64,000 nucleotides of DNA from an uncultured virus (IMG/VR IMGVR_UViG_3300032320_002770). Lineage: Duplodnaviria > Heunggongvirae > Uroviricota > Caudoviricetes. The notes beneath the pieces are model-generated. The model ran no database searches, had not been told where the DNA came from, and was given only the letters and a program-made list of their open reading frames with translations. Where the stretch lies: IMG/VR virus record IMGVR_UViG_3300032320_002770; one strand, given 5' to 3'. A program made the position numbers and the translations under genes. This document shows positions 1-64,000 of this stretch, piece after piece (the stretch's first letter is position 1; every line of letters begins with the position of its first letter).

Positions 1-2
1 GC

Positions 3-701
3 GGACCAATTTCAGAATCAATTGGACGCGCAGGTTTAGATGGTGCAAATGGATCTATTGGTTTGGGTGGGCCAACAACAGTAGGACAAACTGGCCCATC
101 AGTTAATGGTGATCAAGGTCAAGCTGGCGGTAATGCATCTAATGGGCAACAGGGACAAATTGGACTTGGTGGCGCTTCAGTTAGAGGGCAAGAAGGAACT
201 AAAGGATTAGATAATGCTGTGGGTAGCAGAGGTTCAAATGGACAAATAGGTGGTCAAGGACCAAATGGTCTTCCAGGTTCAAATGGTGTTCAAGGGGATG
301 AAGGAATTAGAGGAATTATAGGACCAAATGGAATTAAAGGTGCTAGTGGAGACAGGGGAAGAGATGGATCTATCGGACAAGCAGGAATAAATGTGATTGG
401 TCCTCCAGGAGTTAGAGGTCAAACAGGGCCTAAGGGTTCAGATGGCGGGGTTGGTACATCTCCAGAAGGAGCAAGAGGAGCAACTGGTGCGCGTGGAGGA
501 AGCGCTGGTTCAGCAGGTAGAAATGGTGCATCAGGAGCATTTACATATCAAGATTCCCCAATGGACTTCGGAAGACTATGGATTGAACCTGGAAATCAAT
601 TAATTTATATTAATGCTATAAGCGGATTTACTAATCCGTATAATAAAAATGATACAACAAATAATCCAGTACGAGGTTCAGTTGGTGGAGTACTTCAATA
701 G
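3..701 (+). CDS. Collagen-like (Gly-X-Y repeat) protein, 5'-partial; probable virion fibre
   Basis: Frame open from base 3; long Gly-X-Y runs followed by a short non-repetitive C-terminal domain. Confidence 0.8.
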   Translation, partial: GPISESIGRAGLDGANGSIGLGGPTTVGQTGPSVNGDQGQAGGNASNGQQGQIGLGGASVRGQEGTKGLDNAVGSRGSNGQIGGQGPNGLPGSNGVQGDEGIRGIIGPNGIKGASGDRGRDGSIGQAGINVIGPPGVRGQTGPKGSDGGVGTSPEGARGATGARGGSAGSAGRNGASGAFTYQDSPMDFGRLWIEPGNQLIYINAISGFTNPYNKNDTTNNPVRGSVGGVLQ

Positions 702-708
702 TCGCTAA

Positions 709-1506
709 TTACTTTGCTTTTTTGATTCTATCTATAAGTTCGAATATTTTTACTTTTGCAATATCATTGATATTGTTTAAATTTTCTGCATTATCAAATT
801 TTTCTTTTATTAATTTATTTTTTAAAGCTTCAAAAGTTACTCCTCTGTCTTTCATAACTTTTTCTAAAAGAACGTGCGGAGAAGTTGGATTATCTTGAAT
901 AGTTGCTGCTTCATCAAGTAATTTAGCATCTCCTAATTCCTCTTGAGATACAATATTAATTTTAAGAAAATTACGTACACAACGAACAAAGGCTCTATTT
1001 TCTGCAATCGCAGCTAAGAAAAATCTAGCAAAAGATTTTGTATTATTACATGAAGCATCAGCAAGAGCTTCAAATACGATTTCTCTACCATCTGTTTCAT
1101 AATTAGGAATCCAAGTTATGCGACAGCTTGTTGCAAAATAGCTTTCGGTAGCAGAAACTACATTATATTCTACTTTTGTATAACCGCGAATTTGAGCTAA
1201 TTCTTTGATTCCACCTAAAAGGATAAGAAGATCTTTATCTTGAAGTTTCGAAACATCTGTTTCTTGAGTTTTTTGTCTATTAGGCACAAGATGTTCAGTT
1301 TTAACCATTTTACGCCAATTAATTGCGCCATCATCATTAAAAATATAATTTAAATTAATATCATCAATAAGACCATATTTATTTCTTGTAATAACATTTG
1401 GTGGTACTACTTTTGGAGTATTTAAATCTAATGTAATATTAATATTTTCAAGCTCTTGGCTACCAATCGAAATTGTTTGTTGGTTATCTTTAATTTTTGG
1501 ACTCAT
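709..1506 (-). CDS. Putative Rad52/Sak-like single-strand annealing protein
   Basis: C-terminal core AIAENRAFVRCVRNFLKINIVSQEEL resembles the AEtRA..RalR.algi...s.EEl motif of phage Rad52-fold annealases; lies in the replication block. Confidence 0.55.
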   Translation of the reverse strand: MSPKIKDNQQTISIGSQELENINITLDLNTPKVVPPNVITRNKYGLIDDINLNYIFNDDGAINWRKMVKTEHLVPNRQKTQETDVSKLQDKDLLILLGGIKELAQIRGYTKVEYNVVSATESYFATSCRITWIPNYETDGREIVFEALADASCNNTKSFARFFLAAIAENRAFVRCVRNFLKINIVSQEELGDAKLLDEAATIQDNPTSPHVLLEKVMKDRGVTFEALKNKLIKEKFDNAENLNNINDIAKVKIFELIDRIKKAK

Positions 1507-1512
1507 CTTATA

Positions 1513-1541
1513 AGTATATCACTTGTATTAAAAATTGTCAA
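1513..1541 (-). promoter_or_regulatory. sigma70-type promoter TTGACA-N17-TATACT, 6 nt before ATG
   Basis: Read directly on the minus strand; TG extended -10 present. Confidence 0.8.
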
Positions 1542-2685
1542 TAGTGAAAATATGTAAATCTTGAAGATCTTCCCAAAATGTTTCGTTATCAACTACGTAT
1601 TGAGAATTTTGCAAGTTATTTAACCATGCGTATTTTCCATTAAACGCTCCTTTAGATGAAAGATATACTTTGGAACATCTAAAGTAGACTTGTTTATTAC
1701 TAGGGAGTTCAAAACTTTTTTCATTTTTATTCTTTTTAAATATTAAACCATAGTCCATATATTTTAATTTAAAAGTATTAATAATTTCATCCGTTTCTTC
1801 TGATATTAATGTATATTTGATATTATTACTTTTAATGAATTTAATGAAATTAGGATCATTATCTTTATCTAGGATATATACTATTTGTAATATGTTTTGT
1901 TTTTGATTAGTTATTAATTCCGAATTTACTGGTTTTTTAGTTATTATTATACATTTTTTATGTGATAATAGATTATTTAATATAGCCTCATCAAAGCATA
2001 AGTCCATCCTTACTATTAAATTGGTTGTACCTTTTAATATATCCATATTTATTGGACCATCTGGAATTACATCTAATGTTCTATTATTAAAATTATTACC
2101 AATAAAAAGAGTATTAATCATTTGAGGGTACTTTATACTCAATAAATCTAAAACACTTTTGCATACTTCTTCTGGATTTATAGAATTGATAAATTTATGA
2201 GTTTTATTAGAGCCATAAAATGGTTTAGTAGAAGTTTGTGGATATAATAATTTTTGATTATATTTATCTCCCCAGTATGGTTTTACGTTTTCTAAATTAA
2301 TATTGTAGTAAAGAGCCACTATTTTTTTATTAAAAGAAGAAGCTATATGATTATTAACTCCATCAACACCTAAAACAAGTTCTGCGTTTTTAATAATATA
2401 ACTTAAATTTTGAAAATCAATTGATGCCTCATCTATAAAGGCGCAATTAGTATATTTTCTAGAATCTTTATTACCAATTTGGATTATATAGATATTTTCT
2501 GGAGCTAAGAATTGAGAAATAGCGTTAATAACTATTTGCCAATGATCATACTCTGCTCCACTTTTTGCATTTTGAGGATAAAAAACTATATATTTATCGT
2601 AAGGAATCGGCGAATATTTTTGATAAATTTCTGGTTTATTTATTTTAATTCCACATGAAGTGGCATATTTTTCTACTAAATGCAT
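1528..2685 (-). CDS. GT9 (heptosyltransferase-like) C-terminal lobe plus extra domain
   Basis: IIQIG...IIKNAELVLGVDGVNNHIASSFNKKIVALY matches the GT9 C-lobe D(S/G)G..H.A motif. Confidence 0.65.
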   Translation of the reverse strand: MHLVEKYATSCGIKINKPEIYQKYSPIPYDKYIVFYPQNAKSGAEYDHWQIVINAISQFLAPENIYIIQIGNKDSRKYTNCAFIDEASIDFQNLSYIIKNAELVLGVDGVNNHIASSFNKKIVALYYNINLENVKPYWGDKYNQKLLYPQTSTKPFYGSNKTHKFINSINPEEVCKSVLDLLSIKYPQMINTLFIGNNFNNRTLDVIPDGPINMDILKGTTNLIVRMDLCFDEAILNNLLSHKKCIIITKKPVNSELITNQKQNILQIVYILDKDNDPNFIKFIKSNNIKYTLISEETDEIINTFKLKYMDYGLIFKKNKNEKSFELPSNKQVYFRCSKVYLSSKGAFNGKYAWLNNLQNSQYVVDNETFWEDLQDLHIFTIDNF

Positions 2686-2696
2686 AATTAATGTTA

Positions 2697-4607
2697 TTAG
2701 TTATTTAAAGCAAATTCTATTTTTGTTTTACCATTATGAGTATAATCTATTAGTCTTTGAGTTCCCAAATAAGGTAAAAATGCGATTTCAAAAAAACCTT
2801 TGTGGTCACCCATTCCTTCTAACCAGAATAATTGATCCATTTGAGGGAAATATTGAATGATTTTATCAACATATTTATTACCTTTTAATATGGAAAAATA
2901 TTCTTCTTTTGTGGCGACATATAATTTATAATCTGGATATTGTTTTTTGATATTCTTGAAAAGGCTTGTGGATAGAAATACATCTTCTGCTGATTCTGGA
3001 ATTACATAAATCATTCTTTTACCTTCGTCATCCTTATCTAAGATGTCTTGAAAATCTACTTTTTTCATTTGTTGGTTTTCTTTTGTGGCGACTTGTCTGA
3101 AATAATTTTCAATATCTTGCCTTTTAGTTCCCTTTGCTAATTCTTGCATCCAATATTGATGTCCACTATCGCTTTGATCAACATTTTTCATTTTTAAAAT
3201 ATTATGGTACATAAAAATCAACCATTGAGAATTATCTTCTATAACTGGTATTTGGCAAAATGGATCTCTAAGTTCTTCATTTTCTATTGAACTAAAATTA
3301 GCTTCTGGAGTATTATCTATAAATGATTCAAAAATTTTGCCTATATTTTGAATACAATAATTTTTTATAGTCCATTCTCTTGCTTGTTTGCCAAGATTAA
3401 TTTTTTCTTGCGCACTCATTTTAAAAACTTTATTTAAGTTTTCTGCAATTGATTTTGGATCTGTTGAGGCTTTTTTAAATTCTGTTCCATGCTCTCTATA
3501 TTCAAACCATTCTAACGGAAGAGTTGCAGCTCCATCTACGCACATATCTTCTCCGCAGCTATAATTTGTTACCAATGTAATCAATTCTGCAAGTTTAGCT
3601 TCTTGGATGGGAATTTCTTGGCCACCGCTAGTAAAAGGATGACAATATACATCGATTAAATTGTATATTTCATTAAGTTGACTTTCATCAACCCCTATTG
3701 ATACGTTTGAAGTTATTTGAGATTTTTCAGAACCGCAAAATCTACAATTTAAATCATGACCATAAAATGGTTTTATTTCGTATTGCAAACAATTTTTACA
3801 AATATAAGTTGTTAGAATCTCTCTTTTATCTATTCCATATTCGTCGGCTAATTTATGGATATTCCATCCCTCGCCCCAATGAGTATGCAAAAGCAAATAA
3901 CTTTTAACTTGTGGATTTTGTTTTTTCCATAAAGAGTAACCTTCTAATAAGTTTGGAACACTCTTTCTCAATTGATTTCTAAATACGAATCCAATTATAA
4001 ATGCGTCTTCTTCTATATTGAATTTTTTTCTAAGCTCTTTTCTTTTGGAATCATCTAGTTTAAAAAAATTAGTTGTATCAAGTGGGCCGTGAACAGTTTT
4101 CACATGGGGATGGCCCAATCTATTCAATTCTTTTGTTGCAAAATCACTCCATATCCAATAATTTTTAATTTTTGGAGCCTTTTGAAGTGCGGTAGGCAAA
4201 ATAGGTAATGAATCTAAAGTCGTCCATAAAACAGAACCAATCTTATCAAACCATTTTTTTTCTATTGCAAAATCTATACCCCATATATCTTGAGCAGCAA
4301 TATATACATCTGGCTTTTCTTCGCTAATAACTCTATCCAGAAGATAAGCCCCATAACTTGCGAGTCTAGCGTTATTAGGATCTTTATTTAATTCTTGTAT
4401 TTCTTGTGGATTATCTGGAAGAACTCCTATTGATTTCCAAGGAGTTTTCTTAAGATCTGGATTGGAATACTGTAGTCCACAGCAATATTCTACAACTTCA
4501 TATTTTCCAGTATTATATAAATATGTTAATAAGTTTTTAGCGATTTTAGCAAATCCAGTTTTCGCTAAAGCAAAATCAGATTGATATAATATCTTTTTTT
4601 TCTTCAT
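2697..4607 (-). CDS. GT4-family glycosyltransferase with Zn-ribbon insert, DUF4214-like helical segment and C-terminal GT9 N-lobe
   Basis: TGFAK N-terminus, RNQLRK, LNEIYNLIDVYCHP..GGQEIPIQEA; CKNC...CRFC; AEDVFLSTSLFKNIKKQYPDYKLYVAT. Confidence 0.7.
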   Translation of the reverse strand: MKKKKILYQSDFALAKTGFAKIAKNLLTYLYNTGKYEVVEYCCGLQYSNPDLKKTPWKSIGVLPDNPQEIQELNKDPNNARLASYGAYLLDRVISEEKPDVYIAAQDIWGIDFAIEKKWFDKIGSVLWTTLDSLPILPTALQKAPKIKNYWIWSDFATKELNRLGHPHVKTVHGPLDTTNFFKLDDSKRKELRKKFNIEEDAFIIGFVFRNQLRKSVPNLLEGYSLWKKQNPQVKSYLLLHTHWGEGWNIHKLADEYGIDKREILTTYICKNCLQYEIKPFYGHDLNCRFCGSEKSQITSNVSIGVDESQLNEIYNLIDVYCHPFTSGGQEIPIQEAKLAELITLVTNYSCGEDMCVDGAATLPLEWFEYREHGTEFKKASTDPKSIAENLNKVFKMSAQEKINLGKQAREWTIKNYCIQNIGKIFESFIDNTPEANFSSIENEELRDPFCQIPVIEDNSQWLIFMYHNILKMKNVDQSDSGHQYWMQELAKGTKRQDIENYFRQVATKENQQMKKVDFQDILDKDDEGKRMIYVIPESAEDVFLSTSLFKNIKKQYPDYKLYVATKEEYFSILKGNKYVDKIIQYFPQMDQLFWLEGMGDHKGFFEIAFLPYLGTQRLIDYTHNGKTKIEFALNN

Positions 4608-4611
4608 TCAA

Positions 4612-5163
4612 CTACCAAAGTTCGCTATCTTCTTCTGTAGTTGTTTGCGTTTCTTTAATTTCTTTAATTTCTTTAGGATTATTTTTTAGCTTTTTAATCA
4701 TTTCGACTCTTTGAGATTCAAAAACTGAATCTAAAGCGTAACCCAAGAATTGTCTTAACAATCTTGCTTCGCTAAAATATAATCCAATTAAATAAGATTG
4801 CTTATTTTCACTATTTTGTTTATCTGATTTAGATACCATGTAAGAAAATCCTACTTGTTTTTCATCTCTAATATATGGAGAAAATTTAATTTGAGTAGTT
4901 TGCTTTTCAGAAGTATGATAAGCTGAAAATTCCGTGTTTCTTTCAATTGCGTCTAAAATTCCAGCAGCTTCTGTTAAGGAAAATTTAATTTTTACGCTTT
5001 TATTGGGATTGTTTTGGTTATCTGAGAATGAGCCTATCTTTTTAGCTTCATTCCAAGAGCTTTGTTTAATTAATGAGCTCCAAATTGAGCTGTCTTTTGC
5101 GTTTACTGAAAAACTACAAGCTGTGCCTGTATTTTTGCTGTTTGGTTTATAATATGTAATCAT
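4612..5163 (-). CDS. Putative Whirly-fold ssDNA-binding protein
   Basis: Duplicated beta-strands-plus-helix pattern (KFSLTEAAGIL / IGLYFSEARLL), YYKP and EFSAYH segments, acidic tail EEDSELW; directly downstream of the polymerase gene. Confidence 0.55.
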   Translation of the reverse strand: MITYYKPNSKNTGTACSFSVNAKDSSIWSSLIKQSSWNEAKKIGSFSDNQNNPNKSVKIKFSLTEAAGILDAIERNTEFSAYHTSEKQTTQIKFSPYIRDEKQVGFSYMVSKSDKQNSENKQSYLIGLYFSEARLLRQFLGYALDSVFESQRVEMIKKLKNNPKEIKEIKETQTTTEEDSELW

Positions 5164-5170
5164 ATTATTA

Positions 5171-5199
5171 ATGATATATTATATTTAATTAAACGTCAA
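5171..5199 (-). promoter_or_regulatory. sigma70-type promoter TTGACG-N17-TATCAT, 7 nt before ATG
   Basis: Read directly. Confidence 0.7.
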
Positions 5200-7768
5200 G
5201 CTTTTTTATTTCGCTCAATTTCATATATATTTCATGATCTTGAACAGCTATTAAATCAGCAAATATACAATCTTCTTTTTTAATACCTTTGACTATTACA
5301 ATATTTCCTTCTTCTGGATTTTTACCACCATTAAGATTCTTACAATTTTCAATTTTATCATTAAATAAAAGCACTGTCGCTAATCCAGTTTCATCTGCTA
5401 CTTTTAATCTAAAGTATTTAGTTTTCTTCTCATTTTTAGAAGTTCCAGAATACGTTTCTTCTACTTGACCAATTAATACGGCTTTTTGATTAAGTGACAA
5501 ATCTTGGATAGTATTAATATATTCTAGATCCTCTCTTTTTTCAGAGAAAATATCCTTCAATGTCCTTTCGTAGCTGTACCCCAAAAGTTTTTTCTCATAA
5601 TACCAATTAGCAAAACTTTCGCTTTTATTGTTTTGATTATATATTTTTAAATATGGCTCATATTTCTTTTTAATGGTTTCTAATCTAGTAGATTTTATAA
5701 TTACCTTATTCTTTTCATCTGTAAATTTATTAAGGTGTTTGATGATTCTTATCAAATCAAAATCAAATTTTTCAGCAAAAGATATTACATATTTCTTTTC
5801 TTTAGCAGTTAATATATTCCATAATTGAGCTTCTAATACTATTTTACTTCTGCTTTGCTTGAAGCCTGTTAATGCTCCAGCTTGAATTAATGAGCATAAT
5901 ACTCCAATGTTTAAATCTGCTTCTTCTGCTGCTTGGAATATCTCAAATTTATTAGAGTACTTATTTCTAAAGCTATTTAGTTTTTCAATAGATTTATCTG
6001 AGATGCCTTTTACAGAAAGTAATCCAAATCTAATATCCTCGCCTTCTAAAGAAAAATCCATTTCAGATTTAATGATATGAGGTTTTAATAATTTAATATT
6101 AAAATGACCCATTTCTTTTTGAATTTTAGATATTTCTCCAATTGGATCGGGTTCATTTCTTGTCATCTTTAACAAAGACAAAAAGAATTGTTGAGGATGA
6201 TTAAATTTTAAATAGACAGTAATTGCAGCTAAAGCAGCATAAGCGATTGAGTGTGATTTATTAAATGAATAGTTCGCTGAGTCTTCCAAAATCTTCCATA
6301 AGATTTCTCCTACTTCTTTTGGAAGTTTATTTTCTTTTATTTTAGATTCAATTTTCTTTTTCCAAGTTTTAATTTCTTCGGTCTTCTTCTTGCCTACGAT
6401 TCTTCTTAAGATTTCTGCTTCGTCTAGAGTGAACCCAATTTTGTGAGCCATTTTCATTAATTGCTCTTGATATAATGCTACTCCACCAGTTTCTTTAAGA
6501 ATGTCATCAAATAATGGATGAATACTTTCAGATTGTTGAAAGTTAGTATGAGCAGCGTATTTATCAACAAATTGTAAAGCTCCAGGTCTAGCTAGAGCCA
6601 AAACTCCGCTCAACTCTTCTAAATTTTTTGGCTTAACTTTTTGACACACTCTAAAATTGGTGTCTGCTTCAATTTGAAATAATCCGTGTGGAGATTTCAA
6701 ATCTTGTAGAGTTCTATAAATAGATTCATGGTTCAAATCTATATCTTCGATGTTAATTCCAATGCTTTTGCATACGTCATGCACAACCGATACGCTTCTC
6801 AGTCCTAAAATATCAAGTTTAATATTAAATAAGCTAACCCAATTCATATCAAAACTTGAGACCGCTTCCTTGTCGCTTGAAAATTCAGTTGGACAAACTT
6901 TATCTAAATTATGATATGATAATAAAACTCCAGAAGGATGAACGCCTTTATTTTTAATCAGATCCCTTAGTTTTAAGGCTATTTCATAAACTTCTTTATT
7001 CTCGTCGCACCATTCTTTAAATTTAGGAACTTCTTGGTATGCGCTAGTAATGTCTTTTACTTGTCCGTATAATTTAGGTATAAGTGAAGAAGTGTTTGTC
7101 ATTTCCTCTTCGGATTTTTCGCTTACAATTTTACCGCACTCTTTGATAAGTAATTTTCCGCTTAGAGTATTAAGTGTTAAAATTTTACTTGTTTTACCTT
7201 TGAACTTGTTTTCAAGATATTCTAAAACTTTATGACGATTATAATAACAAATATCTAAATCAACGTCACACATTAAACTACCATCTAAATACGTTACCCC
7301 ATCAATAATTTGCTTTTTAGCACGGATCTTGGATATAAATCTTTCAAAATAAAGATCATATTTGACTGGATCTATCCTCGTTACTCCAACGAGGTAAAGA
7401 ATAAGTGACCCTGCTGCAGAGCCTCTACCAAGCCCAACTGGAATATTATTTGTTTTGCAAAAATTAATAACGTCCCAAACCAATAAAATATAATCAATAA
7501 ATCCAAGATCTTTTAATGTATCTAATTCATATTTGGCTCGCTCTACATACTTTTTATATTCTGAAGAATTTTTATCTATTTTTAGATTTTTGAAACCATC
7601 CAAAGATAAGGCTCTTAAAAAATCATAATTTGAAGAATCTTCACTAATATTTAAATGCCTTTTTGAAGCCGAATCAATTAAGAACTCTGGCAATCTTACT
7701 CCATGCAAACCTAAGTCTACATTATCAAATTTTGAGGAAAATTGTTTATCTTCTAAAAAATTAATCAT
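5189..7768 (-). CDS. dnaE: DNA polymerase III alpha subunit (DnaE-type) lacking the N-terminal PHP domain
   Basis: GRGSAAGSL, LYFERF, DVDLD, KLDILGL, YQEQLM, YSFNKSH, IRFGL motifs and C-terminal OB fold; start taken at MINFLED. Confidence 0.95.
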   Translation of the reverse strand: MINFLEDKQFSSKFDNVDLGLHGVRLPEFLIDSASKRHLNISEDSSNYDFLRALSLDGFKNLKIDKNSSEYKKYVERAKYELDTLKDLGFIDYILLVWDVINFCKTNNIPVGLGRGSAAGSLILYLVGVTRIDPVKYDLYFERFISKIRAKKQIIDGVTYLDGSLMCDVDLDICYYNRHKVLEYLENKFKGKTSKILTLNTLSGKLLIKECGKIVSEKSEEEMTNTSSLIPKLYGQVKDITSAYQEVPKFKEWCDENKEVYEIALKLRDLIKNKGVHPSGVLLSYHNLDKVCPTEFSSDKEAVSSFDMNWVSLFNIKLDILGLRSVSVVHDVCKSIGINIEDIDLNHESIYRTLQDLKSPHGLFQIEADTNFRVCQKVKPKNLEELSGVLALARPGALQFVDKYAAHTNFQQSESIHPLFDDILKETGGVALYQEQLMKMAHKIGFTLDEAEILRRIVGKKKTEEIKTWKKKIESKIKENKLPKEVGEILWKILEDSANYSFNKSHSIAYAALAAITVYLKFNHPQQFFLSLLKMTRNEPDPIGEISKIQKEMGHFNIKLLKPHIIKSEMDFSLEGEDIRFGLLSVKGISDKSIEKLNSFRNKYSNKFEIFQAAEEADLNIGVLCSLIQAGALTGFKQSRSKIVLEAQLWNILTAKEKKYVISFAEKFDFDLIRIIKHLNKFTDEKNKVIIKSTRLETIKKKYEPYLKIYNQNNKSESFANWYYEKKLLGYSYERTLKDIFSEKREDLEYINTIQDLSLNQKAVLIGQVEETYSGTSKNEKKTKYFRLKVADETGLATVLLFNDKIENCKNLNGGKNPEEGNIVIVKGIKKEDCIFADLIAVQDHEIYMKLSEIKKLDV

Positions 7769-7979
7769 TTTCATCCATTTCTTCATTTATTTTATCAATT
7801 TGCTGATTAAAAACATCTAAACCGCTGGCTAAGATTTTCATTGATTTTCTATCCTTTAAAGAATAAAATACATCAGCTTTACCATTCTTTTTTCCCTTTT
7901 GAATTGTAATCAAAAGATATTCTGTATCCGAATTATCTAATTTCTGCAACATATCATAAATATCATCCATTGAAGCCAT
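7761..7979 (-). CDS. Small hypothetical protein in the polymerase cluster
   Basis: 72-aa ORF tightly coupled to both neighbours. Confidence 0.6.
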   Translation of the reverse strand: MASMDDIYDMLQKLDNSDTEYLLITIQKGKKNGKADVFYSLKDRKSMKILASGLDVFNQQIDKINEEMDEND

Positions 7980-7982
7980 ATA

Positions 7983-8621
7983 TTATACCTCTACTTGCCA
8001 TTTTAATTTATTCCATACTTTTAAGTTTAAGTCAAGATCATTTATTGCATCGTGCAATTGATCATAATCATGATCTATGCCATTTTCTTTTCCTAAGAAA
8101 GTCAAAGAGCTTTTAACATTCTTTTTTCTTGTATGAAGAATTTTATATTGATATTCCGTCAAATCATCTTTATTAGAATAAGGCATGCTATATTTTATGC
8201 CTCTAGCTAAAGCATTTGTATCTATAAACTTTGGTACAAGATGTTGCCAATTGCATCCCATGTATTTATAATACTCTTTAATAAGATAGATGTCAAATCC
8301 TAAAATATTATGACCAACAATATAATCTGCATGATCAAGCCAATCTTTAATTGTCGGAAATACTTCTTTTGGATCAAAACCATCTCTTAAAATTTTCTTA
8401 TGGTCATATCTAGTGACATAAGCCGCAGCGTCACTTATTTTTAAAGTTGTATCCCACTTTATATAAAAATTTTTTTGATCAACTTTTTGATCGCCTTTAA
8501 CTTTAATCATGGCGATTTGCCAAGGTAAATTATGGCAGAAGTTAAGACAAAGATTCAAAGTCTCACAATCAATAAAAACTAAAGTTTTATTTTTATTGTA
8601 TCTTAAAAGATGTTCATCCAT
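7983..8621 (-). CDS. DEDDh 3'-5' exonuclease (DnaQ/epsilon-like)
   Basis: VFIDCET, VGHNILGFD, FIDT, LHDAINDL motifs; start taken at MDEHLL. Confidence 0.9.
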   Translation of the reverse strand: MDEHLLRYNKNKTLVFIDCETLNLCLNFCHNLPWQIAMIKVKGDQKVDQKNFYIKWDTTLKISDAAAYVTRYDHKKILRDGFDPKEVFPTIKDWLDHADYIVGHNILGFDIYLIKEYYKYMGCNWQHLVPKFIDTNALARGIKYSMPYSNKDDLTEYQYKILHTRKKNVKSSLTFLGKENGIDHDYDQLHDAINDLDLNLKVWNKLKWQVEV

Positions 8622-8622
8622 A

Positions 8623-9366
8623 TCAATTGTTTTTCCATTCTTCAAAAGAAAATGAATCACTAGACATATGTTCTATTTCTGGTTTATTTAAAGTTGTTCT
8701 ATTGTTGATGCATCTAAAAGTCAAATAAGATTTAAAATCTTTTTTATTTTTATAATATATACTTTTTACCAAGAGGACTTCTAGATTATTTTCTTTGACA
8801 AAGTTTAACATTTTATTTTTTATTATAAAATCGAATGGTAAGTCATTATTTTCTATAAATACTATCGGTTTTGTAAAAGAAAAATTAGGAACACAAATGA
8901 AATTCTTTAATGTATTATTGTAGATAAAGGAGTCATAAAATGGTACGCATAATAAAAGATCATCACTCCAATTATCTGACAATGTTTTGTAGTCAAGTCT
9001 AGGCTCATAATAAAAACCTTCTTTTGCAGCTTTACTGTAAAGTTTAGTTAGGAGGCTATATCCTTCGTTATTTTTGAAAAATATAATAACTTTGGAATTC
9101 TTAAATCTAGATTCTTCACTTTTATCTTCCATTGATTCTGTTATAGTAATTCTTAATCCATAATTAAGTTTAATATTGTTATTTCTTGTATTTGTATAAG
9201 CTTCAAGAAATGAAGACATGTTGTCTTCTACTAGAAATAGTTCTTTAAGTTTATTTTCTTTAGCTATTTGAATAATAGAATCTGGATAATCATCGACTTC
9301 TGATTTATCTTCTAGAGTCAAAATAGACCTTCCTAAAGAATAGTGCGATTTAAATAACGGAATCAT
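8623..9366 (-). CDS. Stand-alone PHP domain of Pol III alpha
   Basis: SHYSL, EDNMSSF, IKLNYGLRI, KNNEGY..L.KL.S.A..EGFYYEPRLD match the DnaE N-terminus; metal ligands look degenerate. Confidence 0.85.
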   Translation of the reverse strand: MIPLFKSHYSLGRSILTLEDKSEVDDYPDSIIQIAKENKLKELFLVEDNMSSFLEAYTNTRNNNIKLNYGLRITITESMEDKSEESRFKNSKVIIFFKNNEGYSLLTKLYSKAAKEGFYYEPRLDYKTLSDNWSDDLLLCVPFYDSFIYNNTLKNFICVPNFSFTKPIVFIENNDLPFDFIIKNKMLNFVKENNLEVLLVKSIYYKNKKDFKSYLTFRCINNRTTLNKPEIEHMSSDSFSFEEWKNN

Positions 9367-9373
9367 TAATGAT

Positions 9374-9402
9374 AATATAACAAGCTTTTAATTCAAAATC
9401 AA
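9374..9402 (-). promoter_or_regulatory. sigma70-type promoter TTGATT-N17-TATATT, 7 nt before ATG
   Basis: Read directly; TG extended -10. Confidence 0.55.
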
Positions 9403-10373
9403 CTTAAAAAGTCATCCTTTCCTTTAATAGTATCCTCTTCTAAGAAATCGTCTTTCTTATTATTATTGAATTTGGGACATCCTTGATAGGACCTTTTTTC
9501 TATTTTAAATCCTTCAATATTTTTAAATTTACCATCTAGACTTGATTCTATTACTTCGTTTTTATCATTTAACTTAACGTAATATTCATAAGGATCTTTA
9601 TATGGGCATTTCCATCCTCCAACTTGGCACATCCATTTATTTTTTACATTATCAATTGCAAAGTTTGCTTGAGCTGAATTTTCATCAAAATTATCAACAT
9701 ATTTATTAATATGCTCTAAATAATGTTCAAATCCTTTAATTTCATTATCATCAAAAGATAGTTCTTGAATTGGCTGCTTAGGAAATCTTAAAAACAAGAA
9801 TTTGACAATAGGCTTCAATTTAGGCCATAATTTCTTGCTAGCTAAACTATACATCATAGCTTGAATATTGGCTTCAAGGTCATCACCCCTAAACTTGTAC
9901 TTGGAGCTTTTATAGTCGATTATATGCATTTCTTTTTTGATTTTAATAGGTTTATCTATAAACCCCTTAATATGATATTTGGGATCTTCATTTATAATAT
10001 CAAAGTCATATTCTGGTTTAACTATTTCTCCACCTTCTCCAAAGAAATCGCTTTTAAGACCAACTAGAATCATATCATTTAATAGTTTATAATTGCTTTC
10101 ATCGAGTTTAACTTTTACTGATAGTTTTTTAACTAATCTATCTATTCCTTCGTCTCCATTAATAGCGTTCTTTTTTATTATTCTTTTGTAATTTTTAAGA
10201 TGTCTTTTATTTAATAACAATTCAAAAACTGTATGGCATATTGTTCCTCTTAAAGCTCCATCATTTTGGTTTTGAGGAACTTTAGTATGATAATTATTCC
10301 AATAAACCCAAGAGCAAGTCTCAAGAGTTTTAATTCTGGAAGCTGATAATGTTTTTAAAGGTTTTGTTTCCAT
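9399..10373 (-). CDS. PD-(D/E)XK nuclease (RecB/Cas4-like exonuclease)
   Basis: LSASRI..LETC, RGTICH, GFID...IIDYKS, Q..MY, C-terminal C...C. Confidence 0.85.
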   Translation of the reverse strand: METKPLKTLSASRIKTLETCSWVYWNNYHTKVPQNQNDGALRGTICHTVFELLLNKRHLKNYKRIIKKNAINGDEGIDRLVKKLSVKVKLDESNYKLLNDMILVGLKSDFFGEGGEIVKPEYDFDIINEDPKYHIKGFIDKPIKIKKEMHIIDYKSSKYKFRGDDLEANIQAMMYSLASKKLWPKLKPIVKFLFLRFPKQPIQELSFDDNEIKGFEHYLEHINKYVDNFDENSAQANFAIDNVKNKWMCQVGGWKCPYKDPYEYYVKLNDKNEVIESSLDGKFKNIEGFKIEKRSYQGCPKFNNNKKDDFLEEDTIKGKDDFLS

Positions 10374-11260
10374 TGTAAAATTTCTTCGATAGACATCTCA
10401 CCAAAATCTTTTTTATTTGGTAAAGCGATAATCAATTGATTCTTGTCAAAATATCTAGATAATCGCGCTTGAGCTTTTTCTGCTCCTATATTTCCAGCCA
10501 TATTTTTTGCTGAGTCATTATTTAAACTGATAAATATTTTTTTCATATCTGTTTTCAAGCAATAATTTAAAATACCCAAACTCAAGTTTGTTCCAAAAGT
10601 TACCAAAACATTTTTAATTCCAGCTTGCCATAAGCTTAACATGTCACCAATGCTTTCTACTAAAATGACTTCTCTTTGATTTTGTATAACTTCTGAATTA
10701 AGAGATAATGGATAAAGAAAATCATTTTTTTCTCCTAAGTGTTTCCATTTGATTTTAGATTTATTAGTAATATCTCTACCAGAAAATCCTATAATATTAT
10801 TATTGATATCAAATATTGGGAAAACATATCTATTCTTCATCTTTCCAGCTCTGGCTACTCCACCTTTGAATTCAGATAAAGCATCTTTATTTACTCTTCT
10901 GTTAACCCAATATGATTGATCATCTTCTAGTTTAAGTAGAAGAGATAGATCAAATTTTTTAGTTGATTTTATCACAGGTTTTTGATTTTGAACCGAAGGA
11001 GTAATTACAAAATTCTTATTTTTTAGCCATTCTTGAGCCTTGATTGGACTTTCTAATTTTAATGTTAAATTAACTAATGAGTTAATATCTCCACTTATAT
11101 TTTCTTTAAAATCTACCCAATTACCAGTATCCTTATAGATTCTTAATACTGTATCATTATCACTATCTCTATAAAGAGGTTTAGTTCTAAATTCTTTTCC
11201 ACAATCTTTTAATTGATAACCAAGATCAGTAAGGATTTGGTATACGCTTATTTCTTCCAT
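10355..11260 (-). CDS. DnaG-like DNA primase (TOPRIM)
   Basis: RYVFPI..IIGFSGR, VILVESIGDML, LNND, KDFGE. Confidence 0.85.
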   Translation of the reverse strand: MEEISVYQILTDLGYQLKDCGKEFRTKPLYRDSDNDTVLRIYKDTGNWVDFKENISGDINSLVNLTLKLESPIKAQEWLKNKNFVITPSVQNQKPVIKSTKKFDLSLLLKLEDDQSYWVNRRVNKDALSEFKGGVARAGKMKNRYVFPIFDINNNIIGFSGRDITNKSKIKWKHLGEKNDFLYPLSLNSEVIQNQREVILVESIGDMLSLWQAGIKNVLVTFGTNLSLGILNYCLKTDMKKIFISLNNDSAKNMAGNIGAEKAQARLSRYFDKNQLIIALPNKKDFGEMSIEEILQWKQNL

Positions 11261-11904
11261 TCTAACGCCTCACTTATTGTTGGAAACTCTTTGACAAAAA
11301 TCTTTTTGCATTTTTCAGCTATAACTCTATGCTCTTTCTGAGTATTTTGCTCTGTTCTTAATTCAATATAATGAATCCAGCTTCTTAACGAACCTTTCAT
11401 ATACATAGTTGTTTGGGTTGTTAAAGGTAATATCATTCTAGCTACTTCTTTAGCTATTCCATTTTCTATCATTGTATCATAACAATGTTGAGAAAGCGAT
11501 AAAGATTCTACAAGAAGTTCGCTAACTTTGTCATATGCATCTGTATTAGTTGGCATGAGGTTTTCCCCCACTTGTCTATTCTTGTCTCCTTGTAAACGAA
11601 GTTCGATATCCTCAAATTCATTTGCAATACTATATCTTTGACTAAACTCTTGAAAACTAAATGATCTATGCCTAAGAATTTGTGCTGCAATTCCGCGACT
11701 CGTTTTAATTTCGACGCACATATCAACTAATTCAAATGGACTCCAATGCTTGTGATTAATTAAAAATTTTAAAAGCTTTGGCGCGGTTTCTATATTCATT
11801 TGATTAGAAGGATTACTAACTCTAGCGCAAAACGCTACTAAATCTTCTGCATTTTTTATTCCTTTAATTTCTGGTTTTGTAATTGATACTAATTCTACAT
11901 TCAT
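11248..11904 (-). CDS. thyX: FAD-dependent thymidylate synthase
   Basis: HWSPFE, QILRHRSFSFQEFSQRY, EVARMILP. Confidence 0.97.
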   Translation of the reverse strand: MNVELVSITKPEIKGIKNAEDLVAFCARVSNPSNQMNIETAPKLLKFLINHKHWSPFELVDMCVEIKTSRGIAAQILRHRSFSFQEFSQRYSIANEFEDIELRLQGDKNRQVGENLMPTNTDAYDKVSELLVESLSLSQHCYDTMIENGIAKEVARMILPLTTQTTMYMKGSLRSWIHYIELRTEQNTQKEHRVIAEKCKKIFVKEFPTISEALEWKK

Positions 11905-13385
11905 AATAGTTCTCCATCTGTTTGATTTTCGTCGTTTAGTTGATACTGCTCTCTTTGTCTATCAACGACATCTCTTAATGATCCTCTTTCTTCAATATTA
12001 AAATTGTTAACTTGGTAATTAAGATAATTTTGAGCCCAAGTTTCTTTACCGCAGCTATCTAGTCTTCTAACTAAATCCTGATGACCCGCAGCGTCTCTTC
12101 CTTGGAATCTTGTTTTAGTTGGAATTAATTTATGAGTACCAAATTGTTGACCATCTAAAGTAAGTTCGTCCAATGTCTTCCTTCTAAAGATGGCTACAAA
12201 AGAAGCGAACCATTGTAATCTATCTGAGAGCGAAATAACAGAACTATCATCTACTACTTCTGAACCTTTTCTATTAAAGCTTTCTCCAGTTCTATTTAAT
12301 TGCATCGCAGTAATAATTGGGCAATGAATTTCTTCCGAGATTCTTTTAAGTTTATCAATCTTATCTCCAATGGCTTGATGCTCTGCCCAATTTTGACCAA
12401 CCTTTTCTCCAGTTAATTTAATATAATCATAAGCAATCATCGCTTGATTTCCTCGTCCAACTTTAGATAGATACCATCTGCGAATAATAGAACAAATTTG
12501 ATCTATGTTTTTATTGCCAACATGATAATGAAAGTATTCATAAGTTTTTACTTTTGCCCAAGCTGCTCTTACTTTCTTGGTCATATCTTCATTCTTGCGC
12601 CAATTACCAGTTTCAAGATACCATACTGGAACATCAGTTAAAGATGCAACCATCCTCAATTGAATATCTACTGTTTGCATTTCAGTATCTAGAATAAGAG
12701 TCTTAGTTTTATTTTTAGGATTGATTGCTGTTTTAAAACAAATATCATTTAGCCAAGTTGATTTGCCTTGTCCAGGTCTACTAGCTATTGCATAAATGTT
12801 GCCATTCTTTAAACCACCATACATCCTATTAAATTCAGAATAAGGAGTAATTAATCCGCTATCTTCTCTAGGTGAATTACCTATTTCTTCTACAAGATCT
12901 TCAACTTCAGCGAAAATATTAATTGGCACATCATTTTCATCATAAGATGAAATCTTTTTATTATAAATTTGATCTATGTTGCCAATAATCTGATCTAAAT
13001 TATCGTCTGAATTTTTGACTACATATTCTTTTAATTTATCTGCTGTTTGAGCGATCTCTCTCCTTACTCTAAGTTTAATTAATTCTCTACAAGCTTCCAT
13101 CGTAGCTTGTTCTGTAATTTGGGAGAAACTTAAATTATCAATATAATCAAATATATTAATCTCATCTTTAAAAGATATACCTAAATTTTTTATCTTTTCT
13201 GCAAGCAATACTTTATCTACATTTTCAGCTTTATGCTTTATATTTTTAAATACAGTATATATTGTTGAATGTACATCATTAAAAAAATCATTTTCGTTTA
13301 AGAAAACATCAATATCCGCAAAAAGGTCTTGATGCCTTAATAAGCCGCTTAATACATGTCTTTCTACTTGTAATGAATAAATCAT
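11901..13385 (-). CDS. dnaB: Replicative DNA helicase
   Basis: Walker A ASRPGQGKS, DTEM, YDYI, QLNR. Confidence 0.92.
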   Translation of the reverse strand: MIYSLQVERHVLSGLLRHQDLFADIDVFLNENDFFNDVHSTIYTVFKNIKHKAENVDKVLLAEKIKNLGISFKDEINIFDYIDNLSFSQITEQATMEACRELIKLRVRREIAQTADKLKEYVVKNSDDNLDQIIGNIDQIYNKKISSYDENDVPINIFAEVEDLVEEIGNSPREDSGLITPYSEFNRMYGGLKNGNIYAIASRPGQGKSTWLNDICFKTAINPKNKTKTLILDTEMQTVDIQLRMVASLTDVPVWYLETGNWRKNEDMTKKVRAAWAKVKTYEYFHYHVGNKNIDQICSIIRRWYLSKVGRGNQAMIAYDYIKLTGEKVGQNWAEHQAIGDKIDKLKRISEEIHCPIITAMQLNRTGESFNRKGSEVVDDSSVISLSDRLQWFASFVAIFRRKTLDELTLDGQQFGTHKLIPTKTRFQGRDAAGHQDLVRRLDSCGKETWAQNYLNYQVNNFNIEERGSLRDVVDRQREQYQLNDENQTDGELL

Positions 13386-13395
13386 TCAGTTTTAT

Positions 13396-13424
13396 ATGAT
13401 ACCAAAGTAAAAATTAAAAGTCAA
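13396..13424 (-). promoter_or_regulatory. sigma70-type promoter TTGACT-N17-TATCAT
   Basis: Read directly; 10 nt before the dnaB ATG. Confidence 0.7.
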
Positions 13425-13429
13425 GTGTT

Positions 13430-13711
13430 TTAATCTTTTTCTTCTTCTGAATCATCAAAATCATCGTCTTCTTGGTTTTTTCTTGCTATTTGATCCGTTG
13501 TTGCTTCTAAATTTAATTGATCTACGCTTTGACTCCAAGTATTAACATAATATAAAAGTGCCATAGCATTTATTTGATTATCGAACTTTGTGTATACTTG
13601 AGGTTCGCCTTTGCTTGAGAAATTAAAAAGAATATATCCACCAAAACTGCATTCATCAATTTGCTTTAAAAGGGCTTCTGGAAAATTAAATTTTTTCTTA
13701 TTTGTCACCAC
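13430..13711 (-). CDS. Hypothetical protein with acidic tail
   Basis: 93-aa ORF preceded by the GTGTAA motif. Confidence 0.65.
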   Translation of the reverse strand: MVTNKKKFNFPEALLKQIDECSFGGYILFNFSSKGEPQVYTKFDNQINAMALLYYVNTWSQSVDQLNLEATTDQIARKNQEDDDFDDSEEEKD

Positions 13712-13723
13712 CAGATTTTACAC

Positions 13724-14143
13724 TTAAATAATTAATATTCCGCACTTTTCTTCTATATATTGTGGTGATAAATTCTTAAGGTCATCTTCATACAGTTCAA
13801 GGAATTTAAATTCATTCATTTCAAGCCATTTTTCTTTTTTCACATCCCTTTTTATGCTTTGAAGGTATTTCAAACGCGAATTATCGTGAAAAAACTTATT
13901 AAAGGACTCATGTTGATCACCTTGTATCTCAACGGCTATCTTTTTAGTTGCATTTAATAAATCGACTTTAAGCATACTCCCATAGACTGGAAACTCCTCA
14001 TAAACTATATGATTCTTCCAGTATGGATAAAAGAATTGTTTAAATTTAAATTGAAGTTTACTTCGACTTTTGCCTTGCCAATCTATTAGATAATTTCTTA
14101 CATTTTTGTTAACGAGCGCGCCGTTAACATTTAACAATCTCAT
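13724..14143 (-). CDS. Vsr/DUF559-like endonuclease
   Basis: VD....KKIAVEIQGDQH...RD..KE.W pattern. Confidence 0.7.
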   Translation of the reverse strand: MRLLNVNGALVNKNVRNYLIDWQGKSRSKLQFKFKQFFYPYWKNHIVYEEFPVYGSMLKVDLLNATKKIAVEIQGDQHESFNKFFHDNSRLKYLQSIKRDVKKEKWLEMNEFKFLELYEDDLKNLSPQYIEEKCGILII

Positions 14144-14703
14144 TTTATGATAAACCAACTTTTATAAGGGTGCGGTTCTTGTGTTGAATAAACTTTTAAA
14201 TTATTTTCTAAGACAAATTCATCTACCGCTGATTTTACTCCAAAAACTCCATTACTATTTACTGCATCTAAATAATCATGACCAGCAAATAAACCACCTT
14301 TTTTAAGTTTTGGAAACCATTTATTTATATCATTTTTTGCGGCTTCATAACTATGATTTGCGTCAATATAGATAAAATCAAAAAAATTATCTTGAAAAAA
14401 ATCTACAAATTCATCAGAGTAACCTTTAATAATTTTAACATTATGAAAAAAATTGGAAACATTAGAAATTGTGTTTTTCATAAATTCGACTTGCGTTTTA
14501 TTATCTACATTTGATACATCCTGATATTTTAAATCTGGTTGATTATCCCAACAATCTAATAGATATAGATTAAGATTATTGCAGTTCTCTAATATATGTT
14601 TAGAAAAAGCTCCTTGTTTAACTCCAATCTCAATGCCATTTCCAGTTGGTTTAAGAATTTTAATTAAATTCTCTCTAGAGTCTATATTTTCTAAATTTAA
14701 CAT
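14140..14703 (-). CDS. Class I SAM-dependent methyltransferase (Methyltransf_24-like)
   Basis: IEIGVKQG, DFIYIDANHSYE, GGLFAGHDY. Confidence 0.85.
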   Translation of the reverse strand: MLNLENIDSRENLIKILKPTGNGIEIGVKQGAFSKHILENCNNLNLYLLDCWDNQPDLKYQDVSNVDNKTQVEFMKNTISNVSNFFHNVKIIKGYSDEFVDFFQDNFFDFIYIDANHSYEAAKNDINKWFPKLKKGGLFAGHDYLDAVNSNGVFGVKSAVDEFVLENNLKVYSTQEPHPYKSWFIIK

Positions 14704-14705
14704 AT

Positions 14706-15848
14706 TTATGATGTAAGGGTATTAATAAATTTATTATAAAAATAATCTACAATTGGTTTATTTTCTTCTAAATAAGATCTGAGATTATCTATTCCTTGAT
14801 GCTGCTTTTTGAGTTCAAGATTTTCTTTTTTAAGTTCTTCTATAATATCATCAGAAAATGTTACCCATGCTCCTTTTGCTATTGCAAATTCCCAAGCAAG
14901 GATTTGATCGATTACTTCGTATTCTTTCCATACGGACGAACCATCCTTACGGCCATATTTAATTGGATATTGTACTTTCGAATTTGTTGATTCATTAGTC
15001 GATTTCTTGATAGCAATCTTAACATTGTGTCCAATAATTTTATTCTTTACTGCGTCATACTTTTCATTTGGTTTTTCAAGAATAAGATCTTTGTTAAATT
15101 TTGGTTCAAACTCAAGAATCCAATTAGCGAAGTGTAATAAAGCGTTTCCACCAGTAGCAGTAGTTTGACGAATATCTTTATTTGCAGCGTAAGGATCAAG
15201 TTTAATATCAGATCGAACTTGACTAATAAAAATAGCCATATGGCCACGTTTAGAAAGCGCAAGCGAAATCTTTTTCATCAGCATTGATGAGATAACTGCT
15301 CCTCCCGCAACCTTTGTGGCTTCTGTCATGCTTTTTTGAGAATCACCCTTTGTCATCAATCCGTCAACTGAATCAAGAATAAATATATATCTCTTATCTT
15401 CATCGTTTGATTGAATAAGGTCTTTCATTAATTCTGAAACTGTTTCAAAAATATTACATTCGAATACAAAGCAGGTTCCATCAACCCATTCTTTTGGATC
15501 AGTCACAAACTTAATTCCAGAACGCTCTTTAATTTCTTTACTTAATCTTCCTTCTGCTTTAAAAAGTAAAGCTCTGGAATTTTCTACTGATTTAAGAAAG
15601 TTCTTTGTTACTTCAAGGGCTTCTGAAGTTTTTCCGCCTTCATTCATTCCGATGAATCTATGCAAACCTGGGCATAACCCACCACCAGTAGCGATATCCA
15701 AATTTAAACTACCAGTAGATACTTTATAATAAATTTCATCTTCAAAATTATAGTGGTCTTCTTTGTTGTCTTTTAAAAAGGATAACAATCTATCTGATGC
15801 GCTTGGACCAGATGATTCAACGACTTCTTCTTTAGGTTTTCTTCCCAT
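14706..15848 (-). CDS. recA: RecA/UvsX-like recombinase
   Basis: STGSLNLDIATGGG, Walker A GGKT, ILDSVDGL, FISQVR, TGGNALLH. Confidence 0.9.
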   Translation of the reverse strand: MGRKPKEEVVESSGPSASDRLLSFLKDNKEDHYNFEDEIYYKVSTGSLNLDIATGGGLCPGLHRFIGMNEGGKTSEALEVTKNFLKSVENSRALLFKAEGRLSKEIKERSGIKFVTDPKEWVDGTCFVFECNIFETVSELMKDLIQSNDEDKRYIFILDSVDGLMTKGDSQKSMTEATKVAGGAVISSMLMKKISLALSKRGHMAIFISQVRSDIKLDPYAANKDIRQTTATGGNALLHFANWILEFEPKFNKDLILEKPNEKYDAVKNKIIGHNVKIAIKKSTNESTNSKVQYPIKYGRKDGSSVWKEYEVIDQILAWEFAIAKGAWVTFSDDIIEELKKENLELKKQHQGIDNLRSYLEENKPIVDYFYNKFINTLTS

Positions 15849-16170
15849 ATCTTATAAATTCTAACAGAGTTTTAGGTTTTTGGCAAACTTTTTTATCTTC
15901 TCCTATTTTATTTTCATTAAGGGGCACTTCTTCCTTATTTAAATTAATATTAAAGGATTCGTATTCTTTTAATAAGAAAGCCTTACCTTGTGATTTCAAG
16001 AACCAAGCTAGCGAAGGAGGCGGAGATCCTAATTCTTGCAAATTATCCCAAAAATCAAAAGATTTAAATTTTTTAATTAGTCTTTGAGCTATTTTGATTT
16101 CTCGTGGCCAATTGATATCTCCTTTTACGTATTTTCTAACTATCATTTGACATAATTTATGATTATTCAC
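15832..16170 (-). CDS. Hypothetical protein
   Basis: 112-aa ORF upstream of recA, preceded by a TTGACA promoter. Confidence 0.6.
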   Translation of the reverse strand: MNNHKLCQMIVRKYVKGDINWPREIKIAQRLIKKFKSFDFWDNLQELGSPPPSLAWFLKSQGKAFLLKEYESFNINLNKEEVPLNENKIGEDKKVCQKPKTLLEFIRYGKKT

Positions 16171-16202
16171 GCATTAAATCTAACACGCATTATATACTGT
16201 TG

Positions 16203-16835
16203 TCAATCTTTTTTATTTTTAAGATAAAATGCATCTCCCCAAGGGTGGTTTGAATAAAGATATTTTTCTTTTCTTTCGAAGTTGAATTTATTTAAAAATG
16301 CATCAATTTCATTTGTTTGAGAGCAATTTTTATAAACCTGCGAATCGTTAATTTCTATATAAATAGATTCAATAAAATCTAAATAATTTGATAATCCTTG
16401 TAAAGCTAATAATTCTGCTCCTTGTATGTCTATATTCAGAAAATTAATTTTATCTAAAAATTTATCTTCTATTAAGATAGAATTTAAAGTTTTCGTCAAT
16501 CTTTTTTCTCCATGAGTATAATAAATGCCTGGGAATAAATTAGAATGTTCGCCTAAATCTAAAATAGATGAAGATTGAGTATTGTTGGCTATTTTAAATG
16601 TAACCTCTTTGTCGTCCTCGTTAGAAACTACGGCGTTAGTAACTTTATGAATAGATCGGTCTAAACGTTTAGCTAGTTTAGTTGATAATTCTCTACTAGC
16701 TTCTACCCAATGTATTTTTTTGGCTCCACACAAAATATAATCATCTAATTCTTCAGCTTCGTGAGCGCCAACATGTAAAATATTTTCTACATTTAGATTA
16801 TATTTTTCTTTTAAATAGCTTAATGATATAAACAT
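16203..16835 (-). CDS. FkbM-family methyltransferase
   Basis: ILHVGAH, VEA, FLNIDIQGAELLAL, WGDAFY. Confidence 0.9.
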   Translation of the reverse strand: MFISLSYLKEKYNLNVENILHVGAHEAEELDDYILCGAKKIHWVEASRELSTKLAKRLDRSIHKVTNAVVSNEDDKEVTFKIANNTQSSSILDLGEHSNLFPGIYYTHGEKRLTKTLNSILIEDKFLDKINFLNIDIQGAELLALQGLSNYLDFIESIYIEINDSQVYKNCSQTNEIDAFLNKFNFERKEKYLYSNHPWGDAFYLKNKKD

Positions 16836-16841
16836 AAAATG

Positions 16842-17522
16842 TTATTTTATTGAAACTTCTTTCCAGTTTAAAAATGGAAATATATCTCCATGCCATTGTG
16901 GGTGCTCCTTTTGAACTGGACAAATTACATTATTTTGATTTCCTAAAAAACCAATCCACCAACTGAAAGTACCTAAAGATAGTATTTTATTTTGAAATTG
17001 CGACCCAAATATTAAAGTGTTTTCAGGGGAATCTTCAAAAACTTCTAAGTTAAATTTATTACTAAGCCGTTTTACAATGTCATGATCTGGTGAATCGCTT
17101 GATATATAACCACCATTTAACCCTTGCAAAGCTTTTTCATAATATTCAATTTTGCAATACCATGTTCCATTACTAATATCGCCAAGCCTTACATGCACAA
17201 AGGATCCTTCGACTAATTTTTTATTAGTATTTTGGACATATTCGTTTTGAACAAAATATTTTAATAGGCTTTTTTTTTGAAAATAGCCATTCAATATTAA
17301 ATTACTGTTTACTGTATCTTGTTGGATAATGTCAAGAACATTGTAATCATTTACTATTAAGTCGTCAGAATATTGTGTATCATTATTAATTAAATTATCT
17401 TTAAAAATATTATTAGGTAATATATTTGAAATTTTTTGATTGAATTTATTAGATAATATTAGTCCTGTAAAATATTGGAAAAGATTATTCCCTAGCCGAC
17501 CCTCATAATTTATAGTTATCAT
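16842..17522 (-). CDS. GT11 alpha-1,2-fucosyltransferase-like protein
   Basis: GRLGNNLFQY, GYFQ, HVRLGD, GTFSWW. Confidence 0.85.
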   Translation of the reverse strand: MITINYEGRLGNNLFQYFTGLILSNKFNQKISNILPNNIFKDNLINNDTQYSDDLIVNDYNVLDIIQQDTVNSNLILNGYFQKKSLLKYFVQNEYVQNTNKKLVEGSFVHVRLGDISNGTWYCKIEYYEKALQGLNGGYISSDSPDHDIVKRLSNKFNLEVFEDSPENTLIFGSQFQNKILSLGTFSWWIGFLGNQNNVICPVQKEHPQWHGDIFPFLNWKEVSIK

Positions 17523-17577
17523 ATTTTAGAATTTTTTAATTGTATTATAATATATTTTTTAAGCTGTAAAGTCTAAT

Positions 17578-18354
17578 TTAATTAAGTTTGGATCTTTGGA
17601 TATCAGTTATCCAATAATTTATATCAAGTATATTTAAATTGTTATAATTAAGTTTTGAAGCCTTATATTCTATTAAAGCTTTATTACTTAAATCTTCTAT
17701 TTTATCTAAAATAACAATTGGTAATTTTTCGTAAAGTTCATAAATTTTTAAATCCCCAATTTTAATGATAATAGGTATTCTATTAGAGTATAAAACTTCC
17801 CATATTCTATGAGTGTCAATTCCGTTACCGATTGGACAAAATATCATTTTATATTCCAAAATTCTATTAAAAAAGATTTCTAATGGTAATTCATTTTCTT
17901 CAAGATCTATATGTTTAATTTTTTTACATATTTCTTTACAAGGAGTTCTATAAGAAGGATTTGTTGCTATTTTAAAATTTGCATATATAAATTTATTTTG
18001 ATCAATATTTAATCCTCTGCGTAGGAATCGATTTTTTTGTGAAGCCCTTTCTAAATATCCAATTCCATGGTTTTCTCTTTGCGAAAACTCTTTATTCTCT
18101 AACCCTAATGGTATAGGAATAAGGATATTTGAATCTGCTAGACAGTTTGTAGCGTACCATTTTTTAATATTTTTAGGAGCTATTTGAACTAAATGATCTA
18201 CTATTGGATAATCTGAATTACCAGTAATTAATATTACTTCATTTTTTAATTTACTTATGGTTTTAAAATCTTCAAGCAGATAATCTGTTTTACAAAAAAA
18301 TGTATCGCATCCATTATGAAGATGTGATAATTTATTTAATTCAAAAAAGTTCAT
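17578..18354 (-). CDS. Exostosin/GT47-like glycosyltransferase
   Basis: IPIPLG, FCPIGNGIDTHRIWEVLY...IPI. Confidence 0.6.
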   Translation of the reverse strand: MNFFELNKLSHLHNGCDTFFCKTDYLLEDFKTISKLKNEVILITGNSDYPIVDHLVQIAPKNIKKWYATNCLADSNILIPIPLGLENKEFSQRENHGIGYLERASQKNRFLRRGLNIDQNKFIYANFKIATNPSYRTPCKEICKKIKHIDLEENELPLEIFFNRILEYKMIFCPIGNGIDTHRIWEVLYSNRIPIIIKIGDLKIYELYEKLPIVILDKIEDLSNKALIEYKASKLNYNNLNILDINYWITDIQRSKLN

Positions 18355-18361
18355 TTTATGT

Positions 18362-18976
18362 TTACCAATTTTTATCCCATTCGTGAATACAATATGTATT
18401 TTTTGTAATACATTTTTCTGTATATTTTTCATTATAATAATATGGGTAAAAATAATCCCTGTTTAAAATCGTGACGTTAAAAATATTTTCTTTTAATAAA
18501 TTAGTAATAAAAATTGGGCTAGATGCATTAGGCGCTTCTTCTGAATTAAATTTAGATAAAAATATTTCATAAGTTTTTACAATAAAGGGGTTATTAGCTT
18601 TGCCAATAGAAACGGCATTATTTATATAAGATATATTATCTGGGCTTTCATAGGCATAAAAGTTTTCTGAATTTTTAAATTCTTCTAATAAATTTGAAAA
18701 TGGTTTAATGCATTTTACATCTACATCTAGATAAATTCCTCCATAATTTTTGATTAAATAAATTCTTGCAAAATTAGATAAATGAACAAATCTATTATAT
18801 TTTAAACAATTTTGTATATAAGAATTTTTAAAATCTTTTTGCTCTAATATTTCGTTTCCCCAAACTTTTATGTTAAAATCTTTATTTATTTCTTTACATA
18901 TCTTAATATTATTTAAATTTTTATCACTTAAACTTTTATTTCCGAGCCAAAAAAAATGAATATTTTTTTCAATCAT
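18362..18976 (-). CDS. GT32 (OCH1-like) glycosyltransferase
   Basis: IHFFWLG, YGGIYLDVD, YFYPY, HEW. Confidence 0.85.
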   Translation of the reverse strand: MIEKNIHFFWLGNKSLSDKNLNNIKICKEINKDFNIKVWGNEILEQKDFKNSYIQNCLKYNRFVHLSNFARIYLIKNYGGIYLDVDVKCIKPFSNLLEEFKNSENFYAYESPDNISYINNAVSIGKANNPFIVKTYEIFLSKFNSEEAPNASSPIFITNLLKENIFNVTILNRDYFYPYYYNEKYTEKCITKNTYCIHEWDKNW

Positions 18977-18977
18977 T

Positions 18978-19622
18978 TTAGTAATATCTATTTTTCCAAG
19001 TTAATTCGGCTGGATGCCATTGATGAATTAATCCTTCGCATTTTTCTCTTATTTTATTACAGCTTAATTTATTAAAGAAATTAGAATCTTCTTTACCCCA
19101 TTTATTGTACTCTGGTATTTTACCATTATTTAACCATTGTTCTTTTTTTACAGAACAATTACCAAATCCAACGTTTAGCCATTCACCATTTTCTTCTTTT
19201 GGATCAAATTCAAATGTATAGCAAATAGGGAAATATGCTAAATTATTTTTAATTGTATATTTATTTATTTTTTCAAATAGATTTTTGTCGAATTTCATAT
19301 CAACATCTATAAATAATAGATTATCAAAAGTAGAATTATCAGCGGCTATATTTAAACCTTTGCCTCTTGAAAATTTTCCATCAATAGTTATTATTTTATA
19401 ATTTATTGATTTTAAATATTGTCTTATATAGCTATCTAAAGACTCTATATCATCAGATTTAAAGTCTGAAATAATTAATTCTATATTAACGCTATTTTCA
19501 ATTAAAAAATCCAAACTTGACTCTAATGAAGAAAGAAAATTTTTAAAAATATATCTAATTCCGTGGTCTGTTTCTACTATGCATCTATTTTTAATACATG
19601 TGCAAATTGATAAATTATTCAT
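18978..19622 (-). CDS. GT2/GT7-like galactosyltransferase
   Basis: FSRGKGLN, FIDVDM, WGKED, HQWH. Confidence 0.75.
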   Translation of the reverse strand: MNNLSICTCIKNRCIVETDHGIRYIFKNFLSSLESSLDFLIENSVNIELIISDFKSDDIESLDSYIRQYLKSINYKIITIDGKFSRGKGLNIAADNSTFDNLLFIDVDMKFDKNLFEKINKYTIKNNLAYFPICYTFEFDPKEENGEWLNVGFGNCSVKKEQWLNNGKIPEYNKWGKEDSNFFNKLSCNKIREKCEGLIHQWHPAELTWKNRYY

Positions 19623-19657
19623 TTTATTTTTATATTTGTTCGCGTATTATAGATATA

Positions 19658-20620
19658 TTATATTCTATTTAATGTAAGTTTCCATTTTTCATATATATAG
19701 TTTTTATTTATAGTTTTAATATTTAAATTTTTATTAAGTATTGAATGCATTTCTTGCATGGAATCAAAATATTCCGCTTGAATTGTACCATTATAAAAAT
19801 CACTATATTTTAACCATTCTTCATTTAAAAATAAATTTTTTTGTCTTTGAATTAAACTATTTGGGAAAACTATTTCAGAAAATATAGGAAAATTATTTTT
19901 AATTAATTCTAGTGCAAAATTTAAAGATGGAAATATTAATGGAACACCAGCTCTAGATTGTTCAAAAATTGACATGGTAGAAGTATTATATGGAAAATGC
20001 AGGATAGATTTATATTTATATAAATCATTCCAAGTATATTTACCTAAAGAATGTTGATGTATTAAATCTTCTATATTTAAATTTATTAAAAATTTACTAA
20101 ATAGTATGGTATTTTTATATTTTTTGTTATATTTAACATTTGTATATTCACACAAACTTGGTATCCATTCCCATTTATTATTTAAAAATTTTTCACAATA
20201 TTTTTGATCAAATTGATTGTTTGCGACTAGTATTAAATTGCTATTATTCTTTAATGAATCTTCAAGCCAAATTAACTTTTCGTAGGAAAAACATGGGTAT
20301 TCATATCTAGTGCTAGCAACAACAATGATTGGCTTTCTAAATCTTTCGAACAATTTTAAAAAAAAAATATGATGCGTGCATATGAAAGCGTCGTATTTAT
20401 CCAATTCTTCTTTATGAAATTCATAAAAATTATCAACCATTTTTTCATCTAAATTTTTCCAATTATTATAGTTTATAATTGGAGATTTACATTCTGGTAA
20501 ATTAAAAACCCATCTATGTCCTGATAAAGACCAAGTATCAACTTGATGTCCTAAGTTTTCGAATATATTTTTTATATCCGCTATGACAGATGTATGACAA
20601 TCTAAATTAAAAAACTTCAT
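19658..20620 (-). CDS. Putative glycosyltransferase (GT-B-like)
   Basis: HFPYNTSTMSIFEQSRAGVPLIFPS; glycan-gene context. Confidence 0.45.
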   Translation of the reverse strand: MKFFNLDCHTSVIADIKNIFENLGHQVDTWSLSGHRWVFNLPECKSPIINYNNWKNLDEKMVDNFYEFHKEELDKYDAFICTHHIFFLKLFERFRKPIIVVASTRYEYPCFSYEKLIWLEDSLKNNSNLILVANNQFDQKYCEKFLNNKWEWIPSLCEYTNVKYNKKYKNTILFSKFLINLNIEDLIHQHSLGKYTWNDLYKYKSILHFPYNTSTMSIFEQSRAGVPLIFPSLNFALELIKNNFPIFSEIVFPNSLIQRQKNLFLNEEWLKYSDFYNGTIQAEYFDSMQEMHSILNKNLNIKTINKNYIYEKWKLTLNRI

Positions 20621-21752
20621 TTCTTATATCAAATTCCACCATTTTTTTGATTAAATTATTGAATGAAGTATTTGGCTTCCATCCTAGATCGTTTCTTGCT
20701 TTATCAGATTTACCGCATAAAAGACTTACTTCTGCGGGTCTATAAAATTTAGAGTTTATTTGCATAAGTACTTTTTTGTCTTCTGATATATACATTGTAT
20801 GTTCTCCTTCGCCAATCCAATTTCCTTTTATCCCAGCTATAGCAAAAGCTTTTTCTACAAATTCTTTAATTGTATGAGTTTCATTAGAAGAGAATACGTA
20901 ATCTGCAGGAGATCCATTATAGTTTTTATTGTATTTATCTTGATTTAACATCATCCAAATGCCTTCTACGAAATCTTCGGCATCACTCCAGTCTCTCTGT
21001 GCTTCTATATTTCCTAATTCTAAAGGTTCAAATTCTTGATTGTTTTTAGTTGCATGATAAATTCTAGCTACATTTTTTGTAATCTTTCTTGTAACAAACT
21101 CTTCGCCTCTTCTAGTTCCTTCGTGATTAAATAGCCATCCTTGAATTGCATAAAGATTATATGATTCTCTATAGACTTTTATGAGTTGTCTAGAAGCGCA
21201 TTTCGAAGCGCCGTATGGACTTCTTGGCCTAAGTGGATGATTTTCGTCTTGAGGACTATAAACAACATTCCCAAACTCTTCGCTAGAACCAGCTTGATAT
21301 AATCTACAAGATGGATTGTAAAGTCTAATTGCTTCTAATATATCTAATATTGCAGTAGAATTTGTCTCCCAAGTTTGACGAGCAAAATCCCAGCTGCTGG
21401 CTACGAAACTTTGAGCCGCAAAATTCATAAAATAATCTGGCTTTAGTTTTTCTATTGTTCTACTAATAGAATGTGCGTCAGTTAAATCAAAATTAATTAA
21501 GTGAAATCTATCGCTTTTAATTTGTCTAATATTTTCATGATTATAAACACTGAGTCTTCTTACTCCACCAAAAATTAAAAGATTAGTATTTTTAAGTAAA
21601 TACTCCACCATGAAGCTACCATCTTGGCCAGTAACCCCAGTAATTATACAAGTTTTCCTTCCATTGATTATTTTTGAAGCGTCTTCTATATTTAGAATAT
21701 TAGCTGTATCAATTTTTTTGCCGTGGTATGTGTCTTTAATATTTTGATTCAT
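20607..21752 (-). CDS. gmd: GDP-mannose 4,6-dehydratase
   Basis: ITGVTGQDGS, AAQSFV, PRSPYGASK, FNHE, FVTRKIT, YRPAEV. Confidence 0.93.
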   Translation of the reverse strand: MNQNIKDTYHGKKIDTANILNIEDASKIINGRKTCIITGVTGQDGSFMVEYLLKNTNLLIFGGVRRLSVYNHENIRQIKSDRFHLINFDLTDAHSISRTIEKLKPDYFMNFAAQSFVASSWDFARQTWETNSTAILDILEAIRLYNPSCRLYQAGSSEEFGNVVYSPQDENHPLRPRSPYGASKCASRQLIKVYRESYNLYAIQGWLFNHEGTRRGEEFVTRKITKNVARIYHATKNNQEFEPLELGNIEAQRDWSDAEDFVEGIWMMLNQDKYNKNYNGSPADYVFSSNETHTIKEFVEKAFAIAGIKGNWIGEGEHTMYISEDKKVLMQINSKFYRPAEVSLLCGKSDKARNDLGWKPNTSFNNLIKKMVEFDIRNEVF

Positions 21753-22488
21753 GTGTATATCCTTTTAATAATTTATTATAAATATTTCTAGCCTGTTCTG
21801 GATTTTTGCATCCATGTGCAATTAAATATTTTTGATTTGTCGGACAGTCTTCGAAATGATGAAAATGTCCATCATAAGGTTCTAAATATTTAGAGTTTTG
21901 CTGAGATTTCCATAATAAAACATTTATTGCTGTTTCGTCTTGAGCGTATAAAAATATATTATATTTTTTACAAAAATTAATTAAATCTAAAACGCTTTCT
22001 AAAAAAGCTATAGAATTCTTATTATAAAGAAAAGTGTCAGCGTGAACATATGGTTGTGTTTTAGATTGTATATTCAATATCTCCATAAGTTGATTTTCAC
22101 CATGCATGGGTTCTAATTTATTAAACTTTAAATAATTATGATCATTTTCATGCAGTGGGCATAAAATATATCTATCAATTTGATTTTTAAAATCAAAGAT
22201 TTTTTCTATATCTTTCGTTATTATCATATCTGCATCTAAATGCATAGACAAATCAAAAGAAGATTTTGTTGCGGCAACAATTTTATTGTAACAAATATCT
22301 AAAAAAGACTCACCATTAAAATCTAATCTTTGTGTTCTAACCCTTTTATTTGGATGTTTATATTCAAAATTTATACCAAATACTTCTATATCGTAAGATG
22401 TAAAATTAAGTACGCTATCTATCAAAACCTCTAGCAAACCTAGAAATTGTGGTGAAGAGTTTACAAAAGTGGTAAATCCTTTATTCAT
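21736..22488 (-). CDS. Putative GT-A glycosyltransferase (GT8-like)
   Basis: HLDADM DxD motif, QDETAINVLLW, HGCK. Confidence 0.55.
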   Translation of the reverse strand: MNKGFTTFVNSSPQFLGLLEVLIDSVLNFTSYDIEVFGINFEYKHPNKRVRTQRLDFNGESFLDICYNKIVAATKSSFDLSMHLDADMIITKDIEKIFDFKNQIDRYILCPLHENDHNYLKFNKLEPMHGENQLMEILNIQSKTQPYVHADTFLYNKNSIAFLESVLDLINFCKKYNIFLYAQDETAINVLLWKSQQNSKYLEPYDGHFHHFEDCPTNQKYLIAHGCKNPEQARNIYNKLLKGYTHESKY

Positions 22489-23453
22489 TGATTTGTTTGA
22501 AGTTTTATCCAATTAAAAGTTTTTTCTATTCCATCTTTTAGTTGTTGAGAAGGCGCCCAAAAGAGCTTTTCTCTTATTAGTTTGTTATCTGATTTTCTGC
22601 CCCTAACTCCTAGTGGACCTGGGATATTCTTTATTTTTAAATTTTTACCACTTAGTCCAATAATCATTTTTGCGAAATCATTAATTGATATCATCTCTTC
22701 TGATCCAATATTAACTGGGCCTTCAAAATCTGATCTCATTAATTTAATTGTACCTTCTACGCATTCATCTATATATAAAAATGATCTAGTTTGTAGGCCA
22801 TCGCCCCAAATTTCAATTTCTCCGTCATCTTGAGCTTCTATTACTTTTCTGCAAAGTGCGGCTGGAGATTTCTCTTTTCCACCTTTATATGTGCCTTCTG
22901 GACCAAAAATATTATGATATCTTGCGATATGGACATTTAATTTATGGTTTCTTTTATAAGCTAAATAAAGTCTTTCGCTAAAGAGCTTTTCCCATCCGTA
23001 TTCGCTATCTGGTGCGGCTGGATAGGCTGATTCTTCTGAGCATTTTGGATTATTTGGATCTAATTGATTATATTCTGGGTAAATGCAAGCAGAAGAGCTA
23101 TAGAATAAATTTTTTGTTCTTTTTAAAACGGCAATATTAGCTATATTTAGATTAATTAGCGCAGAATTATGCATTACATTTGCATCATTTTCTCCAGTAA
23201 AAATATATCCTGCGCCACCCATATCTGCAGCTAATTGATATAATTCGTCTACATCATCTGGTATTGCTCTATGAGTAAAAATTGGACAAGTTAAATCTCC
23301 AATAAGAAAATCATCTGCTTCTGTTGATGAATATTGAGGGTATTTCAGATCTATCCCTCTAACCCAAAATCCTTCATTTTTTAATTTTTTAACTAGATGA
23401 GAGCCAATAAAGCCCCCAGCACCACAGACAACAGCTAATTTCTTAATGTTCAT
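22485..23453 (-). CDS. GDP-mannose 3,5-epimerase-like NAD-dependent epimerase
   Basis: GAGGFIG, LAADMGGAG, SSACIYP, YGWEK, GGKEKSPAALCRK, GVRGR.SDN. Confidence 0.88.
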   Translation of the reverse strand: MNIKKLAVVCGAGGFIGSHLVKKLKNEGFWVRGIDLKYPQYSSTEADDFLIGDLTCPIFTHRAIPDDVDELYQLAADMGGAGYIFTGENDANVMHNSALINLNIANIAVLKRTKNLFYSSSACIYPEYNQLDPNNPKCSEESAYPAAPDSEYGWEKLFSERLYLAYKRNHKLNVHIARYHNIFGPEGTYKGGKEKSPAALCRKVIEAQDDGEIEIWGDGLQTRSFLYIDECVEGTIKLMRSDFEGPVNIGSEEMISINDFAKMIIGLSGKNLKIKNIPGPLGVRGRKSDNKLIREKLFWAPSQQLKDGIEKTFNWIKLQTNQ

Positions 23454-23499
23454 AGTAAATTATATGAAAATTAAGTAAATTTAATAATATTTTTTTATT

Positions 23500-25734
23500 T
23501 TAGCTCCAAATCATTGATTGTGTATTTTTTATTACTGAAATTGGTTTAATATATGAAGATATGACTTTTGGTTGTTTTTCATTGATCCATCTATGCAAAA
23601 ATCCATCTGCATTACAATATAATGTAAAATTTTTTAAAACTTTTTCTAATCCATTTTTAGTTAATAAATAACCTTCTGCTCCATTAAACATTTGATCCCA
23701 TAAATGCCCAACCCTGCCATTGTCTACTTCATAATAATATTCATTTATTTTATTTTTTATATTATGCTGTTGTCTATCATTAAAGTAACATATATCAAAA
23801 CTATTTAAATCTGGAATATTCTCTAATAATAATTCAAACTGTTGTTTAGAAGTATTAATTTTTGCATCGTCTTCTAATATAAGCCATGCTTCATTTTCAT
23901 CTTTTTGTAAATTTCTCCATAAAAAGAAATGAGATAACATGCACGCTATTTCTCCATCAGATAATTTTCTATCAAATTTTTCTTCATTTCTTTTTTTATG
24001 AAAAGGTGTAAAATATTTTTGATTATGAAATTGTACGCCTATCATCTCTTTTCCAGTATGGTCTATATTTTTTGATATTGTATTTTTATTGACTCCATTA
24101 AATAAGACAAGATCTTTTATATTAGATTTTAATTCATCTATAAATACATTTCTTTCTTTAAAGTTTTCTGGATGTATGCAGTAAAAACCAATTTTTTTAT
24201 TTTGATTAATTTCTTCATGTGTTTCTTCTTTTTCTATAACTGCCCCATGGCTTTCATTTGTATTACCTCCTCTAAGTGGAGCTCTTAATATATTTGATAT
24301 TTTATTTTTATATTTATAAATTAATGGATGAAAAATTTCTCCATGTATTTCTTCCCAAGTCAATGGATAAAAATAATCTTTTCTAAAAACTATTTTATCT
24401 GTGCCATGCACTAGCGCTTGAGTTCCATGCTCTCCTCCCCAATGAATAACATCGCATCTTTCATCTCTGGTGTATTGTGCTGGATATTGTTTTAATTTAT
24501 CTAAACTAGCATCCATTATTAATTGAACATTATTATACCATTCTAAAGTTAGAGGAGTTTGTTTTTTAAAAATAAACGCTTCAACTCCAATTAAATCTTT
24601 TAAGTTATTATTTAAAAATCTATTTAAATTTTCATTAGGAATGCCCGCGCATGCCAACCATGGACGATATCCTACTGCATATAAATTATCGTCAGAATTT
24701 AGCAATTCAAAAGCTTGTTTCCAGCTATTTCTAGTTTCTTTTAAATCAGAATATCCTCCTCCATAAAAATGCATAAAATATGATCTAAGATAATCTGATT
24801 TATGTACAGAAGATAAATATCTAAATCCTTCGTGCAGAGGATGATCTTTTAATATATATTTATGTAAATTATGTAAAGTCACTAGTTCTACTTCTGCTTC
24901 TGAATATTTTATTATTGATTCTAAGCATTCTTTTCTTCTTGGATTCAATTCTTTTTTCTTTATCCAAAAACAGTAAATTTTATTCTTTCCTTTTTGTTCT
25001 ATTTTATTAATAAATTTACTTTGTAGAAAATTGTTCATATCTTTTTCCCATCCATCTGCTTCCAATGCGTTTATTTTAAAACTATTTTTGTTATATAAAT
25101 ATAATAAATTAGTTAAAATTGCTTGATCGTGTCTATTGTCTTTGAATTCTGGAAAATTTGGTAATCCGCATTGGTTAGGAGAATCTGTTATTATTTCTTT
25201 TTCATGAAAACACCATTTTATCCAATCAGTTATAAACTTTTTAGATAATTCAGATTTTTCCCAAAAACTCCAAGTAGCACTAAGCTGTTTTAAGTTCCAG
25301 CATTGTTCTTCGTCGCATCCCATGTAATGGAATACATCTCTTTTACAAAATTCTTTATGAGAGAATGGCCCTCTTGCTATTCCTATTCCTCTATTTTCTT
25401 TTTTTATTTTTTGCGCTAAAGGAATAATGCTTGATTTAATTTCAAATGGATAACAGCTTCTTCCTACATCATGGTATAAAATCATATCTCCATCATTAAT
25501 CTTTTTCAGACTATCATATATAATTAAAGATTTCCATGCCCAATATCCATATCCTCTTCTATGTTTTTGAAAAAAGTCTTTATATAATATTTCAAAATCT
25601 TTTGGCAAACAATCTTCTGTGTAAAGAAAAACATCTTTGATTCCAATTCCCTTATACTTATTAAGATGTTGATAAAGATTTTTTTCGTAATCTTTATCTT
25701 TAGATGTATAAAAAAGAGTTAAATAAACATTCAT
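23500..25734 (-). CDS. Three-domain glycosyltransferase fusion (N-terminal GT-A-like, GT32-like, GT25)
   Basis: GYWAWKS...RHDQAIL; HKSDYLR..YGGGYSD; GEIACMLSH...ILEDDA. Confidence 0.75.
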   Translation of the reverse strand: MNVYLTLFYTSKDKDYEKNLYQHLNKYKGIGIKDVFLYTEDCLPKDFEILYKDFFQKHRRGYGYWAWKSLIIYDSLKKINDGDMILYHDVGRSCYPFEIKSSIIPLAQKIKKENRGIGIARGPFSHKEFCKRDVFHYMGCDEEQCWNLKQLSATWSFWEKSELSKKFITDWIKWCFHEKEIITDSPNQCGLPNFPEFKDNRHDQAILTNLLYLYNKNSFKINALEADGWEKDMNNFLQSKFINKIEQKGKNKIYCFWIKKKELNPRRKECLESIIKYSEAEVELVTLHNLHKYILKDHPLHEGFRYLSSVHKSDYLRSYFMHFYGGGYSDLKETRNSWKQAFELLNSDDNLYAVGYRPWLACAGIPNENLNRFLNNNLKDLIGVEAFIFKKQTPLTLEWYNNVQLIMDASLDKLKQYPAQYTRDERCDVIHWGGEHGTQALVHGTDKIVFRKDYFYPLTWEEIHGEIFHPLIYKYKNKISNILRAPLRGGNTNESHGAVIEKEETHEEINQNKKIGFYCIHPENFKERNVFIDELKSNIKDLVLFNGVNKNTISKNIDHTGKEMIGVQFHNQKYFTPFHKKRNEEKFDRKLSDGEIACMLSHFFLWRNLQKDENEAWLILEDDAKINTSKQQFELLLENIPDLNSFDICYFNDRQQHNIKNKINEYYYEVDNGRVGHLWDQMFNGAEGYLLTKNGLEKVLKNFTLYCNADGFLHRWINEKQPKVISSYIKPISVIKNTQSMIWS

Positions 25735-26387
25735 TTATTTAAATATTGAATTAACGCTTGTTTACCCGCTGGGTCTTGATTATCATTTTCATCAAAAATT
25801 GCGCCAATGAATTCATTATTTAATCTCATTGTAGGGAATGGTTTTTTATCAAAAAATTCATCATGAATTAAACTGTCTTGTTTTATTTTTGGATATAGAT
25901 TGCTATTAAAAAAGTTATAATCTGTGCCGTATGAGTTTTGAAAATTAAACTCTGCTATTGAATTATTTAAAATTTCAAACCCATTGTTTTTTACTCCAAA
26001 CATGCCTCCTAAAATAGAAAACCCATGATAAGGGTGATCCCTCATAATATGGAACTTTTTATCGCTGCCTAACCATTGGTCTACGGCTAATTTTTCTCTA
26101 TTATTAATTCTTGAATCACAATCTCTTGATATAAAAAACTCTACATCTTTATCTTTTGCTGGAAGATATCTCCACATCATAGCTTTCCAATCGGGATCCT
26201 CTTCCATAATAAATACTTGAGAGTTTAAATTTTTAATTTGGTCTATATATTTTTGATCTACACCTTTATGTATATAAAATCTTGAAATCCAACTTGGATA
26301 TATTATACTTGTAAGTTCTGCATTTCTAATTGCACCAATACAATATTTTGGATTATTACCCCAAAGAGAAAAAGATATAATCTTCAT
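25731..26387 (-). CDS. Putative glycosyltransferase-like protein
   Basis: IISFSLWG, MMWRY, SRDCDSR, HIMRDHPYH..ILGGMFG; glycan-gene context. Confidence 0.55.
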   Translation of the reverse strand: MKIISFSLWGNNPKYCIGAIRNAELTSIIYPSWISRFYIHKGVDQKYIDQIKNLNSQVFIMEEDPDWKAMMWRYLPAKDKDVEFFISRDCDSRINNREKLAVDQWLGSDKKFHIMRDHPYHGFSILGGMFGVKNNGFEILNNSIAEFNFQNSYGTDYNFFNSNLYPKIKQDSLIHDEFFDKKPFPTMRLNNEFIGAIFDENDNQDPAGKQALIQYLNK

Positions 26388-27124
26388 TAGTTTACATTAC
26401 CTTTGTATATCAGATATTTTCTTCTCATTTCATGCACTTCATTAATTGATTGTTTTAATTTTTCTAAATTAGTAGATACTCCTTCTGGATTCATATAGTA
26501 TAAACCAATTGGATGATTTACCATTTTAATTTTTGCTCCACCTATAGATGCTCTAAGCCACATATCTCCATCTGATGCAACAGAATATTGTTCATTAAAA
26601 TAACCAAATTTATCATGTAGCGATTTTTTCCAAAGAGGCATACAATGTGGTGAGTTGTTTTTAATTAAATTATCAAAAGAATGAGGTAAACAAGGATAAA
26701 TTTGACTAAAATCGTTATCTATATATTTTTCATTTAATATATTAGAAACATAAGTTTGACCGTAAACCATGTCTAAATCTGGATTTCTTTCAAATTCTTT
26801 GTATAAAATTTCAAAACTATTATTAGATTTTCTATCGTCTACATTCCAATTACCTATAATTTCTGCTGAACATAAGTTTTTAATGGCGTAATTCCAAGCC
26901 GCGTATAATCCTGGATCTTTATCTAGTTTATGATATTTAATATTACTAAATTTTTTAGTTAATGGTAGTATATGTTCTTCTTCATTTTCTGGAGAATTGC
27001 AGTTTAAGAATATAAATTCAATATCTTTGAATATTGATTGATTTAATACATCTTCTATATATCCTTTTATATATTTTTCAGCTTTAAAAAAAGAGCAAAA
27101 TGAAGATATTTTATATTTTTGCAT
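26387..27124 (-). CDS. GT2 glycosyltransferase
   Basis: GLYAAWN, NVDDR, GDMWLR. Confidence 0.85.
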   Translation of the reverse strand: MQKYKISSFCSFFKAEKYIKGYIEDVLNQSIFKDIEFIFLNCNSPENEEEHILPLTKKFSNIKYHKLDKDPGLYAAWNYAIKNLCSAEIIGNWNVDDRKSNNSFEILYKEFERNPDLDMVYGQTYVSNILNEKYIDNDFSQIYPCLPHSFDNLIKNNSPHCMPLWKKSLHDKFGYFNEQYSVASDGDMWLRASIGGAKIKMVNHPIGLYYMNPEGVSTNLEKLKQSINEVHEMRRKYLIYKGNVN

Positions 27125-27167
27125 TTTTATATTATATAAAAAAGCTGCTTATTGTTATAATATATTT

Positions 27168-28592
27168 ATGGGTAACGTACTACCTCAAGATCATATTTTT
27201 CCTCAAGCACCAAGTCTATTTAATTGGGATTATGCAACATATCTTGGAGATGGAATCCCTTTATTATTTTGGGTATTTATAAATCCATATACACCTTGCT
27301 CGGCTTCTAATGATTATAAATGGCAAATTTATACTTCTCAAAATAAAACTGTTCCGTTTCAAAATGGTAAGAACGACAATGGAGCAAATAGTTTTTTAAA
27401 ATTTCCTTCTACCAATTCTTACCAAAGTAATATATTATATTCTACTTCTCATGGAAGCACTCTAGGCCCATATAGAGGAAATTGTGCAGTTATTGTAGTA
27501 GATTCTCCTTGGGCTAGGTCTTGTGATGCGAGACTACAAACTACTGATGCAGATAAAAATAAAAATTATGCTGTTGGTGTTAGTACAGATATGTTATATC
27601 GAATTACTAATACTTATAATACCTGGGATAAATGGTTTAATACTCAAAATTATCCAGGATTAGGAGGATTAAGTACTTGTACTCCTGGAGGAACTAATAC
27701 CCCAAGATCATTATTACCAAGTTATTTAAAAGATGCTATTATTGAAGCCACCAATAATTCCTCAAATGGTGGAGTTTCTCTCGTCGATGTTTTAGGATGG
27801 AAACCTGCGCCATTTGGTTATGCTCCAAATACAGATCAAGCTGGGATGATTTTACCAGAAGTTGGAGGAGTAGATGTCCATCTTCTTGCAACTCAATGTC
27901 ATATCGATAACAATTATGATAATGTTAATCCTTTTGCTAAAACATTTATTGGCGCATTTGTTGCTATATATAAAGATTACGATGTTCAAGATGTTATTAT
28001 AAATAATAGCTTATTAATTAATGTCCCTTGGACTGGAATGTTGACTGGAGCAGGAAGAGATATTGATTATCCAGATTATGGACCTATTCCTGAAAATAAT
28101 ATTTATAAAATGAACGTGCCCAAAGCCGCTGGTCAATGTAGTTTAAGTTGTCCTCAAAATTTAACTTTTGATCCAATATATGATTTATATTACGTTAATT
28201 CATCTAATACAAACACATGTTATGATGGTGCGCCAACTAATTATTTTCCTGGTGGTTCGCCTAGTTGGTCGTTTGATTATACTGCCCCATTCACTTGGCC
28301 AAGATTCGCTCAAAAAAGTGCAAGCGATATAAATATGAATCCTGTATTTGGAACGCTTGAAGAGCCTAACATATTTAATGATGGAATTGGTGAAGCATTT
28401 CCATGTGGTTATAACTCGTATAATATTCAAGAAGCAGGAGCTCCAGTAAATTATAATTTAAGTGTTCTTCCTCCGTTTAATAATCCTCTAGATTTAATTG
28501 GTCCATGGTGGCAAAAATTTACTATGAGCGATTTTACTCGGCAATTAGTCGCTGGCGGTGGATGTTCTAATTCTATAATGAATTTATTTTAA
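27168..28592 (+). CDS. Hypothetical 474-aa Pro/Gly/Asn/Cys-rich protein, possibly virion-associated
   Basis: Long ORF with a composition unlike the flanking enzymes; no family recognised. Confidence 0.65.
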   Translation: MGNVLPQDHIFPQAPSLFNWDYATYLGDGIPLLFWVFINPYTPCSASNDYKWQIYTSQNKTVPFQNGKNDNGANSFLKFPSTNSYQSNILYSTSHGSTLGPYRGNCAVIVVDSPWARSCDARLQTTDADKNKNYAVGVSTDMLYRITNTYNTWDKWFNTQNYPGLGGLSTCTPGGTNTPRSLLPSYLKDAIIEATNNSSNGGVSLVDVLGWKPAPFGYAPNTDQAGMILPEVGGVDVHLLATQCHIDNNYDNVNPFAKTFIGAFVAIYKDYDVQDVIINNSLLINVPWTGMLTGAGRDIDYPDYGPIPENNIYKMNVPKAAGQCSLSCPQNLTFDPIYDLYYVNSSNTNTCYDGAPTNYFPGGSPSWSFDYTAPFTWPRFAQKSASDINMNPVFGTLEEPNIFNDGIGEAFPCGYNSYNIQEAGAPVNYNLSVLPPFNNPLDLIGPWWQKFTMSDFTRQLVAGGGCSNSIMNLF

Positions 28593-28595
28593 AAT

Positions 28596-29549
28596 ATGAA
28601 AAATGAAAATATAGTACTCTTAGCTCATTGGAATGGTAGATTTGGAAATAGATTACATCAATATATATATGGATGTTATTATCAAAAAATAAATGGCCAC
28701 AAATTTTATTTGCCTAGCGCTTGGGAGGGAAATGTTTTATTTAAAAATCAATATCATAAATTAGTAGACGATGATCTTTTGAGGCTTCAATTAAATCAAT
28801 CACAAAAAGTTCTTGATAATATTTATTTCAGAACATATGCTCTTAAAAATTTCTCTAAAGATATGGTTAGAATTATGGTAGAAGAAAAAGATAAAAATCC
28901 ATATGAAAAAAAATCAAATCATATATTTTTCGATAATGTTTGTGCTTATAATCAAAAAATATTTGATCCTATGGAATTATCAGAAATCAAAAAAATATTT
29001 GAATTTTCTGATGAAATAAAAAATTTAGATGTTTATAAAATAAACGAAGACCGCCAAGGAACTTATGATATAGCTCATTTAAGAAGAGATGATATATCAA
29101 ATCCTCAATATAATTTAAATAATCACCAAGGTTATTCTGTAGTTTCTAAAGATTCATATTCAAAAGCATTCAAAAAATTTGAATTTAATGAAGATGAAAT
29201 TGAATGGGTTTCAGATGATTATACTGGTAAATGGCATAAAGATAGAATAAAAACATTTGTTGGTAAATGGAAATATCCAGTTGGATCAGAATTTATACCT
29301 AAAATGGGTTTTGATTGGTTAAATGATTTTTTAAAAATATATTTTGCTAGAAATATTTTTAGAGCAAATTCTTCTTTTAGTTGGTGGGCTGCGTGCTTAT
29401 CTCCAATTGCAAAAGTTTATAGTCCAATTATTAATAAACAAATTATTTATGGAAGAGATGCTTTAAAAGAAATAGATGTAGATTTTGTAGAAGGAAACGC
29501 TCCTCATTGGATGTATGACTGCGATAATATTTTAATAAAAAATAATTAA
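28596..29549 (+). CDS. GT11-like glycosyltransferase
   Basis: GRFGNRLHQY, HLRRDD, ANSSFSWWA. Confidence 0.75.
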   Translation: MKNENIVLLAHWNGRFGNRLHQYIYGCYYQKINGHKFYLPSAWEGNVLFKNQYHKLVDDDLLRLQLNQSQKVLDNIYFRTYALKNFSKDMVRIMVEEKDKNPYEKKSNHIFFDNVCAYNQKIFDPMELSEIKKIFEFSDEIKNLDVYKINEDRQGTYDIAHLRRDDISNPQYNLNNHQGYSVVSKDSYSKAFKKFEFNEDEIEWVSDDYTGKWHKDRIKTFVGKWKYPVGSEFIPKMGFDWLNDFLKIYFARNIFRANSSFSWWAACLSPIAKVYSPIINKQIIYGRDALKEIDVDFVEGNAPHWMYDCDNILIKNN

Positions 29550-31270
29550 CAGGTTAGAGGAGCACTCGTTCCATTTGCAGGAGCAAAAGTACCATTACAT
29601 ACGCCACCCACAATAGGACTTGATGATGCTGTACATCCTTGAGATGTTGAACATCTTGTTCCACCTTGATATTTTATAACAACGCCTATAGTTTTATACG
29701 TCGCCCCAAGATTTTTACAACTAGCCCCACTAAAACATTGAGTTTTTGCACAGTTTTTAGGATTACACTCATCAGCTACAGCTTGATATGAGCCCCCGCC
29801 GCATTGTGCGCATCCTCCACTGGCAGTATTAATCCTAGCCATTTCATTAATAAGATTACTAGCGTCTTTACAGCAATTTGCTACTCCGCAGCAAGATATA
29901 GATGGAGATGCAGATGGAGATGGACTAGGCGTGCTCCATTCAGCGCAATAACAAGTAATTCCTTGTCCTGGACATTTTGAATGAGGCCTTGGATTACAAC
30001 TGCATCCAATTTGACCCCTACAATAAACGCTACAGTCATCAGCGTTATTTAAACAATAAGTACCAGAATCCGTACAATTACATGATGGAGATGGAGATGG
30101 AGATGGGGTACCTGATGGTGATGGAGTGCTACTTGGAGTAGTAGGACAATAACACTGTTCAGGATTACCAGGACAGTCTGGATGTACTTTGTCAGTTAAT
30201 TGACAAGTAGTGTTTGAAGGGCAATCTAGTGGATCGATAAAACAACCACTATCCTTGCATATACTTTTGCCTTTTTTACATTCTTTACATCCAGTTAAGG
30301 TTATTTTTGTTCCATCTGAACATACCACTGGAAGCCCACTAAGGTCTTTGCAATTGGCGCACCACTCGGTTCCTGATGGAACGCATGCGTTAGGATCGCA
30401 AGTTTTACCCTCACTTTGACAGGTTGGGCAAGTTCGAGAAGGAGATGGAGACGCAGACCCAGATGGAGACGGAGATGGAGATCGAGTTGCAGTTGGGGTA
30501 TTTACAGGAACCATATTTGCACAACCACCATTTGGTTGACCACCTGTACAATAACAAGTTTCTGACTCGCATTTCCAAAGTTTTCTTTCCCACGGAGGCC
30601 AATTTCTTAGTTCAGCGTCACATTGAGGCTTAGTATACAGCGCACATTTACATGGACAAGTTTTTGTTGGAGTTGGAGATGGAGACGGAGATGGAGATGG
30701 AGATGGAGATGGAGAGTTAGTGGAACTTGGAGTTGGGGTTTCGCATTCTGGACAACCATACTGGTCTCCGCATCTGTCTGTACAATACCATATTCCTCCA
30801 TTCCACTTGCATCCTTCATCGTCTGGACAGCAATCTCCACATGTTGGGGTTGGACTATCTGATGGACTATCTGATGGACTATCTGATGGAGACGGAGATG
30901 GAGACGGAGATGGAGATCGAGACGGAGATGAAGATGGAGGTGGACTACCCGAACCTGATGTAGATGGAGATGGAGATGGACTATTAGGGCATCTATGACA
31001 ATTGTCATTTGGGTAACAATCCTCACCAACACCGTTACATGTTTGTGGGGTCGCTCCGTCTGGACATGTTGCTGTACTAGAGCTTCCATCGTTGCATCCA
31101 CTAATGGAGCAAGGACATATACTTTTTGTTGAAGATTCAGATGGAGATGGACTGCCTGATGGAGATGAACTACCTGATGAAGATGGAGTATCTGTTGGGG
31201 CTGCGTCTTCTGTATATTCTAATATTTCAGATATTAATTTTAATATTTCTTCTTTAGAGTTAGAGCCCAT
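29546..31270 (-). CDS. Cys-rich protein with (Ser-Pro)n / Thr-Pro linkers
   Basis: Alternating SPSPSP tracts and Cys-dense modules; no signal peptide. Confidence 0.8.
   Translation of the reverse strand: MGSNSKEEILKLISEILEYTEDAAPTDTPSSSGSSSPSGSPSPSESSTKSICPCSISGCNDGSSSTATCPDGATPQTCNGVGEDCYPNDNCHRCPNSPSPSPSTSGSGSPPPSSSPSRSPSPSPSPSPSDSPSDSPSDSPTPTCGDCCPDDEGCKWNGGIWYCTDRCGDQYGCPECETPTPSSTNSPSPSPSPSPSPSPTPTKTCPCKCALYTKPQCDAELRNWPPWERKLWKCESETCYCTGGQPNGGCANMVPVNTPTATRSPSPSPSGSASPSPSRTCPTCQSEGKTCDPNACVPSGTEWCANCKDLSGLPVVCSDGTKITLTGCKECKKGKSICKDSGCFIDPLDCPSNTTCQLTDKVHPDCPGNPEQCYCPTTPSSTPSPSGTPSPSPSPSCNCTDSGTYCLNNADDCSVYCRGQIGCSCNPRPHSKCPGQGITCYCAEWSTPSPSPSASPSISCCGVANCCKDASNLINEMARINTASGGCAQCGGGSYQAVADECNPKNCAKTQCFSGASCKNLGATYKTIGVVIKYQGGTRCSTSQGCTASSSPIVGGVCNGTFAPANGTSAPLTC
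30851..30890. repeat. 12-bp tandem repeat TGGACTATCTGA x3 within GGAGAT/GGAGAC hexamer tracts encoding Ser-Pro
   Basis: Read directly. Confidence 0.85.
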
Positions 31271-31338
31271 AAATTATAATCTTATCAAGATTACACTTGA
31301 TTTAGATTATAGAATCTAATAATAATTTATTATTATAT

Positions 31339-31752
31339 TTATACTAATTTTAATAAAGATTTTAATTGATTCAAAGAACCTAGAATTTGATCTCTTATAT
31401 TTAATAAATCTGAATCTTTGAGTTTATCTAGCATATCATTTAATGTAATTAATTCAGTTTTAAGTTCTTGTACTGACCCACAATTTGGTTTGCCACAAGA
31501 AGCCGTATTCTCTTTAGTTTTAACTTCTGGAGCTTCTATTGGTATTATTTCTTGTGGTTTATTCATGTTTTTGATATCTTCTGTAAAATCTATTTCAACC
31601 TCTGCTTTAGCTTTCTTCTTAGGGTTACGATAAGTATTTAAGCAAATAGCTACCTTTTGATTTTGAGGACGTTCTTCGTCTTTTAATTTATGCATACAAC
31701 GACCCATGTAATCGTTTTGTGATTCGTTATCTTTTTTTTGAGGTATTGGCAT
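31339..31752 (-). CDS. Hypothetical phage protein (MPIP...YMGRCM...VAICLN N-terminal module)
   Basis: ORF preceded by GTGTAA at 8 nt. Confidence 0.65.
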   Translation of the reverse strand: MPIPQKKDNESQNDYMGRCMHKLKDEERPQNQKVAICLNTYRNPKKKAKAEVEIDFTEDIKNMNKPQEIIPIEAPEVKTKENTASCGKPNCGSVQELKTELITLNDMLDKLKDSDLLNIRDQILGSLNQLKSLLKLV

Positions 31753-31782
31753 ATATATCATTACACATAAAATTAATAATAA

Positions 31783-34464
31783 TTAAGTTCCAGTAGTTCC
31801 AGCAATAAATGTTGCTAATCCTTTTGATCGAAGTTTTAGTGTTGTATAAAAAGCTATATCATTTACAGATGGTTTTCTCATATGGGGCATTGTTGTAAGT
31901 GAGTAACTACCAACAACTGGCTGTGAATGTGAATAACGAACAAATCTAAAAGTAGTTGGATCAATTACCGTAATAGCTGACGTAACACTCTTTGTATTAA
32001 AATTATTATTCAAATCAGTAATACTTGTTGCATCCGTTCCAACAGCGCCATAAACATGAATAAAATCATTTGTAGTAAATCCATGATTGACGCTTGTTGT
32101 TATTGTTTGTTGAATGCCTTGCTGAGGAGCAGTCGCATTACTATTTGTAAGTCTACCCTGATTGAATACTTGATTTAAAACATTAACTGTTCCGCTATTA
32201 GTTGTTGCTCCAGCTGATCCATCTACAGGAATTGTAAATGAGGTTGGACTTGTTGCAGTAGCAGTCCAAGATCCATTTAATGCTGCATTTGAACAACCTT
32301 CTATTACAACAGTAAATACTGCTCCAGCTCCACCATGACCCGTCGAACATGCAATGACCGCTGGATTTGCAGCTGATGTAGACGCAATAGATATACTTTG
32401 TGGTGTGTGCAGATAATCTACACTTGCTGCAGTTAATCCTGTATATAGAGATGGAGAATTTATCCAACGTTTTTTTGTTGTATCATACCATATATCCCAT
32501 CCATTTTGCGTGCATGAATATTTCGGAAAACCATTTGTTGTGCCATTACGATTGTAAATTCCTGTATTAAAACTTGGTACAAGTGTTCCATTCTCACTAT
32601 TTCTCAATTGAGAATTACTAATAAACATATGAGAATCGTGTGCTGCGCCTACTATAGTTGCTGCAGATATTGGGGTGCTTCCTGTGAATTGTGGACAAGA
32701 AGCTGTGAGCCTCATAGTTCCTGTACCCGCAATACCATTTAAATCTGTTGGTACAGGTACTGTAAGAGTAGTTAGTCCAGTTGAAGTAGCAGTCCACACG
32801 CCATTGTATCTTAACGCAGTGTCTGTGCATCCAGAAATTACAACTTGTGTGCCAGTTGTTATGCCGTGGTTTGTTGCAGTTGTAATTGTAGCAACTCCCG
32901 CTGATGTACTAATAGAGTTGATAGTAAGTAAGTTAGTTGGTCCAATGCCTATAGTTCGATTAGCGCCATAGGTAATTGTTCCATTTGTTCCATCTAGAGC
33001 ATCTAACCTTGATAAAATATTAGACAAGGACAACTCAGAGCAAGTCCAAGTTACAGTACCATCTACAACAGTATTTCCAATTGTCGTGGGCCAAGTAGGT
33101 TGTGAAGCGCCAGAAGTTCCTGCAGTTGTACAAATATATTTTCTTCCATTTTTAGTTATAGGTGTAACAGTAACTTCTTGTCTTTGGATTGTTGCTGTGC
33201 CTGTGGCAATCTGCGTGGTTGGAGTAATTGTATATGTGAATTGATCAGCAGTAATTCGGGTAACTGGAACAGCTGATACATTAAAATTGTGATTTGCTAC
33301 TATGGTTGCTGTAATGCCAGAAACTGTGATTATATCACCAGTTTGAAGTCCATGGTTTACAATATCTACAGTGCATGTTGTTCCTGTCGTAGTCGAAGAA
33401 AAAGCTGATGCAGGTGCTGTGAATGATCTATATGATGGATAATATGTGCTTGCTGACCATGCATTGTGTCTATCAAGACTTACGTCTCCACTATTAAAAT
33501 TTCCATTTATATGTTTCAAAGTTGAACCTATTAAAAGAGTAGTGAAAGAATTCATTGCACTAAAGTTATTATAAATCGTAAAGTTCCCTGCAACATTAGC
33601 TAGAACAGGCAACGTAATGGTGGTAATACTATTACTGCTGGTAGAGCAAAGTGTAACTGTCCCTCCAATATTAGCTAGAGAAGAAAAGTTAACAGCTGTA
33701 AGAGCTGGCGAGGTGCCTGAAAGTGGTGCAAAATTACCAAGCGTAGAAGCTAAAGCAGGAAAGCTTATAGTAGTAACAGAATTAGCGGAACCTTGTGTCA
33801 CGAGAAAATTTCCACCAATAGAAGCTAGAACAGGAAATTGAATTGTATTAATAAGGTTTAAGCTAGCGGCAGTAGTGAGAAATGTGAAAGCCCCACCAAC
33901 AGAAACTAAAGCAGGAAAGCTAATAGTGCTTAGAGAGTTTGCGCTAAAAGTACTGCCAGCAAATGTGAAAACCCCACCAACAGAAACTAAAGCAGGAAAG
34001 CTAAGACTGGTTAGAGAGTTTATGCTAGTACTCGCAGCTGATAAAAAAGACGAGCCAATAGAGGCTAGATTAGGAAAGCTAACGCTGGTTAGAGAATTCA
34101 TAGAACCATTAAAAGGGGAGAAAGTTAAACCAACAGAAGTTAGAACAGGAAAGCTAAGATTAGTTAACTTACTTAAATTACTTATAGTAAAAGAATCTCT
34201 AACTCCTACTATATTTGTAGAAGATAAAGATGTAAGGTTATCTAAGTTTAAGTTATTATTCCCAGCAATAACAAGACTTGTGATCCATTTTCCATATCTA
34301 AGAGCTGCTGCTTGAGAACCAGATGCACCCAATAAAGCGTCTCTTAATGGATTAGTTGTAAAAATAGGAATACGAGGTGTTGGTAAAGTACCAGCATATG
34401 AAAGATCAAAAGATTCTGTTGCTGAATTTGATCTTGCGTCTGTTAAATTTCTTAAACTTCCCAT
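31783..34464 (-). CDS. Putative tail fibre / receptor-binding protein with LRR-like solenoid and Thr-rich beta modules
   Basis: Repeats of sl.slSFPaLvSvGg.F; repeated T..HG..tGD.i.isG modules; YICTTAGTSG..QP.WP...G.TV.DGTVTW module. Confidence 0.7.
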   Translation of the reverse strand: MGSLRNLTDARSNSATESFDLSYAGTLPTPRIPIFTTNPLRDALLGASGSQAAALRYGKWITSLVIAGNNNLNLDNLTSLSSTNIVGVRDSFTISNLSKLTNLSFPVLTSVGLTFSPFNGSMNSLTSVSFPNLASIGSSFLSAASTSINSLTSLSFPALVSVGGVFTFAGSTFSANSLSTISFPALVSVGGAFTFLTTAASLNLINTIQFPVLASIGGNFLVTQGSANSVTTISFPALASTLGNFAPLSGTSPALTAVNFSSLANIGGTVTLCSTSSNSITTITLPVLANVAGNFTIYNNFSAMNSFTTLLIGSTLKHINGNFNSGDVSLDRHNAWSASTYYPSYRSFTAPASAFSSTTTGTTCTVDIVNHGLQTGDIITVSGITATIVANHNFNVSAVPVTRITADQFTYTITPTTQIATGTATIQRQEVTVTPITKNGRKYICTTAGTSGASQPTWPTTIGNTVVDGTVTWTCSELSLSNILSRLDALDGTNGTITYGANRTIGIGPTNLLTINSISTSAGVATITTATNHGITTGTQVVISGCTDTALRYNGVWTATSTGLTTLTVPVPTDLNGIAGTGTMRLTASCPQFTGSTPISAATIVGAAHDSHMFISNSQLRNSENGTLVPSFNTGIYNRNGTTNGFPKYSCTQNGWDIWYDTTKKRWINSPSLYTGLTAASVDYLHTPQSISIASTSAANPAVIACSTGHGGAGAVFTVVIEGCSNAALNGSWTATATSPTSFTIPVDGSAGATTNSGTVNVLNQVFNQGRLTNSNATAPQQGIQQTITTSVNHGFTTNDFIHVYGAVGTDATSITDLNNNFNTKSVTSAITVIDPTTFRFVRYSHSQPVVGSYSLTTMPHMRKPSVNDIAFYTTLKLRSKGLATFIAGTTGT
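33780..34160. repeat. Imperfect ~75-81 bp coding tandem repeats (LRR-like units)
   Basis: AATGTGAAA.CCCCACCAACAGAAACTAAAGCAGGAAAGCTAA occurs twice 81 bp apart; further degenerate copies of CAGGAAAGCT. Confidence 0.8.
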
Positions 34465-34473
34465 ATATACCTT

Positions 34474-34935
34474 TTACACTATTCTCCATCCATAAACTCC
34501 ACCAACAAAAACACTTTTCATACTTAAACCTGCTACGTCTCCTGTAAATGGAGAATTGTCACCTTCTATATTATTTCCATTTCCACTTAAAATAAAATTA
34601 TTTCCACTCCAAGTATAAAATGGATCAGCAAATTCAAGATAATTCCCTGTTAATGGAGACGCAGGAAGATTAAATCCAAATGAAGCACTTCTTGTATCTG
34701 CAAGATATTTTGTTCCATTTACAATTGAAGTTTGGTTACCTGTTATACGAATATAATTAGCTGGCGCAATCAGAATATCATTTCCAGAGACTCTAATATT
34801 ACCAGAAACTATTATTCCTGTAGCGAAAGTTTTAACTCCACTAATAACCTCATTTCCAACTAAACCTACTGTTTTTAAAGTTTGCCTTATACCTGATAAT
34901 TGTAGATCTGTTGCTGTCGTTAGTTCTAGTGACAT
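34474..34935 (-). CDS. Tail-fibre-associated small protein
   Basis: GNEVISGVKTF and YLADT....F..LPASP..G..LEF.D...W..NN...GW motifs seen in phage fibre repeats. Confidence 0.6.
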   Translation of the reverse strand: MSLELTTATDLQLSGIRQTLKTVGLVGNEVISGVKTFATGIIVSGNIRVSGNDILIAPANYIRITGNQTSIVNGTKYLADTRSASFGFNLPASPLTGNYLEFADPFYTWSGNNFILSGNGNNIEGDNSPFTGDVAGLSMKSVFVGGVYGWRIV

Positions 34936-35025
34936 ATTATAGATTAATTACACCTATTATTCAGGTAATTTAATTTGTTTTTATTTCCACTTATTGACTT
35001 ACACAAACCCTGTGTAATAGTTTAT

Positions 35026-35898
35026 ATGCTCAATACTGTAATTCTTTTAGGCTCAAAAGGATATATAGGAGAGACGTTCCAAAAATATCTTAATAAGAAT
35101 CAAATAAATTTTGTACCTATAAGCAGAGAAATTTGCGATCTTCTTGATAAAGAAAAATTATTTAATTTGGTAAAACAATTAAAACCAAGTCTTGTAATAA
35201 ATTGTGCAGGTTATACAGGATATCCAAATGTAGATGGGTGCGAACTAAATAAAAAAGAATGCATGGATAAGAATTATGAAATACCAAAAAATATATCTTT
35301 TATATGCAATGATTTAAACATAAAATGGATACACGTATCGAGCGGTTGCATTTATAATGGAGACAATAACGGGAAAGGGTTTACCGAAGAAGACGAGCCT
35401 AATTTTTCATTTGATTCTTTGCCTTGCTCTTATTATAGTGGAGTAAAAGCTGAAGCAGAAAAACTATTGAAAAATGATAAAAATGTTTATACATGTAGAT
35501 TAAGAATACCATTTAACCATATACCTTATAGAAAAAATTATATAACTAAATTATTAAATTATGACCGAGCTTTAAATGCAGTCAATTCTTTGTCTCATAC
35601 AGATGAATTTGTTGAAGGATGTTTTTATCTATTTAAAAATAATTGCTCACCAGGAATTTATAATTTAACAAATACTGGTTCAGTAAAGACAGAATTTGTT
35701 GCTAAACTAATTAATAAATATATATCAAATAAAAACTTTATCTTTTTTGAAGACGACAAGGAATTTTATTCAACTGCTGCAAAAGCCCCAAGATCAAATT
35801 GCATTCTAGATAATACAAAGCTATTAAAAACAGGATATAAGATAAGACATATTGAAGAAGCTATAAAAGACAGCGTTAAGAATTATACTCTAGGATAA
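35026..35898 (+). CDS. RmlD-like NDP-4-keto-6-deoxysugar reductase (NRS/ER-like)
   Basis: GSKGYIG, INCAGYTG.PNVD.CE, SSGCIY, YSGVK, LRIP; start reassigned to MLNTV. Confidence 0.85.
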   Translation: MLNTVILLGSKGYIGETFQKYLNKNQINFVPISREICDLLDKEKLFNLVKQLKPSLVINCAGYTGYPNVDGCELNKKECMDKNYEIPKNISFICNDLNIKWIHVSSGCIYNGDNNGKGFTEEDEPNFSFDSLPCSYYSGVKAEAEKLLKNDKNVYTCRLRIPFNHIPYRKNYITKLLNYDRALNAVNSLSHTDEFVEGCFYLFKNNCSPGIYNLTNTGSVKTEFVAKLINKYISNKNFIFFEDDKEFYSTAAKAPRSNCILDNTKLLKTGYKIRHIEEAIKDSVKNYTLG

Positions 35899-36088
35899 CT
35901 TTATTTATTTTTTCTATAAGATTTTCATTTAAAATTAAATTACCGTCTTGGTCTTTGACTGTCATGAGTTGCCCTGAAGATGGATAGCCATGAAAACTAG
36001 ATGGTTTAATAACTGAATATTTTTTATTTAAATCTTCTATTTGATAAGAAATATATGCAAATTTAATTTCCTTGTTAATTATATTCAC
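35876..36088 (-). CDS. Small hypothetical protein
   Basis: 70-aa ORF coupled to the upstream GT2 gene. Confidence 0.45.
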   Translation of the reverse strand: MNIINKEIKFAYISYQIEDLNKKYSVIKPSSFHGYPSSGQLMTVKDQDGNLILNENLIEKINKVILEYNS

Positions 36089-36921
36089 GACTTATTTACA
36101 CAGTTAAAATTTAAATTTTTAAAATTTTTATCTACTTTGGCTGTTCTGGATTGTAATTTTCTATCAGCATCATGATATTTTTTAATATTTAAAAATTCTG
36201 AAATGAGTATATAAGTATTAGAATCTTTTTCTCCTATCGTTTTTTTTAGTAAATACAAATATTTTTCATCTAAAAAAGATAATTTTACATCGTGACCAAA
36301 AGTATTTATTGACCTTTTACCACGCAATCCTTTTATACCTATACTCCACGGAGATTTTGTTAAAAATACAGTCTTATTGCATTGCTTTAACTCTCCCCAA
36401 ATATGCATATCAAAATATATATGATTATCATATTTGATTAGTAAATCATTTATTTGTGGTATTAAATCTTTGGTAAAAGCAGTTTGAAATAAACTCGCAT
36501 AATTTGTATTATTAAAATAATAGTAAGTATAATTTGTAATATTATAATATAAGCATATACCTTCTCCTGCTATAATAGAAGAACTACCAATAGGTTTACC
36601 TTCACTTAAGGCTTCAATTTTTTTTACCATATTTTCGATATAATTTGGACTATACCAATCATCATCTTCTATAATCAAGATAATATCACCAGTTACTATC
36701 TTTAGAGCTTCTAATAAATTTTTCTCTAAAGTCATTTGACCGCTTTCCCAAAATGGTTCTCGTCTGATTACTTTTTGACCCATTGTGCATTTAGTTGGAA
36801 TTTTATAATCATCAACGACTATCCATTCATCTGGTTTTAATGTTTGCTTTTTCATCCATGATTCACATAATTTAAATGCTAGATCTCTACCTCCTGTTAG
36901 TGTAATAATGCTAATTTTCAT
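36085..36921 (-). CDS. GT2 glycosyltransferase
   Basis: KISIIT, EWIVVDD, IEDDDWY. Confidence 0.8.
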   Translation of the reverse strand: MKISIITLTGGRDLAFKLCESWMKKQTLKPDEWIVVDDYKIPTKCTMGQKVIRREPFWESGQMTLEKNLLEALKIVTGDIILIIEDDDWYSPNYIENMVKKIEALSEGKPIGSSSIIAGEGICLYYNITNYTYYYFNNTNYASLFQTAFTKDLIPQINDLLIKYDNHIYFDMHIWGELKQCNKTVFLTKSPWSIGIKGLRGKRSINTFGHDVKLSFLDEKYLYLLKKTIGEKDSNTYILISEFLNIKKYHDADRKLQSRTAKVDKNFKNLNFNCVNKS

Positions 36922-38000
36922 AAATTTAAATTTTGACGAGCTTTCAAAGTGGATTCAAGGTATTGTTTGCCCCATTGATTGCATGGCTCTAAAACTGCGC
37001 CTTCACCCCATTCATTCCAAGCGTTAATAAAAATTAATTGTTCTTCTTTTTCAAAATTATATAAAGTATATTTAATTGCTGATTCCAGCCATTTTTGATA
37101 AAAAAATGGAGAACCGCCATATAATATTGTAGGATTTAAAGCTGGTATTGTCATATTTACTAGATCTTCATTATGTTTTAATCTTCTTGGGGTATTGTCG
37201 AAACTAGTTAAAACTCCTCTAAATAACTTAAACTTGGGGTCATTAAAAACCATTTTAAACCAATTATTATAAAAACGAATATTACCATTTTCACTTCTAG
37301 GTAAAGAGTAGTATGCCGAGGATAATCCACATGGTGGAAATTGATAAGATGCGTCAAAATTAATATCTATTGGATTTGTTTTTTCATCAAAACTATTAGA
37401 ACGAATTAAATATATATCTGTATTAAAATTTTTTAACATATAATTTCGCCAAATTTCTACTGTTTTTTTTATATTGCTCCATAGCTCTGTTCTATAAATA
37501 AGAATCACTGGCTTATTATTGATTTTTACATATCTAGTGTCCATTAGCGTTTGGCTTATTTCTTTTATAAAATTTAAATCATCTTCAAAGTTATGCTCTT
37601 GTTTTATCAAGACATCTTTATCTTTACCATCCCAAGATCCATCCCAACTTCTCGTCCAGTTTTCGTTTGCCCAACAAATTAGAAATGGCATATCTAAACT
37701 CTTGTCTTGAATATGGCGATTTAAAGGCATTTCAAGAGCCCTTTGCCCGTTAAATCGATAATAATAATAACACCATGCATCTATACCGTATTGTTTTGCT
37801 AAATTAGCTTGTTGATGTCTTACTTCATTATTTTCTAAATTATAATATCCTAACTCCGTGGGTACTCTTGGTTGATGATGTCCATAATATAATGGGACAC
37901 TTCGTTTAACATTTGTCCATTCTGTAAATCCTTTGCCCCAATTTTTATTATTTATTTCATTTTCATAAAATTGTGGTAAATAAAATGTAATTAATCTCAC
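36918..38000 (-). CDS. WbsX-family (GH99-like) glycosyltransferase, copy 1
   Basis: FYLPQF, WGKGFTEW, CWANENW, FINAWNEWGEG..LEP. Confidence 0.9.
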   Translation of the reverse strand: MRLITFYLPQFYENEINNKNWGKGFTEWTNVKRSVPLYYGHHQPRVPTELGYYNLENNEVRHQQANLAKQYGIDAWCYYYYRFNGQRALEMPLNRHIQDKSLDMPFLICWANENWTRSWDGSWDGKDKDVLIKQEHNFEDDLNFIKEISQTLMDTRYVKINNKPVILIYRTELWSNIKKTVEIWRNYMLKNFNTDIYLIRSNSFDEKTNPIDINFDASYQFPPCGLSSAYYSLPRSENGNIRFYNNWFKMVFNDPKFKLFRGVLTSFDNTPRRLKHNEDLVNMTIPALNPTILYGGSPFFYQKWLESAIKYTLYNFEKEEQLIFINAWNEWGEGAVLEPCNQWGKQYLESTLKARQNLNL

Positions 38001-38075
38001 TATTAATATTACATGAATTATAATAATAATAACAATAAATTTTATTAAAGGTAAATATATATAAATAGCATTATC

Positions 38076-39686
38076 TTAATATATGATATTACTTGGGTTA
38101 TCCGAAGTTTCTATCCAAAATTTTTTCATTTTATCTAAAAGTAAAGGGTTCTTTTTTAAATAATAATTTATTTTACTAAAATTTATCTTCATTTCATTAA
38201 ATTTTTCTTGGGGGTTGAAAATTAACGTGTTTTTAATAAATGGCATTCCAAGATCAACTAGCTTATCCCATGAATATATTGTTGGATTCAATTTATCTTC
38301 TGTATTAAATAATGATTTGTGTGAAAAATCCATTTTTAAAAGTATATGATAAAATTGTACTTCATACTTTAACACCATTCTAATTTTATCCTCGTCAGAT
38401 TTGATATTTTTAATAGGACAATTTTTCCAAAAAAATTGAAATGGTTCACTGTTTATTACTTTATTACTATAACTTATATAATAACTTTGACCATGATACC
38501 CAAATTGTTCACTTACAGTCATAGAAGTAATATCAAATTGAGAATTTAAAGTATTATAAATGATTTCGTCCATAGGAAATATTGGTCCATAAAGGCTATC
38601 ATTCATTAATAATAATGATTTAATATTTTTTAATTTTTCTCCTAAAAAATCTATACCCATTTTCCAACTACCAAAATCATAACCTATATTAGGTCTAATA
38701 ATAATTTTTGAAGTTAATTGCGATAATTCAAAATACAACGGATCTTCTTTTATTGATTCGTCTCCAGATACCACATAAATAATAGAATATTTCAATGAAA
38801 GGCTTTTAATTTGCTCGAGTACATCTGGTCTTATCCGAGATTTTTTATGATATCCAGCATATATACAAAAATGTTGTTTTTTTTCTATCATTTTAATTAA
38901 ATTTAAAAATACATTTTTATGTATATCAGGAATAGATTCAGGTTTTGCCGCGACAAAATATTCCCCACCATCAGTAGGACTTCTGTGTTCATATAAAAAC
39001 CAGTTTTTAATATCTACATCTCTAAAAAATTTATTATGGAATGCGTTTCCATCATTCTCATCAAATGAATTATTTTTATGTCTAAAATTATGTTTTTTTA
39101 TTCTTAAATTTAAATCTAATCTACGTAAATGTAGCATATGTAATCCTTCGCTAGGGTTACTCTTTTCATCTACTAAAGAATGAAATCCTAAATTATATTT
39201 AAGTGGAATTTTTGTAATCAATGTTTTATCATATCCAGGATCTTTAAACCAGTAGTCTCTCTGTAAAATAAAATGCTTAGATGGATCAAATTCTTTTTCA
39301 GTTTCAATTTGTTGAAATAATTCAAACGCTGTGCATGTTAAATATTGGTCTTCGCTTTTTATAAAAAGTTCAATTTTTTTATCTAAAGGCATATTAATAT
39401 CATATAGTAATTCATCTACTTCTGCGAATACTACAACTTCATAACGGTCTAATAATTTTTCTAGAATTTCCTCTACTGTATTTCTAAGCCATTCGTGATT
39501 AAAAATTTTATCATAATTAAGTTTTGTAATATTAACATCGAGATTATTTGTAGATCCATCTAATGATAAATGATCAAAAACAAATATATCTTCTGCATCA
39601 AAAAAATTTTTATAATGTTCTATCCAAATTGGTAAAAATATTTTTTCATTATTTACAATAGTAAAAATTGCTTTTTGTCTTTTCAT
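38076..39686 (-). CDS. GT2-like domain fused to rhamnan synthesis F (RgpF)-like domain
   Basis: FDHLSLDGST..AEVDE; RPNIGYDFGSW, LMNDSLYGP, HGQSY, MPFIK. Confidence 0.75.
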   Translation of the reverse strand: MKRQKAIFTIVNNEKIFLPIWIEHYKNFFDAEDIFVFDHLSLDGSTNNLDVNITKLNYDKIFNHEWLRNTVEEILEKLLDRYEVVVFAEVDELLYDINMPLDKKIELFIKSEDQYLTCTAFELFQQIETEKEFDPSKHFILQRDYWFKDPGYDKTLITKIPLKYNLGFHSLVDEKSNPSEGLHMLHLRRLDLNLRIKKHNFRHKNNSFDENDGNAFHNKFFRDVDIKNWFLYEHRSPTDGGEYFVAAKPESIPDIHKNVFLNLIKMIEKKQHFCIYAGYHKKSRIRPDVLEQIKSLSLKYSIIYVVSGDESIKEDPLYFELSQLTSKIIIRPNIGYDFGSWKMGIDFLGEKLKNIKSLLLMNDSLYGPIFPMDEIIYNTLNSQFDITSMTVSEQFGYHGQSYYISYSNKVINSEPFQFFWKNCPIKNIKSDEDKIRMVLKYEVQFYHILLKMDFSHKSLFNTEDKLNPTIYSWDKLVDLGMPFIKNTLIFNPQEKFNEMKINFSKINYYLKKNPLLLDKMKKFWIETSDNPSNIIY

Positions 39687-40735
39687 ATAAACTTTTTTAA
39701 TGCTTGCTCCATATTGTATTTTGATTTTAAAGTTGCATCTAAATATGAATGTCCCCAATAAGAAGATGGTTCAAGAACTGCTCCTTCGCCCCACTCATTC
39801 CAAGCATTAATAAAAATCAACTGTTCTTCTTTTTCGAAATTTTTTTTAGTATAATCTATTGCTTGGTCTAACCATTCACCATAAGATTTAGGGGATGCAC
39901 CTAAAAATATAAAACCATTTGATTTTCTTCTAGCTGTATTATCAAATCCAGTCATAACGCCACGAAATAATTTAAAATCTACTTGTGTTTTTACAAAATT
40001 TGGCCATTGCATATAATTAGTCACATTGAATTGTGGCTTATTTTTCATATTATGGAATGCATAAAGATTCATAAGATGTGGAGGAAATTGATAAGATGCA
40101 TCAAATCCCAAATCATAAGGATTTTGAATCATATTCCAACTATGACATTTAATTAAGTAAATTTCTTTATTAAAATTAATTTTCATAAAATTACGCCAAA
40201 TATCAGTTGTTATTTTCATGTTTTTCCATAAATTTGTGCGATAAATAAGAATGACTGGTTTATTGTTAATTTTTGTATATCTATTATCTATAAGCATTGG
40301 GGCAATATCTTTTATAAAGTTTAAATCGTCTTCGAAGTTATGTTCTTGTTTGATTAAAACCTCTTGATCTTGACCATCCCAAGTTCTTGTCCAGTTTTCG
40401 TTTGCCCAACAAATTAGAAATGGCATATCCAAAGTTTGATCTTTAAAATGGCGATTTAATGGAACATCAAGCGTTCTTTTGCCATTGAATCTATAGTAGT
40501 AATAACACCAAGCATCAATACCATAATTTTGAGCTAGTTTAGCTTGTGCATGCCTAACCTCATCATTTTCTAAATTGTAATATCCTAATTCTGTTGGAGA
40601 ACCTATTTGATAATGATGTTTAAAATAACTTTCAGCTTTTTTTACATGATTCCATTCCGTAAATCCTTTCCCCCAAAAAAGATTGTTTTCTGGTGTTTCA
40701 TAAAATTGTGGGAGATAAAAAGCAATTAACTTCAT
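39683..40735 (-). CDS. WbsX-family (GH99-like) glycosyltransferase, copy 2
   Basis: Same motifs as copy 1. Confidence 0.9.
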   Translation of the reverse strand: MKLIAFYLPQFYETPENNLFWGKGFTEWNHVKKAESYFKHHYQIGSPTELGYYNLENDEVRHAQAKLAQNYGIDAWCYYYYRFNGKRTLDVPLNRHFKDQTLDMPFLICWANENWTRTWDGQDQEVLIKQEHNFEDDLNFIKDIAPMLIDNRYTKINNKPVILIYRTNLWKNMKITTDIWRNFMKINFNKEIYLIKCHSWNMIQNPYDLGFDASYQFPPHLMNLYAFHNMKNKPQFNVTNYMQWPNFVKTQVDFKLFRGVMTGFDNTARRKSNGFIFLGASPKSYGEWLDQAIDYTKKNFEKEEQLIFINAWNEWGEGAVLEPSSYWGHSYLDATLKSKYNMEQALKKFI

Positions 40736-40792
40736 TATTATGTATTATATATAAATCTAAATATAAATGCTAATATAGTGTAATATTTTCAT

Positions 40793-40867
40793 ATGACATT
40801 TTCTACTACTTTAGTTTGTTTTGCTGTGTTAGTTTATATATATTATTTAGTAGAGAGAGTTAAGTAA
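40793..40867 (+). CDS. Small hydrophobic protein MTFSTTLVCFAVLVYIYYLVERVK (not in ORF track)
   Basis: 24 codons, one TM-like stretch, GTGTAA motif 9 nt upstream. Confidence 0.5.
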   Translation: MTFSTTLVCFAVLVYIYYLVERVK

Positions 40868-40875
40868 AATATTAA

Positions 40876-41301
40876 TTAATTTACTGCTTGAATTGTGCCA
40901 AGTGTTCTGCCAGCGCCATTCCAATTTGTTGATGGTATAACTTGATTATTAGTCGAGGAATTTGTATAAGTAACATCATCTGCGAAAATTATCCAACAAG
41001 GTACATAAGGATTGAATATAGAAGGGCTATTAAAAAGAATTACTGGGTAATAATTAAATCCACCATCAGTAGTGTATCCATCGCCTAATAAGATATTGGG
41101 ATTATAGTAAAAAATTGTAATATCATTCCAAGTTCCACTACCTTTAATATAAGATCCATCTATAACAGTATCATTATAATAATTCTTCCATCCTCCTTGT
41201 AATAATATTGTTGATGGCAAAGGAGGACCTAGAGTAATCGGTGCAACAACACGATCTTTTGGAATTTTGAAGGTTGTATTTTTTTTAATTATTAAGCTCA
41301 T
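40876..41301 (-). CDS. Hypothetical protein, paralogue of 41307-41651
   Basis: Shared termini MSLIIKK and YTNSSTN..IPSTNW. Confidence 0.65.
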   Translation of the reverse strand: MSLIIKKNTTFKIPKDRVVAPITLGPPLPSTILLQGGWKNYYNDTVIDGSYIKGSGTWNDITIFYYNPNILLGDGYTTDGGFNYYPVILFNSPSIFNPYVPCWIIFADDVTYTNSSTNNQVIPSTNWNGAGRTLGTIQAVN

Positions 41302-41306
41302 ATTTT

Positions 41307-41651
41307 TTAAGCAGATGTGATGGTGATGGATGGCGACCAGTTAGTTGTGGGGATGGTGGTTGGATTAGTGGATGGGTTTGTGTATGTCGAGAGATCCCAA
41401 CCCGCACACCCAATTAATGGTCCATACAAGTATCTCCAACTACCGCCAGTAAACTCCAGTTCTCCAAGAAATCCAATGTCGGCGTAATCTGGATTACCGC
41501 CACAATCTTCAACATCCGTTACTACTCGACCACGATAAAGTGTGCTTGTTTCCTTGAGTAAGGTAAAACCATTGACATAAACAAAGTCAGTCCCAGCCAC
41601 AGGAATCCCAGCAGGAATTACAACAGCATCTCTTTTAACTATAAAAGCCAT
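41307..41651 (-). CDS. Hypothetical protein, paralogue of 40876-41301
   Basis: MAFIVKR and YTNPSTN..IPTTNW; visibly higher GC. Confidence 0.65.
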   Translation of the reverse strand: MAFIVKRDAVVIPAGIPVAGTDFVYVNGFTLLKETSTLYRGRVVTDVEDCGGNPDYADIGFLGELEFTGGSWRYLYGPLIGCAGWDLSTYTNPSTNPTTIPTTNWSPSITITSA

Positions 41652-41664
41652 AAATTATATTACA

Positions 41665-41931
41665 CTACTGTTTTAAATAGGTTTTGATATCTTTAATTAA
41701 CTTTTGCCTCTTATTATGTTCTAGTACTGTGATGAAAGTAGCAATTGATACTGGAAAGAATATTCTAAGAAAGAATTGAAGGTGATCTTCTTTACTTAAT
41801 AAATCAAAATAATTAATATAAAGGTCACTTAGCCCCCAAAGCGTAAAAAGTATCGCAGGAATGAAAGTGATAAAAAAGAACTTATCATAAGTTTTTAAAT
41901 TAGCCCACCAATTCTTAATTTTAATTAACAT
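41665..41931 (-). CDS. Two-TM membrane protein
   Basis: Two hydrophobic segments and a basic C-terminus. Confidence 0.6.
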   Translation of the reverse strand: MLIKIKNWWANLKTYDKFFFITFIPAILFTLWGLSDLYINYFDLLSKEDHLQFFLRIFFPVSIATFITVLEHNKRQKLIKDIKTYLKQ

Positions 41932-41949
41932 ACATAGGGCTTACACATC

Positions 41950-42861
41950 TTATCTGGTCATAGGTGGACCAAGATTGCTTCCTATTGGTGTGGCTAGTGA
42001 TGGATTAGGTGACGAAGTTACAGGTGGCACAAGATTGGGATTTAGTAAAGGATTAAATTGAGGATTGAATTGTTGAGAACCAGAAATTGCTCCTGCTCCA
42101 CTACCTACTGATGCAGGACTAGCTGATGCTTCAGAACCAGCAGCTGTATCAATATCAGGAACATTAGCTGCACTTGTTCTATTCGCCACTATATCATTTA
42201 TCTCGCTAGTAAAAGACATACCTTGAGCTTTTGCAGTTTCTTGTGCACTAGCAACACCTTTAATTAAAGCGTCATTAGCAAGTGGCGCTAATCCTTTTTC
42301 AGTAAATAAAGGTGATGAAGATGTTAGATCTTTAACATCAACAGATCGTGGAGTTGAAGATGTCATTCCATTTGGAGTTGCAGAAATTCCTTCACCAGAT
42401 TGTAATGTCATTGATTTACCATTTTTATCTGTTACTACAACTCCAGTAGTCGTTTCAGCAACAGCAATATGAGTGGCATCATCTTTTACATCAAACATTA
42501 CAGTACTACCATTAACTGCAGCTGTAACACTTCCTGTTGTTACTGTTATCGTTTCTGTTTCTGGATCTTTTGAAACAAGAAATGTTCCTTTGTCGCATTT
42601 AACTAATCTCTCTTGTTTAACAAATGAAAATAAAGCATTTGCGCCGATGCGAGTTATTGATTTATCATCTAATGATAATTCGACCATACTCTGCTCGCCA
42701 GTTCCAACTTGAGCATCTGATGCTATTTTATCATTTAAAACTGCTGAGACTTTATTTGTGTTTTGAACTGTATATACGTTATTTTTTAAAAATGATACAA
42801 ATGATGCAGAAGCACTATGAGTTGATAATGCTAATATAGCTAGATAAATTAATGTTCTCAT
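41950..42861 (-). CDS. Secreted FecR-domain protein
   Basis: Signal peptide; VGTGEQSMVELSLDDKSITRIGANALF...T.SVTAAVNGS; low-complexity tail. Confidence 0.75.
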   Translation of the reverse strand: MRTLIYLAILALSTHSASASFVSFLKNNVYTVQNTNKVSAVLNDKIASDAQVGTGEQSMVELSLDDKSITRIGANALFSFVKQERLVKCDKGTFLVSKDPETETITVTTGSVTAAVNGSTVMFDVKDDATHIAVAETTTGVVVTDKNGKSMTLQSGEGISATPNGMTSSTPRSVDVKDLTSSSPLFTEKGLAPLANDALIKGVASAQETAKAQGMSFTSEINDIVANRTSAANVPDIDTAAGSEASASPASVGSGAGAISGSQQFNPQFNPLLNPNLVPPVTSSPNPSLATPIGSNLGPPMTR

Positions 42862-42897
42862 AATCTATTAGACAGGTAAAGTTAAGATTCATTAGAT

Positions 42898-43212
42898 TTA
42901 ATTTGTGCATAAATTTGGTTTTAATCTTATTCTTTTTCTCATATAACCTATGCATATATAATGTTCATTTGTGTCTATAACTGGTTTTGGTTTTGGTTGC
43001 AGGCTTAATATCCAAGGTTGACTATTCTCGCCTATTGGTTCTGCTCTACATATAAAAGATGAACCTTCATCAACTGGCACATATTCAAAATCAAGACCAA
43101 GATTATATTGCTTTATAGGTCCAACATTTTTTGTGTAGAAAAACGCACAAACTGCACCTATTGGAAATAACATAAAATAAAGTAACAACTCTAATCTAAT
43201 GAAAGATTTCAT
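42898..43212 (-). CDS. Hypothetical membrane-anchored protein
   Basis: N-terminal hydrophobic segment. Confidence 0.5.
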   Translation of the reverse strand: MKSFIRLELLLYFMLFPIGAVCAFFYTKNVGPIKQYNLGLDFEYVPVDEGSSFICRAEPIGENSQPWILSLQPKPKPVIDTNEHYICIGYMRKRIRLKPNLCTN

Positions 43213-43451
43213 TTTAATACTAATTTATTTGTTTTCTTTTTTAAATGAATTAAAGAACTATTACTATTCATAATAACAAGAGGATGATTGACGGCTAGTT
43301 CGTTATAATATAAATCTTCCGCTTTACTTTTCTCTTCATTTAATGCTATACGCATTTTGTCATCGATTGTGTTATCTTTAAAATAAAGACTTAATATCCA
43401 TAAAGCTATTGCTGTAAATAAACTGCAAATATATATTTCTATATTATTCAT
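43209..43451 (-). CDS. Hypothetical membrane-anchored protein
   Basis: N-terminal TM; ATGA-type coupling to neighbours. Confidence 0.5.
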   Translation of the reverse strand: MNNIEIYICSLFTAIALWILSLYFKDNTIDDKMRIALNEEKSKAEDLYYNELAVNHPLVIMNSNSSLIHLKKKTNKLVLK

Positions 43452-43666
43452 TGTATTATAAAGATAGAATATCTTCCATTACCCAAGCATTGATAATAGT
43501 AGCTATAATTTTCTTCTCCATTTTTATATACCCCAAAAATATCATCTTGAAAATGTTCTTTTAATGATACTGTTTGATGCTCTCCAATCTGTTTCGTTAT
43601 CCAATTACAGACTTCTTTTACATCTCCTTCAAAAATTACTTTTTTTCCATGAGTTGCGTATTGCAT
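43448..43666 (-). CDS. Hypothetical protein
   Basis: 72-aa ORF within the operon. Confidence 0.5.
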   Translation of the reverse strand: MQYATHGKKVIFEGDVKEVCNWITKQIGEHQTVSLKEHFQDDIFGVYKNGEENYSYYYQCLGNGRYSIFIIQ

Positions 43667-43905
43667 TTTTCAACTCCAGATGCAGTTTGAATATCTAAAT
43701 TATTTTTATTTTGCTTCATTAATATTGATCCTATCATAGTTAATATTAAAAAGCAAGCAAAAACTAATCCATAATGTGTTTTTTGTTGAGCTTTCTTTTT
43801 GGCTCTATATTGATGAAAATTAATTATAAAGTCTTCTGTGTCCCTTTTGGATGGAAGGCTCTTTTCGTAATTATCTAATAATAGGTTTCTCATTTGATGT
43901 TCCAT
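43636..43905 (-). CDS. Single-pass membrane protein (anti-sigma-like topology)
   Basis: Soluble N-terminus, basic patch, one TM. Confidence 0.5.
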   Translation of the reverse strand: MEHQMRNLLLDNYEKSLPSKRDTEDFIINFHQYRAKKKAQQKTHYGLVFACFLILTMIGSILMKQNKNNLDIQTASGVEKCNTQLMEKK

Positions 43906-43913
43906 TATTTATT

Positions 43914-44582
43914 CTATCTCGCTTTTGTATCAGATTCTAATATTACACTTCCATCTGTTTTTAAAAGATTTCTTACTTTACCATGTGGATTTTTAATTGT
44001 TCGATTTAAAGTTGTAGTAGAATGATTAGTAAAAGCTTTTGTGAGGTCAACTAGAAAATAATCATTTGTATCTACATTGATTAATTTCTCTGAATTTTGT
44101 GTGCCAAATTGTCCACCTGCACCACCAAAACAAGATCCTCTTTTCCATATTAAGGGATGCTTTTCATTATGAGCTGGACAAGTAAATACTGGATTGCTTT
44201 TTCTCTTTTTTTTTCCTAAAGATTTAGTAGTTATATAATTAGTAAGATAATATTCAAGATTAGATGTATCTACAACATTTGATGTATCTCCTCCAAATCT
44301 AGAATCACTAATAAATGAATTAATTGTTTGATCATTAGGGCCTGGAGGAAGCCAACCATCATTATCGCCTGCAAATAAAAAGATTGCTGTACCTACTTGT
44401 TTCATATTTGATGCACAAGCGGCTTGAGAAGATTTTCTTTTAACAGCTGCATATCCTGGAAATCCTAAAGATCCAATTAATCCAATTATAACTATTACAA
44501 CGGCCATTTCAACTAATGTAAAACCAAAATGAGTACGTCTTAATAATCTTAAGTGCTCTAAGAATGATTTTGATGTTGGCAT
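43914..44582 (-). CDS. Prepilin-type N-terminal cleavage/methylation protein with H-X9-DG motif
   Basis: GFTLVEMAVVIVIIGL..., CASNMKQVG...DNDGWLP, CP, PH-GKVRNLLKT-DG. Confidence 0.92.
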   Translation of the reverse strand: MPTSKSFLEHLRLLRRTHFGFTLVEMAVVIVIIGLIGSLGFPGYAAVKRKSSQAACASNMKQVGTAIFLFAGDNDGWLPPGPNDQTINSFISDSRFGGDTSNVVDTSNLEYYLTNYITTKSLGKKKRKSNPVFTCPAHNEKHPLIWKRGSCFGGAGGQFGTQNSEKLINVDTNDYFLVDLTKAFTNHSTTTLNRTIKNPHGKVRNLLKTDGSVILESDTKAR

Positions 44583-46549
44583 TTTTTTCTCCTTATAGCT
44601 TTGAGTGTTATCAAGCTAGCAATACCAAACATTATGAGTGAGCCTGTAGAAGGTTCGGGTATGACACCAACTGTACCGTCCAAAGTGAAGTTGCTAACAT
44701 TCCACTTGAGATCTGTACTGGGAGTATTGAGATTAGGGAGTGCAGCTTCTAATACTGCTACGTCAAATGAACTCATGTCTGTTGAACCCCAATCAAATAA
44801 ATCATATATATTGCCATCTGCATATGTATAATTATCTAGTGTCTCAAATGTAAAATTTGTATTTGCTCCAAGAGTTAACGCACTGGTTACGTTCATAGCG
44901 TCATATGTGATTCCTCTAGTAGTTGGTGCGCCTAATTGGAATTGGAATGTTCCATTACTTCCATTCAACTCATAAGCAGTTAGCAGGCCAGGACTATTGC
45001 CAGGGGCCACAGTACCACCATTTAAAGTTAAACCTTGCACACTACCAGAACCTTTTAAAGTACCACCAGTATTAACTAACACATCTCCTGCACTTCCATT
45101 CATGGTTAACAAGCTTCCATTGATAGTGGTGCTGCCAATAGAGCCACCAGAATTAACTGTAGCTGTACCAGAGTTGACTGTTACAGTACCAGCCGTTCCA
45201 TCCACTAACAATGTTCCGCCACCTACTGTTGTAGTACCTACTGTACCACCATTATTTACTAACAAGGTCCCACTATTGACTGCTACACCACCAGCGATGC
45301 CTCTAACACGCATAGTGCCACCTGATACTACAGCAGCACTGGAAGCAATGGAGCCTGTAGTTTCAACTACCAATGTACCATCTTGAACAAGAGTTTCTCC
45401 ATTGTAAGAATTAATCGCTTCAAATGTAACTGTTCCTGTGCCTGATTTCGTTAACCCTCTAAGTACAGGTCCCGTGTTGAGTAATGATCCTTTGAAAAGA
45501 AAATCTCCAACACCACCAAGCAAACTGTTATCTGCTGTAGTTGATCCAATATCCAATGTACCGTTAAACTGCACAAGCAAGTTAGTACTATTGTTAAACA
45601 ATCTTCTCCCTCCGCTATTGGCTGCAGATGATGTTAATATATTAGCAGCATTAGTAAATTGAAGTAATGTTTTACCTTCACCTCGACTAGTAAAATTCAT
45701 ATTATTGCCTTGATATTGATTCATAACAAAAGTTGTAATAGCATTTGTCTCATTTCCAATAAGATCCAATGTGCCCATAGTAGCTAAACTTGTTGATCCT
45801 TTTAAGCTGTTAAGATTGGACAATCCATTCGTAGTGTTGATTCTAAGTATGGGCATGTTGGTTGTGCCACTGGTTCCACCCAATGTTACCAAACTTTGAC
45901 CAACGCCAGTGCCTCCATTCACAATGACTGTTCCACCTCCTGTGATGTCAAATCCACCGCCCAGAGTATTTGTGCCATTGAATGTGACTGTGCCATTGCC
46001 TGTGTATATAACTTTACCAGCAGTTGATAACCCTCCTTGTTTTAATTCTTTATTGAATGTGAATGCACCGTCTCCTGCTAGAGTTAATGTTCTGGATGTA
46101 CTAGAAGAAGCAGTAGTAAGTGAAGCTACATTATTGAATACCAATGCTCCACCTGCAGTTTGAAACCAGGTATTACTATTGTTAGCATTTTCTAATAATA
46201 TGTTAAATGTTTGAGTAGCAGTAGAATTATTGGTGATACCTCTGCTAGTTGATAATGTTTGAGTACCATTGAAGCTGTTGATATTATATGGATTTGCGTT
46301 GGTCAAGAATGTTATATTCTGTGCAGCTCTAGTAGAAGTTAAAATAACAGTATTGTTACTTGCTCCAAAATTACCAAACTGAATTTCATCTGTAGTAGTA
46401 CTAGAACTTGTAGATGCAGGTTGCAGTCCATTAGTCCAACTCGTTGGAGATGTCCAATTTGTTCCAGTATTATTCCATAAGAAGACTACTGCTTGTGAAT
46501 TAGCAGTTAGTGTTATTGCTGTTAGTATTGTTAGTATTATTTTTTTCAT
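44558..46549 (-). CDS. PEP-CTERM protein with autotransporter-associated beta-strand repeats
   Basis: Signal peptide; GLTKSGTGTVTF...NSYNGETLVQDGTL, APGNSPG; IPEPST + TM + RRKK. Confidence 0.92.
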   Translation of the reverse strand: MKKIILTILTAITLTANSQAVVFLWNNTGTNWTSPTSWTNGLQPASTSSSTTTDEIQFGNFGASNNTVILTSTRAAQNITFLTNANPYNINSFNGTQTLSTSRGITNNSTATQTFNILLENANNSNTWFQTAGGALVFNNVASLTTASSSTSRTLTLAGDGAFTFNKELKQGGLSTAGKVIYTGNGTVTFNGTNTLGGGFDITGGGTVIVNGGTGVGQSLVTLGGTSGTTNMPILRINTTNGLSNLNSLKGSTSLATMGTLDLIGNETNAITTFVMNQYQGNNMNFTSRGEGKTLLQFTNAANILTSSAANSGGRRLFNNSTNLLVQFNGTLDIGSTTADNSLLGGVGDFLFKGSLLNTGPVLRGLTKSGTGTVTFEAINSYNGETLVQDGTLVVETTGSIASSAAVVSGGTMRVRGIAGGVAVNSGTLLVNNGGTVGTTTVGGGTLLVDGTAGTVTVNSGTATVNSGGSIGSTTINGSLLTMNGSAGDVLVNTGGTLKGSGSVQGLTLNGGTVAPGNSPGLLTAYELNGSNGTFQFQLGAPTTRGITYDAMNVTSALTLGANTNFTFETLDNYTYADGNIYDLFDWGSTDMSSFDVAVLEAALPNLNTPSTDLKWNVSNFTLDGTVGVIPEPSTGSLIMFGIASLITLKAIRRKKCQHQNHS

Positions 46550-47397
46550 ATTTTTCTTTTTCTCCATGCAAGAAATAATGCAATCGGAATTAGGCTAATC
46601 GTAAGAGGTTCTGGAATTGTAATAGCATCAAATGTCGCTAAACTAAAAGGTGCGATACTTTGAGTGCCAGCTAATTGCCATACTGATACTGTGAATGTTT
46701 CATTCACCAATGCATCAATTTCAAATATAGCCATGTCTGGATTGCCATCTCTGGCTAATTGAGTAGAAAGAACTGTGCCTGTTCTGGCGCTGTACACACC
46801 CACATAATCTGGGGCATACAAGCCATTAGCAGCTGTATCCACAGTTAAACCAAATCTGAATGAGGTTGGAGCATTTATAGTAAAGCTTAAAGCTTCACCA
46901 AAATAACCATTGTTAGATCCTGTAGGTGTATCATAAGGACCATTGCCTACTGGCACCGACAATGCACCTTGTCTGTAAAGCAAAGAACCATCAGGACCTC
47001 TAAAAATATTATAACCACCATAGTTAACAAATGTACCTGATCCTCCAGAGAATGCACTAACAAAAGATGGAGTTAAGCTTAATGAAGGATTGGAACTTGC
47101 ATCTGTCCCAAGAAGGTTTCCAGAGCCTGTGGCTTCGCCAATGTTTGCTGAACCTGGATCCCAAGGCATAGGGCGTATCTGAATATAGCCAGAAGAACCA
47201 TATACATCGCCTCCTACATCATAAGCTTTAGATACACTAGCGTTCGACCAATTTTGTACTGAGTAGCCATTGTTTGCGCTTCCTGTTTCTGTGCCTAAAA
47301 AAGTAACCGCAGAATTACCTTGATTAGAGCATAAAAAAACCGCAATTAAACTTGCGGTTGTGTTTTTTAGTAACCTTTTTAGTAGGTTTATTTTCAT
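46546..47397 (-). CDS. PEP-CTERM sorting-domain protein
   Basis: Signal-like N-terminus; IPEP + TM + RKRK. Confidence 0.85.
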   Translation of the reverse strand: MKINLLKRLLKNTTASLIAVFLCSNQGNSAVTFLGTETGSANNGYSVQNWSNASVSKAYDVGGDVYGSSGYIQIRPMPWDPGSANIGEATGSGNLLGTDASSNPSLSLTPSFVSAFSGGSGTFVNYGGYNIFRGPDGSLLYRQGALSVPVGNGPYDTPTGSNNGYFGEALSFTINAPTSFRFGLTVDTAANGLYAPDYVGVYSARTGTVLSTQLARDGNPDMAIFEIDALVNETFTVSVWQLAGTQSIAPFSLATFDAITIPEPLTISLIPIALFLAWRKRKI

Positions 47398-47549
47398 GAT
47401 ATTAGTTTACTCCTTCTTGTGTTCATCTAAATGAATAGACATGTATATATATTTTTTGTTCATTTTATTTTTTGGATATAGATGCTTAGTCATTTATATA
47501 AAAATGCCTTTAATAATATTATATTGTAAATTTTTGTTTATGTACAATT

Positions 47550-48284
47550 TTATTTCTCATCATTCCTTTGCTCTTCTGACGATCCACACCAAGCATTGTG
47601 TTTAATATTTCCGAAACGATTTATAAAATCAATTTTTATACTTTGTTTAACATATAAAAAATGGTGTGTACCGCGAGGATATGCGCTCTGAGATCTACTA
47701 TGAACTACTAAGTTATTCATTTGAGCTATTTTAATATTATGCCATTTACAATAATGCATTAATATATATTGAGATGTCCACCATGATGTTGAATCATATG
47801 TAGAATCATAAGGAAAGATTTTATCTTCAAAAAATATATCTTTCGCAAAACAATTAAACATCGCATCGAACCATAACCCAACTGAAACTAATGGTCTTCC
47901 ATCAGGAATAAAAGCTCTTGGGAAGTAAAAAGGATGATATGGTATGGCAATTTTGAAATCTAAATTGTTGTCTGTAATATATGTTAATATAACTTCACAA
48001 ATTTCAAAACCTTTTTTTTGACGCATCTGAAAACCTTTAATTTTAGGAAAATCAAATACGGCATCATCGTCTAAAAATATGTACCAATCATAGTCTTTTA
48101 AATTATTTTCAATAACATATTCTCTGAGTTTATTTCTTCCTGTTGTCCAAGTAGAATTAGGAAAAAAAATATTAGTATCTTTTGTATTCTCTTTATAAGA
48201 AAGTAATACTTTATCTTTTGTTTTAAGGCAATCATATGCTTTTGGTAACATGCCAGAAGTTTGAATTAAATATAAACACTTCAT
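47550..48284 (-). CDS. Hypothetical protein, possibly GT-A fold
   Basis: TWTTGRN...YIFLDDD. Confidence 0.5.
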   Translation of the reverse strand: MKCLYLIQTSGMLPKAYDCLKTKDKVLLSYKENTKDTNIFFPNSTWTTGRNKLREYVIENNLKDYDWYIFLDDDAVFDFPKIKGFQMRQKKGFEICEVILTYITDNNLDFKIAIPYHPFYFPRAFIPDGRPLVSVGLWFDAMFNCFAKDIFFEDKIFPYDSTYDSTSWWTSQYILMHYCKWHNIKIAQMNNLVVHSRSQSAYPRGTHHFLYVKQSIKIDFINRFGNIKHNAWCGSSEEQRNDEK

Positions 48285-48316
48285 ATATTTATAATATAAA
48301 ATATTTATATAAATAT

Positions 48317-49333
48317 TTAATTTATTTTTTTGAGCTGTATCTCTGTTTTACCAAGCGTATCGCCTTTTTTCCAACTTACTCCATCGTTTGTACATTCATA
48401 AACTACTGCATATCCCATATCTTCTGGTAGATCACGAATTTCTTTAACCGTTCCTTCGCTACCATAATGCTTGCATTGAGCGTTAATATTTTTAACTTTA
48501 TCTCCAACTTTAAACATAGAAGAAGCTTCGCTCTCTTCCATCTCTTCGTTTTCTTTGTTAAACATTACATAATTATGAATTGTAATCATATAATCTTCAG
48601 CAAGGATTGCCATTTGTTGTAAGAATGGTTCTGTAAGATTTTCTTTTACCATTGGGTCATTTAATTTATTTAAAATATTTTGTGCATGAGTTTGAATGGA
48701 AGTAATAGACCCAATAATCATACCGTAAAAATCTTCTTTATAATCTTCAAATTCGTCTGCTGGATCTTCTATTTCTTCAACTTGAGAAAGGGTTTGATCT
48801 ATTTTTAAAATCTTAATTTGATCAAATTCTGTTTCTCCATCCCATTCATAGTCTTCATTTTCATAATCTGAGCCTTGTGCTTTTTTAAGGGCTTCTTGAG
48901 TTGGCCGATCTTTCGATCCTGGTTTTGCTGGACGATAATTTTTACCCATTCTTTTTTTCTTTTGTTGGATATTATACCAAAGTCCTTTATTTTTAGCTTG
49001 AATATCTGCTTCTAAAATTATTTCTTCTTCATTCGCAGTAATTTTATTAACTGATTTTTTGCTCCACATTTTACAAGACCAGTAATTAGCTTTCCATTTT
49101 GGACCAGGATTATCGCAACCGTGTCTTGCTCTGTAAGCTTTGCGTCTTTCGGGATTATCTCTTTTGATAGACATATTTGGATCACCAAAAGTAACTTTTA
49201 CAATATTACCTTTATCGTTTTTTACATAAACACCAAATTTCTTTTTACTACCAGAAGGTAATCTAAAGGGCTTATTTAATGGAGCTTTACCTTTTTTGGC
49301 TGCTTTTAATTGTTCTGAGAAGTCTATTTCCAT
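48317..49333 (-). CDS. Multidomain phage protein (basic N-terminal RARH..C..YWSC module, acidic middle, SH3-like C-terminus)
   Basis: KVTFGD...RARHGCD...ANYWSC; FKVGDKV...GTV. Confidence 0.7.
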   Translation of the reverse strand: MEIDFSEQLKAAKKGKAPLNKPFRLPSGSKKKFGVYVKNDKGNIVKVTFGDPNMSIKRDNPERRKAYRARHGCDNPGPKWKANYWSCKMWSKKSVNKITANEEEIILEADIQAKNKGLWYNIQQKKKRMGKNYRPAKPGSKDRPTQEALKKAQGSDYENEDYEWDGETEFDQIKILKIDQTLSQVEEIEDPADEFEDYKEDFYGMIIGSITSIQTHAQNILNKLNDPMVKENLTEPFLQQMAILAEDYMITIHNYVMFNKENEEMEESEASSMFKVGDKVKNINAQCKHYGSEGTVKEIRDLPEDMGYAVVYECTNDGVSWKKGDTLGKTEIQLKKIN

Positions 49334-49357
49334 GATATATACTTATTACACTAAAGT

Positions 49358-50101
49358 TCACGGAAATATCGGATCTAAATTAATAATAGTATTTTCATAG
49401 TTTTGTATAATTTTGCATGCTCCCCACCCTTTATCTTTGTTAGCTATAAATTTGCCATTAATAATATTATCTTGACTGAGTTTTTTATTCTTTTCTCTCA
49501 TTTCAAACCAATCTTCTTTTAAATATCTATTTTTTATATAAAGATTATTTGCAACGACATATGAATCTAATGGATCAAGTATATATTCTAAATTAATTGA
49601 TTTTGCTCTATTGATTAAATCTGTATCTTGGTGCGAATGAGCCAAGAATTCTTCGTCATAACCGCCTAATTTATAGAAATTATTATTATTTAGAACTATC
49701 CTACCAAAAGACCCCGATTTGCCTTTCAAATGCATATGTAATATGCTTTGTTTGTTTTTATTAAAAGTTTTATCAATTTTATCTCTCATACCTAATAAGA
49801 AATTATCTACATCTAAATTAACTAATATCTCTCCACAAGCTAACCTATGAGCTATATTTTTTGATTTTGGACAATTGTACTCTTTAACATCTAAAACTTT
49901 AATGAATTTTAATTTATTTTGTAATATATATTTTTTAAAATATATTGTACCTAAAACAAAAATCATAGTATCATCTGGGCTGTTGTAATCAACGAGCACT
50001 AGCTCTTCGTCATCTTTCAAATTTTCTAGGTTATCTTTTAAAGTCAAAGCTAGTTGCCATAACCTACCATAGCATACAGTACAATAAGAAACCTTTTTCA
50101 T
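49358..50101 (-). CDS. GT2/GT7-like glycosyltransferase
   Basis: LVDYNSPD, NLDVDN, GGYDE...QDTDL. Confidence 0.8.
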   Translation of the reverse strand: MKKVSYCTVCYGRLWQLALTLKDNLENLKDDEELVLVDYNSPDDTMIFVLGTIYFKKYILQNKLKFIKVLDVKEYNCPKSKNIAHRLACGEILVNLDVDNFLLGMRDKIDKTFNKNKQSILHMHLKGKSGSFGRIVLNNNNFYKLGGYDEEFLAHSHQDTDLINRAKSINLEYILDPLDSYVVANNLYIKNRYLKEDWFEMREKNKKLSQDNIINGKFIANKDKGWGACKIIQNYENTIINLDPIFP

Positions 50102-50130
50102 TATAAGTATTATATTTTAAATGAATTTAT

Positions 50131-50159
50131 TTGACAAACATAAAAATATATTATACTAT
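50131..50159 (+). promoter_or_regulatory. sigma70-type promoter TTGACA-N17-TACTAT in front of the structured RNA / nrdA leader
   Basis: Read directly. Confidence 0.7.
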
Positions 50160-50165
50160 ATATAA

Positions 50166-50452
50166 ACATACCGCCCAATTAGCGGATAAGGTTTGTCGTA
50201 CTCCAAAAAACGATAAGTCTTATTAGTTCGAAACGTGGGCAACGCTATAGGAGCTTGCGACCCAGATAACCACTAGTAATAGTGGGAGTGTAGGTGTAAG
50301 GGCTAACACGCGATGGATGATCCTACCGACATCCGATAAGTGTTAGGAGCCGAAAGGCTTACAGACTCAATTGGGAAGTAGAACTAATAGGCTTTTACAA
50401 CTTTGTATAAAATACAGGGAAAGCTCCGCTTTGAAGAACTCATTGGGAAGTT
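50166..50452 (+). ncRNA. Candidate large structured RNA of unknown class
   Basis: GC-elevated non-coding island with at least 8 helices, GTAA and GAAA tetraloops, a long closing stem and candidate pseudoknots. Confidence 0.65.
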
Positions 50453-50584
50453 AATTTAAAAAACTTATATTAGTACACTGTTTATCTATATAAGTCAGAA
50501 ATGTTAATAAGATTTAATTATTTTCTTTTTTAAAATACAAAAATACTGTAACATTACTTACATCTCTAATAGAAAGAATTTGAA

Positions 50585-52834
50585 ATGATTAATGTAAAGA
50601 AAAGAAATAACACTACTGAAAAATTTAACATAGATAAAATTAATAAAGTAATAAACTGGGCAATCGAAGGATATTCTGGAGTAAGCCTCACAGATATTGA
50701 GATTAATGCTAAGATAAATATTACAGATGGCGTAAGCACGAAAGAAATACACAACCTATTGATTGAGAGTGCTGCAAATTTAATTTCTATTGAAAAACCA
50801 AACTATCAATTTGTTGCTGGTAGACTTCTAAATTATCAATTGAGAAAAGACGTTTGGAAAGGCAAACATGCCCCAAGACTTTTAGAGTTCTTAAAAGAAA
50901 GTATTAAAAATAAGATTTATGATGATAGTATTTTAAGTTACTATTCTGAGGATGAGATTAATAAGATTGGTGAATTTATTGATCATGAAAGAGATTATAT
51001 CTTTACTTACGCTGGAATTAAACAGCTTTGCGATAAATATTTAATCAAAAATAGAACTACTGGAAAAATTTATGAAACTCCACAATTTGCTTATGTATTG
51101 ATTGCAGCTTACGCATTCGCCAAATACCCAGTCGAAACAAGACTTAATTATGTAAGAAAATTTTATGATGCTGTAAGTAAGCATAAGATTAATTTACCAA
51201 CTCCAGTTATGGCAGGGCTTAGAACATCTAGTAGAAATTACGCTAGTTGCTGTTTAATAGGTGTTGATGATACTAGAGAGAGTATTACAGCTAGTGCTAC
51301 TGCTGTTAGTATGGCTACTGCTAATAGATGTGGAATCGGTATTGATGTAAGTAAAATCAGAGCAATAGGTTCTCCTATTAAAAATGGAGAAGTTGTTCAT
51401 ACTGGATTAATTCCATTCTTAAAGATTTATGAGAGTAGTGTTAAAGCATGGCAACAAAATGGATTAAGAGGTGGAAGTGCAACTTGTAATATTCAATGGT
51501 GGCATTATGAAATTGAAGATGTTGTAGTATTAAAAAATAATGCAGGAACAGACGATAATAGAGTTCGTAAACTTGATTATACAGTTGGAATGAGCAAACT
51601 ATTTTATGATAGAGTTTTAAAAGATGAAGACATTACTTTATTTAATAATTCAGAAGTTCCAGAACTTTATGAAGCTTGGGGAACTAAAGACTTTGATAAA
51701 GTATATAAAGAATGTGAATCTAAAAAATTAAAAATTAAAAAGAAAATATCTGCTCGTAAGTTATTCTCACTAATAATCAAGGAAAGAGTTGAAACTGGTA
51801 GAATTTATATATTAAATATTGATCACGCAAATAATCATGGAGCTTGGTTAGATAAAGTCACTATGAGTAATCTTTGCACTGAAGTTATCCATCCAACTAT
51901 TCCATTGAATGATTACAATGACAAGAATGGGGAAATTGGTATGTGTATTCTTTCGGCAGTAAATATGCTAGAGATTAAAAACTGGCAAGATCTTGAAAAG
52001 ACCTGCGATCTTATCGTAAGATTTCTTGATGAAATCATTGAACTTCAAGATTATTTTAATGTTGCTGCTGAAAATTTTGCTAAAAAACGCAGAAGTCTTG
52101 GAGTTGGAATTACCAACCTTGCAGCTTTTCTTGCTAAAAATGAATTAAAATATAGCTCCGATAAGTCATTATCAGTTATCGACGAATGGATGGAGCACTT
52201 TCAATATTACTTACTTAAGAGTAGTATTGAATTAGCTAAAGAAAAAGGCAAATGCGAAAAGTTTGATAGGACTAAATATTCTAAAGGTATATTACCAATT
52301 GATACTTATAAAGATAAAGTAGACGAGCTAGTTAAAAGAAAACTATCGCTTGACTGGGGAAAACTAAGAAAAGATATTAAAGAATTTGGATTAAGACATT
52401 CTACATTATCTTCTTGTATGCCCTGCGAAAGTAGCTCAGTAATTCAATGCTCAACAAATGGAGTAGAACCTATTCGTAGTCTTATCACTTATAAGACTAG
52501 TAAAATGGGTAAACTTCCAGTTATGGTTCCAGGAATTGGTAAATATGATGGTAACTATGAATTAGCTTATACTTTAAAAGATAATACTGGATTACTCAAA
52601 ATAAATGCTGTTATTCAAAAATATATTGATATGGCAATATCAACTAATGTATACTATAATTATAGTCATTATGAAAATAATGTTCTTCCAGATGCGAAAG
52701 TTATGAAAGAATTAATGTATGCATATAGTTTAGGATTAATTAGTCTGTATTATAATAATACAGATGATGGAGATAAAGAACAATCTATGACACAAAAGGA
52801 AGATGACTGCGCTAGTGGAGCCTGTAAACTATGA
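50585..52834 (+). CDS. nrdA: Class Ia ribonucleotide reductase alpha subunit with ATP cone
   Basis: VKKR ATP cone, PTP, SCC, SNLCTE, MPCESSS, SLYY, C-terminal CxxxxC. Confidence 0.97.
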   Translation: MINVKKRNNTTEKFNIDKINKVINWAIEGYSGVSLTDIEINAKINITDGVSTKEIHNLLIESAANLISIEKPNYQFVAGRLLNYQLRKDVWKGKHAPRLLEFLKESIKNKIYDDSILSYYSEDEINKIGEFIDHERDYIFTYAGIKQLCDKYLIKNRTTGKIYETPQFAYVLIAAYAFAKYPVETRLNYVRKFYDAVSKHKINLPTPVMAGLRTSSRNYASCCLIGVDDTRESITASATAVSMATANRCGIGIDVSKIRAIGSPIKNGEVVHTGLIPFLKIYESSVKAWQQNGLRGGSATCNIQWWHYEIEDVVVLKNNAGTDDNRVRKLDYTVGMSKLFYDRVLKDEDITLFNNSEVPELYEAWGTKDFDKVYKECESKKLKIKKKISARKLFSLIIKERVETGRIYILNIDHANNHGAWLDKVTMSNLCTEVIHPTIPLNDYNDKNGEIGMCILSAVNMLEIKNWQDLEKTCDLIVRFLDEIIELQDYFNVAAENFAKKRRSLGVGITNLAAFLAKNELKYSSDKSLSVIDEWMEHFQYYLLKSSIELAKEKGKCEKFDRTKYSKGILPIDTYKDKVDELVKRKLSLDWGKLRKDIKEFGLRHSTLSSCMPCESSSVIQCSTNGVEPIRSLITYKTSKMGKLPVMVPGIGKYDGNYELAYTLKDNTGLLKINAVIQKYIDMAISTNVYYNYSHYENNVLPDAKVMKELMYAYSLGLISLYYNNTDDGDKEQSMTQKEDDCASGACKL

Positions 52835-53817
52835 TAAAAAATCATAGTATAAATAAAAAATGCATTATTGTCACTACAATAAATAAACCTACAGATCAAA
52901 TAATTGCATATAGTAAAAAAAATGATTGGAATCTGATCATTGTTGGTGATAAAAAAACAGATCCAAATTTATATAAACAAATTAATTGCATTTATTTAGG
53001 TTTAGATGAGCAAGATAATCTATTCCCATCACTATCGAAACTTATTCCTAGGAATTCATATGCAAGAAAAAATTTAGGATACGCTTATGCATTTGTAAAT
53101 GAATATGATTTAATTTATGATACAGATGATGATAATTATTCTGATATTAAGGATTTCGTCAATGAAAGTAACGATCAAGAAGTTAGTACAAACTGTAATT
53201 TTGTAAATATTTATAAACTTTATACAGATTTTAAAGTATGGCCCCGTGGACTTCCTCTCAGATATATAGATACAAAATTAATTATTAAAAATAAAAAATA
53301 TACTTGTCCAGTTATACAAGGATTAGTAGATGGTGATCCTGATGTCGATGCTATTTTCAGGTTAACTAATAGTTTATGTAAGGACAAATTTACAGAATTT
53401 AATAAAAATAATAAAAAAACTTATGCTTTAAAACCATATGTATTTTGTCCATTTAATACACAAAATACCTTCTGGACGCAAAGAGATCTATTTCATCTTA
53501 TGTATTTGCCATCAACAGTTAGTATGAGATCTACAGACATATTAAGAGGTTACATAACTCAACATCAATTATGGGCTAAATCTTTAAATATTAAATTTAC
53601 TAATAGTAATGCAATTCAAACTAGAAACGAACATTGCCTAATTAAAGATTTGAATGACGAATTAGAGACATTTCAATATACTGAACAGATCATTGAATGG
53701 CTTATTAATAATAAAAAAGCTAATCTTTCTGAGACTTATGAATGGTTAAAATCCGCTAATATAGTTTCTAAAACAGAATTGAAAATCCTTAAAGAATGGA
53801 ATCGTATATTTATATGA
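52831..53817 (+). CDS. STELLO/DUF288-like glycosyltransferase
   Basis: IVTTIN, VGDKKT, SYARKNLGY.YA, YDTDDDN, WPRG.P, QGL.DGDPDVDAI.RL, PFNTQNT. Confidence 0.8.
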   Translation: MIKNHSINKKCIIVTTINKPTDQIIAYSKKNDWNLIIVGDKKTDPNLYKQINCIYLGLDEQDNLFPSLSKLIPRNSYARKNLGYAYAFVNEYDLIYDTDDDNYSDIKDFVNESNDQEVSTNCNFVNIYKLYTDFKVWPRGLPLRYIDTKLIIKNKKYTCPVIQGLVDGDPDVDAIFRLTNSLCKDKFTEFNKNNKKTYALKPYVFCPFNTQNTFWTQRDLFHLMYLPSTVSMRSTDILRGYITQHQLWAKSLNIKFTNSNAIQTRNEHCLIKDLNDELETFQYTEQIIEWLINNKKANLSETYEWLKSANIVSKTELKILKEWNRIFI

Positions 53818-55730
53818 TTTTTACTATAGACACAAATGTTTTAAATAAAAAAGAATTATATAATAATCTAATTTATCCATTTTTGGTTTTAAAAGATTTG
53901 AATGGAAATTATAATTCTGTTTTATTTTGTGTTGAAGCAGATTTTAATATTTTAATTTATCAATTCGATAATACAAAAAATGATAAATCACCATCATTAA
54001 TTAGTAAGATGTCTATTTCTGAATTAGGAGTAATATTACCATTGTTAATAAATTGCGAAATTAAAGATTTAAAAGAGCATATGATTTTTAGCATTAAAGA
54101 CGTTAACGGCTGGCAGAAAGAAGCTATTGATAAGATTATTGATAACATCACTCTCGCTGAAAAAGATAAAGATCTTCCATTAATGCATTTTAATAAAGAC
54201 CCATTTAATGGGTCTGTAAATTTAATATTTAATAGATATATTTATAAAATGTGTGATTTGAATTTACTGCTATCATTCATAGAGAAAACTTTATCAATTT
54301 CAGAATTCAACCAAGTCAAAAGCTTACTCAAAGCTTTTGAAAATAGATTAGGACCAGATTTTAATTGTCAATTTTTTTATATGCAGAAGTATTATATATT
54401 ACGTGAGTTGATATGTCTCGTTACAGGCAAACATATAACAATTGACCCATTTACATTAAACTATATTTATTCAGAATGTACGACGTTATGTAAAATAGGA
54501 AATTATCATTCTCGATTGATCAAATATAAATCTAATTCTGGTAATTATTTTATTGAGCGTAGAGGGCCTGGTTGGATAGATATAACCAGTTCTATTATAT
54601 TATCGAATGGTTTAATAATTGATCCAAGAAGTTTTTCTAGACATGACGCAAAGCGTCCTGATCAAGCTGCGGTAAGTTCAGAAGAAGAAAAAGAGATTAA
54701 AAATCTATTTGCTTTTAATGTATCGCACAGTCAAGAAGAAAAAGAAAATATTCAATATCTAATGATTGATGTTGACTATACTAATTTAGGTCATACATTA
54801 TGGAATGAAGTATCTGGATATATTGAATTTATATTAATATGCAAAGATTCTAATTTAATTAATAAAAAAACTGTACCAGTACTACCTCAATCTATTCCTA
54901 CTCTTTTTTCTAAGATTGGAGTACGTTCATCTTTTTTTCAATATATAAAAAAGGCTCTGTCTACTCAAACTATTAAAAACTCAAGTACAGATATTATTAC
55001 AGATTATATAAATTCAATCAATGATAGCCAAATTATAATAAATAAAATTTTTATAAAAAATCAACCCCTTTCTTTTCGTTTTCCTAAAATATCTAATTTA
55101 TTGTCAAATACAATACGCAATGATTTTACTCATGTAAAAAATAAAAAAATACATATCTATAAAAATATAAGATTTCATAATAAATCGCAATTGAATATAG
55201 TTGAATGCCTATCTCAACTATTCAAAGATTTAGATAATCAAGAAAACGTAAAATTAAAACCATTTAATATAGAAATTGATCTCGAATTTAACTCACAAGC
55301 TGTATACGGACCTTCATTTCAAGCTCGTGATTTAGTTAACAATACTCTTTCTGAAATTAAAACTTTATGTGATAAGTACATGGTGAAACTTAATCTACAT
55401 GATTCTTATGAAATACCAGATTTAATGCAATTAGTTTCAGAGTCTGATATATGTATAGTTGCTATAGGAAGTGGAGCTATTTTACCTACTTGGATTTTTA
55501 ATAAAAATACCGTAATGCATGCAAATATTGAGCATTATTCACAATTAGAGTGGTGGAATCAAGTAGGTGGTATAGATAATAATAATCAATTCATAATACC
55601 ACAAAATGCAATTAATAATTTTTCCTCTGGAATTTTATTATATGATAACTATAAAATTGATATTAATGCATACTCGAGCACAGTTATAAGTGCTTTAAAA
55701 AAATGTCTTGAAAAATGCGTGTATATATAG
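53814..55730 (+). CDS. Large hypothetical protein, C-terminus weakly GT-B-like
   Basis: NLGHTLWNE and DICIVAIGSG segments; no firm family. Confidence 0.55.
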   Translation: MIFTIDTNVLNKKELYNNLIYPFLVLKDLNGNYNSVLFCVEADFNILIYQFDNTKNDKSPSLISKMSISELGVILPLLINCEIKDLKEHMIFSIKDVNGWQKEAIDKIIDNITLAEKDKDLPLMHFNKDPFNGSVNLIFNRYIYKMCDLNLLLSFIEKTLSISEFNQVKSLLKAFENRLGPDFNCQFFYMQKYYILRELICLVTGKHITIDPFTLNYIYSECTTLCKIGNYHSRLIKYKSNSGNYFIERRGPGWIDITSSIILSNGLIIDPRSFSRHDAKRPDQAAVSSEEEKEIKNLFAFNVSHSQEEKENIQYLMIDVDYTNLGHTLWNEVSGYIEFILICKDSNLINKKTVPVLPQSIPTLFSKIGVRSSFFQYIKKALSTQTIKNSSTDIITDYINSINDSQIIINKIFIKNQPLSFRFPKISNLLSNTIRNDFTHVKNKKIHIYKNIRFHNKSQLNIVECLSQLFKDLDNQENVKLKPFNIEIDLEFNSQAVYGPSFQARDLVNNTLSEIKTLCDKYMVKLNLHDSYEIPDLMQLVSESDICIVAIGSGAILPTWIFNKNTVMHANIEHYSQLEWWNQVGGIDNNNQFIIPQNAINNFSSGILLYDNYKIDINAYSSTVISALKKCLEKCVYI

Positions 55731-55749
55731 TATAGTATATTCATTAAAA

Positions 55750-56814
55750 ATGAAAACAGTTTTAAACTTTAAAAATATAGATACCACAAAGCAACCATTA
55801 TTTCTCGGAGAAGATTTGAATCTTCAAAGATATGATCGGTTTAAGTATCCAATATTTTTTGAACTATTTAAAAAACAAAATGAAAATTTTTGGTGGCCTC
55901 ATGAAATAGCTTTAGGAAAAGATCGTAGCGACTACAATAACTTAACAGACACAGAAAGATTTGTTTTTGATAGTAATTTAAGATTCCAAACTCTTGGAGA
56001 TAGCATGCTTTCTAGAAGTATTCATTCTCTCAAAGATTATGTAAGTAATCCAGAACTTGAGATTTGCATGAATACTTGGGCACAATTTGAAGGTATTCAT
56101 AGTTACTCTTACTCTTACCTCTTGAATAATGTCTATCCAGATGCAACTGAATTCTTTGATAGTATAATGGAAGATAAAGAAATTACAAGTCGCGCGGAGT
56201 TAATTAGAAATAATTTTGATAAAATTCTTGGTGATGATGATAAGAAAGATCCTAAACAAAAGATTTTTGATGCGATTCTTTCTATTAATGTAATGGAAGG
56301 TCTTGTATTTTATGTTTCTTTCGCTTGTTCTTTCTATTTTGGATATCGTGGCAAGATGGAAGGTAACTCTAAAATTATAAAATTCATTCAACGTGACGAA
56401 GCTCTTCATTTTGCAGTAAGTCAAAATCTACTTAAAATATTAAGAGATGAAGATAAAGAAGGTTTCACAAGTATAGTTAAGAAAAGTGAAGACAAAATCT
56501 ATGCTTTCTACGAACAAGCCGCCAAGAATGAAAGTGAATGGTCTCAATATCTCTTCAGTAATGGTAGTTTACTTGGATTAAATGCAGAGGTTTTAGATGG
56601 TTATTCTAAATGGCTGTGTGACAGCAGATTAAGAAGTTTAGGTTATAAGAAGATATTCAACCAAAAAGACAATCCTATTGGTGGATGGCATGACAGCTAT
56701 TTGGATAGTAGTAAAGTACAAGTTGCTCCTCAAGAAACTGAGATTTCTAGCTATAAAGTCGGCGCAAGGAAGACCGATATACAAGATGAAGATTTCGGCG
56801 ATTTAAAACTCTAA
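55750..56814 (+). CDS. nrdB: Class Ia ribonucleotide reductase beta subunit
   Basis: FWWPHE, QTLGDS, EGIHSYSY, EGLVFYVSF, RDEALH, APQETEISSY. Confidence 0.97.
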   Translation: MKTVLNFKNIDTTKQPLFLGEDLNLQRYDRFKYPIFFELFKKQNENFWWPHEIALGKDRSDYNNLTDTERFVFDSNLRFQTLGDSMLSRSIHSLKDYVSNPELEICMNTWAQFEGIHSYSYSYLLNNVYPDATEFFDSIMEDKEITSRAELIRNNFDKILGDDDKKDPKQKIFDAILSINVMEGLVFYVSFACSFYFGYRGKMEGNSKIIKFIQRDEALHFAVSQNLLKILRDEDKEGFTSIVKKSEDKIYAFYEQAAKNESEWSQYLFSNGSLLGLNAEVLDGYSKWLCDSRLRSLGYKKIFNQKDNPIGGWHDSYLDSSKVQVAPQETEISSYKVGARKTDIQDEDFGDLKL

Positions 56815-56843
56815 TAATCATATATTAATGTGTAATTATCTAT

Positions 56844-57176
56844 GTGAATTTAGATATTGCATTGCTATTTAATCTCGTCTTAGGGGCATTGTCCTTCCTA
56901 GGAGGATGGTTATTTACTAGAGTATTCTCTCTTTTTGATAAACAAGAAAATTTAATGAAAGAAATCAACGATAAAACTTTTCATGATTTTATAGCTTTAA
57001 GAAAAGAAATGGAAGCAGAGGGAAGGAAGCATCAGCAAGAAATATCTGATTTAGCTTTAAAAATTAGCACAACTTATGTTACTAAGGAGTCTTTTGATGA
57101 TTATTTTGATAGAATTGAAGCGAAACTAGATCGTAATTTTGATATAATCCAAAATCATTTTAATAGAAAAAATTAA
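56844..57176 (+). CDS. N-terminal TM plus coiled-coil protein
   Basis: Hydrophobic N-terminus, YVTKE...RIEAKLD; GTGTAA 8 nt upstream. Confidence 0.65.
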   Translation: MNLDIALLFNLVLGALSFLGGWLFTRVFSLFDKQENLMKEINDKTFHDFIALRKEMEAEGRKHQQEISDLALKISTTYVTKESFDDYFDRIEAKLDRNFDIIQNHFNRKN

Positions 57177-57523
57177 TCTTGCCCAGCTAAGGGATGCTTC
57201 TTTCCTTTACGTTTTTTACTCCAGTCTTTGAAGTATTTATTTTTAACTGGATCTTTTCCATAAACCTTCTCTCTTTTTTCAGACAACTCTTTGCTTCTAT
57301 CCCATAGGTCACCCATAGTACCTTTTTTTCTACCAGTAAATTCAGAAAATTCTCTAGAAGAACACTCGGCTTTTAATGTACCATCTGTATTTAATTGAGG
57401 AGAAGTAAAAATTCTATCCCATTTAACTCCAGAATCATCAGTATATTCATGTTTATCATGAACGCTTTGAATTACTGATATAACTTTACCAGTTTGAGGG
57501 TGTTGATACAAATACTCAGGCAT
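57173..57523 (-). CDS. FmdB-like protein (Cys ligands absent)
   Basis: MPEYLYQ...G...VIQS...RIFT. Confidence 0.55.
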   Translation of the reverse strand: MPEYLYQHPQTGKVISVIQSVHDKHEYTDDSGVKWDRIFTSPQLNTDGTLKAECSSREFSEFTGRKKGTMGDLWDRSKELSEKREKVYGKDPVKNKYFKDWSKKRKGKKHPLAGQD

Positions 57524-58598
57524 AATGTTTTAAAATATTATCAACTAATTTGTCTACAGAAAATTCATCTTGGAGTTTTAATCCATTTTTATTGATTTTA
57601 TTTGATTCTACTTTTTTAATAGCTTTATCGCATCCATCAATAAAATCATCATCGTTAAATGTATAAATATTACCTTGATTGAATTTTTGTCCTCTATGGA
57701 AAAACATATTATCATATGCTTCTATTTTACCAGATGGTTCTACTAAAACTGAATTATCTTTATTGGCCCAAGATTTATAGGAATGAGCATTTAATATAAC
57801 AGCTTGTTTTCCTAAAGCAACAGAATGAAATTCTGGTAATCCCCATCCTTCTCCACCACTCATGCCAATAATAATATCAGCACTATTTAAATAATCATTA
57901 TATAGAGCATTGTTTTCCATGAAATTTAAAAATGATATGTTAAAATATTCCTTACCTTCCAGTACAGAATTAATTAATTGCTGCTGATCTTGAGGTTTTA
58001 AAAAAGGATTGTATATCGCGCATTGTAGAAAATACTTTCTATTGTTACCATATTTCTTAAGCCAACTTTGAATAACTTTTTTATGATTTTTTCTTTTTTC
58101 TAATTTTCCAACTAGATTAAATGTTATACGATCTTCAATGTACTTTTTATTAGTATTAGAAAAATTATATTTATCAAAAGCCAACGGAACATACTCGACA
58201 TTAGAGCAACCTGCATTTTTGAAAATTTCACAAGTATATGGAGAAGAAAATAACACTTTATGATTATTTTTTACAATATTTATTTCTGTAGGAGTAGGTT
58301 GGTCTAACTCATAAAACGAAAATAATACTTGCTCTTTAGCAAGTGATTCTAAAGACCCATTTAAATGCCAAAGTTTAAATATTCTATTATTTCTAGAATA
58401 TTTAGCGTCATTATCTTGTAATGAATTATTTATCCAATCAATAAATTCTTTTTCAAGACTTTGAGTAGAGAAATCTATTTGGCTTCCTATTGGAAATAGA
58501 AGTATATCACTCTTTCTTCTAAAGAGTTCTTTTAAAATTAGCGTAGAAGTTTGCCCAAAAGATACTGAGTTAATGGGCAAATTCAAGCATATACTCAC
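57516..58598 (-). CDS. GT4-family glycosyltransferase
   Basis: VGKLEKRKN, SGGEGWGLPEF. Confidence 0.85.
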   Translation of the reverse strand: MSICLNLPINSVSFGQTSTLILKELFRRKSDILLFPIGSQIDFSTQSLEKEFIDWINNSLQDNDAKYSRNNRIFKLWHLNGSLESLAKEQVLFSFYELDQPTPTEINIVKNNHKVLFSSPYTCEIFKNAGCSNVEYVPLAFDKYNFSNTNKKYIEDRITFNLVGKLEKRKNHKKVIQSWLKKYGNNRKYFLQCAIYNPFLKPQDQQQLINSVLEGKEYFNISFLNFMENNALYNDYLNSADIIIGMSGGEGWGLPEFHSVALGKQAVILNAHSYKSWANKDNSVLVEPSGKIEAYDNMFFHRGQKFNQGNIYTFNDDDFIDGCDKAIKKVESNKINKNGLKLQDEFSVDKLVDNILKHYA

Positions 58599-58918
58599 AA
58601 CAAATCTTCTTCCTCTTCTGCTACTTGTGCTACTGCCTTTTTCTCAGTTTTAACTGCTACTTTTTGAGTTGCCTTAGTAGTTGTATCAGCTGTTTGAGTT
58701 TTCGCGGCACCATCGCTCTTAGTTGAGAGATATACTCTATAATCTGGAGCTTTTGGATTATCATTCTTAAATTTGTTAGCGAAAATTACAATTTCTACTT
58801 GTTCGCCAAGTTCGTCCTTGAAATAACCAGAAAGATACTTTTGGTTCTTTCCTTCTCTTTTCCATAATGCACCGATATCTCTTTTTTGCCAATCATTTTG
58901 TTGCTTATTGTTTTCCAT
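58595..58918 (-). CDS. DUF736-like protein with acidic tail
   Basis: IGALWK...YLSG...PKAPDYRV; AGGAG SD. Confidence 0.65.
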   Translation of the reverse strand: MENNKQQNDWQKRDIGALWKREGKNQKYLSGYFKDELGEQVEIVIFANKFKNDNPKAPDYRVYLSTKSDGAAKTQTADTTTKATQKVAVKTEKKAVAQVAEEEEDLL

Positions 58919-58935
58919 ATTATCTCCTATGTATT

Positions 58936-59541
58936 TTATATTATATCTGAGTTATTGACGCTTGTCAATTTATTTTTTAAAAAAGACTTGCCTTTATTAT
59001 GAAGATTAATTACTGTTTGAGTACTTAACTTCATTTTTTTTCCAATATTAGCCCAAGACATTAGTTTTTTATTATTAAAGTATCTTAACTTATATATTTT
59101 TTTAATTCTCTTATCTTTTGATCTATCTAAAATAGAGAAAATCATATCCGCTTTTTCTTTGAAAGTAGCAGTTTGATTATTAAGTTTAATTTGATTTTTT
59201 TCAATAATATTTTTAATAGCTGTATCTTCCATAGATATATGGTGGTTATTTTTGTTTATTGTATTTAAACAATGATATCTCATTTGATTTCCTAACCAAG
59301 TAGAAAATTTAACATTTTTATCTGGATTAAAATTCATTACAGATCTATATATTACATAAGTCTTTTCTGCAATAACATCTTCTGGATCAATACCAGATTG
59401 AATCATATTATGATAATATTTTTTAATCATTTTATGGCATATTCCGCTATGTCTTAATTCTAATTCTTTAAGAGCATAACTATCATTTTGGTTTAATACC
59501 TCTTGTATTAATTGGTTGTCGTTGGTTGTTTTTATATTCAT
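58936..59541 (-). CDS. Phage-encoded sigma70-family sigma factor
   Basis: Region 2 FNPDKNVKFSTWL; region 4 HTH LRYF...MSWANIGKKMKLSTQTV. Confidence 0.85.
   Translation of the reverse strand: MNIKTTNDNQLIQEVLNQNDSYALKELELRHSGICHKMIKKYYHNMIQSGIDPEDVIAEKTYVIYRSVMNFNPDKNVKFSTWLGNQMRYHCLNTINKNNHHISMEDTAIKNIIEKNQIKLNNQTATFKEKADMIFSILDRSKDKRIKKIYKLRYFNNKKLMSWANIGKKMKLSTQTVINLHNKGKSFLKNKLTSVNNSDII
58940..58968 (-). promoter_or_regulatory. Consensus sigma70 promoter TTGACA-N17-TATAAT with downstream AGGAG SD
   Basis: Read directly. Confidence 0.8.
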
Positions 59542-59542
59542 A

Positions 59543-60127
59543 TTAAAATTGTAATATTTTTTCGTATATGGATTTTAAGTATTTCTGAACTAATTCATAC
59601 AATACGTTAGCATCTTGACATGTGTCCCAACATACAGATATGTCGGCAACGGCTTTTAATTTATTATCATTAGATTTTTCTTCAATATTAGCTGGAGGCA
59701 CAAACGAGCCATCATCTAATTTTCTAGATAAATGTACTAATATGCCATTATGAGATTTAAGCCAAGCATACTCATCATCCTTGTACTCTATATATCTTAC
59801 GTCTGTTATGATCGGAACGATGTTATCTTTTTTAAGATTTTCTATTTTTTTATCTAATTGAGACGTCCAGTATGTTCCTTGCGTTTGAGTTCTTCTGCAT
59901 TTGCCGTAAGCTACCATCAATGGTCTTATTACTTCTTTTTCTTGATCATTGCATTTAAATAAATCTATTTTAAATTTTTCTTTACTGAAATCATTTAATT
60001 CATTTTTTAAATCATCAGCGAAGGCTAATCTTTCAGATTTTAGTCCTTTTTCTTCTAAATATTTTTTTAGAATAGAATAGAAAGTGTCTTTTCCTGATCT
60101 AGCTACTCCTGTGATGCCAATTATCAT
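59543..60127 (-). CDS. Deoxynucleoside monophosphate kinase
   Basis: IIGITGVARSGKDT, AFAD.LK, R.LM.AYG, ITDVRY..E. Confidence 0.85.
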   Translation of the reverse strand: MIIGITGVARSGKDTFYSILKKYLEEKGLKSERLAFADDLKNELNDFSKEKFKIDLFKCNDQEKEVIRPLMVAYGKCRRTQTQGTYWTSQLDKKIENLKKDNIVPIITDVRYIEYKDDEYAWLKSHNGILVHLSRKLDDGSFVPPANIEEKSNDNKLKAVADISVCWDTCQDANVLYELVQKYLKSIYEKILQF

Positions 60128-60134
60128 TTTAATG

Positions 60135-60185
60135 ATTATAAACATAATAAATTACCTTGTCAAGTTATTAGTTTTGTGATAATAT
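60135..60185. promoter_or_regulatory. Divergent sigma70 promoters with overlapping -35 boxes (TTGTCAA)
   Basis: Minus TTGACA-N17-TATAAT 7 nt before ATG 60127; plus TTGTCA-N17-TAATAT 6 nt before ATG 60192. Confidence 0.75.
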
Positions 60186-60191
60186 AAGTAT

Positions 60192-60617
60192 ATGGAAGAA
60201 AGAATCTCTTTTGAAGAAATGGCTATAAATATAGCTGTTGAATGCTCTAAAAGAGCAGAAGATATATACAGAAAAGTGGGATGTTGCATTTTGGATAAAG
60301 AAGGTAAAATACTATCTACTGGATATAATGGGCTATTGCCTAAAGTAGATAAAGATAAAAGTTTTTGGTCAAAAAGAGACCATAGAAGAAAATTTGTTAT
60401 CCATGCAGAAATAAATGCTCTATCAAGAATAAATAGAAATGAAAATCCTCATATTCTAGCATGCACTTTACTACCATGCTCTAGTTGCGCTTTAAATATT
60501 GCTTCATATGGAATTAAAAAAATCATTTATCTAGAAGACTATGAATTCGATAAAGGAGCTAAAGAGATATTTGAATTCTATAATATAGAACTTTTAAAAC
60601 TTGACACAAAAACATAA
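60192..60617 (+). CDS. dCMP deaminase
   Basis: KVGC, TGYNG, HAEINAL, PCSSC. Confidence 0.92.
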   Translation: MEERISFEEMAINIAVECSKRAEDIYRKVGCCILDKEGKILSTGYNGLLPKVDKDKSFWSKRDHRRKFVIHAEINALSRINRNENPHILACTLLPCSSCALNIASYGIKKIIYLEDYEFDKGAKEIFEFYNIELLKLDTKT

Positions 60618-60629
60618 ATATATTAATAT
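60601..60629 (+). promoter_or_regulatory. sigma70-type promoter TTGACA-N17-TAATAT, 6 nt before ATG
   Basis: Read directly. Confidence 0.75.
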
Positions 60630-60635
60630 TGATAT

Positions 60636-61742
60636 ATGCAACAGAATCTCAAAGAAGCACTAGGATACGACGACATTTCTCTTTTACCAAATTTTTCAGA
60701 TATTTCTTCAAGAAAAGAAGTAGATACATCTACTAAAATTTCTAAAAATCATCAAATTAAGATTCCAATAGTTCTATCTCCGATGGATACTGTTTCTTCT
60801 GTAAAATCATGTATTAGAATGAATAAGATTGGTGCAGCTGGAGTTTTGCACCGTTTCATGTCGATTGACGACCAAAGATCAAAATCTAAAATTATTAAAG
60901 ATGAAAGTGGATTCTCAATAAATGCAATTGGATTAAAAGACGCAGAGGAAAGAATTAGAGCGACTAGTCCATATACTGATATCTATTTTCTTGATACAGC
61001 TAATGGTCTATGTAAAAACGTAGAGGATCTCTTAAGATGGTATAAAACTGCTAATTTTTCTCAAGACATCATAGTTGGCAACACCTTAACAAAGCAAAGC
61101 GTTTCTAGATTAGCTAATTTAAAAGCTGATGGGTTTAGACATCTTATTGGCCCAGGATCTATGTGTTTAACACAAGTTAAAACTGGAATTGGTTGCCCAA
61201 GTGTTACTGGCAATTATTATGCATGGAAGGCTGTTAGAAATTGGGAATTATCTCAAGTTGATTTGTTTAAGCAAGATAATCCAAATCCAGCAAATAGACC
61301 TAGTATACTAGCAGATGGAGGAATTCGTTATCCAAAAGATCTAGTTAAAGCTATAGCGAGTGGATGCGATGGTATCATATGTGGAAGGATTTTCGCTGGC
61401 TTACAAGATACAGTAGATGATGAAGATATTGTAGAGATAGATGGTAAAAAATATGCTAAATATAGAGGAATGGCATCTAAAGACGTAGTAGAAGATTATG
61501 AATTATTTGATGGAACTAAAAAAAATCTTTTTGTAGAAGGTGACAATACTTTGATTCCTCTGTCAGAAAAGACGATAGAAGATATTGTTTATGATTTTGC
61601 TAACGGCTTAAGAAGCGCGATGAGTTATCTTGGTTTTAGAAAATTAGAAGATATGCGAGGTGGTCTTTGGACAAATAAAATCATCGCAGTTAGAACAACA
61701 AGCAATAATATGTACGAGGGATTCTCTCATGGAAAAGCCTGA
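60636..61742 (+). CDS. IMPDH/GMP reductase family enzyme (probably GMP reductase)
   Basis: SPMDTV, GPGSMCLT, ADGGIR, YRGMAS, VEG, LRSAMSYLG; no CBS domains; no Arg-Tyr flap dyad. Confidence 0.85.
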   Translation: MQQNLKEALGYDDISLLPNFSDISSRKEVDTSTKISKNHQIKIPIVLSPMDTVSSVKSCIRMNKIGAAGVLHRFMSIDDQRSKSKIIKDESGFSINAIGLKDAEERIRATSPYTDIYFLDTANGLCKNVEDLLRWYKTANFSQDIIVGNTLTKQSVSRLANLKADGFRHLIGPGSMCLTQVKTGIGCPSVTGNYYAWKAVRNWELSQVDLFKQDNPNPANRPSILADGGIRYPKDLVKAIASGCDGIICGRIFAGLQDTVDDEDIVEIDGKKYAKYRGMASKDVVEDYELFDGTKKNLFVEGDNTLIPLSEKTIEDIVYDFANGLRSAMSYLGFRKLEDMRGGLWTNKIIAVRTTSNNMYEGFSHGKA

Positions 61743-62070
61743 TATTAAATACATAAAATACATCTGTTTAATTTTAATAGCTTTTTGGGCTATGAATAAA
61801 TGCCACGCTCAAGTCTCATACCAAAAAATGGACACATCATCTAGATCAGTAGAATACTACATTACAAAATCTCAAATACAATCGAATACAGAACAAATTA
61901 AATATTTAAATGAGCGAAAGAAGTCGTATTCTTTATTTAATAAACATGAATCAATAGCAAGATCTAGACAACAAGCTATTGTTTCAGCTAAAGAAAACGA
62001 GAACTTTAGATTAAATCATAAAGTCTTTCTTATAAAGAAAGCTCAAGAAACTCCATTGACAATACGATAA
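61729..62070 (+). CDS. Hypothetical exported or membrane-anchored protein
   Basis: Hydrophobic N-terminus after MEKPD. Confidence 0.5.
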   Translation: MEKPDIKYIKYICLILIAFWAMNKCHAQVSYQKMDTSSRSVEYYITKSQIQSNTEQIKYLNERKKSYSLFNKHESIARSRQQAIVSAKENENFRLNHKVFLIKKAQETPLTIR

Positions 62071-62084
62071 TAATTATATATAAT
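62056..62084 (+). promoter_or_regulatory. Consensus sigma70 promoter TTGACA-N17-TATAAT, 6 nt before ATG
   Basis: Read directly. Confidence 0.85.
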
Positions 62085-62090
62085 AAAAAT

Positions 62091-62285
62091 ATGAAACAAC
62101 AATCATTATTAAAATTAAACATTCTAAAAAGAATGATAGGTAAAAGAGTTATAGTAATAACTGATCATATCAAATTAACAAATTGGTTTGGTTTAGTCGA
62201 AAATGTAATAGATGATACACATTTGATGATTAGTGGTCCTAATGGATCTCAAAAGGTTAATATTTTTGATGTCAGATCGCCATGA
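62091..62285 (+). CDS. Small Sm/SH3-like beta protein
   Basis: IGKRVIV...FGLVENV. Confidence 0.55.
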   Translation: MKQQSLLKLNILKRMIGKRVIVITDHIKLTNWFGLVENVIDDTHLMISGPNGSQKVNIFDVRSP

Positions 62286-62506
62286 GCGAAATACAAGAAT
62301 CATATAATGATATCCCTCTTTATATAAGAGGGACAGAAAGATCGCCTATTCATAGACTTGCCCCAAAATTAGGAAGAAACTATCATTGTCCTTTCGAAGG
62401 AAAGAAATTTAAAAAATGCTGCGGATTAGATGGGTCAAATTATTGTAAAAAATTGTTAAATGAATTTGTAGAGAAAAATTTACCTAAAAATGATCAAAGC
62501 AGTTGA
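62282..62506 (+). CDS. SEC-C motif protein
   Basis: KLGRNYHCPFEGKKFKKCCG. Confidence 0.7.
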   Translation: MSEIQESYNDIPLYIRGTERSPIHRLAPKLGRNYHCPFEGKKFKKCCGLDGSNYCKKLLNEFVEKNLPKNDQSS

Positions 62507-63485
62507 TATTATTTTTGGTTTAGCATGGGGAGATGAGGGCAAAGGTAAAATAAGTAATACTATTAGTAAAAATTATGATATTGTTTGTAGGTGGAATGGT
62601 GGACCCAATGCAGGTCATACAGTTTATATTAACGATAAAAAATATAAAACTCATATTATTCCTTGTGGAGTTTTTCAAAATAAACCTAGCATTATTGGCC
62701 CAAACTGCGTTATCAATGTTGATAAATTTTTTGATGAAATAGAATATTTAGAAAAAGAAGGTTTTGATACTTCTTTAATTAAAGTTAGCCCTAAAGCTCA
62801 TATTATTACAGAAAAGCATATTCAATATGATCTTAAATTTTTACAACCAAGACTTGGTACAACTGGCCAAGGGATTGCTCCTTGTTATGCAGATAAAGCT
62901 TTAAGAGTAGGAAAACTTTCTAAAGATTATTTGGATAAAAAATATCTTTGGGATGGCCGACTTTATGGAAATATACTTTGCGAAGGTGCTCAAAGTTTTT
63001 GGTTAGACTTAAACTATGGTGATTATCCTTATGTTACTAGCAGTGAAACATTACCATATTCGGCTTGTTCGTTAGGATTTTCACCTAAAAAAATCAGAGA
63101 TATTATTGGCATTGCTAAAATTTATGACACCAAAAGTGGAGTAGATCCTCTTTTTCCAGATTCACTATGGAAAGACGAAAATCTTAATAAGATTATAGAC
63201 CTCGGTAAAGAATTCGGGTCAACCACGGGTCGCAAAAGAATTGTTAATTGGTTGAGATTAAATCACTTGAAGCAAGCTATAAAAATTTCTGGTACGAACA
63301 AAGTTATTATCAATAAATGCGACATTCTTCAAGAAATAAACATTTATAAGTTAATTTTAGATAATGATAAAGATGGGCCAAATTTTATTCAGTTTAATGA
63401 TTTTAGCAATATGAAAGAATATATAACAAATGAATTGAAAGAGTATTGCGAAGTTATTTTTTCTGGAAATAAATCTTTCATTTAA
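62490..63485 (+). CDS. purA: Adenylosuccinate synthetase (short form)
   Basis: WGDEGKG, GGPNAGHT, GTTGQGI, EGAQ, YPYVTSS, EFGSTTGR.R, NKCD. Confidence 0.95.
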   Translation: MIKAVDIIFGLAWGDEGKGKISNTISKNYDIVCRWNGGPNAGHTVYINDKKYKTHIIPCGVFQNKPSIIGPNCVINVDKFFDEIEYLEKEGFDTSLIKVSPKAHIITEKHIQYDLKFLQPRLGTTGQGIAPCYADKALRVGKLSKDYLDKKYLWDGRLYGNILCEGAQSFWLDLNYGDYPYVTSSETLPYSACSLGFSPKKIRDIIGIAKIYDTKSGVDPLFPDSLWKDENLNKIIDLGKEFGSTTGRKRIVNWLRLNHLKQAIKISGTNKVIINKCDILQEINIYKLILDNDKDGPNFIQFNDFSNMKEYITNELKEYCEVIFSGNKSFI

Positions 63486-63501
63486 TAGTGTAAACTATTA
63501 T

Positions 63502-63723
63502 GTGAGCAATCAAACTGAAGCATTAGCAATATGTTCTGAATTCGCAGATGAATATGGGGTTGACTCGAAAGATCTAAGAACTATCGTAGTTTATACAAAA
63601 AGTGAATATATAAATGAATTAAAAAATCTTCTTGATAGAAAAAATTATAAATTAAAAAAATTTCAAGTATATGGAGATGAAGCTATAATATATTTTATAC
63701 CAAAGAATAAAAAACTAATTTAA
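63502..63723 (+). CDS. Hypothetical protein
   Basis: 73-aa ORF with GTGTAA 8 nt upstream. Confidence 0.6.
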   Translation: MSNQTEALAICSEFADEYGVDSKDLRTIVVYTKSEYINELKNLLDRKNYKLKKFQVYGDEAIIYFIPKNKKLI

Positions 63724-63725
63724 AA

Positions 63726-64000
63726 CTACTCTTTATATTTAATTAAATGATTTCTTACAAAAATTAGGTTAATAAAAAATCCAGCGAAAGCCGAAAGGAT
63801 ATTAGTTAAAACTGGGTAGGTAAAATTATCTAATGGATTAATCAAGAAAGTTAAAGCTAAAGAAATCCAAAAACTACTACATTCATGACAAAGCAATGGT
63901 TTTCGGATATATGGTATTCTTGCTATGAAATTCCTAAAAGGTCTAGATGCCTCTGTGTCCGACCAACCATAAGCTAAAGCCAAGCAAAGAAATAGATATA
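63726..64000 (-). CDS. Membrane protein with CxxC-W motif (DUF1360-like), 5'-partial
   Basis: LLCHECSSFWIS plus hydrophobic segments; runs off the window end. Confidence 0.55.
   Translation of the reverse strand, partial: YLFLCLALAYGWSDTEASRPFRNFIARIPYIRKPLLCHECSSFWISLALTFLINPLDNFTYPVLTNILSAFAGFFINLIFVRNHLIKYKE

What the first reader, a model, noticed from the sequence alone, without database searches (positions are those of the whole stretch)
50166..50452. Candidate undescribed structured, pseudoknotted RNA with its own promoter upstream of nrdA
Seen: the longest intergenic gap holds a GC-richer island starting just after TTGACA-N17-TACTAT. Helices found by eye: CCGC/GCGG (50171-85); TGTCGT/ACGATA (50194-215); a ~14-bp long-range stem 50215-29/50381-94. 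Inside that stem lie the TGGG..CCCA hairpin (50236-64), CCACTA-GTAA-TAGTGG (50270-85, GNRA loop), GAGT/ACTC (50286-89/50365-68), TGTAAG/CTTACA (50295-300/50358-63), CTAACAC/GTGTTAG (50303-09/50340-46), GGATG/CATCC (50315-19/50330-34) and CC-GAAA-GG (50350-57). The loop CCTAC (50322-26) can pair with GTAGG (50290-94), giving a pseudoknot. This nested architecture is unlikely to arise by chance in such an AT-rich genome, and I cannot match it to tRNA, tmRNA, RNase P, SRP, group I/II intron or cobalamin riboswitch consensus. Inference: a phage ncRNA, ribozyme or riboswitch-like nrdA leader.
Basis: partly seen in the sequence, partly recalled or inferred. Interest (0 to 1): 0.85.

Follow-up and report, generated by a model that had tools for sequence, protein, structure and literature searches.

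The report
New double-pseudoknot phage RNA gene
This gap holds a real, separately promoted gene for an intricately folded RNA of about 290 bases that is found only in one group of uncultured freshwater phages; it is not a switch for the neighbouring nrdA gene, and its job is still unknown.

Summary
Window 50166-50453 (+) is a GC-rich island that folds far better than shuffles (z -4.26). It matches no Rfam 15 family. It is conserved, with many compensatory changes, in related phage contigs.

The GAGT/ACTC helix is not. I add:
- a second long-range pseudoknot (50249-55 with 50422-28);
- two single-stranded direct repeats (50370-79 and 50442-51) that differ between subtypes but are identical to each other within every RNA.

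A covariance model finds the RNA in 47 of 80 nrdA loci. In 26 it lies before nrdA. In 21 it lies on the opposite strand beyond nrdB, usually facing away from a phage tmRNA gene and with varying downstream neighbours. So it is a stand-alone RNA gene, not an nrdA leader or riboswitch.

My best guess is that it acts in trans and that a rigid core presents two identical purine-rich arms to one partner. That partner was not found.

This window links it to the nrdA-side form.

The parts
50131..50159 (+). Sigma-70-type promoter of the RNA (-35 TTGACA 50131-36, 17-bp spacer, -10 TACTAT 50154-59)
   Evidence: 10 of 12 matches. An exact TTGACA-N17-TAnnnT lies 4-9 nt before the RNA in 48 of 53 homologue rows.
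50166..50453 (+). The RNA gene, about 288 nt (type 1 of the family)
   Evidence: Model R1 matches 50166-50453 at 347.9 bits, the only hit in the window. The conserved block ends at about 50452 in alignments A1/A2. The true 5' and 3' ends are inferred, not measured.
50171..50185 (+). H1 hairpin (50171-74 with 50182-85)
   Evidence: helix 1. Other clades carry TCGC/GCGA and GTATTA/TAATAC.
50189..50194 (+). 5' strand of a possible closing helix Pa (pairs with 50435-40); weak evidence
   Evidence: RNAalifold. In one search, helix 2, 4 of 5 pairs never vary and 1 changes on both sides in one sequence. The register is not kept in types 2/3 (by eye).
50195..50214 (+). H2 hairpin (50195-99 with 50210-14)
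   Evidence: helix 3: 3 of 5 pairs change on both sides.
50215..50229 (+). H3 long-range stem, 5' strand (pairs with 50381-94)
   Evidence: helix 4: 8 of 14 pairs change on both sides; 99.1% paired.
50236..50264 (+). H4 hairpin (50236-39/50261-64 and 50243-45/50257-59, with a conserved CAA internal loop). Its loop carries the 5' strand of pseudoknot 2 (50249-55).
   Evidence: helices 5 and 6. Across subtypes the pairs are GGG/CCC, UGG/CCA, UAG/CUA and CGC/GCG, CGU/ACG, UGU/ACA.
50270..50285 (+). H5 hairpin with a GNRA loop (GTAA); expanded to a long arm in types 2/3
   Evidence: helix 8: 4 of 6 pairs change on both sides.
50290..50294 (+). Pseudoknot 1, 5' strand GTAGG (pairs with CCTAC 50322-26 in the loop of H9)
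   Evidence: Strand pairs seen: GUAGG/CCUAC, GUAGC/GCUAC, GUGGC/GCCAC, GUGGA/UCCAC, GUAGU/ACUAC. 97.6% of 245 cells are paired.
50295..50363 (+). Inner domain. H7 (50295-99/50359-63) encloses H8 (50303-09/50340-46), H9 (50315-19/50330-34) and H10 GCC-GAAA-GGC (50349-51/50356-58).
   Evidence: helices 10-13.
50370..50379 (+). Repeat 1, single-stranded ATTGGGAAGT (related flank from 50365)
   Evidence: An exact 10-12-nt direct repeat is present in all 53 rows (49 distinct), 65-75 nt apart. 15 of 2120 shuffles reach 10 nt.
50381..50394 (+). H3, 3' strand
   Evidence: helix 4.
50401..50419 (+). H11 hairpin (50401-04 with 50416-19; longer in this sequence)
   Evidence: helix 14: only one-sided C/U changes opposite G; 85% paired. 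This part of the alignment is gappy.
50422..50428 (+). Pseudoknot 2, 3' strand AGCTCCG (pairs with 50249-55)
   Evidence: helix 7: 3 of 7 pairs change on both sides. There are 13 different complementary strand pairs of 6-8 bp in 51 of 53 rows.
50435..50440 (+). 3' strand of the possible closing helix Pa
   Evidence: weak.
50442..50451 (+). Repeat 2, ATTGGGAAGT, at the 3' edge of the conserved RNA
50473..50554 (+). nrdA-proximal conserved boxes (GTACAC 50473-78, TGTTAATAA 50502-10, TTTTCTTTT 50521-29, CTGTAACAT 50546-54). They are not part of the RNA and are probably nrdA's own control region.
   Evidence: Seen by eye in loci with and without the RNA. The function is inferred.
50585..52834 (+). 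nrdA (class I ribonucleotide reductase alpha; ATP-cone + lgN + lgC)

Best explanation
Shown: 50166-50453 (+) is a member (type 1) of a phage-specific family of RNAs of about 280-320 nt. Each has its own TTGACA-N17-TAnnnT promoter, starts near ACAUA(G), and occurs once per phage record. The fold has a 14-bp long-range stem (H3) that encloses several hairpins and an inner domain. Two pseudoknots lock it: PK1 joins the strand before H7 to the loop of H9, and PK2 joins the loop of H4 to a strand beyond H3. Two unpaired purine-rich stretches of 10-12 nt, one just before the 3' strand of H3 and one at the 3' edge, are identical to each other in every RNA. Between subtypes they differ: AUUGGGAAGU, AAAGAAAAGU, AGGGAAAAAGU. 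The gene moves about the genome. It lies before nrdA in types 1, 2 and 4, and back to back with the phage tmRNA gene in type 3.

Inferred: it is a stand-alone stable RNA made early by host RNA polymerase, and it acts in trans. It is not a cis regulator of nrdA. I put this at about 0.85.

Most likely mechanism, at about 0.35: the pseudoknotted core is a rigid scaffold, and the two identical single-stranded arms are the working parts. They engage two copies or two sites of one partner, either a pyrimidine-rich nucleic acid or a dimeric RNA-binding protein. A change in one arm is then tolerated only if the other arm changes in the same way.
For: - Real structure: z -4.26; 27 of 76 pairs with compensatory change against 1-7 in slid controls; PK1 and PK2 covary across five subtypes.
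- Own gene: the promoter is conserved in 48 of 53 rows. No ORF of 40 aa or more lies on the + strand in 50102-50584.
- Not tied to nrdA: of 47 full-length model hits, 26 are upstream of nrdA and 21 are on the opposite strand beyond nrdB. Downstream neighbours vary: convergent 171-aa or 109-aa ORFs, or a co-directional 320-aa ORF.
- One copy elsewhere in 4 of 5 whole records that lack it near nrdA.
- Stable-RNA neighbourhood: a divergent tmRNA lies within 1.2 kb in 50 of 62 type-2/3 loci (Rfam 93-104 bits), and tRNA genes sit beside the tmRNA in L221.
- Arms: exact repeats in 53 of 53 rows (49 distinct) against 15 of 2120 shuffles. Changes are parallel inside type 1: the two bases after GGGAA are GT, TT, AA, AT or GA, the same in both arms, and T>C or G>A occurs in both arms.
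- No complementary partner inside the RNA is shared by all subtypes; the best column is hit in 27 of 53 rows, type 1 only. This fits arms that are unpaired and face outwards.
Against:
- No partner was found. The complement of the arm is absent from the 64-kb window at up to 1 mismatch and not enriched at 2 mismatches (70 found, 76.6 expected). It is not enriched in five relatives' records. It is not in the phage tmRNA in a form that covaries, nor in its flanks.
- In this window no terminator separates the RNA from nrdA. Read-through into nrdA, and some leader effect in types 1, 2 and 4, cannot be excluded.
- Identity of two short repeats 70 nt apart could be kept partly by template switching at the DNA level rather than by selection on RNA function.
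- The tmRNA link is by position only. tmRNA sequence does not change with arm type.
Confidence: 0.6

Rival explanations
1. It is a cis-acting leader or riboswitch of nrdA. The RNA senses a nucleotide, cobalamin or another ligand and controls nrdA transcription or translation.
For: In this window and in 26 of 47 model hits the RNA lies on the nrdA strand upstream of nrdA. It is about 130 nt before the ATG in 25 of these, and further upstream in L060 with an ORF between. No terminator-like site lies between them. The size and pseudoknots are in the range of large riboswitch aptamers.
Against: 21 of 47 hits are on the other strand beyond nrdB, with no gene downstream to regulate. There is no expression platform: no terminator and no alternative pairing of the H3 strand with downstream sequence, z near 0 in most of 51 sequences. 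nrdA keeps its own conserved upstream boxes without the RNA. No Rfam riboswitch matches at E<=10.
Confidence: 0.05
2. The two identical stretches are processing sites. One sequence-specific endonuclease (host or phage) cuts at both. This sets the 3' end and splits the RNA into two pieces that stay joined through H3 and PK2, giving a two-piece stable RNA.
For: Repeat 2 marks the 3' edge of conservation. Most loci show no clear terminator after it (by eye). Both repeats follow a related flank GAnnUC-A. H3 and PK2 bridge the two would-be pieces.
Against: A protein site would not be expected to differ so much between subtypes while staying identical within an RNA. No nuclease gene is linked to the RNA. 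There are no end-mapping data.
Confidence: 0.12
3. It is a ribozyme. It either processes itself at the repeats or acts on phage tRNA/tmRNA precursors.
For: The fold is as complex as known ribozymes, with two pseudoknots and strictly conserved junction nucleotides. In type 3 it sits in the tmRNA/tRNA gene neighbourhood.
Against: No ribozyme or RNase P family matches, even at E<=10 or E<=5. No internal guide covaries with the repeats. The helix order does not map onto RNase P (my comparison from memory, not a tool result).
Confidence: 0.1
4. It is an origin-of-replication or primer transcript (R-loop type). In the window it sits at the point where gene orientation and GC skew switch.
For: Cumulative GC skew has its minimum at about 50150-50250 and gene orientation flips there. 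A very AT-rich stretch (0.16 GC) follows the RNA.
Against: In type-3 phages the RNA sits alone on the minus strand between plus-strand genes, not at a strand switch. An elaborate fold kept by compensation is not needed for an R-loop primer.
Confidence: 0.04
5. It is a template RNA for rolling-circle reverse transcription, like the DRT2-type defence ncRNAs (recalled). The direct repeats would allow template jumping.
For: Identical direct repeats flanking a unit of about 70 nt are what template jumping needs.
Against: No reverse-transcriptase domain (PF00078) in 0 of 4 phage records of 64-87% completeness. Unit length is 65-75 nt and not held to multiples of three. The unit contains strands needed for H3 and PK2.
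Confidence: 0.02

Closest known systems
GOLLD and ROOL RNAs (large ornate RNAs of phages and prophages; in Rfam)
   Same: Phage-borne, promoter-driven, highly structured, of unknown function, and often beside tRNA-type genes (that association is recalled). Here the type-3 form sits beside tmRNA and tRNA genes.
   Different: No sequence or structure match to either model in Rfam 15. This RNA is about half the size or less. It has two identical single-stranded arms, which are not described for those RNAs (recalled).
Phage T4 stable RNAs C and D (species 1 and 2) in the tRNA gene cluster (recalled, no call)
   Same: Phage-encoded stable RNAs of unknown function, placed among tRNA-type genes.
   Different: The T4 RNAs are shorter (recalled). 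They were not compared here because no sequence was at hand.
Riboswitches that precede ribonucleotide reductase genes: cobalamin (RF00174) and 2'-deoxyguanosine (purine class) (the association is recalled)
   Same: Position upstream of nrdA in this window; size and pseudoknot comparable to cobalamin aptamers.
   Different: No model match at E<=10. No expression platform. The family is not tied to nrd genes.
The type-3 form of the same RNA noted earlier in this scan (e1-5737889)
   Same: The same family. It shares 28 of 95 short words with L216's copy.
   Different: This window carries type 1: different arm sequence, short GNRA hairpins in place of long arms, and a position before nrdA instead of beside the tmRNA.

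Membership tests
Any Rfam 15 family (riboswitches, ribozymes, RNase P, tmRNA, SRP, 6S, GOLLD, ROOL, group I/II introns) | A covariance-model match at the family's gathering score | tested here: not met
   0 matches in the whole window. At E<=10 in 50050-50650 there is only a chance hit at E=8.4. Four other subtypes give no match over the RNA at E<=5.
Riboswitch or cis-regulatory leader of nrdA | A constant position in the 5' UTR of the regulated gene across homologues | tested here: not met
   26 of 47 hits lie upstream of nrdA. 21 of 47 lie on the opposite strand beyond nrdB with varying neighbours.
Riboswitch or cis-regulatory leader of nrdA | An expression platform: a terminator, or alternative pairing that competes with an aptamer helix | tested here: not met
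   No + strand terminator-like site in 49900-50700. Pairing of the H3 5' strand with the 60 nt downstream is no better than shuffles in most of 51 sequences.
Riboswitch or cis-regulatory leader of nrdA | Ligand binding | not testable with these tools
   Needs in-line probing or ITC.
tRNA / tmRNA | Detected by ARAGORN or RF00023 | tested here: not met
   0 genes in the window. The tmRNA of relatives is a separate neighbouring gene.
Retron or DRT-type template ncRNA | A reverse transcriptase gene in the same element | tested here: not met
   PF00078 found in 0 of 4 related phage records, with positive controls ringing. The records are 64-87% complete.
CRISPR mini-array or repeat-mimic RNA | Repeats of about 28-37 nt separated by a spacer of about 30-40 nt (definition recalled) | tested here: not met
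   The exact repeats are 10-12 nt, 65-75 nt apart, and the sequence between them is part of the conserved fold.
Stand-alone bacterial-type ncRNA gene | Its own conserved promoter and no coding frame | tested here: met
   Promoter in 48 of 53 rows. No + strand ORF of 40 aa or more in the gap.
Stand-alone bacterial-type ncRNA gene | A discrete transcript with defined ends | not testable with these tools

The most novel reading that the evidence does not exclude
The two arms are a programmable address. They base-pair with a host or rival nucleic acid that differs between host strains, for example a repeated host RNA. The phage RNA would then be a structured guide, decoy or sponge, and its specificity would be reset by changing both arms together. 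A still bolder variant, also not excluded, is that the arms are kept identical because they pair with each other in parallel through like-with-like purine pairs. That would be a motif not known in natural RNAs.
Probability: 0.15. Interest if true: 0.9.

Novelty: categorically new. Interest (0 to 1): 0.78.

Why it matters
RNAs of this size with two covariation-proven pseudoknots are rare, and most known ones turned out to be ribozymes, riboswitches or cores of RNA-protein machines. This family is one gene per phage and has a near-consensus early promoter. The searches here found roughly a hundred contigs carrying it, a tally not de-duplicated across calls. It sits beside the phage's own tmRNA in many members. 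That points to a role in translation, RNA processing or host takeover that has not been described.

The two arms that evolve in step give a direct experimental handle: change one, then both. If they turn out to be a re-programmable recognition element, this would be a new kind of phage RNA tool.

The result also corrects the annotation. It should not be filed as an nrdA riboswitch.

"Categorically new" refers to the RNA family having no detectable known relative. Its mechanism is not shown.

Tried and rejected
- Rfam at gathering and relaxed thresholds gave nothing for the RNA. ARAGORN gave nothing.
- blastn against 50,697 phage records found no match. No whole genome is held for the window.
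- One search used a pattern with one N too many. Its 25 loci (L081-L105) gave no real match to the model: only one 41-nt partial hit in L093, E 0.79. That scan was wasted.
- The bacterial genome scan with a core pattern gave 41 loci. None matches the model, so no host or prophage copy was found by this narrow test.
Of the 80 loci with DNA, 4 are true members.
- Internal partner for the arms: no alignment column is complementary in all subtypes; the best is hit in 27 of 53 rows. Within type 1, the columns that track the variable arm bases are clade markers or invariant U.
- Arm complement in the phage tmRNA or its flanks: nothing that covaries.
- Arm complement in the window: none at up to 1 mismatch, and 70 matches against 76.6 expected at 2 mismatches. 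TTGGGAA alone gives 13 matches against 12.3 expected.
- Arm motif in five relatives' records: counts are like the reversed-pattern control.
- Switch model: no downstream sequence competes for the H3 strand.
- Reverse-transcription model: no RT gene, and repeat spacing is not a multiple of three.
- RNase P-like reading: the PK2 3' strand of type 3b loosely resembles the conserved P4 strand of RNase P, which I recalled from memory. The helix order does not fit and no model hit supports it, so I dropped it.
- RNAalifold's alternative pairing of CCCAG (50261-65) with the TTGGG of repeat 1 is rejected in favour of the local H4 stem. H4 has a true G-C to A-U change and holds in all subtypes.
- Literature: two full-text searches listed nothing that describes this RNA. 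In PMC7029224 I read matched passages only. Its authors report finding no riboswitches in pelagimyophages, and this phage is not shown to be one of those.

Full report
**1. What is in the window**

The gap between a minus-strand glycosyltransferase-like gene (49358-50101) and plus-strand nrdA (50585-52834; ATP-cone, all-alpha and barrel domains) is 483 nt long. Inside it, GC content rises to 0.43-0.50 at 50200-50399, against 0.16-0.23 on both sides. TTGACA-N17-TACTAT lies at 50131-50159. The plus strand of 50160-50460 folds to -86.9 kcal/mol, z -4.26, and none of 100 dinucleotide shuffles does as well. The minus strand gives z -1.94. No plus-strand ORF of 40 aa or more lies in the gap. Rfam 15 finds nothing in the whole window at gathering score, and only a chance hit (E 8.4) in the region at E<=10. 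ARAGORN finds no tRNA or tmRNA.

**2. Relatives and covariation**

No whole genome is held for the window, and no cultured phage record matches the RNA by blastn. Using NrdA as bait, I fetched 80 related loci from IMG/VR, with 78-97% protein identity. blastn found the element in 20 of them. A core pattern found 29 loci, nine of them on further contigs.

I aligned 24 distinct type-1 sequences (A2) and tested a structure that I wrote from the alignment:
- 97.0% of 1816 cells are paired.
- 27 of 76 pairs change on both sides, against 1-7 when partners are slid by 1-3 columns.
- 0 of 500 shuffles reach the observed covariation score.

Nine of eleven stand outright. TGTAAG/CTTACA stands only in part. 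GAGT/ACTC has no support: 0 compensatory changes and 8 of 96 cells unpaired, and it is absent in other subtypes.

The alignment also shows a second pseudoknot. The loop of the 50236-64 hairpin (50249-55) pairs with 50422-28, and 3 of 7 pairs change on both sides within type 1.

**3. The family is larger, and it is not an nrdA element**

A covariance model (R1) built from A2 found full-length matches in 47 of the 80 nrdA loci:

| Type | Loci | Position |
|---|---|---|
| 1 | 20 | upstream of nrdA, same strand |
| 2 | 5 | upstream of nrdA, same strand |
| 4 | 1 | upstream of nrdA, same strand |
| 3a | 13 | minus strand, beyond nrdA-nrdB |
| 3b | 8 | minus strand, beyond nrdA-nrdB |

- The type-3 copies lie 1.5-2.4 kb beyond nrdA. 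The 354-aa ORF after nrdA is the small RNR subunit.
- There the RNA converges on a 171-aa or 109-aa ORF. In another arrangement it precedes a 320-aa membrane-like ORF.
- Of five whole records with no copy near nrdA, four hold exactly one copy elsewhere.
- The window holds one copy.
- In phages without the RNA before nrdA, that slot holds a 116-aa ORF or nothing. The sequence boxes just before nrdA (GTACAC, TGTTAATAA, TTTTCTTTT, CTGTAACAT) are there in all cases (by eye).
- No terminator-like site follows the RNA in the window. No downstream sequence competes for the H3 strand.

Together these rule out a dedicated nrdA riboswitch or leader as the family's function. Read-through from the RNA promoter into nrdA in this particular phage is not excluded.

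**4. Cross-subtype support**

Aligning 53 model hits (49 distinct rows; A3) shows the same architecture in all subtypes, with whole helices replaced.
- PK1 was not part of the model, so it is an unbiased test. It is 97.6% paired. 24 cells change on both sides, against 0-9 in slid controls. The strand pairs are GUAGG/CCUAC, GUAGC/GCUAC, GUGGC/GCCAC, GUGGA/UCCAC and GUAGU/ACUAC. 47 rows have 5 of 5 pairs and 6 rows have 4 of 5.
- PK2 appears as 13 different complementary strand pairs of 6-8 bp in 51 of 53 rows. My pattern failed on the other two rows.
- An exact TTGACA-N17-TAnnnT lies 4-9 nt before the model start in 48 of 53 rows.

**5. The two arms**

Every one of the 53 rows carries an exact direct repeat of 10-12 nt, 65-75 nt apart. 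Only 15 of 2120 mononucleotide shuffles reach 10 nt. In the window the repeats are 50370-79 and 50442-51.

The repeat differs between subtypes:
- type 1: AUUGGGAAGU
- types 2 and 3: AAAGAAAAGU
- type 4: AGGGAAAAAGU

The flank changes in parallel too (..UCA against ..UUA in type 3b). Inside type 1, the two bases after GGGAA are GT, TT, AA, AT or GA in different clades, and always the same in both arms. A T>C change (L128) and a G>A change (L112) each occur in both arms.

This is covariation by identity, not by complementarity. I looked for the third strand that would explain it and found none:
- not inside the RNA
- not in the phage tmRNA or its flanks
- not in the window
- not in five relatives' records

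**6. Context**

A relaxed Rfam scan of other subtypes found nothing for the RNA, but it did find a one-piece tmRNA gene next to it at 93-104 bits. With an nhmmer profile of six phage tmRNAs, 50 of 62 type-2/3 loci have the tmRNA within 1.2 kb, always divergent. Of the 12 without it, five are type 2 (before nrdA) and three are cut by contig ends.

Type-1 and type-2 phages carry the tmRNA 10-17 kb away: 4 of 4 records searched, with a fifth not held. tRNA-Ser and tRNA-Asn lie beside the tmRNA in L221. A more distant clade (NrdA about 78% identical) shows neither the RNA (0 of 5 records) nor a tmRNA above cut-off (0 of 5). Those records are only 12-57% complete.

The phage group has a DnaE-like polymerase with under 33% identity to any record in the phage collection. 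No reverse transcriptase was found in 4 records.

**7. Reading**

- Shown: a real, conserved, doubly pseudoknotted RNA with its own promoter; one copy per record; mobile within the genome; two arms kept identical.
- Inferred at about 0.85: a stand-alone, trans-acting stable RNA made by host polymerase.
- Inferred at about 0.35: the core is a scaffold, and the two identical unpaired arms bind two copies or sites of one partner.

The rivals are processing sites for a nuclease, a ribozyme, an origin transcript, a template for reverse transcription, and an nrdA leader. Each is listed with its evidence. None is better supported.

**8. Known or new**

No Rfam family matches. Two full-text searches listed nothing that describes this RNA. 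The passages I read in PMC7029224 report that a riboswitch scan of pelagimyophages found nothing, and this phage is not shown to be one of those.

It lists the same two pseudoknots and the two stretches kept identical. I reached the same features independently before reading it, and here I tie that form to the nrdA-side form.

In kind, the closest known things are the orphan ornate phage RNAs GOLLD and ROOL, and the T4 stable RNAs. It is not a member of those families.

Noticed in passing
L216:816-1204 (-), L059:7679-8096 (+), L220-L223: Relatives of this phage encode a one-piece tmRNA (RF00023, 93-112 bits) with an unusually long 24-residue tag that ARAGORN reads as AKTAKYKGHISAR... The 64-kb window itself holds no tmRNA or tRNA.
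   Followed up: partly
window 52831-55730: nrdA (50585-52834) and nrdB (55708-56814) are separated here by a STELLO-like glycosyltransferase gene and a 644-aa ORF with no family. In relatives nrdB follows nrdA directly (L031 5254-6318).
   Followed up: partly
window 50473-50554: Boxes GTACAC, TGTTAATAA, TTTTCTTTT and CTGTAACAT before the nrdA start are conserved in all related loci, with or without the RNA. They may be nrdA's own promoter or operator. They were not tested against NrdR-box or promoter models.
   Followed up: no
window 62490-63485 (+): An adenylosuccinate-synthetase-family gene (PF00709, E 3.6e-79; PHROG 1211). Whether it is PurA-like or the PurZ type linked to 2-aminoadenine genomes was not examined.
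   Followed up: no
window 5189-7786 (-): The replicative polymerase is DnaE-like, with under 33% identity to any of 50,697 phage records. The phage lineage has no close cultured relative.
   Followed up: no
L008:2556-2909 (+) and about 40 of 80 related loci: A conserved 115-117-aa ORF (starts MPLYTYIHPETEE) fills the slot just before nrdA in phages whose RNA gene lies elsewhere. It has no Pfam or PHROG family.
   Followed up: partly
L217:1865-2074 (+), L216:1234-1443 (-): A conserved 69-aa ORF (starts MEIIKNKARW) lies between the RNA and the tmRNA in type-3a phages but is absent in type 3b, where the two RNA genes are about 120 nt apart. It has no Pfam family.
   Followed up: partly
L060:1455-1738 and 1778-2893: In one type-1 relative a 371-aa ORF is inserted between the RNA and nrdA. 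This again shows that the RNA and nrdA are separable.
   Followed up: no
window 709-50101 and 57516-58598: Many glycosyltransferase and nucleotide-sugar genes lie on the minus-strand block (PHROG hits at 2697-4607, 20607-21752, 23500-25734, 28596-29549, 57516-58598). This suggests a large surface- or DNA-sugar-modification region.
   Followed up: no
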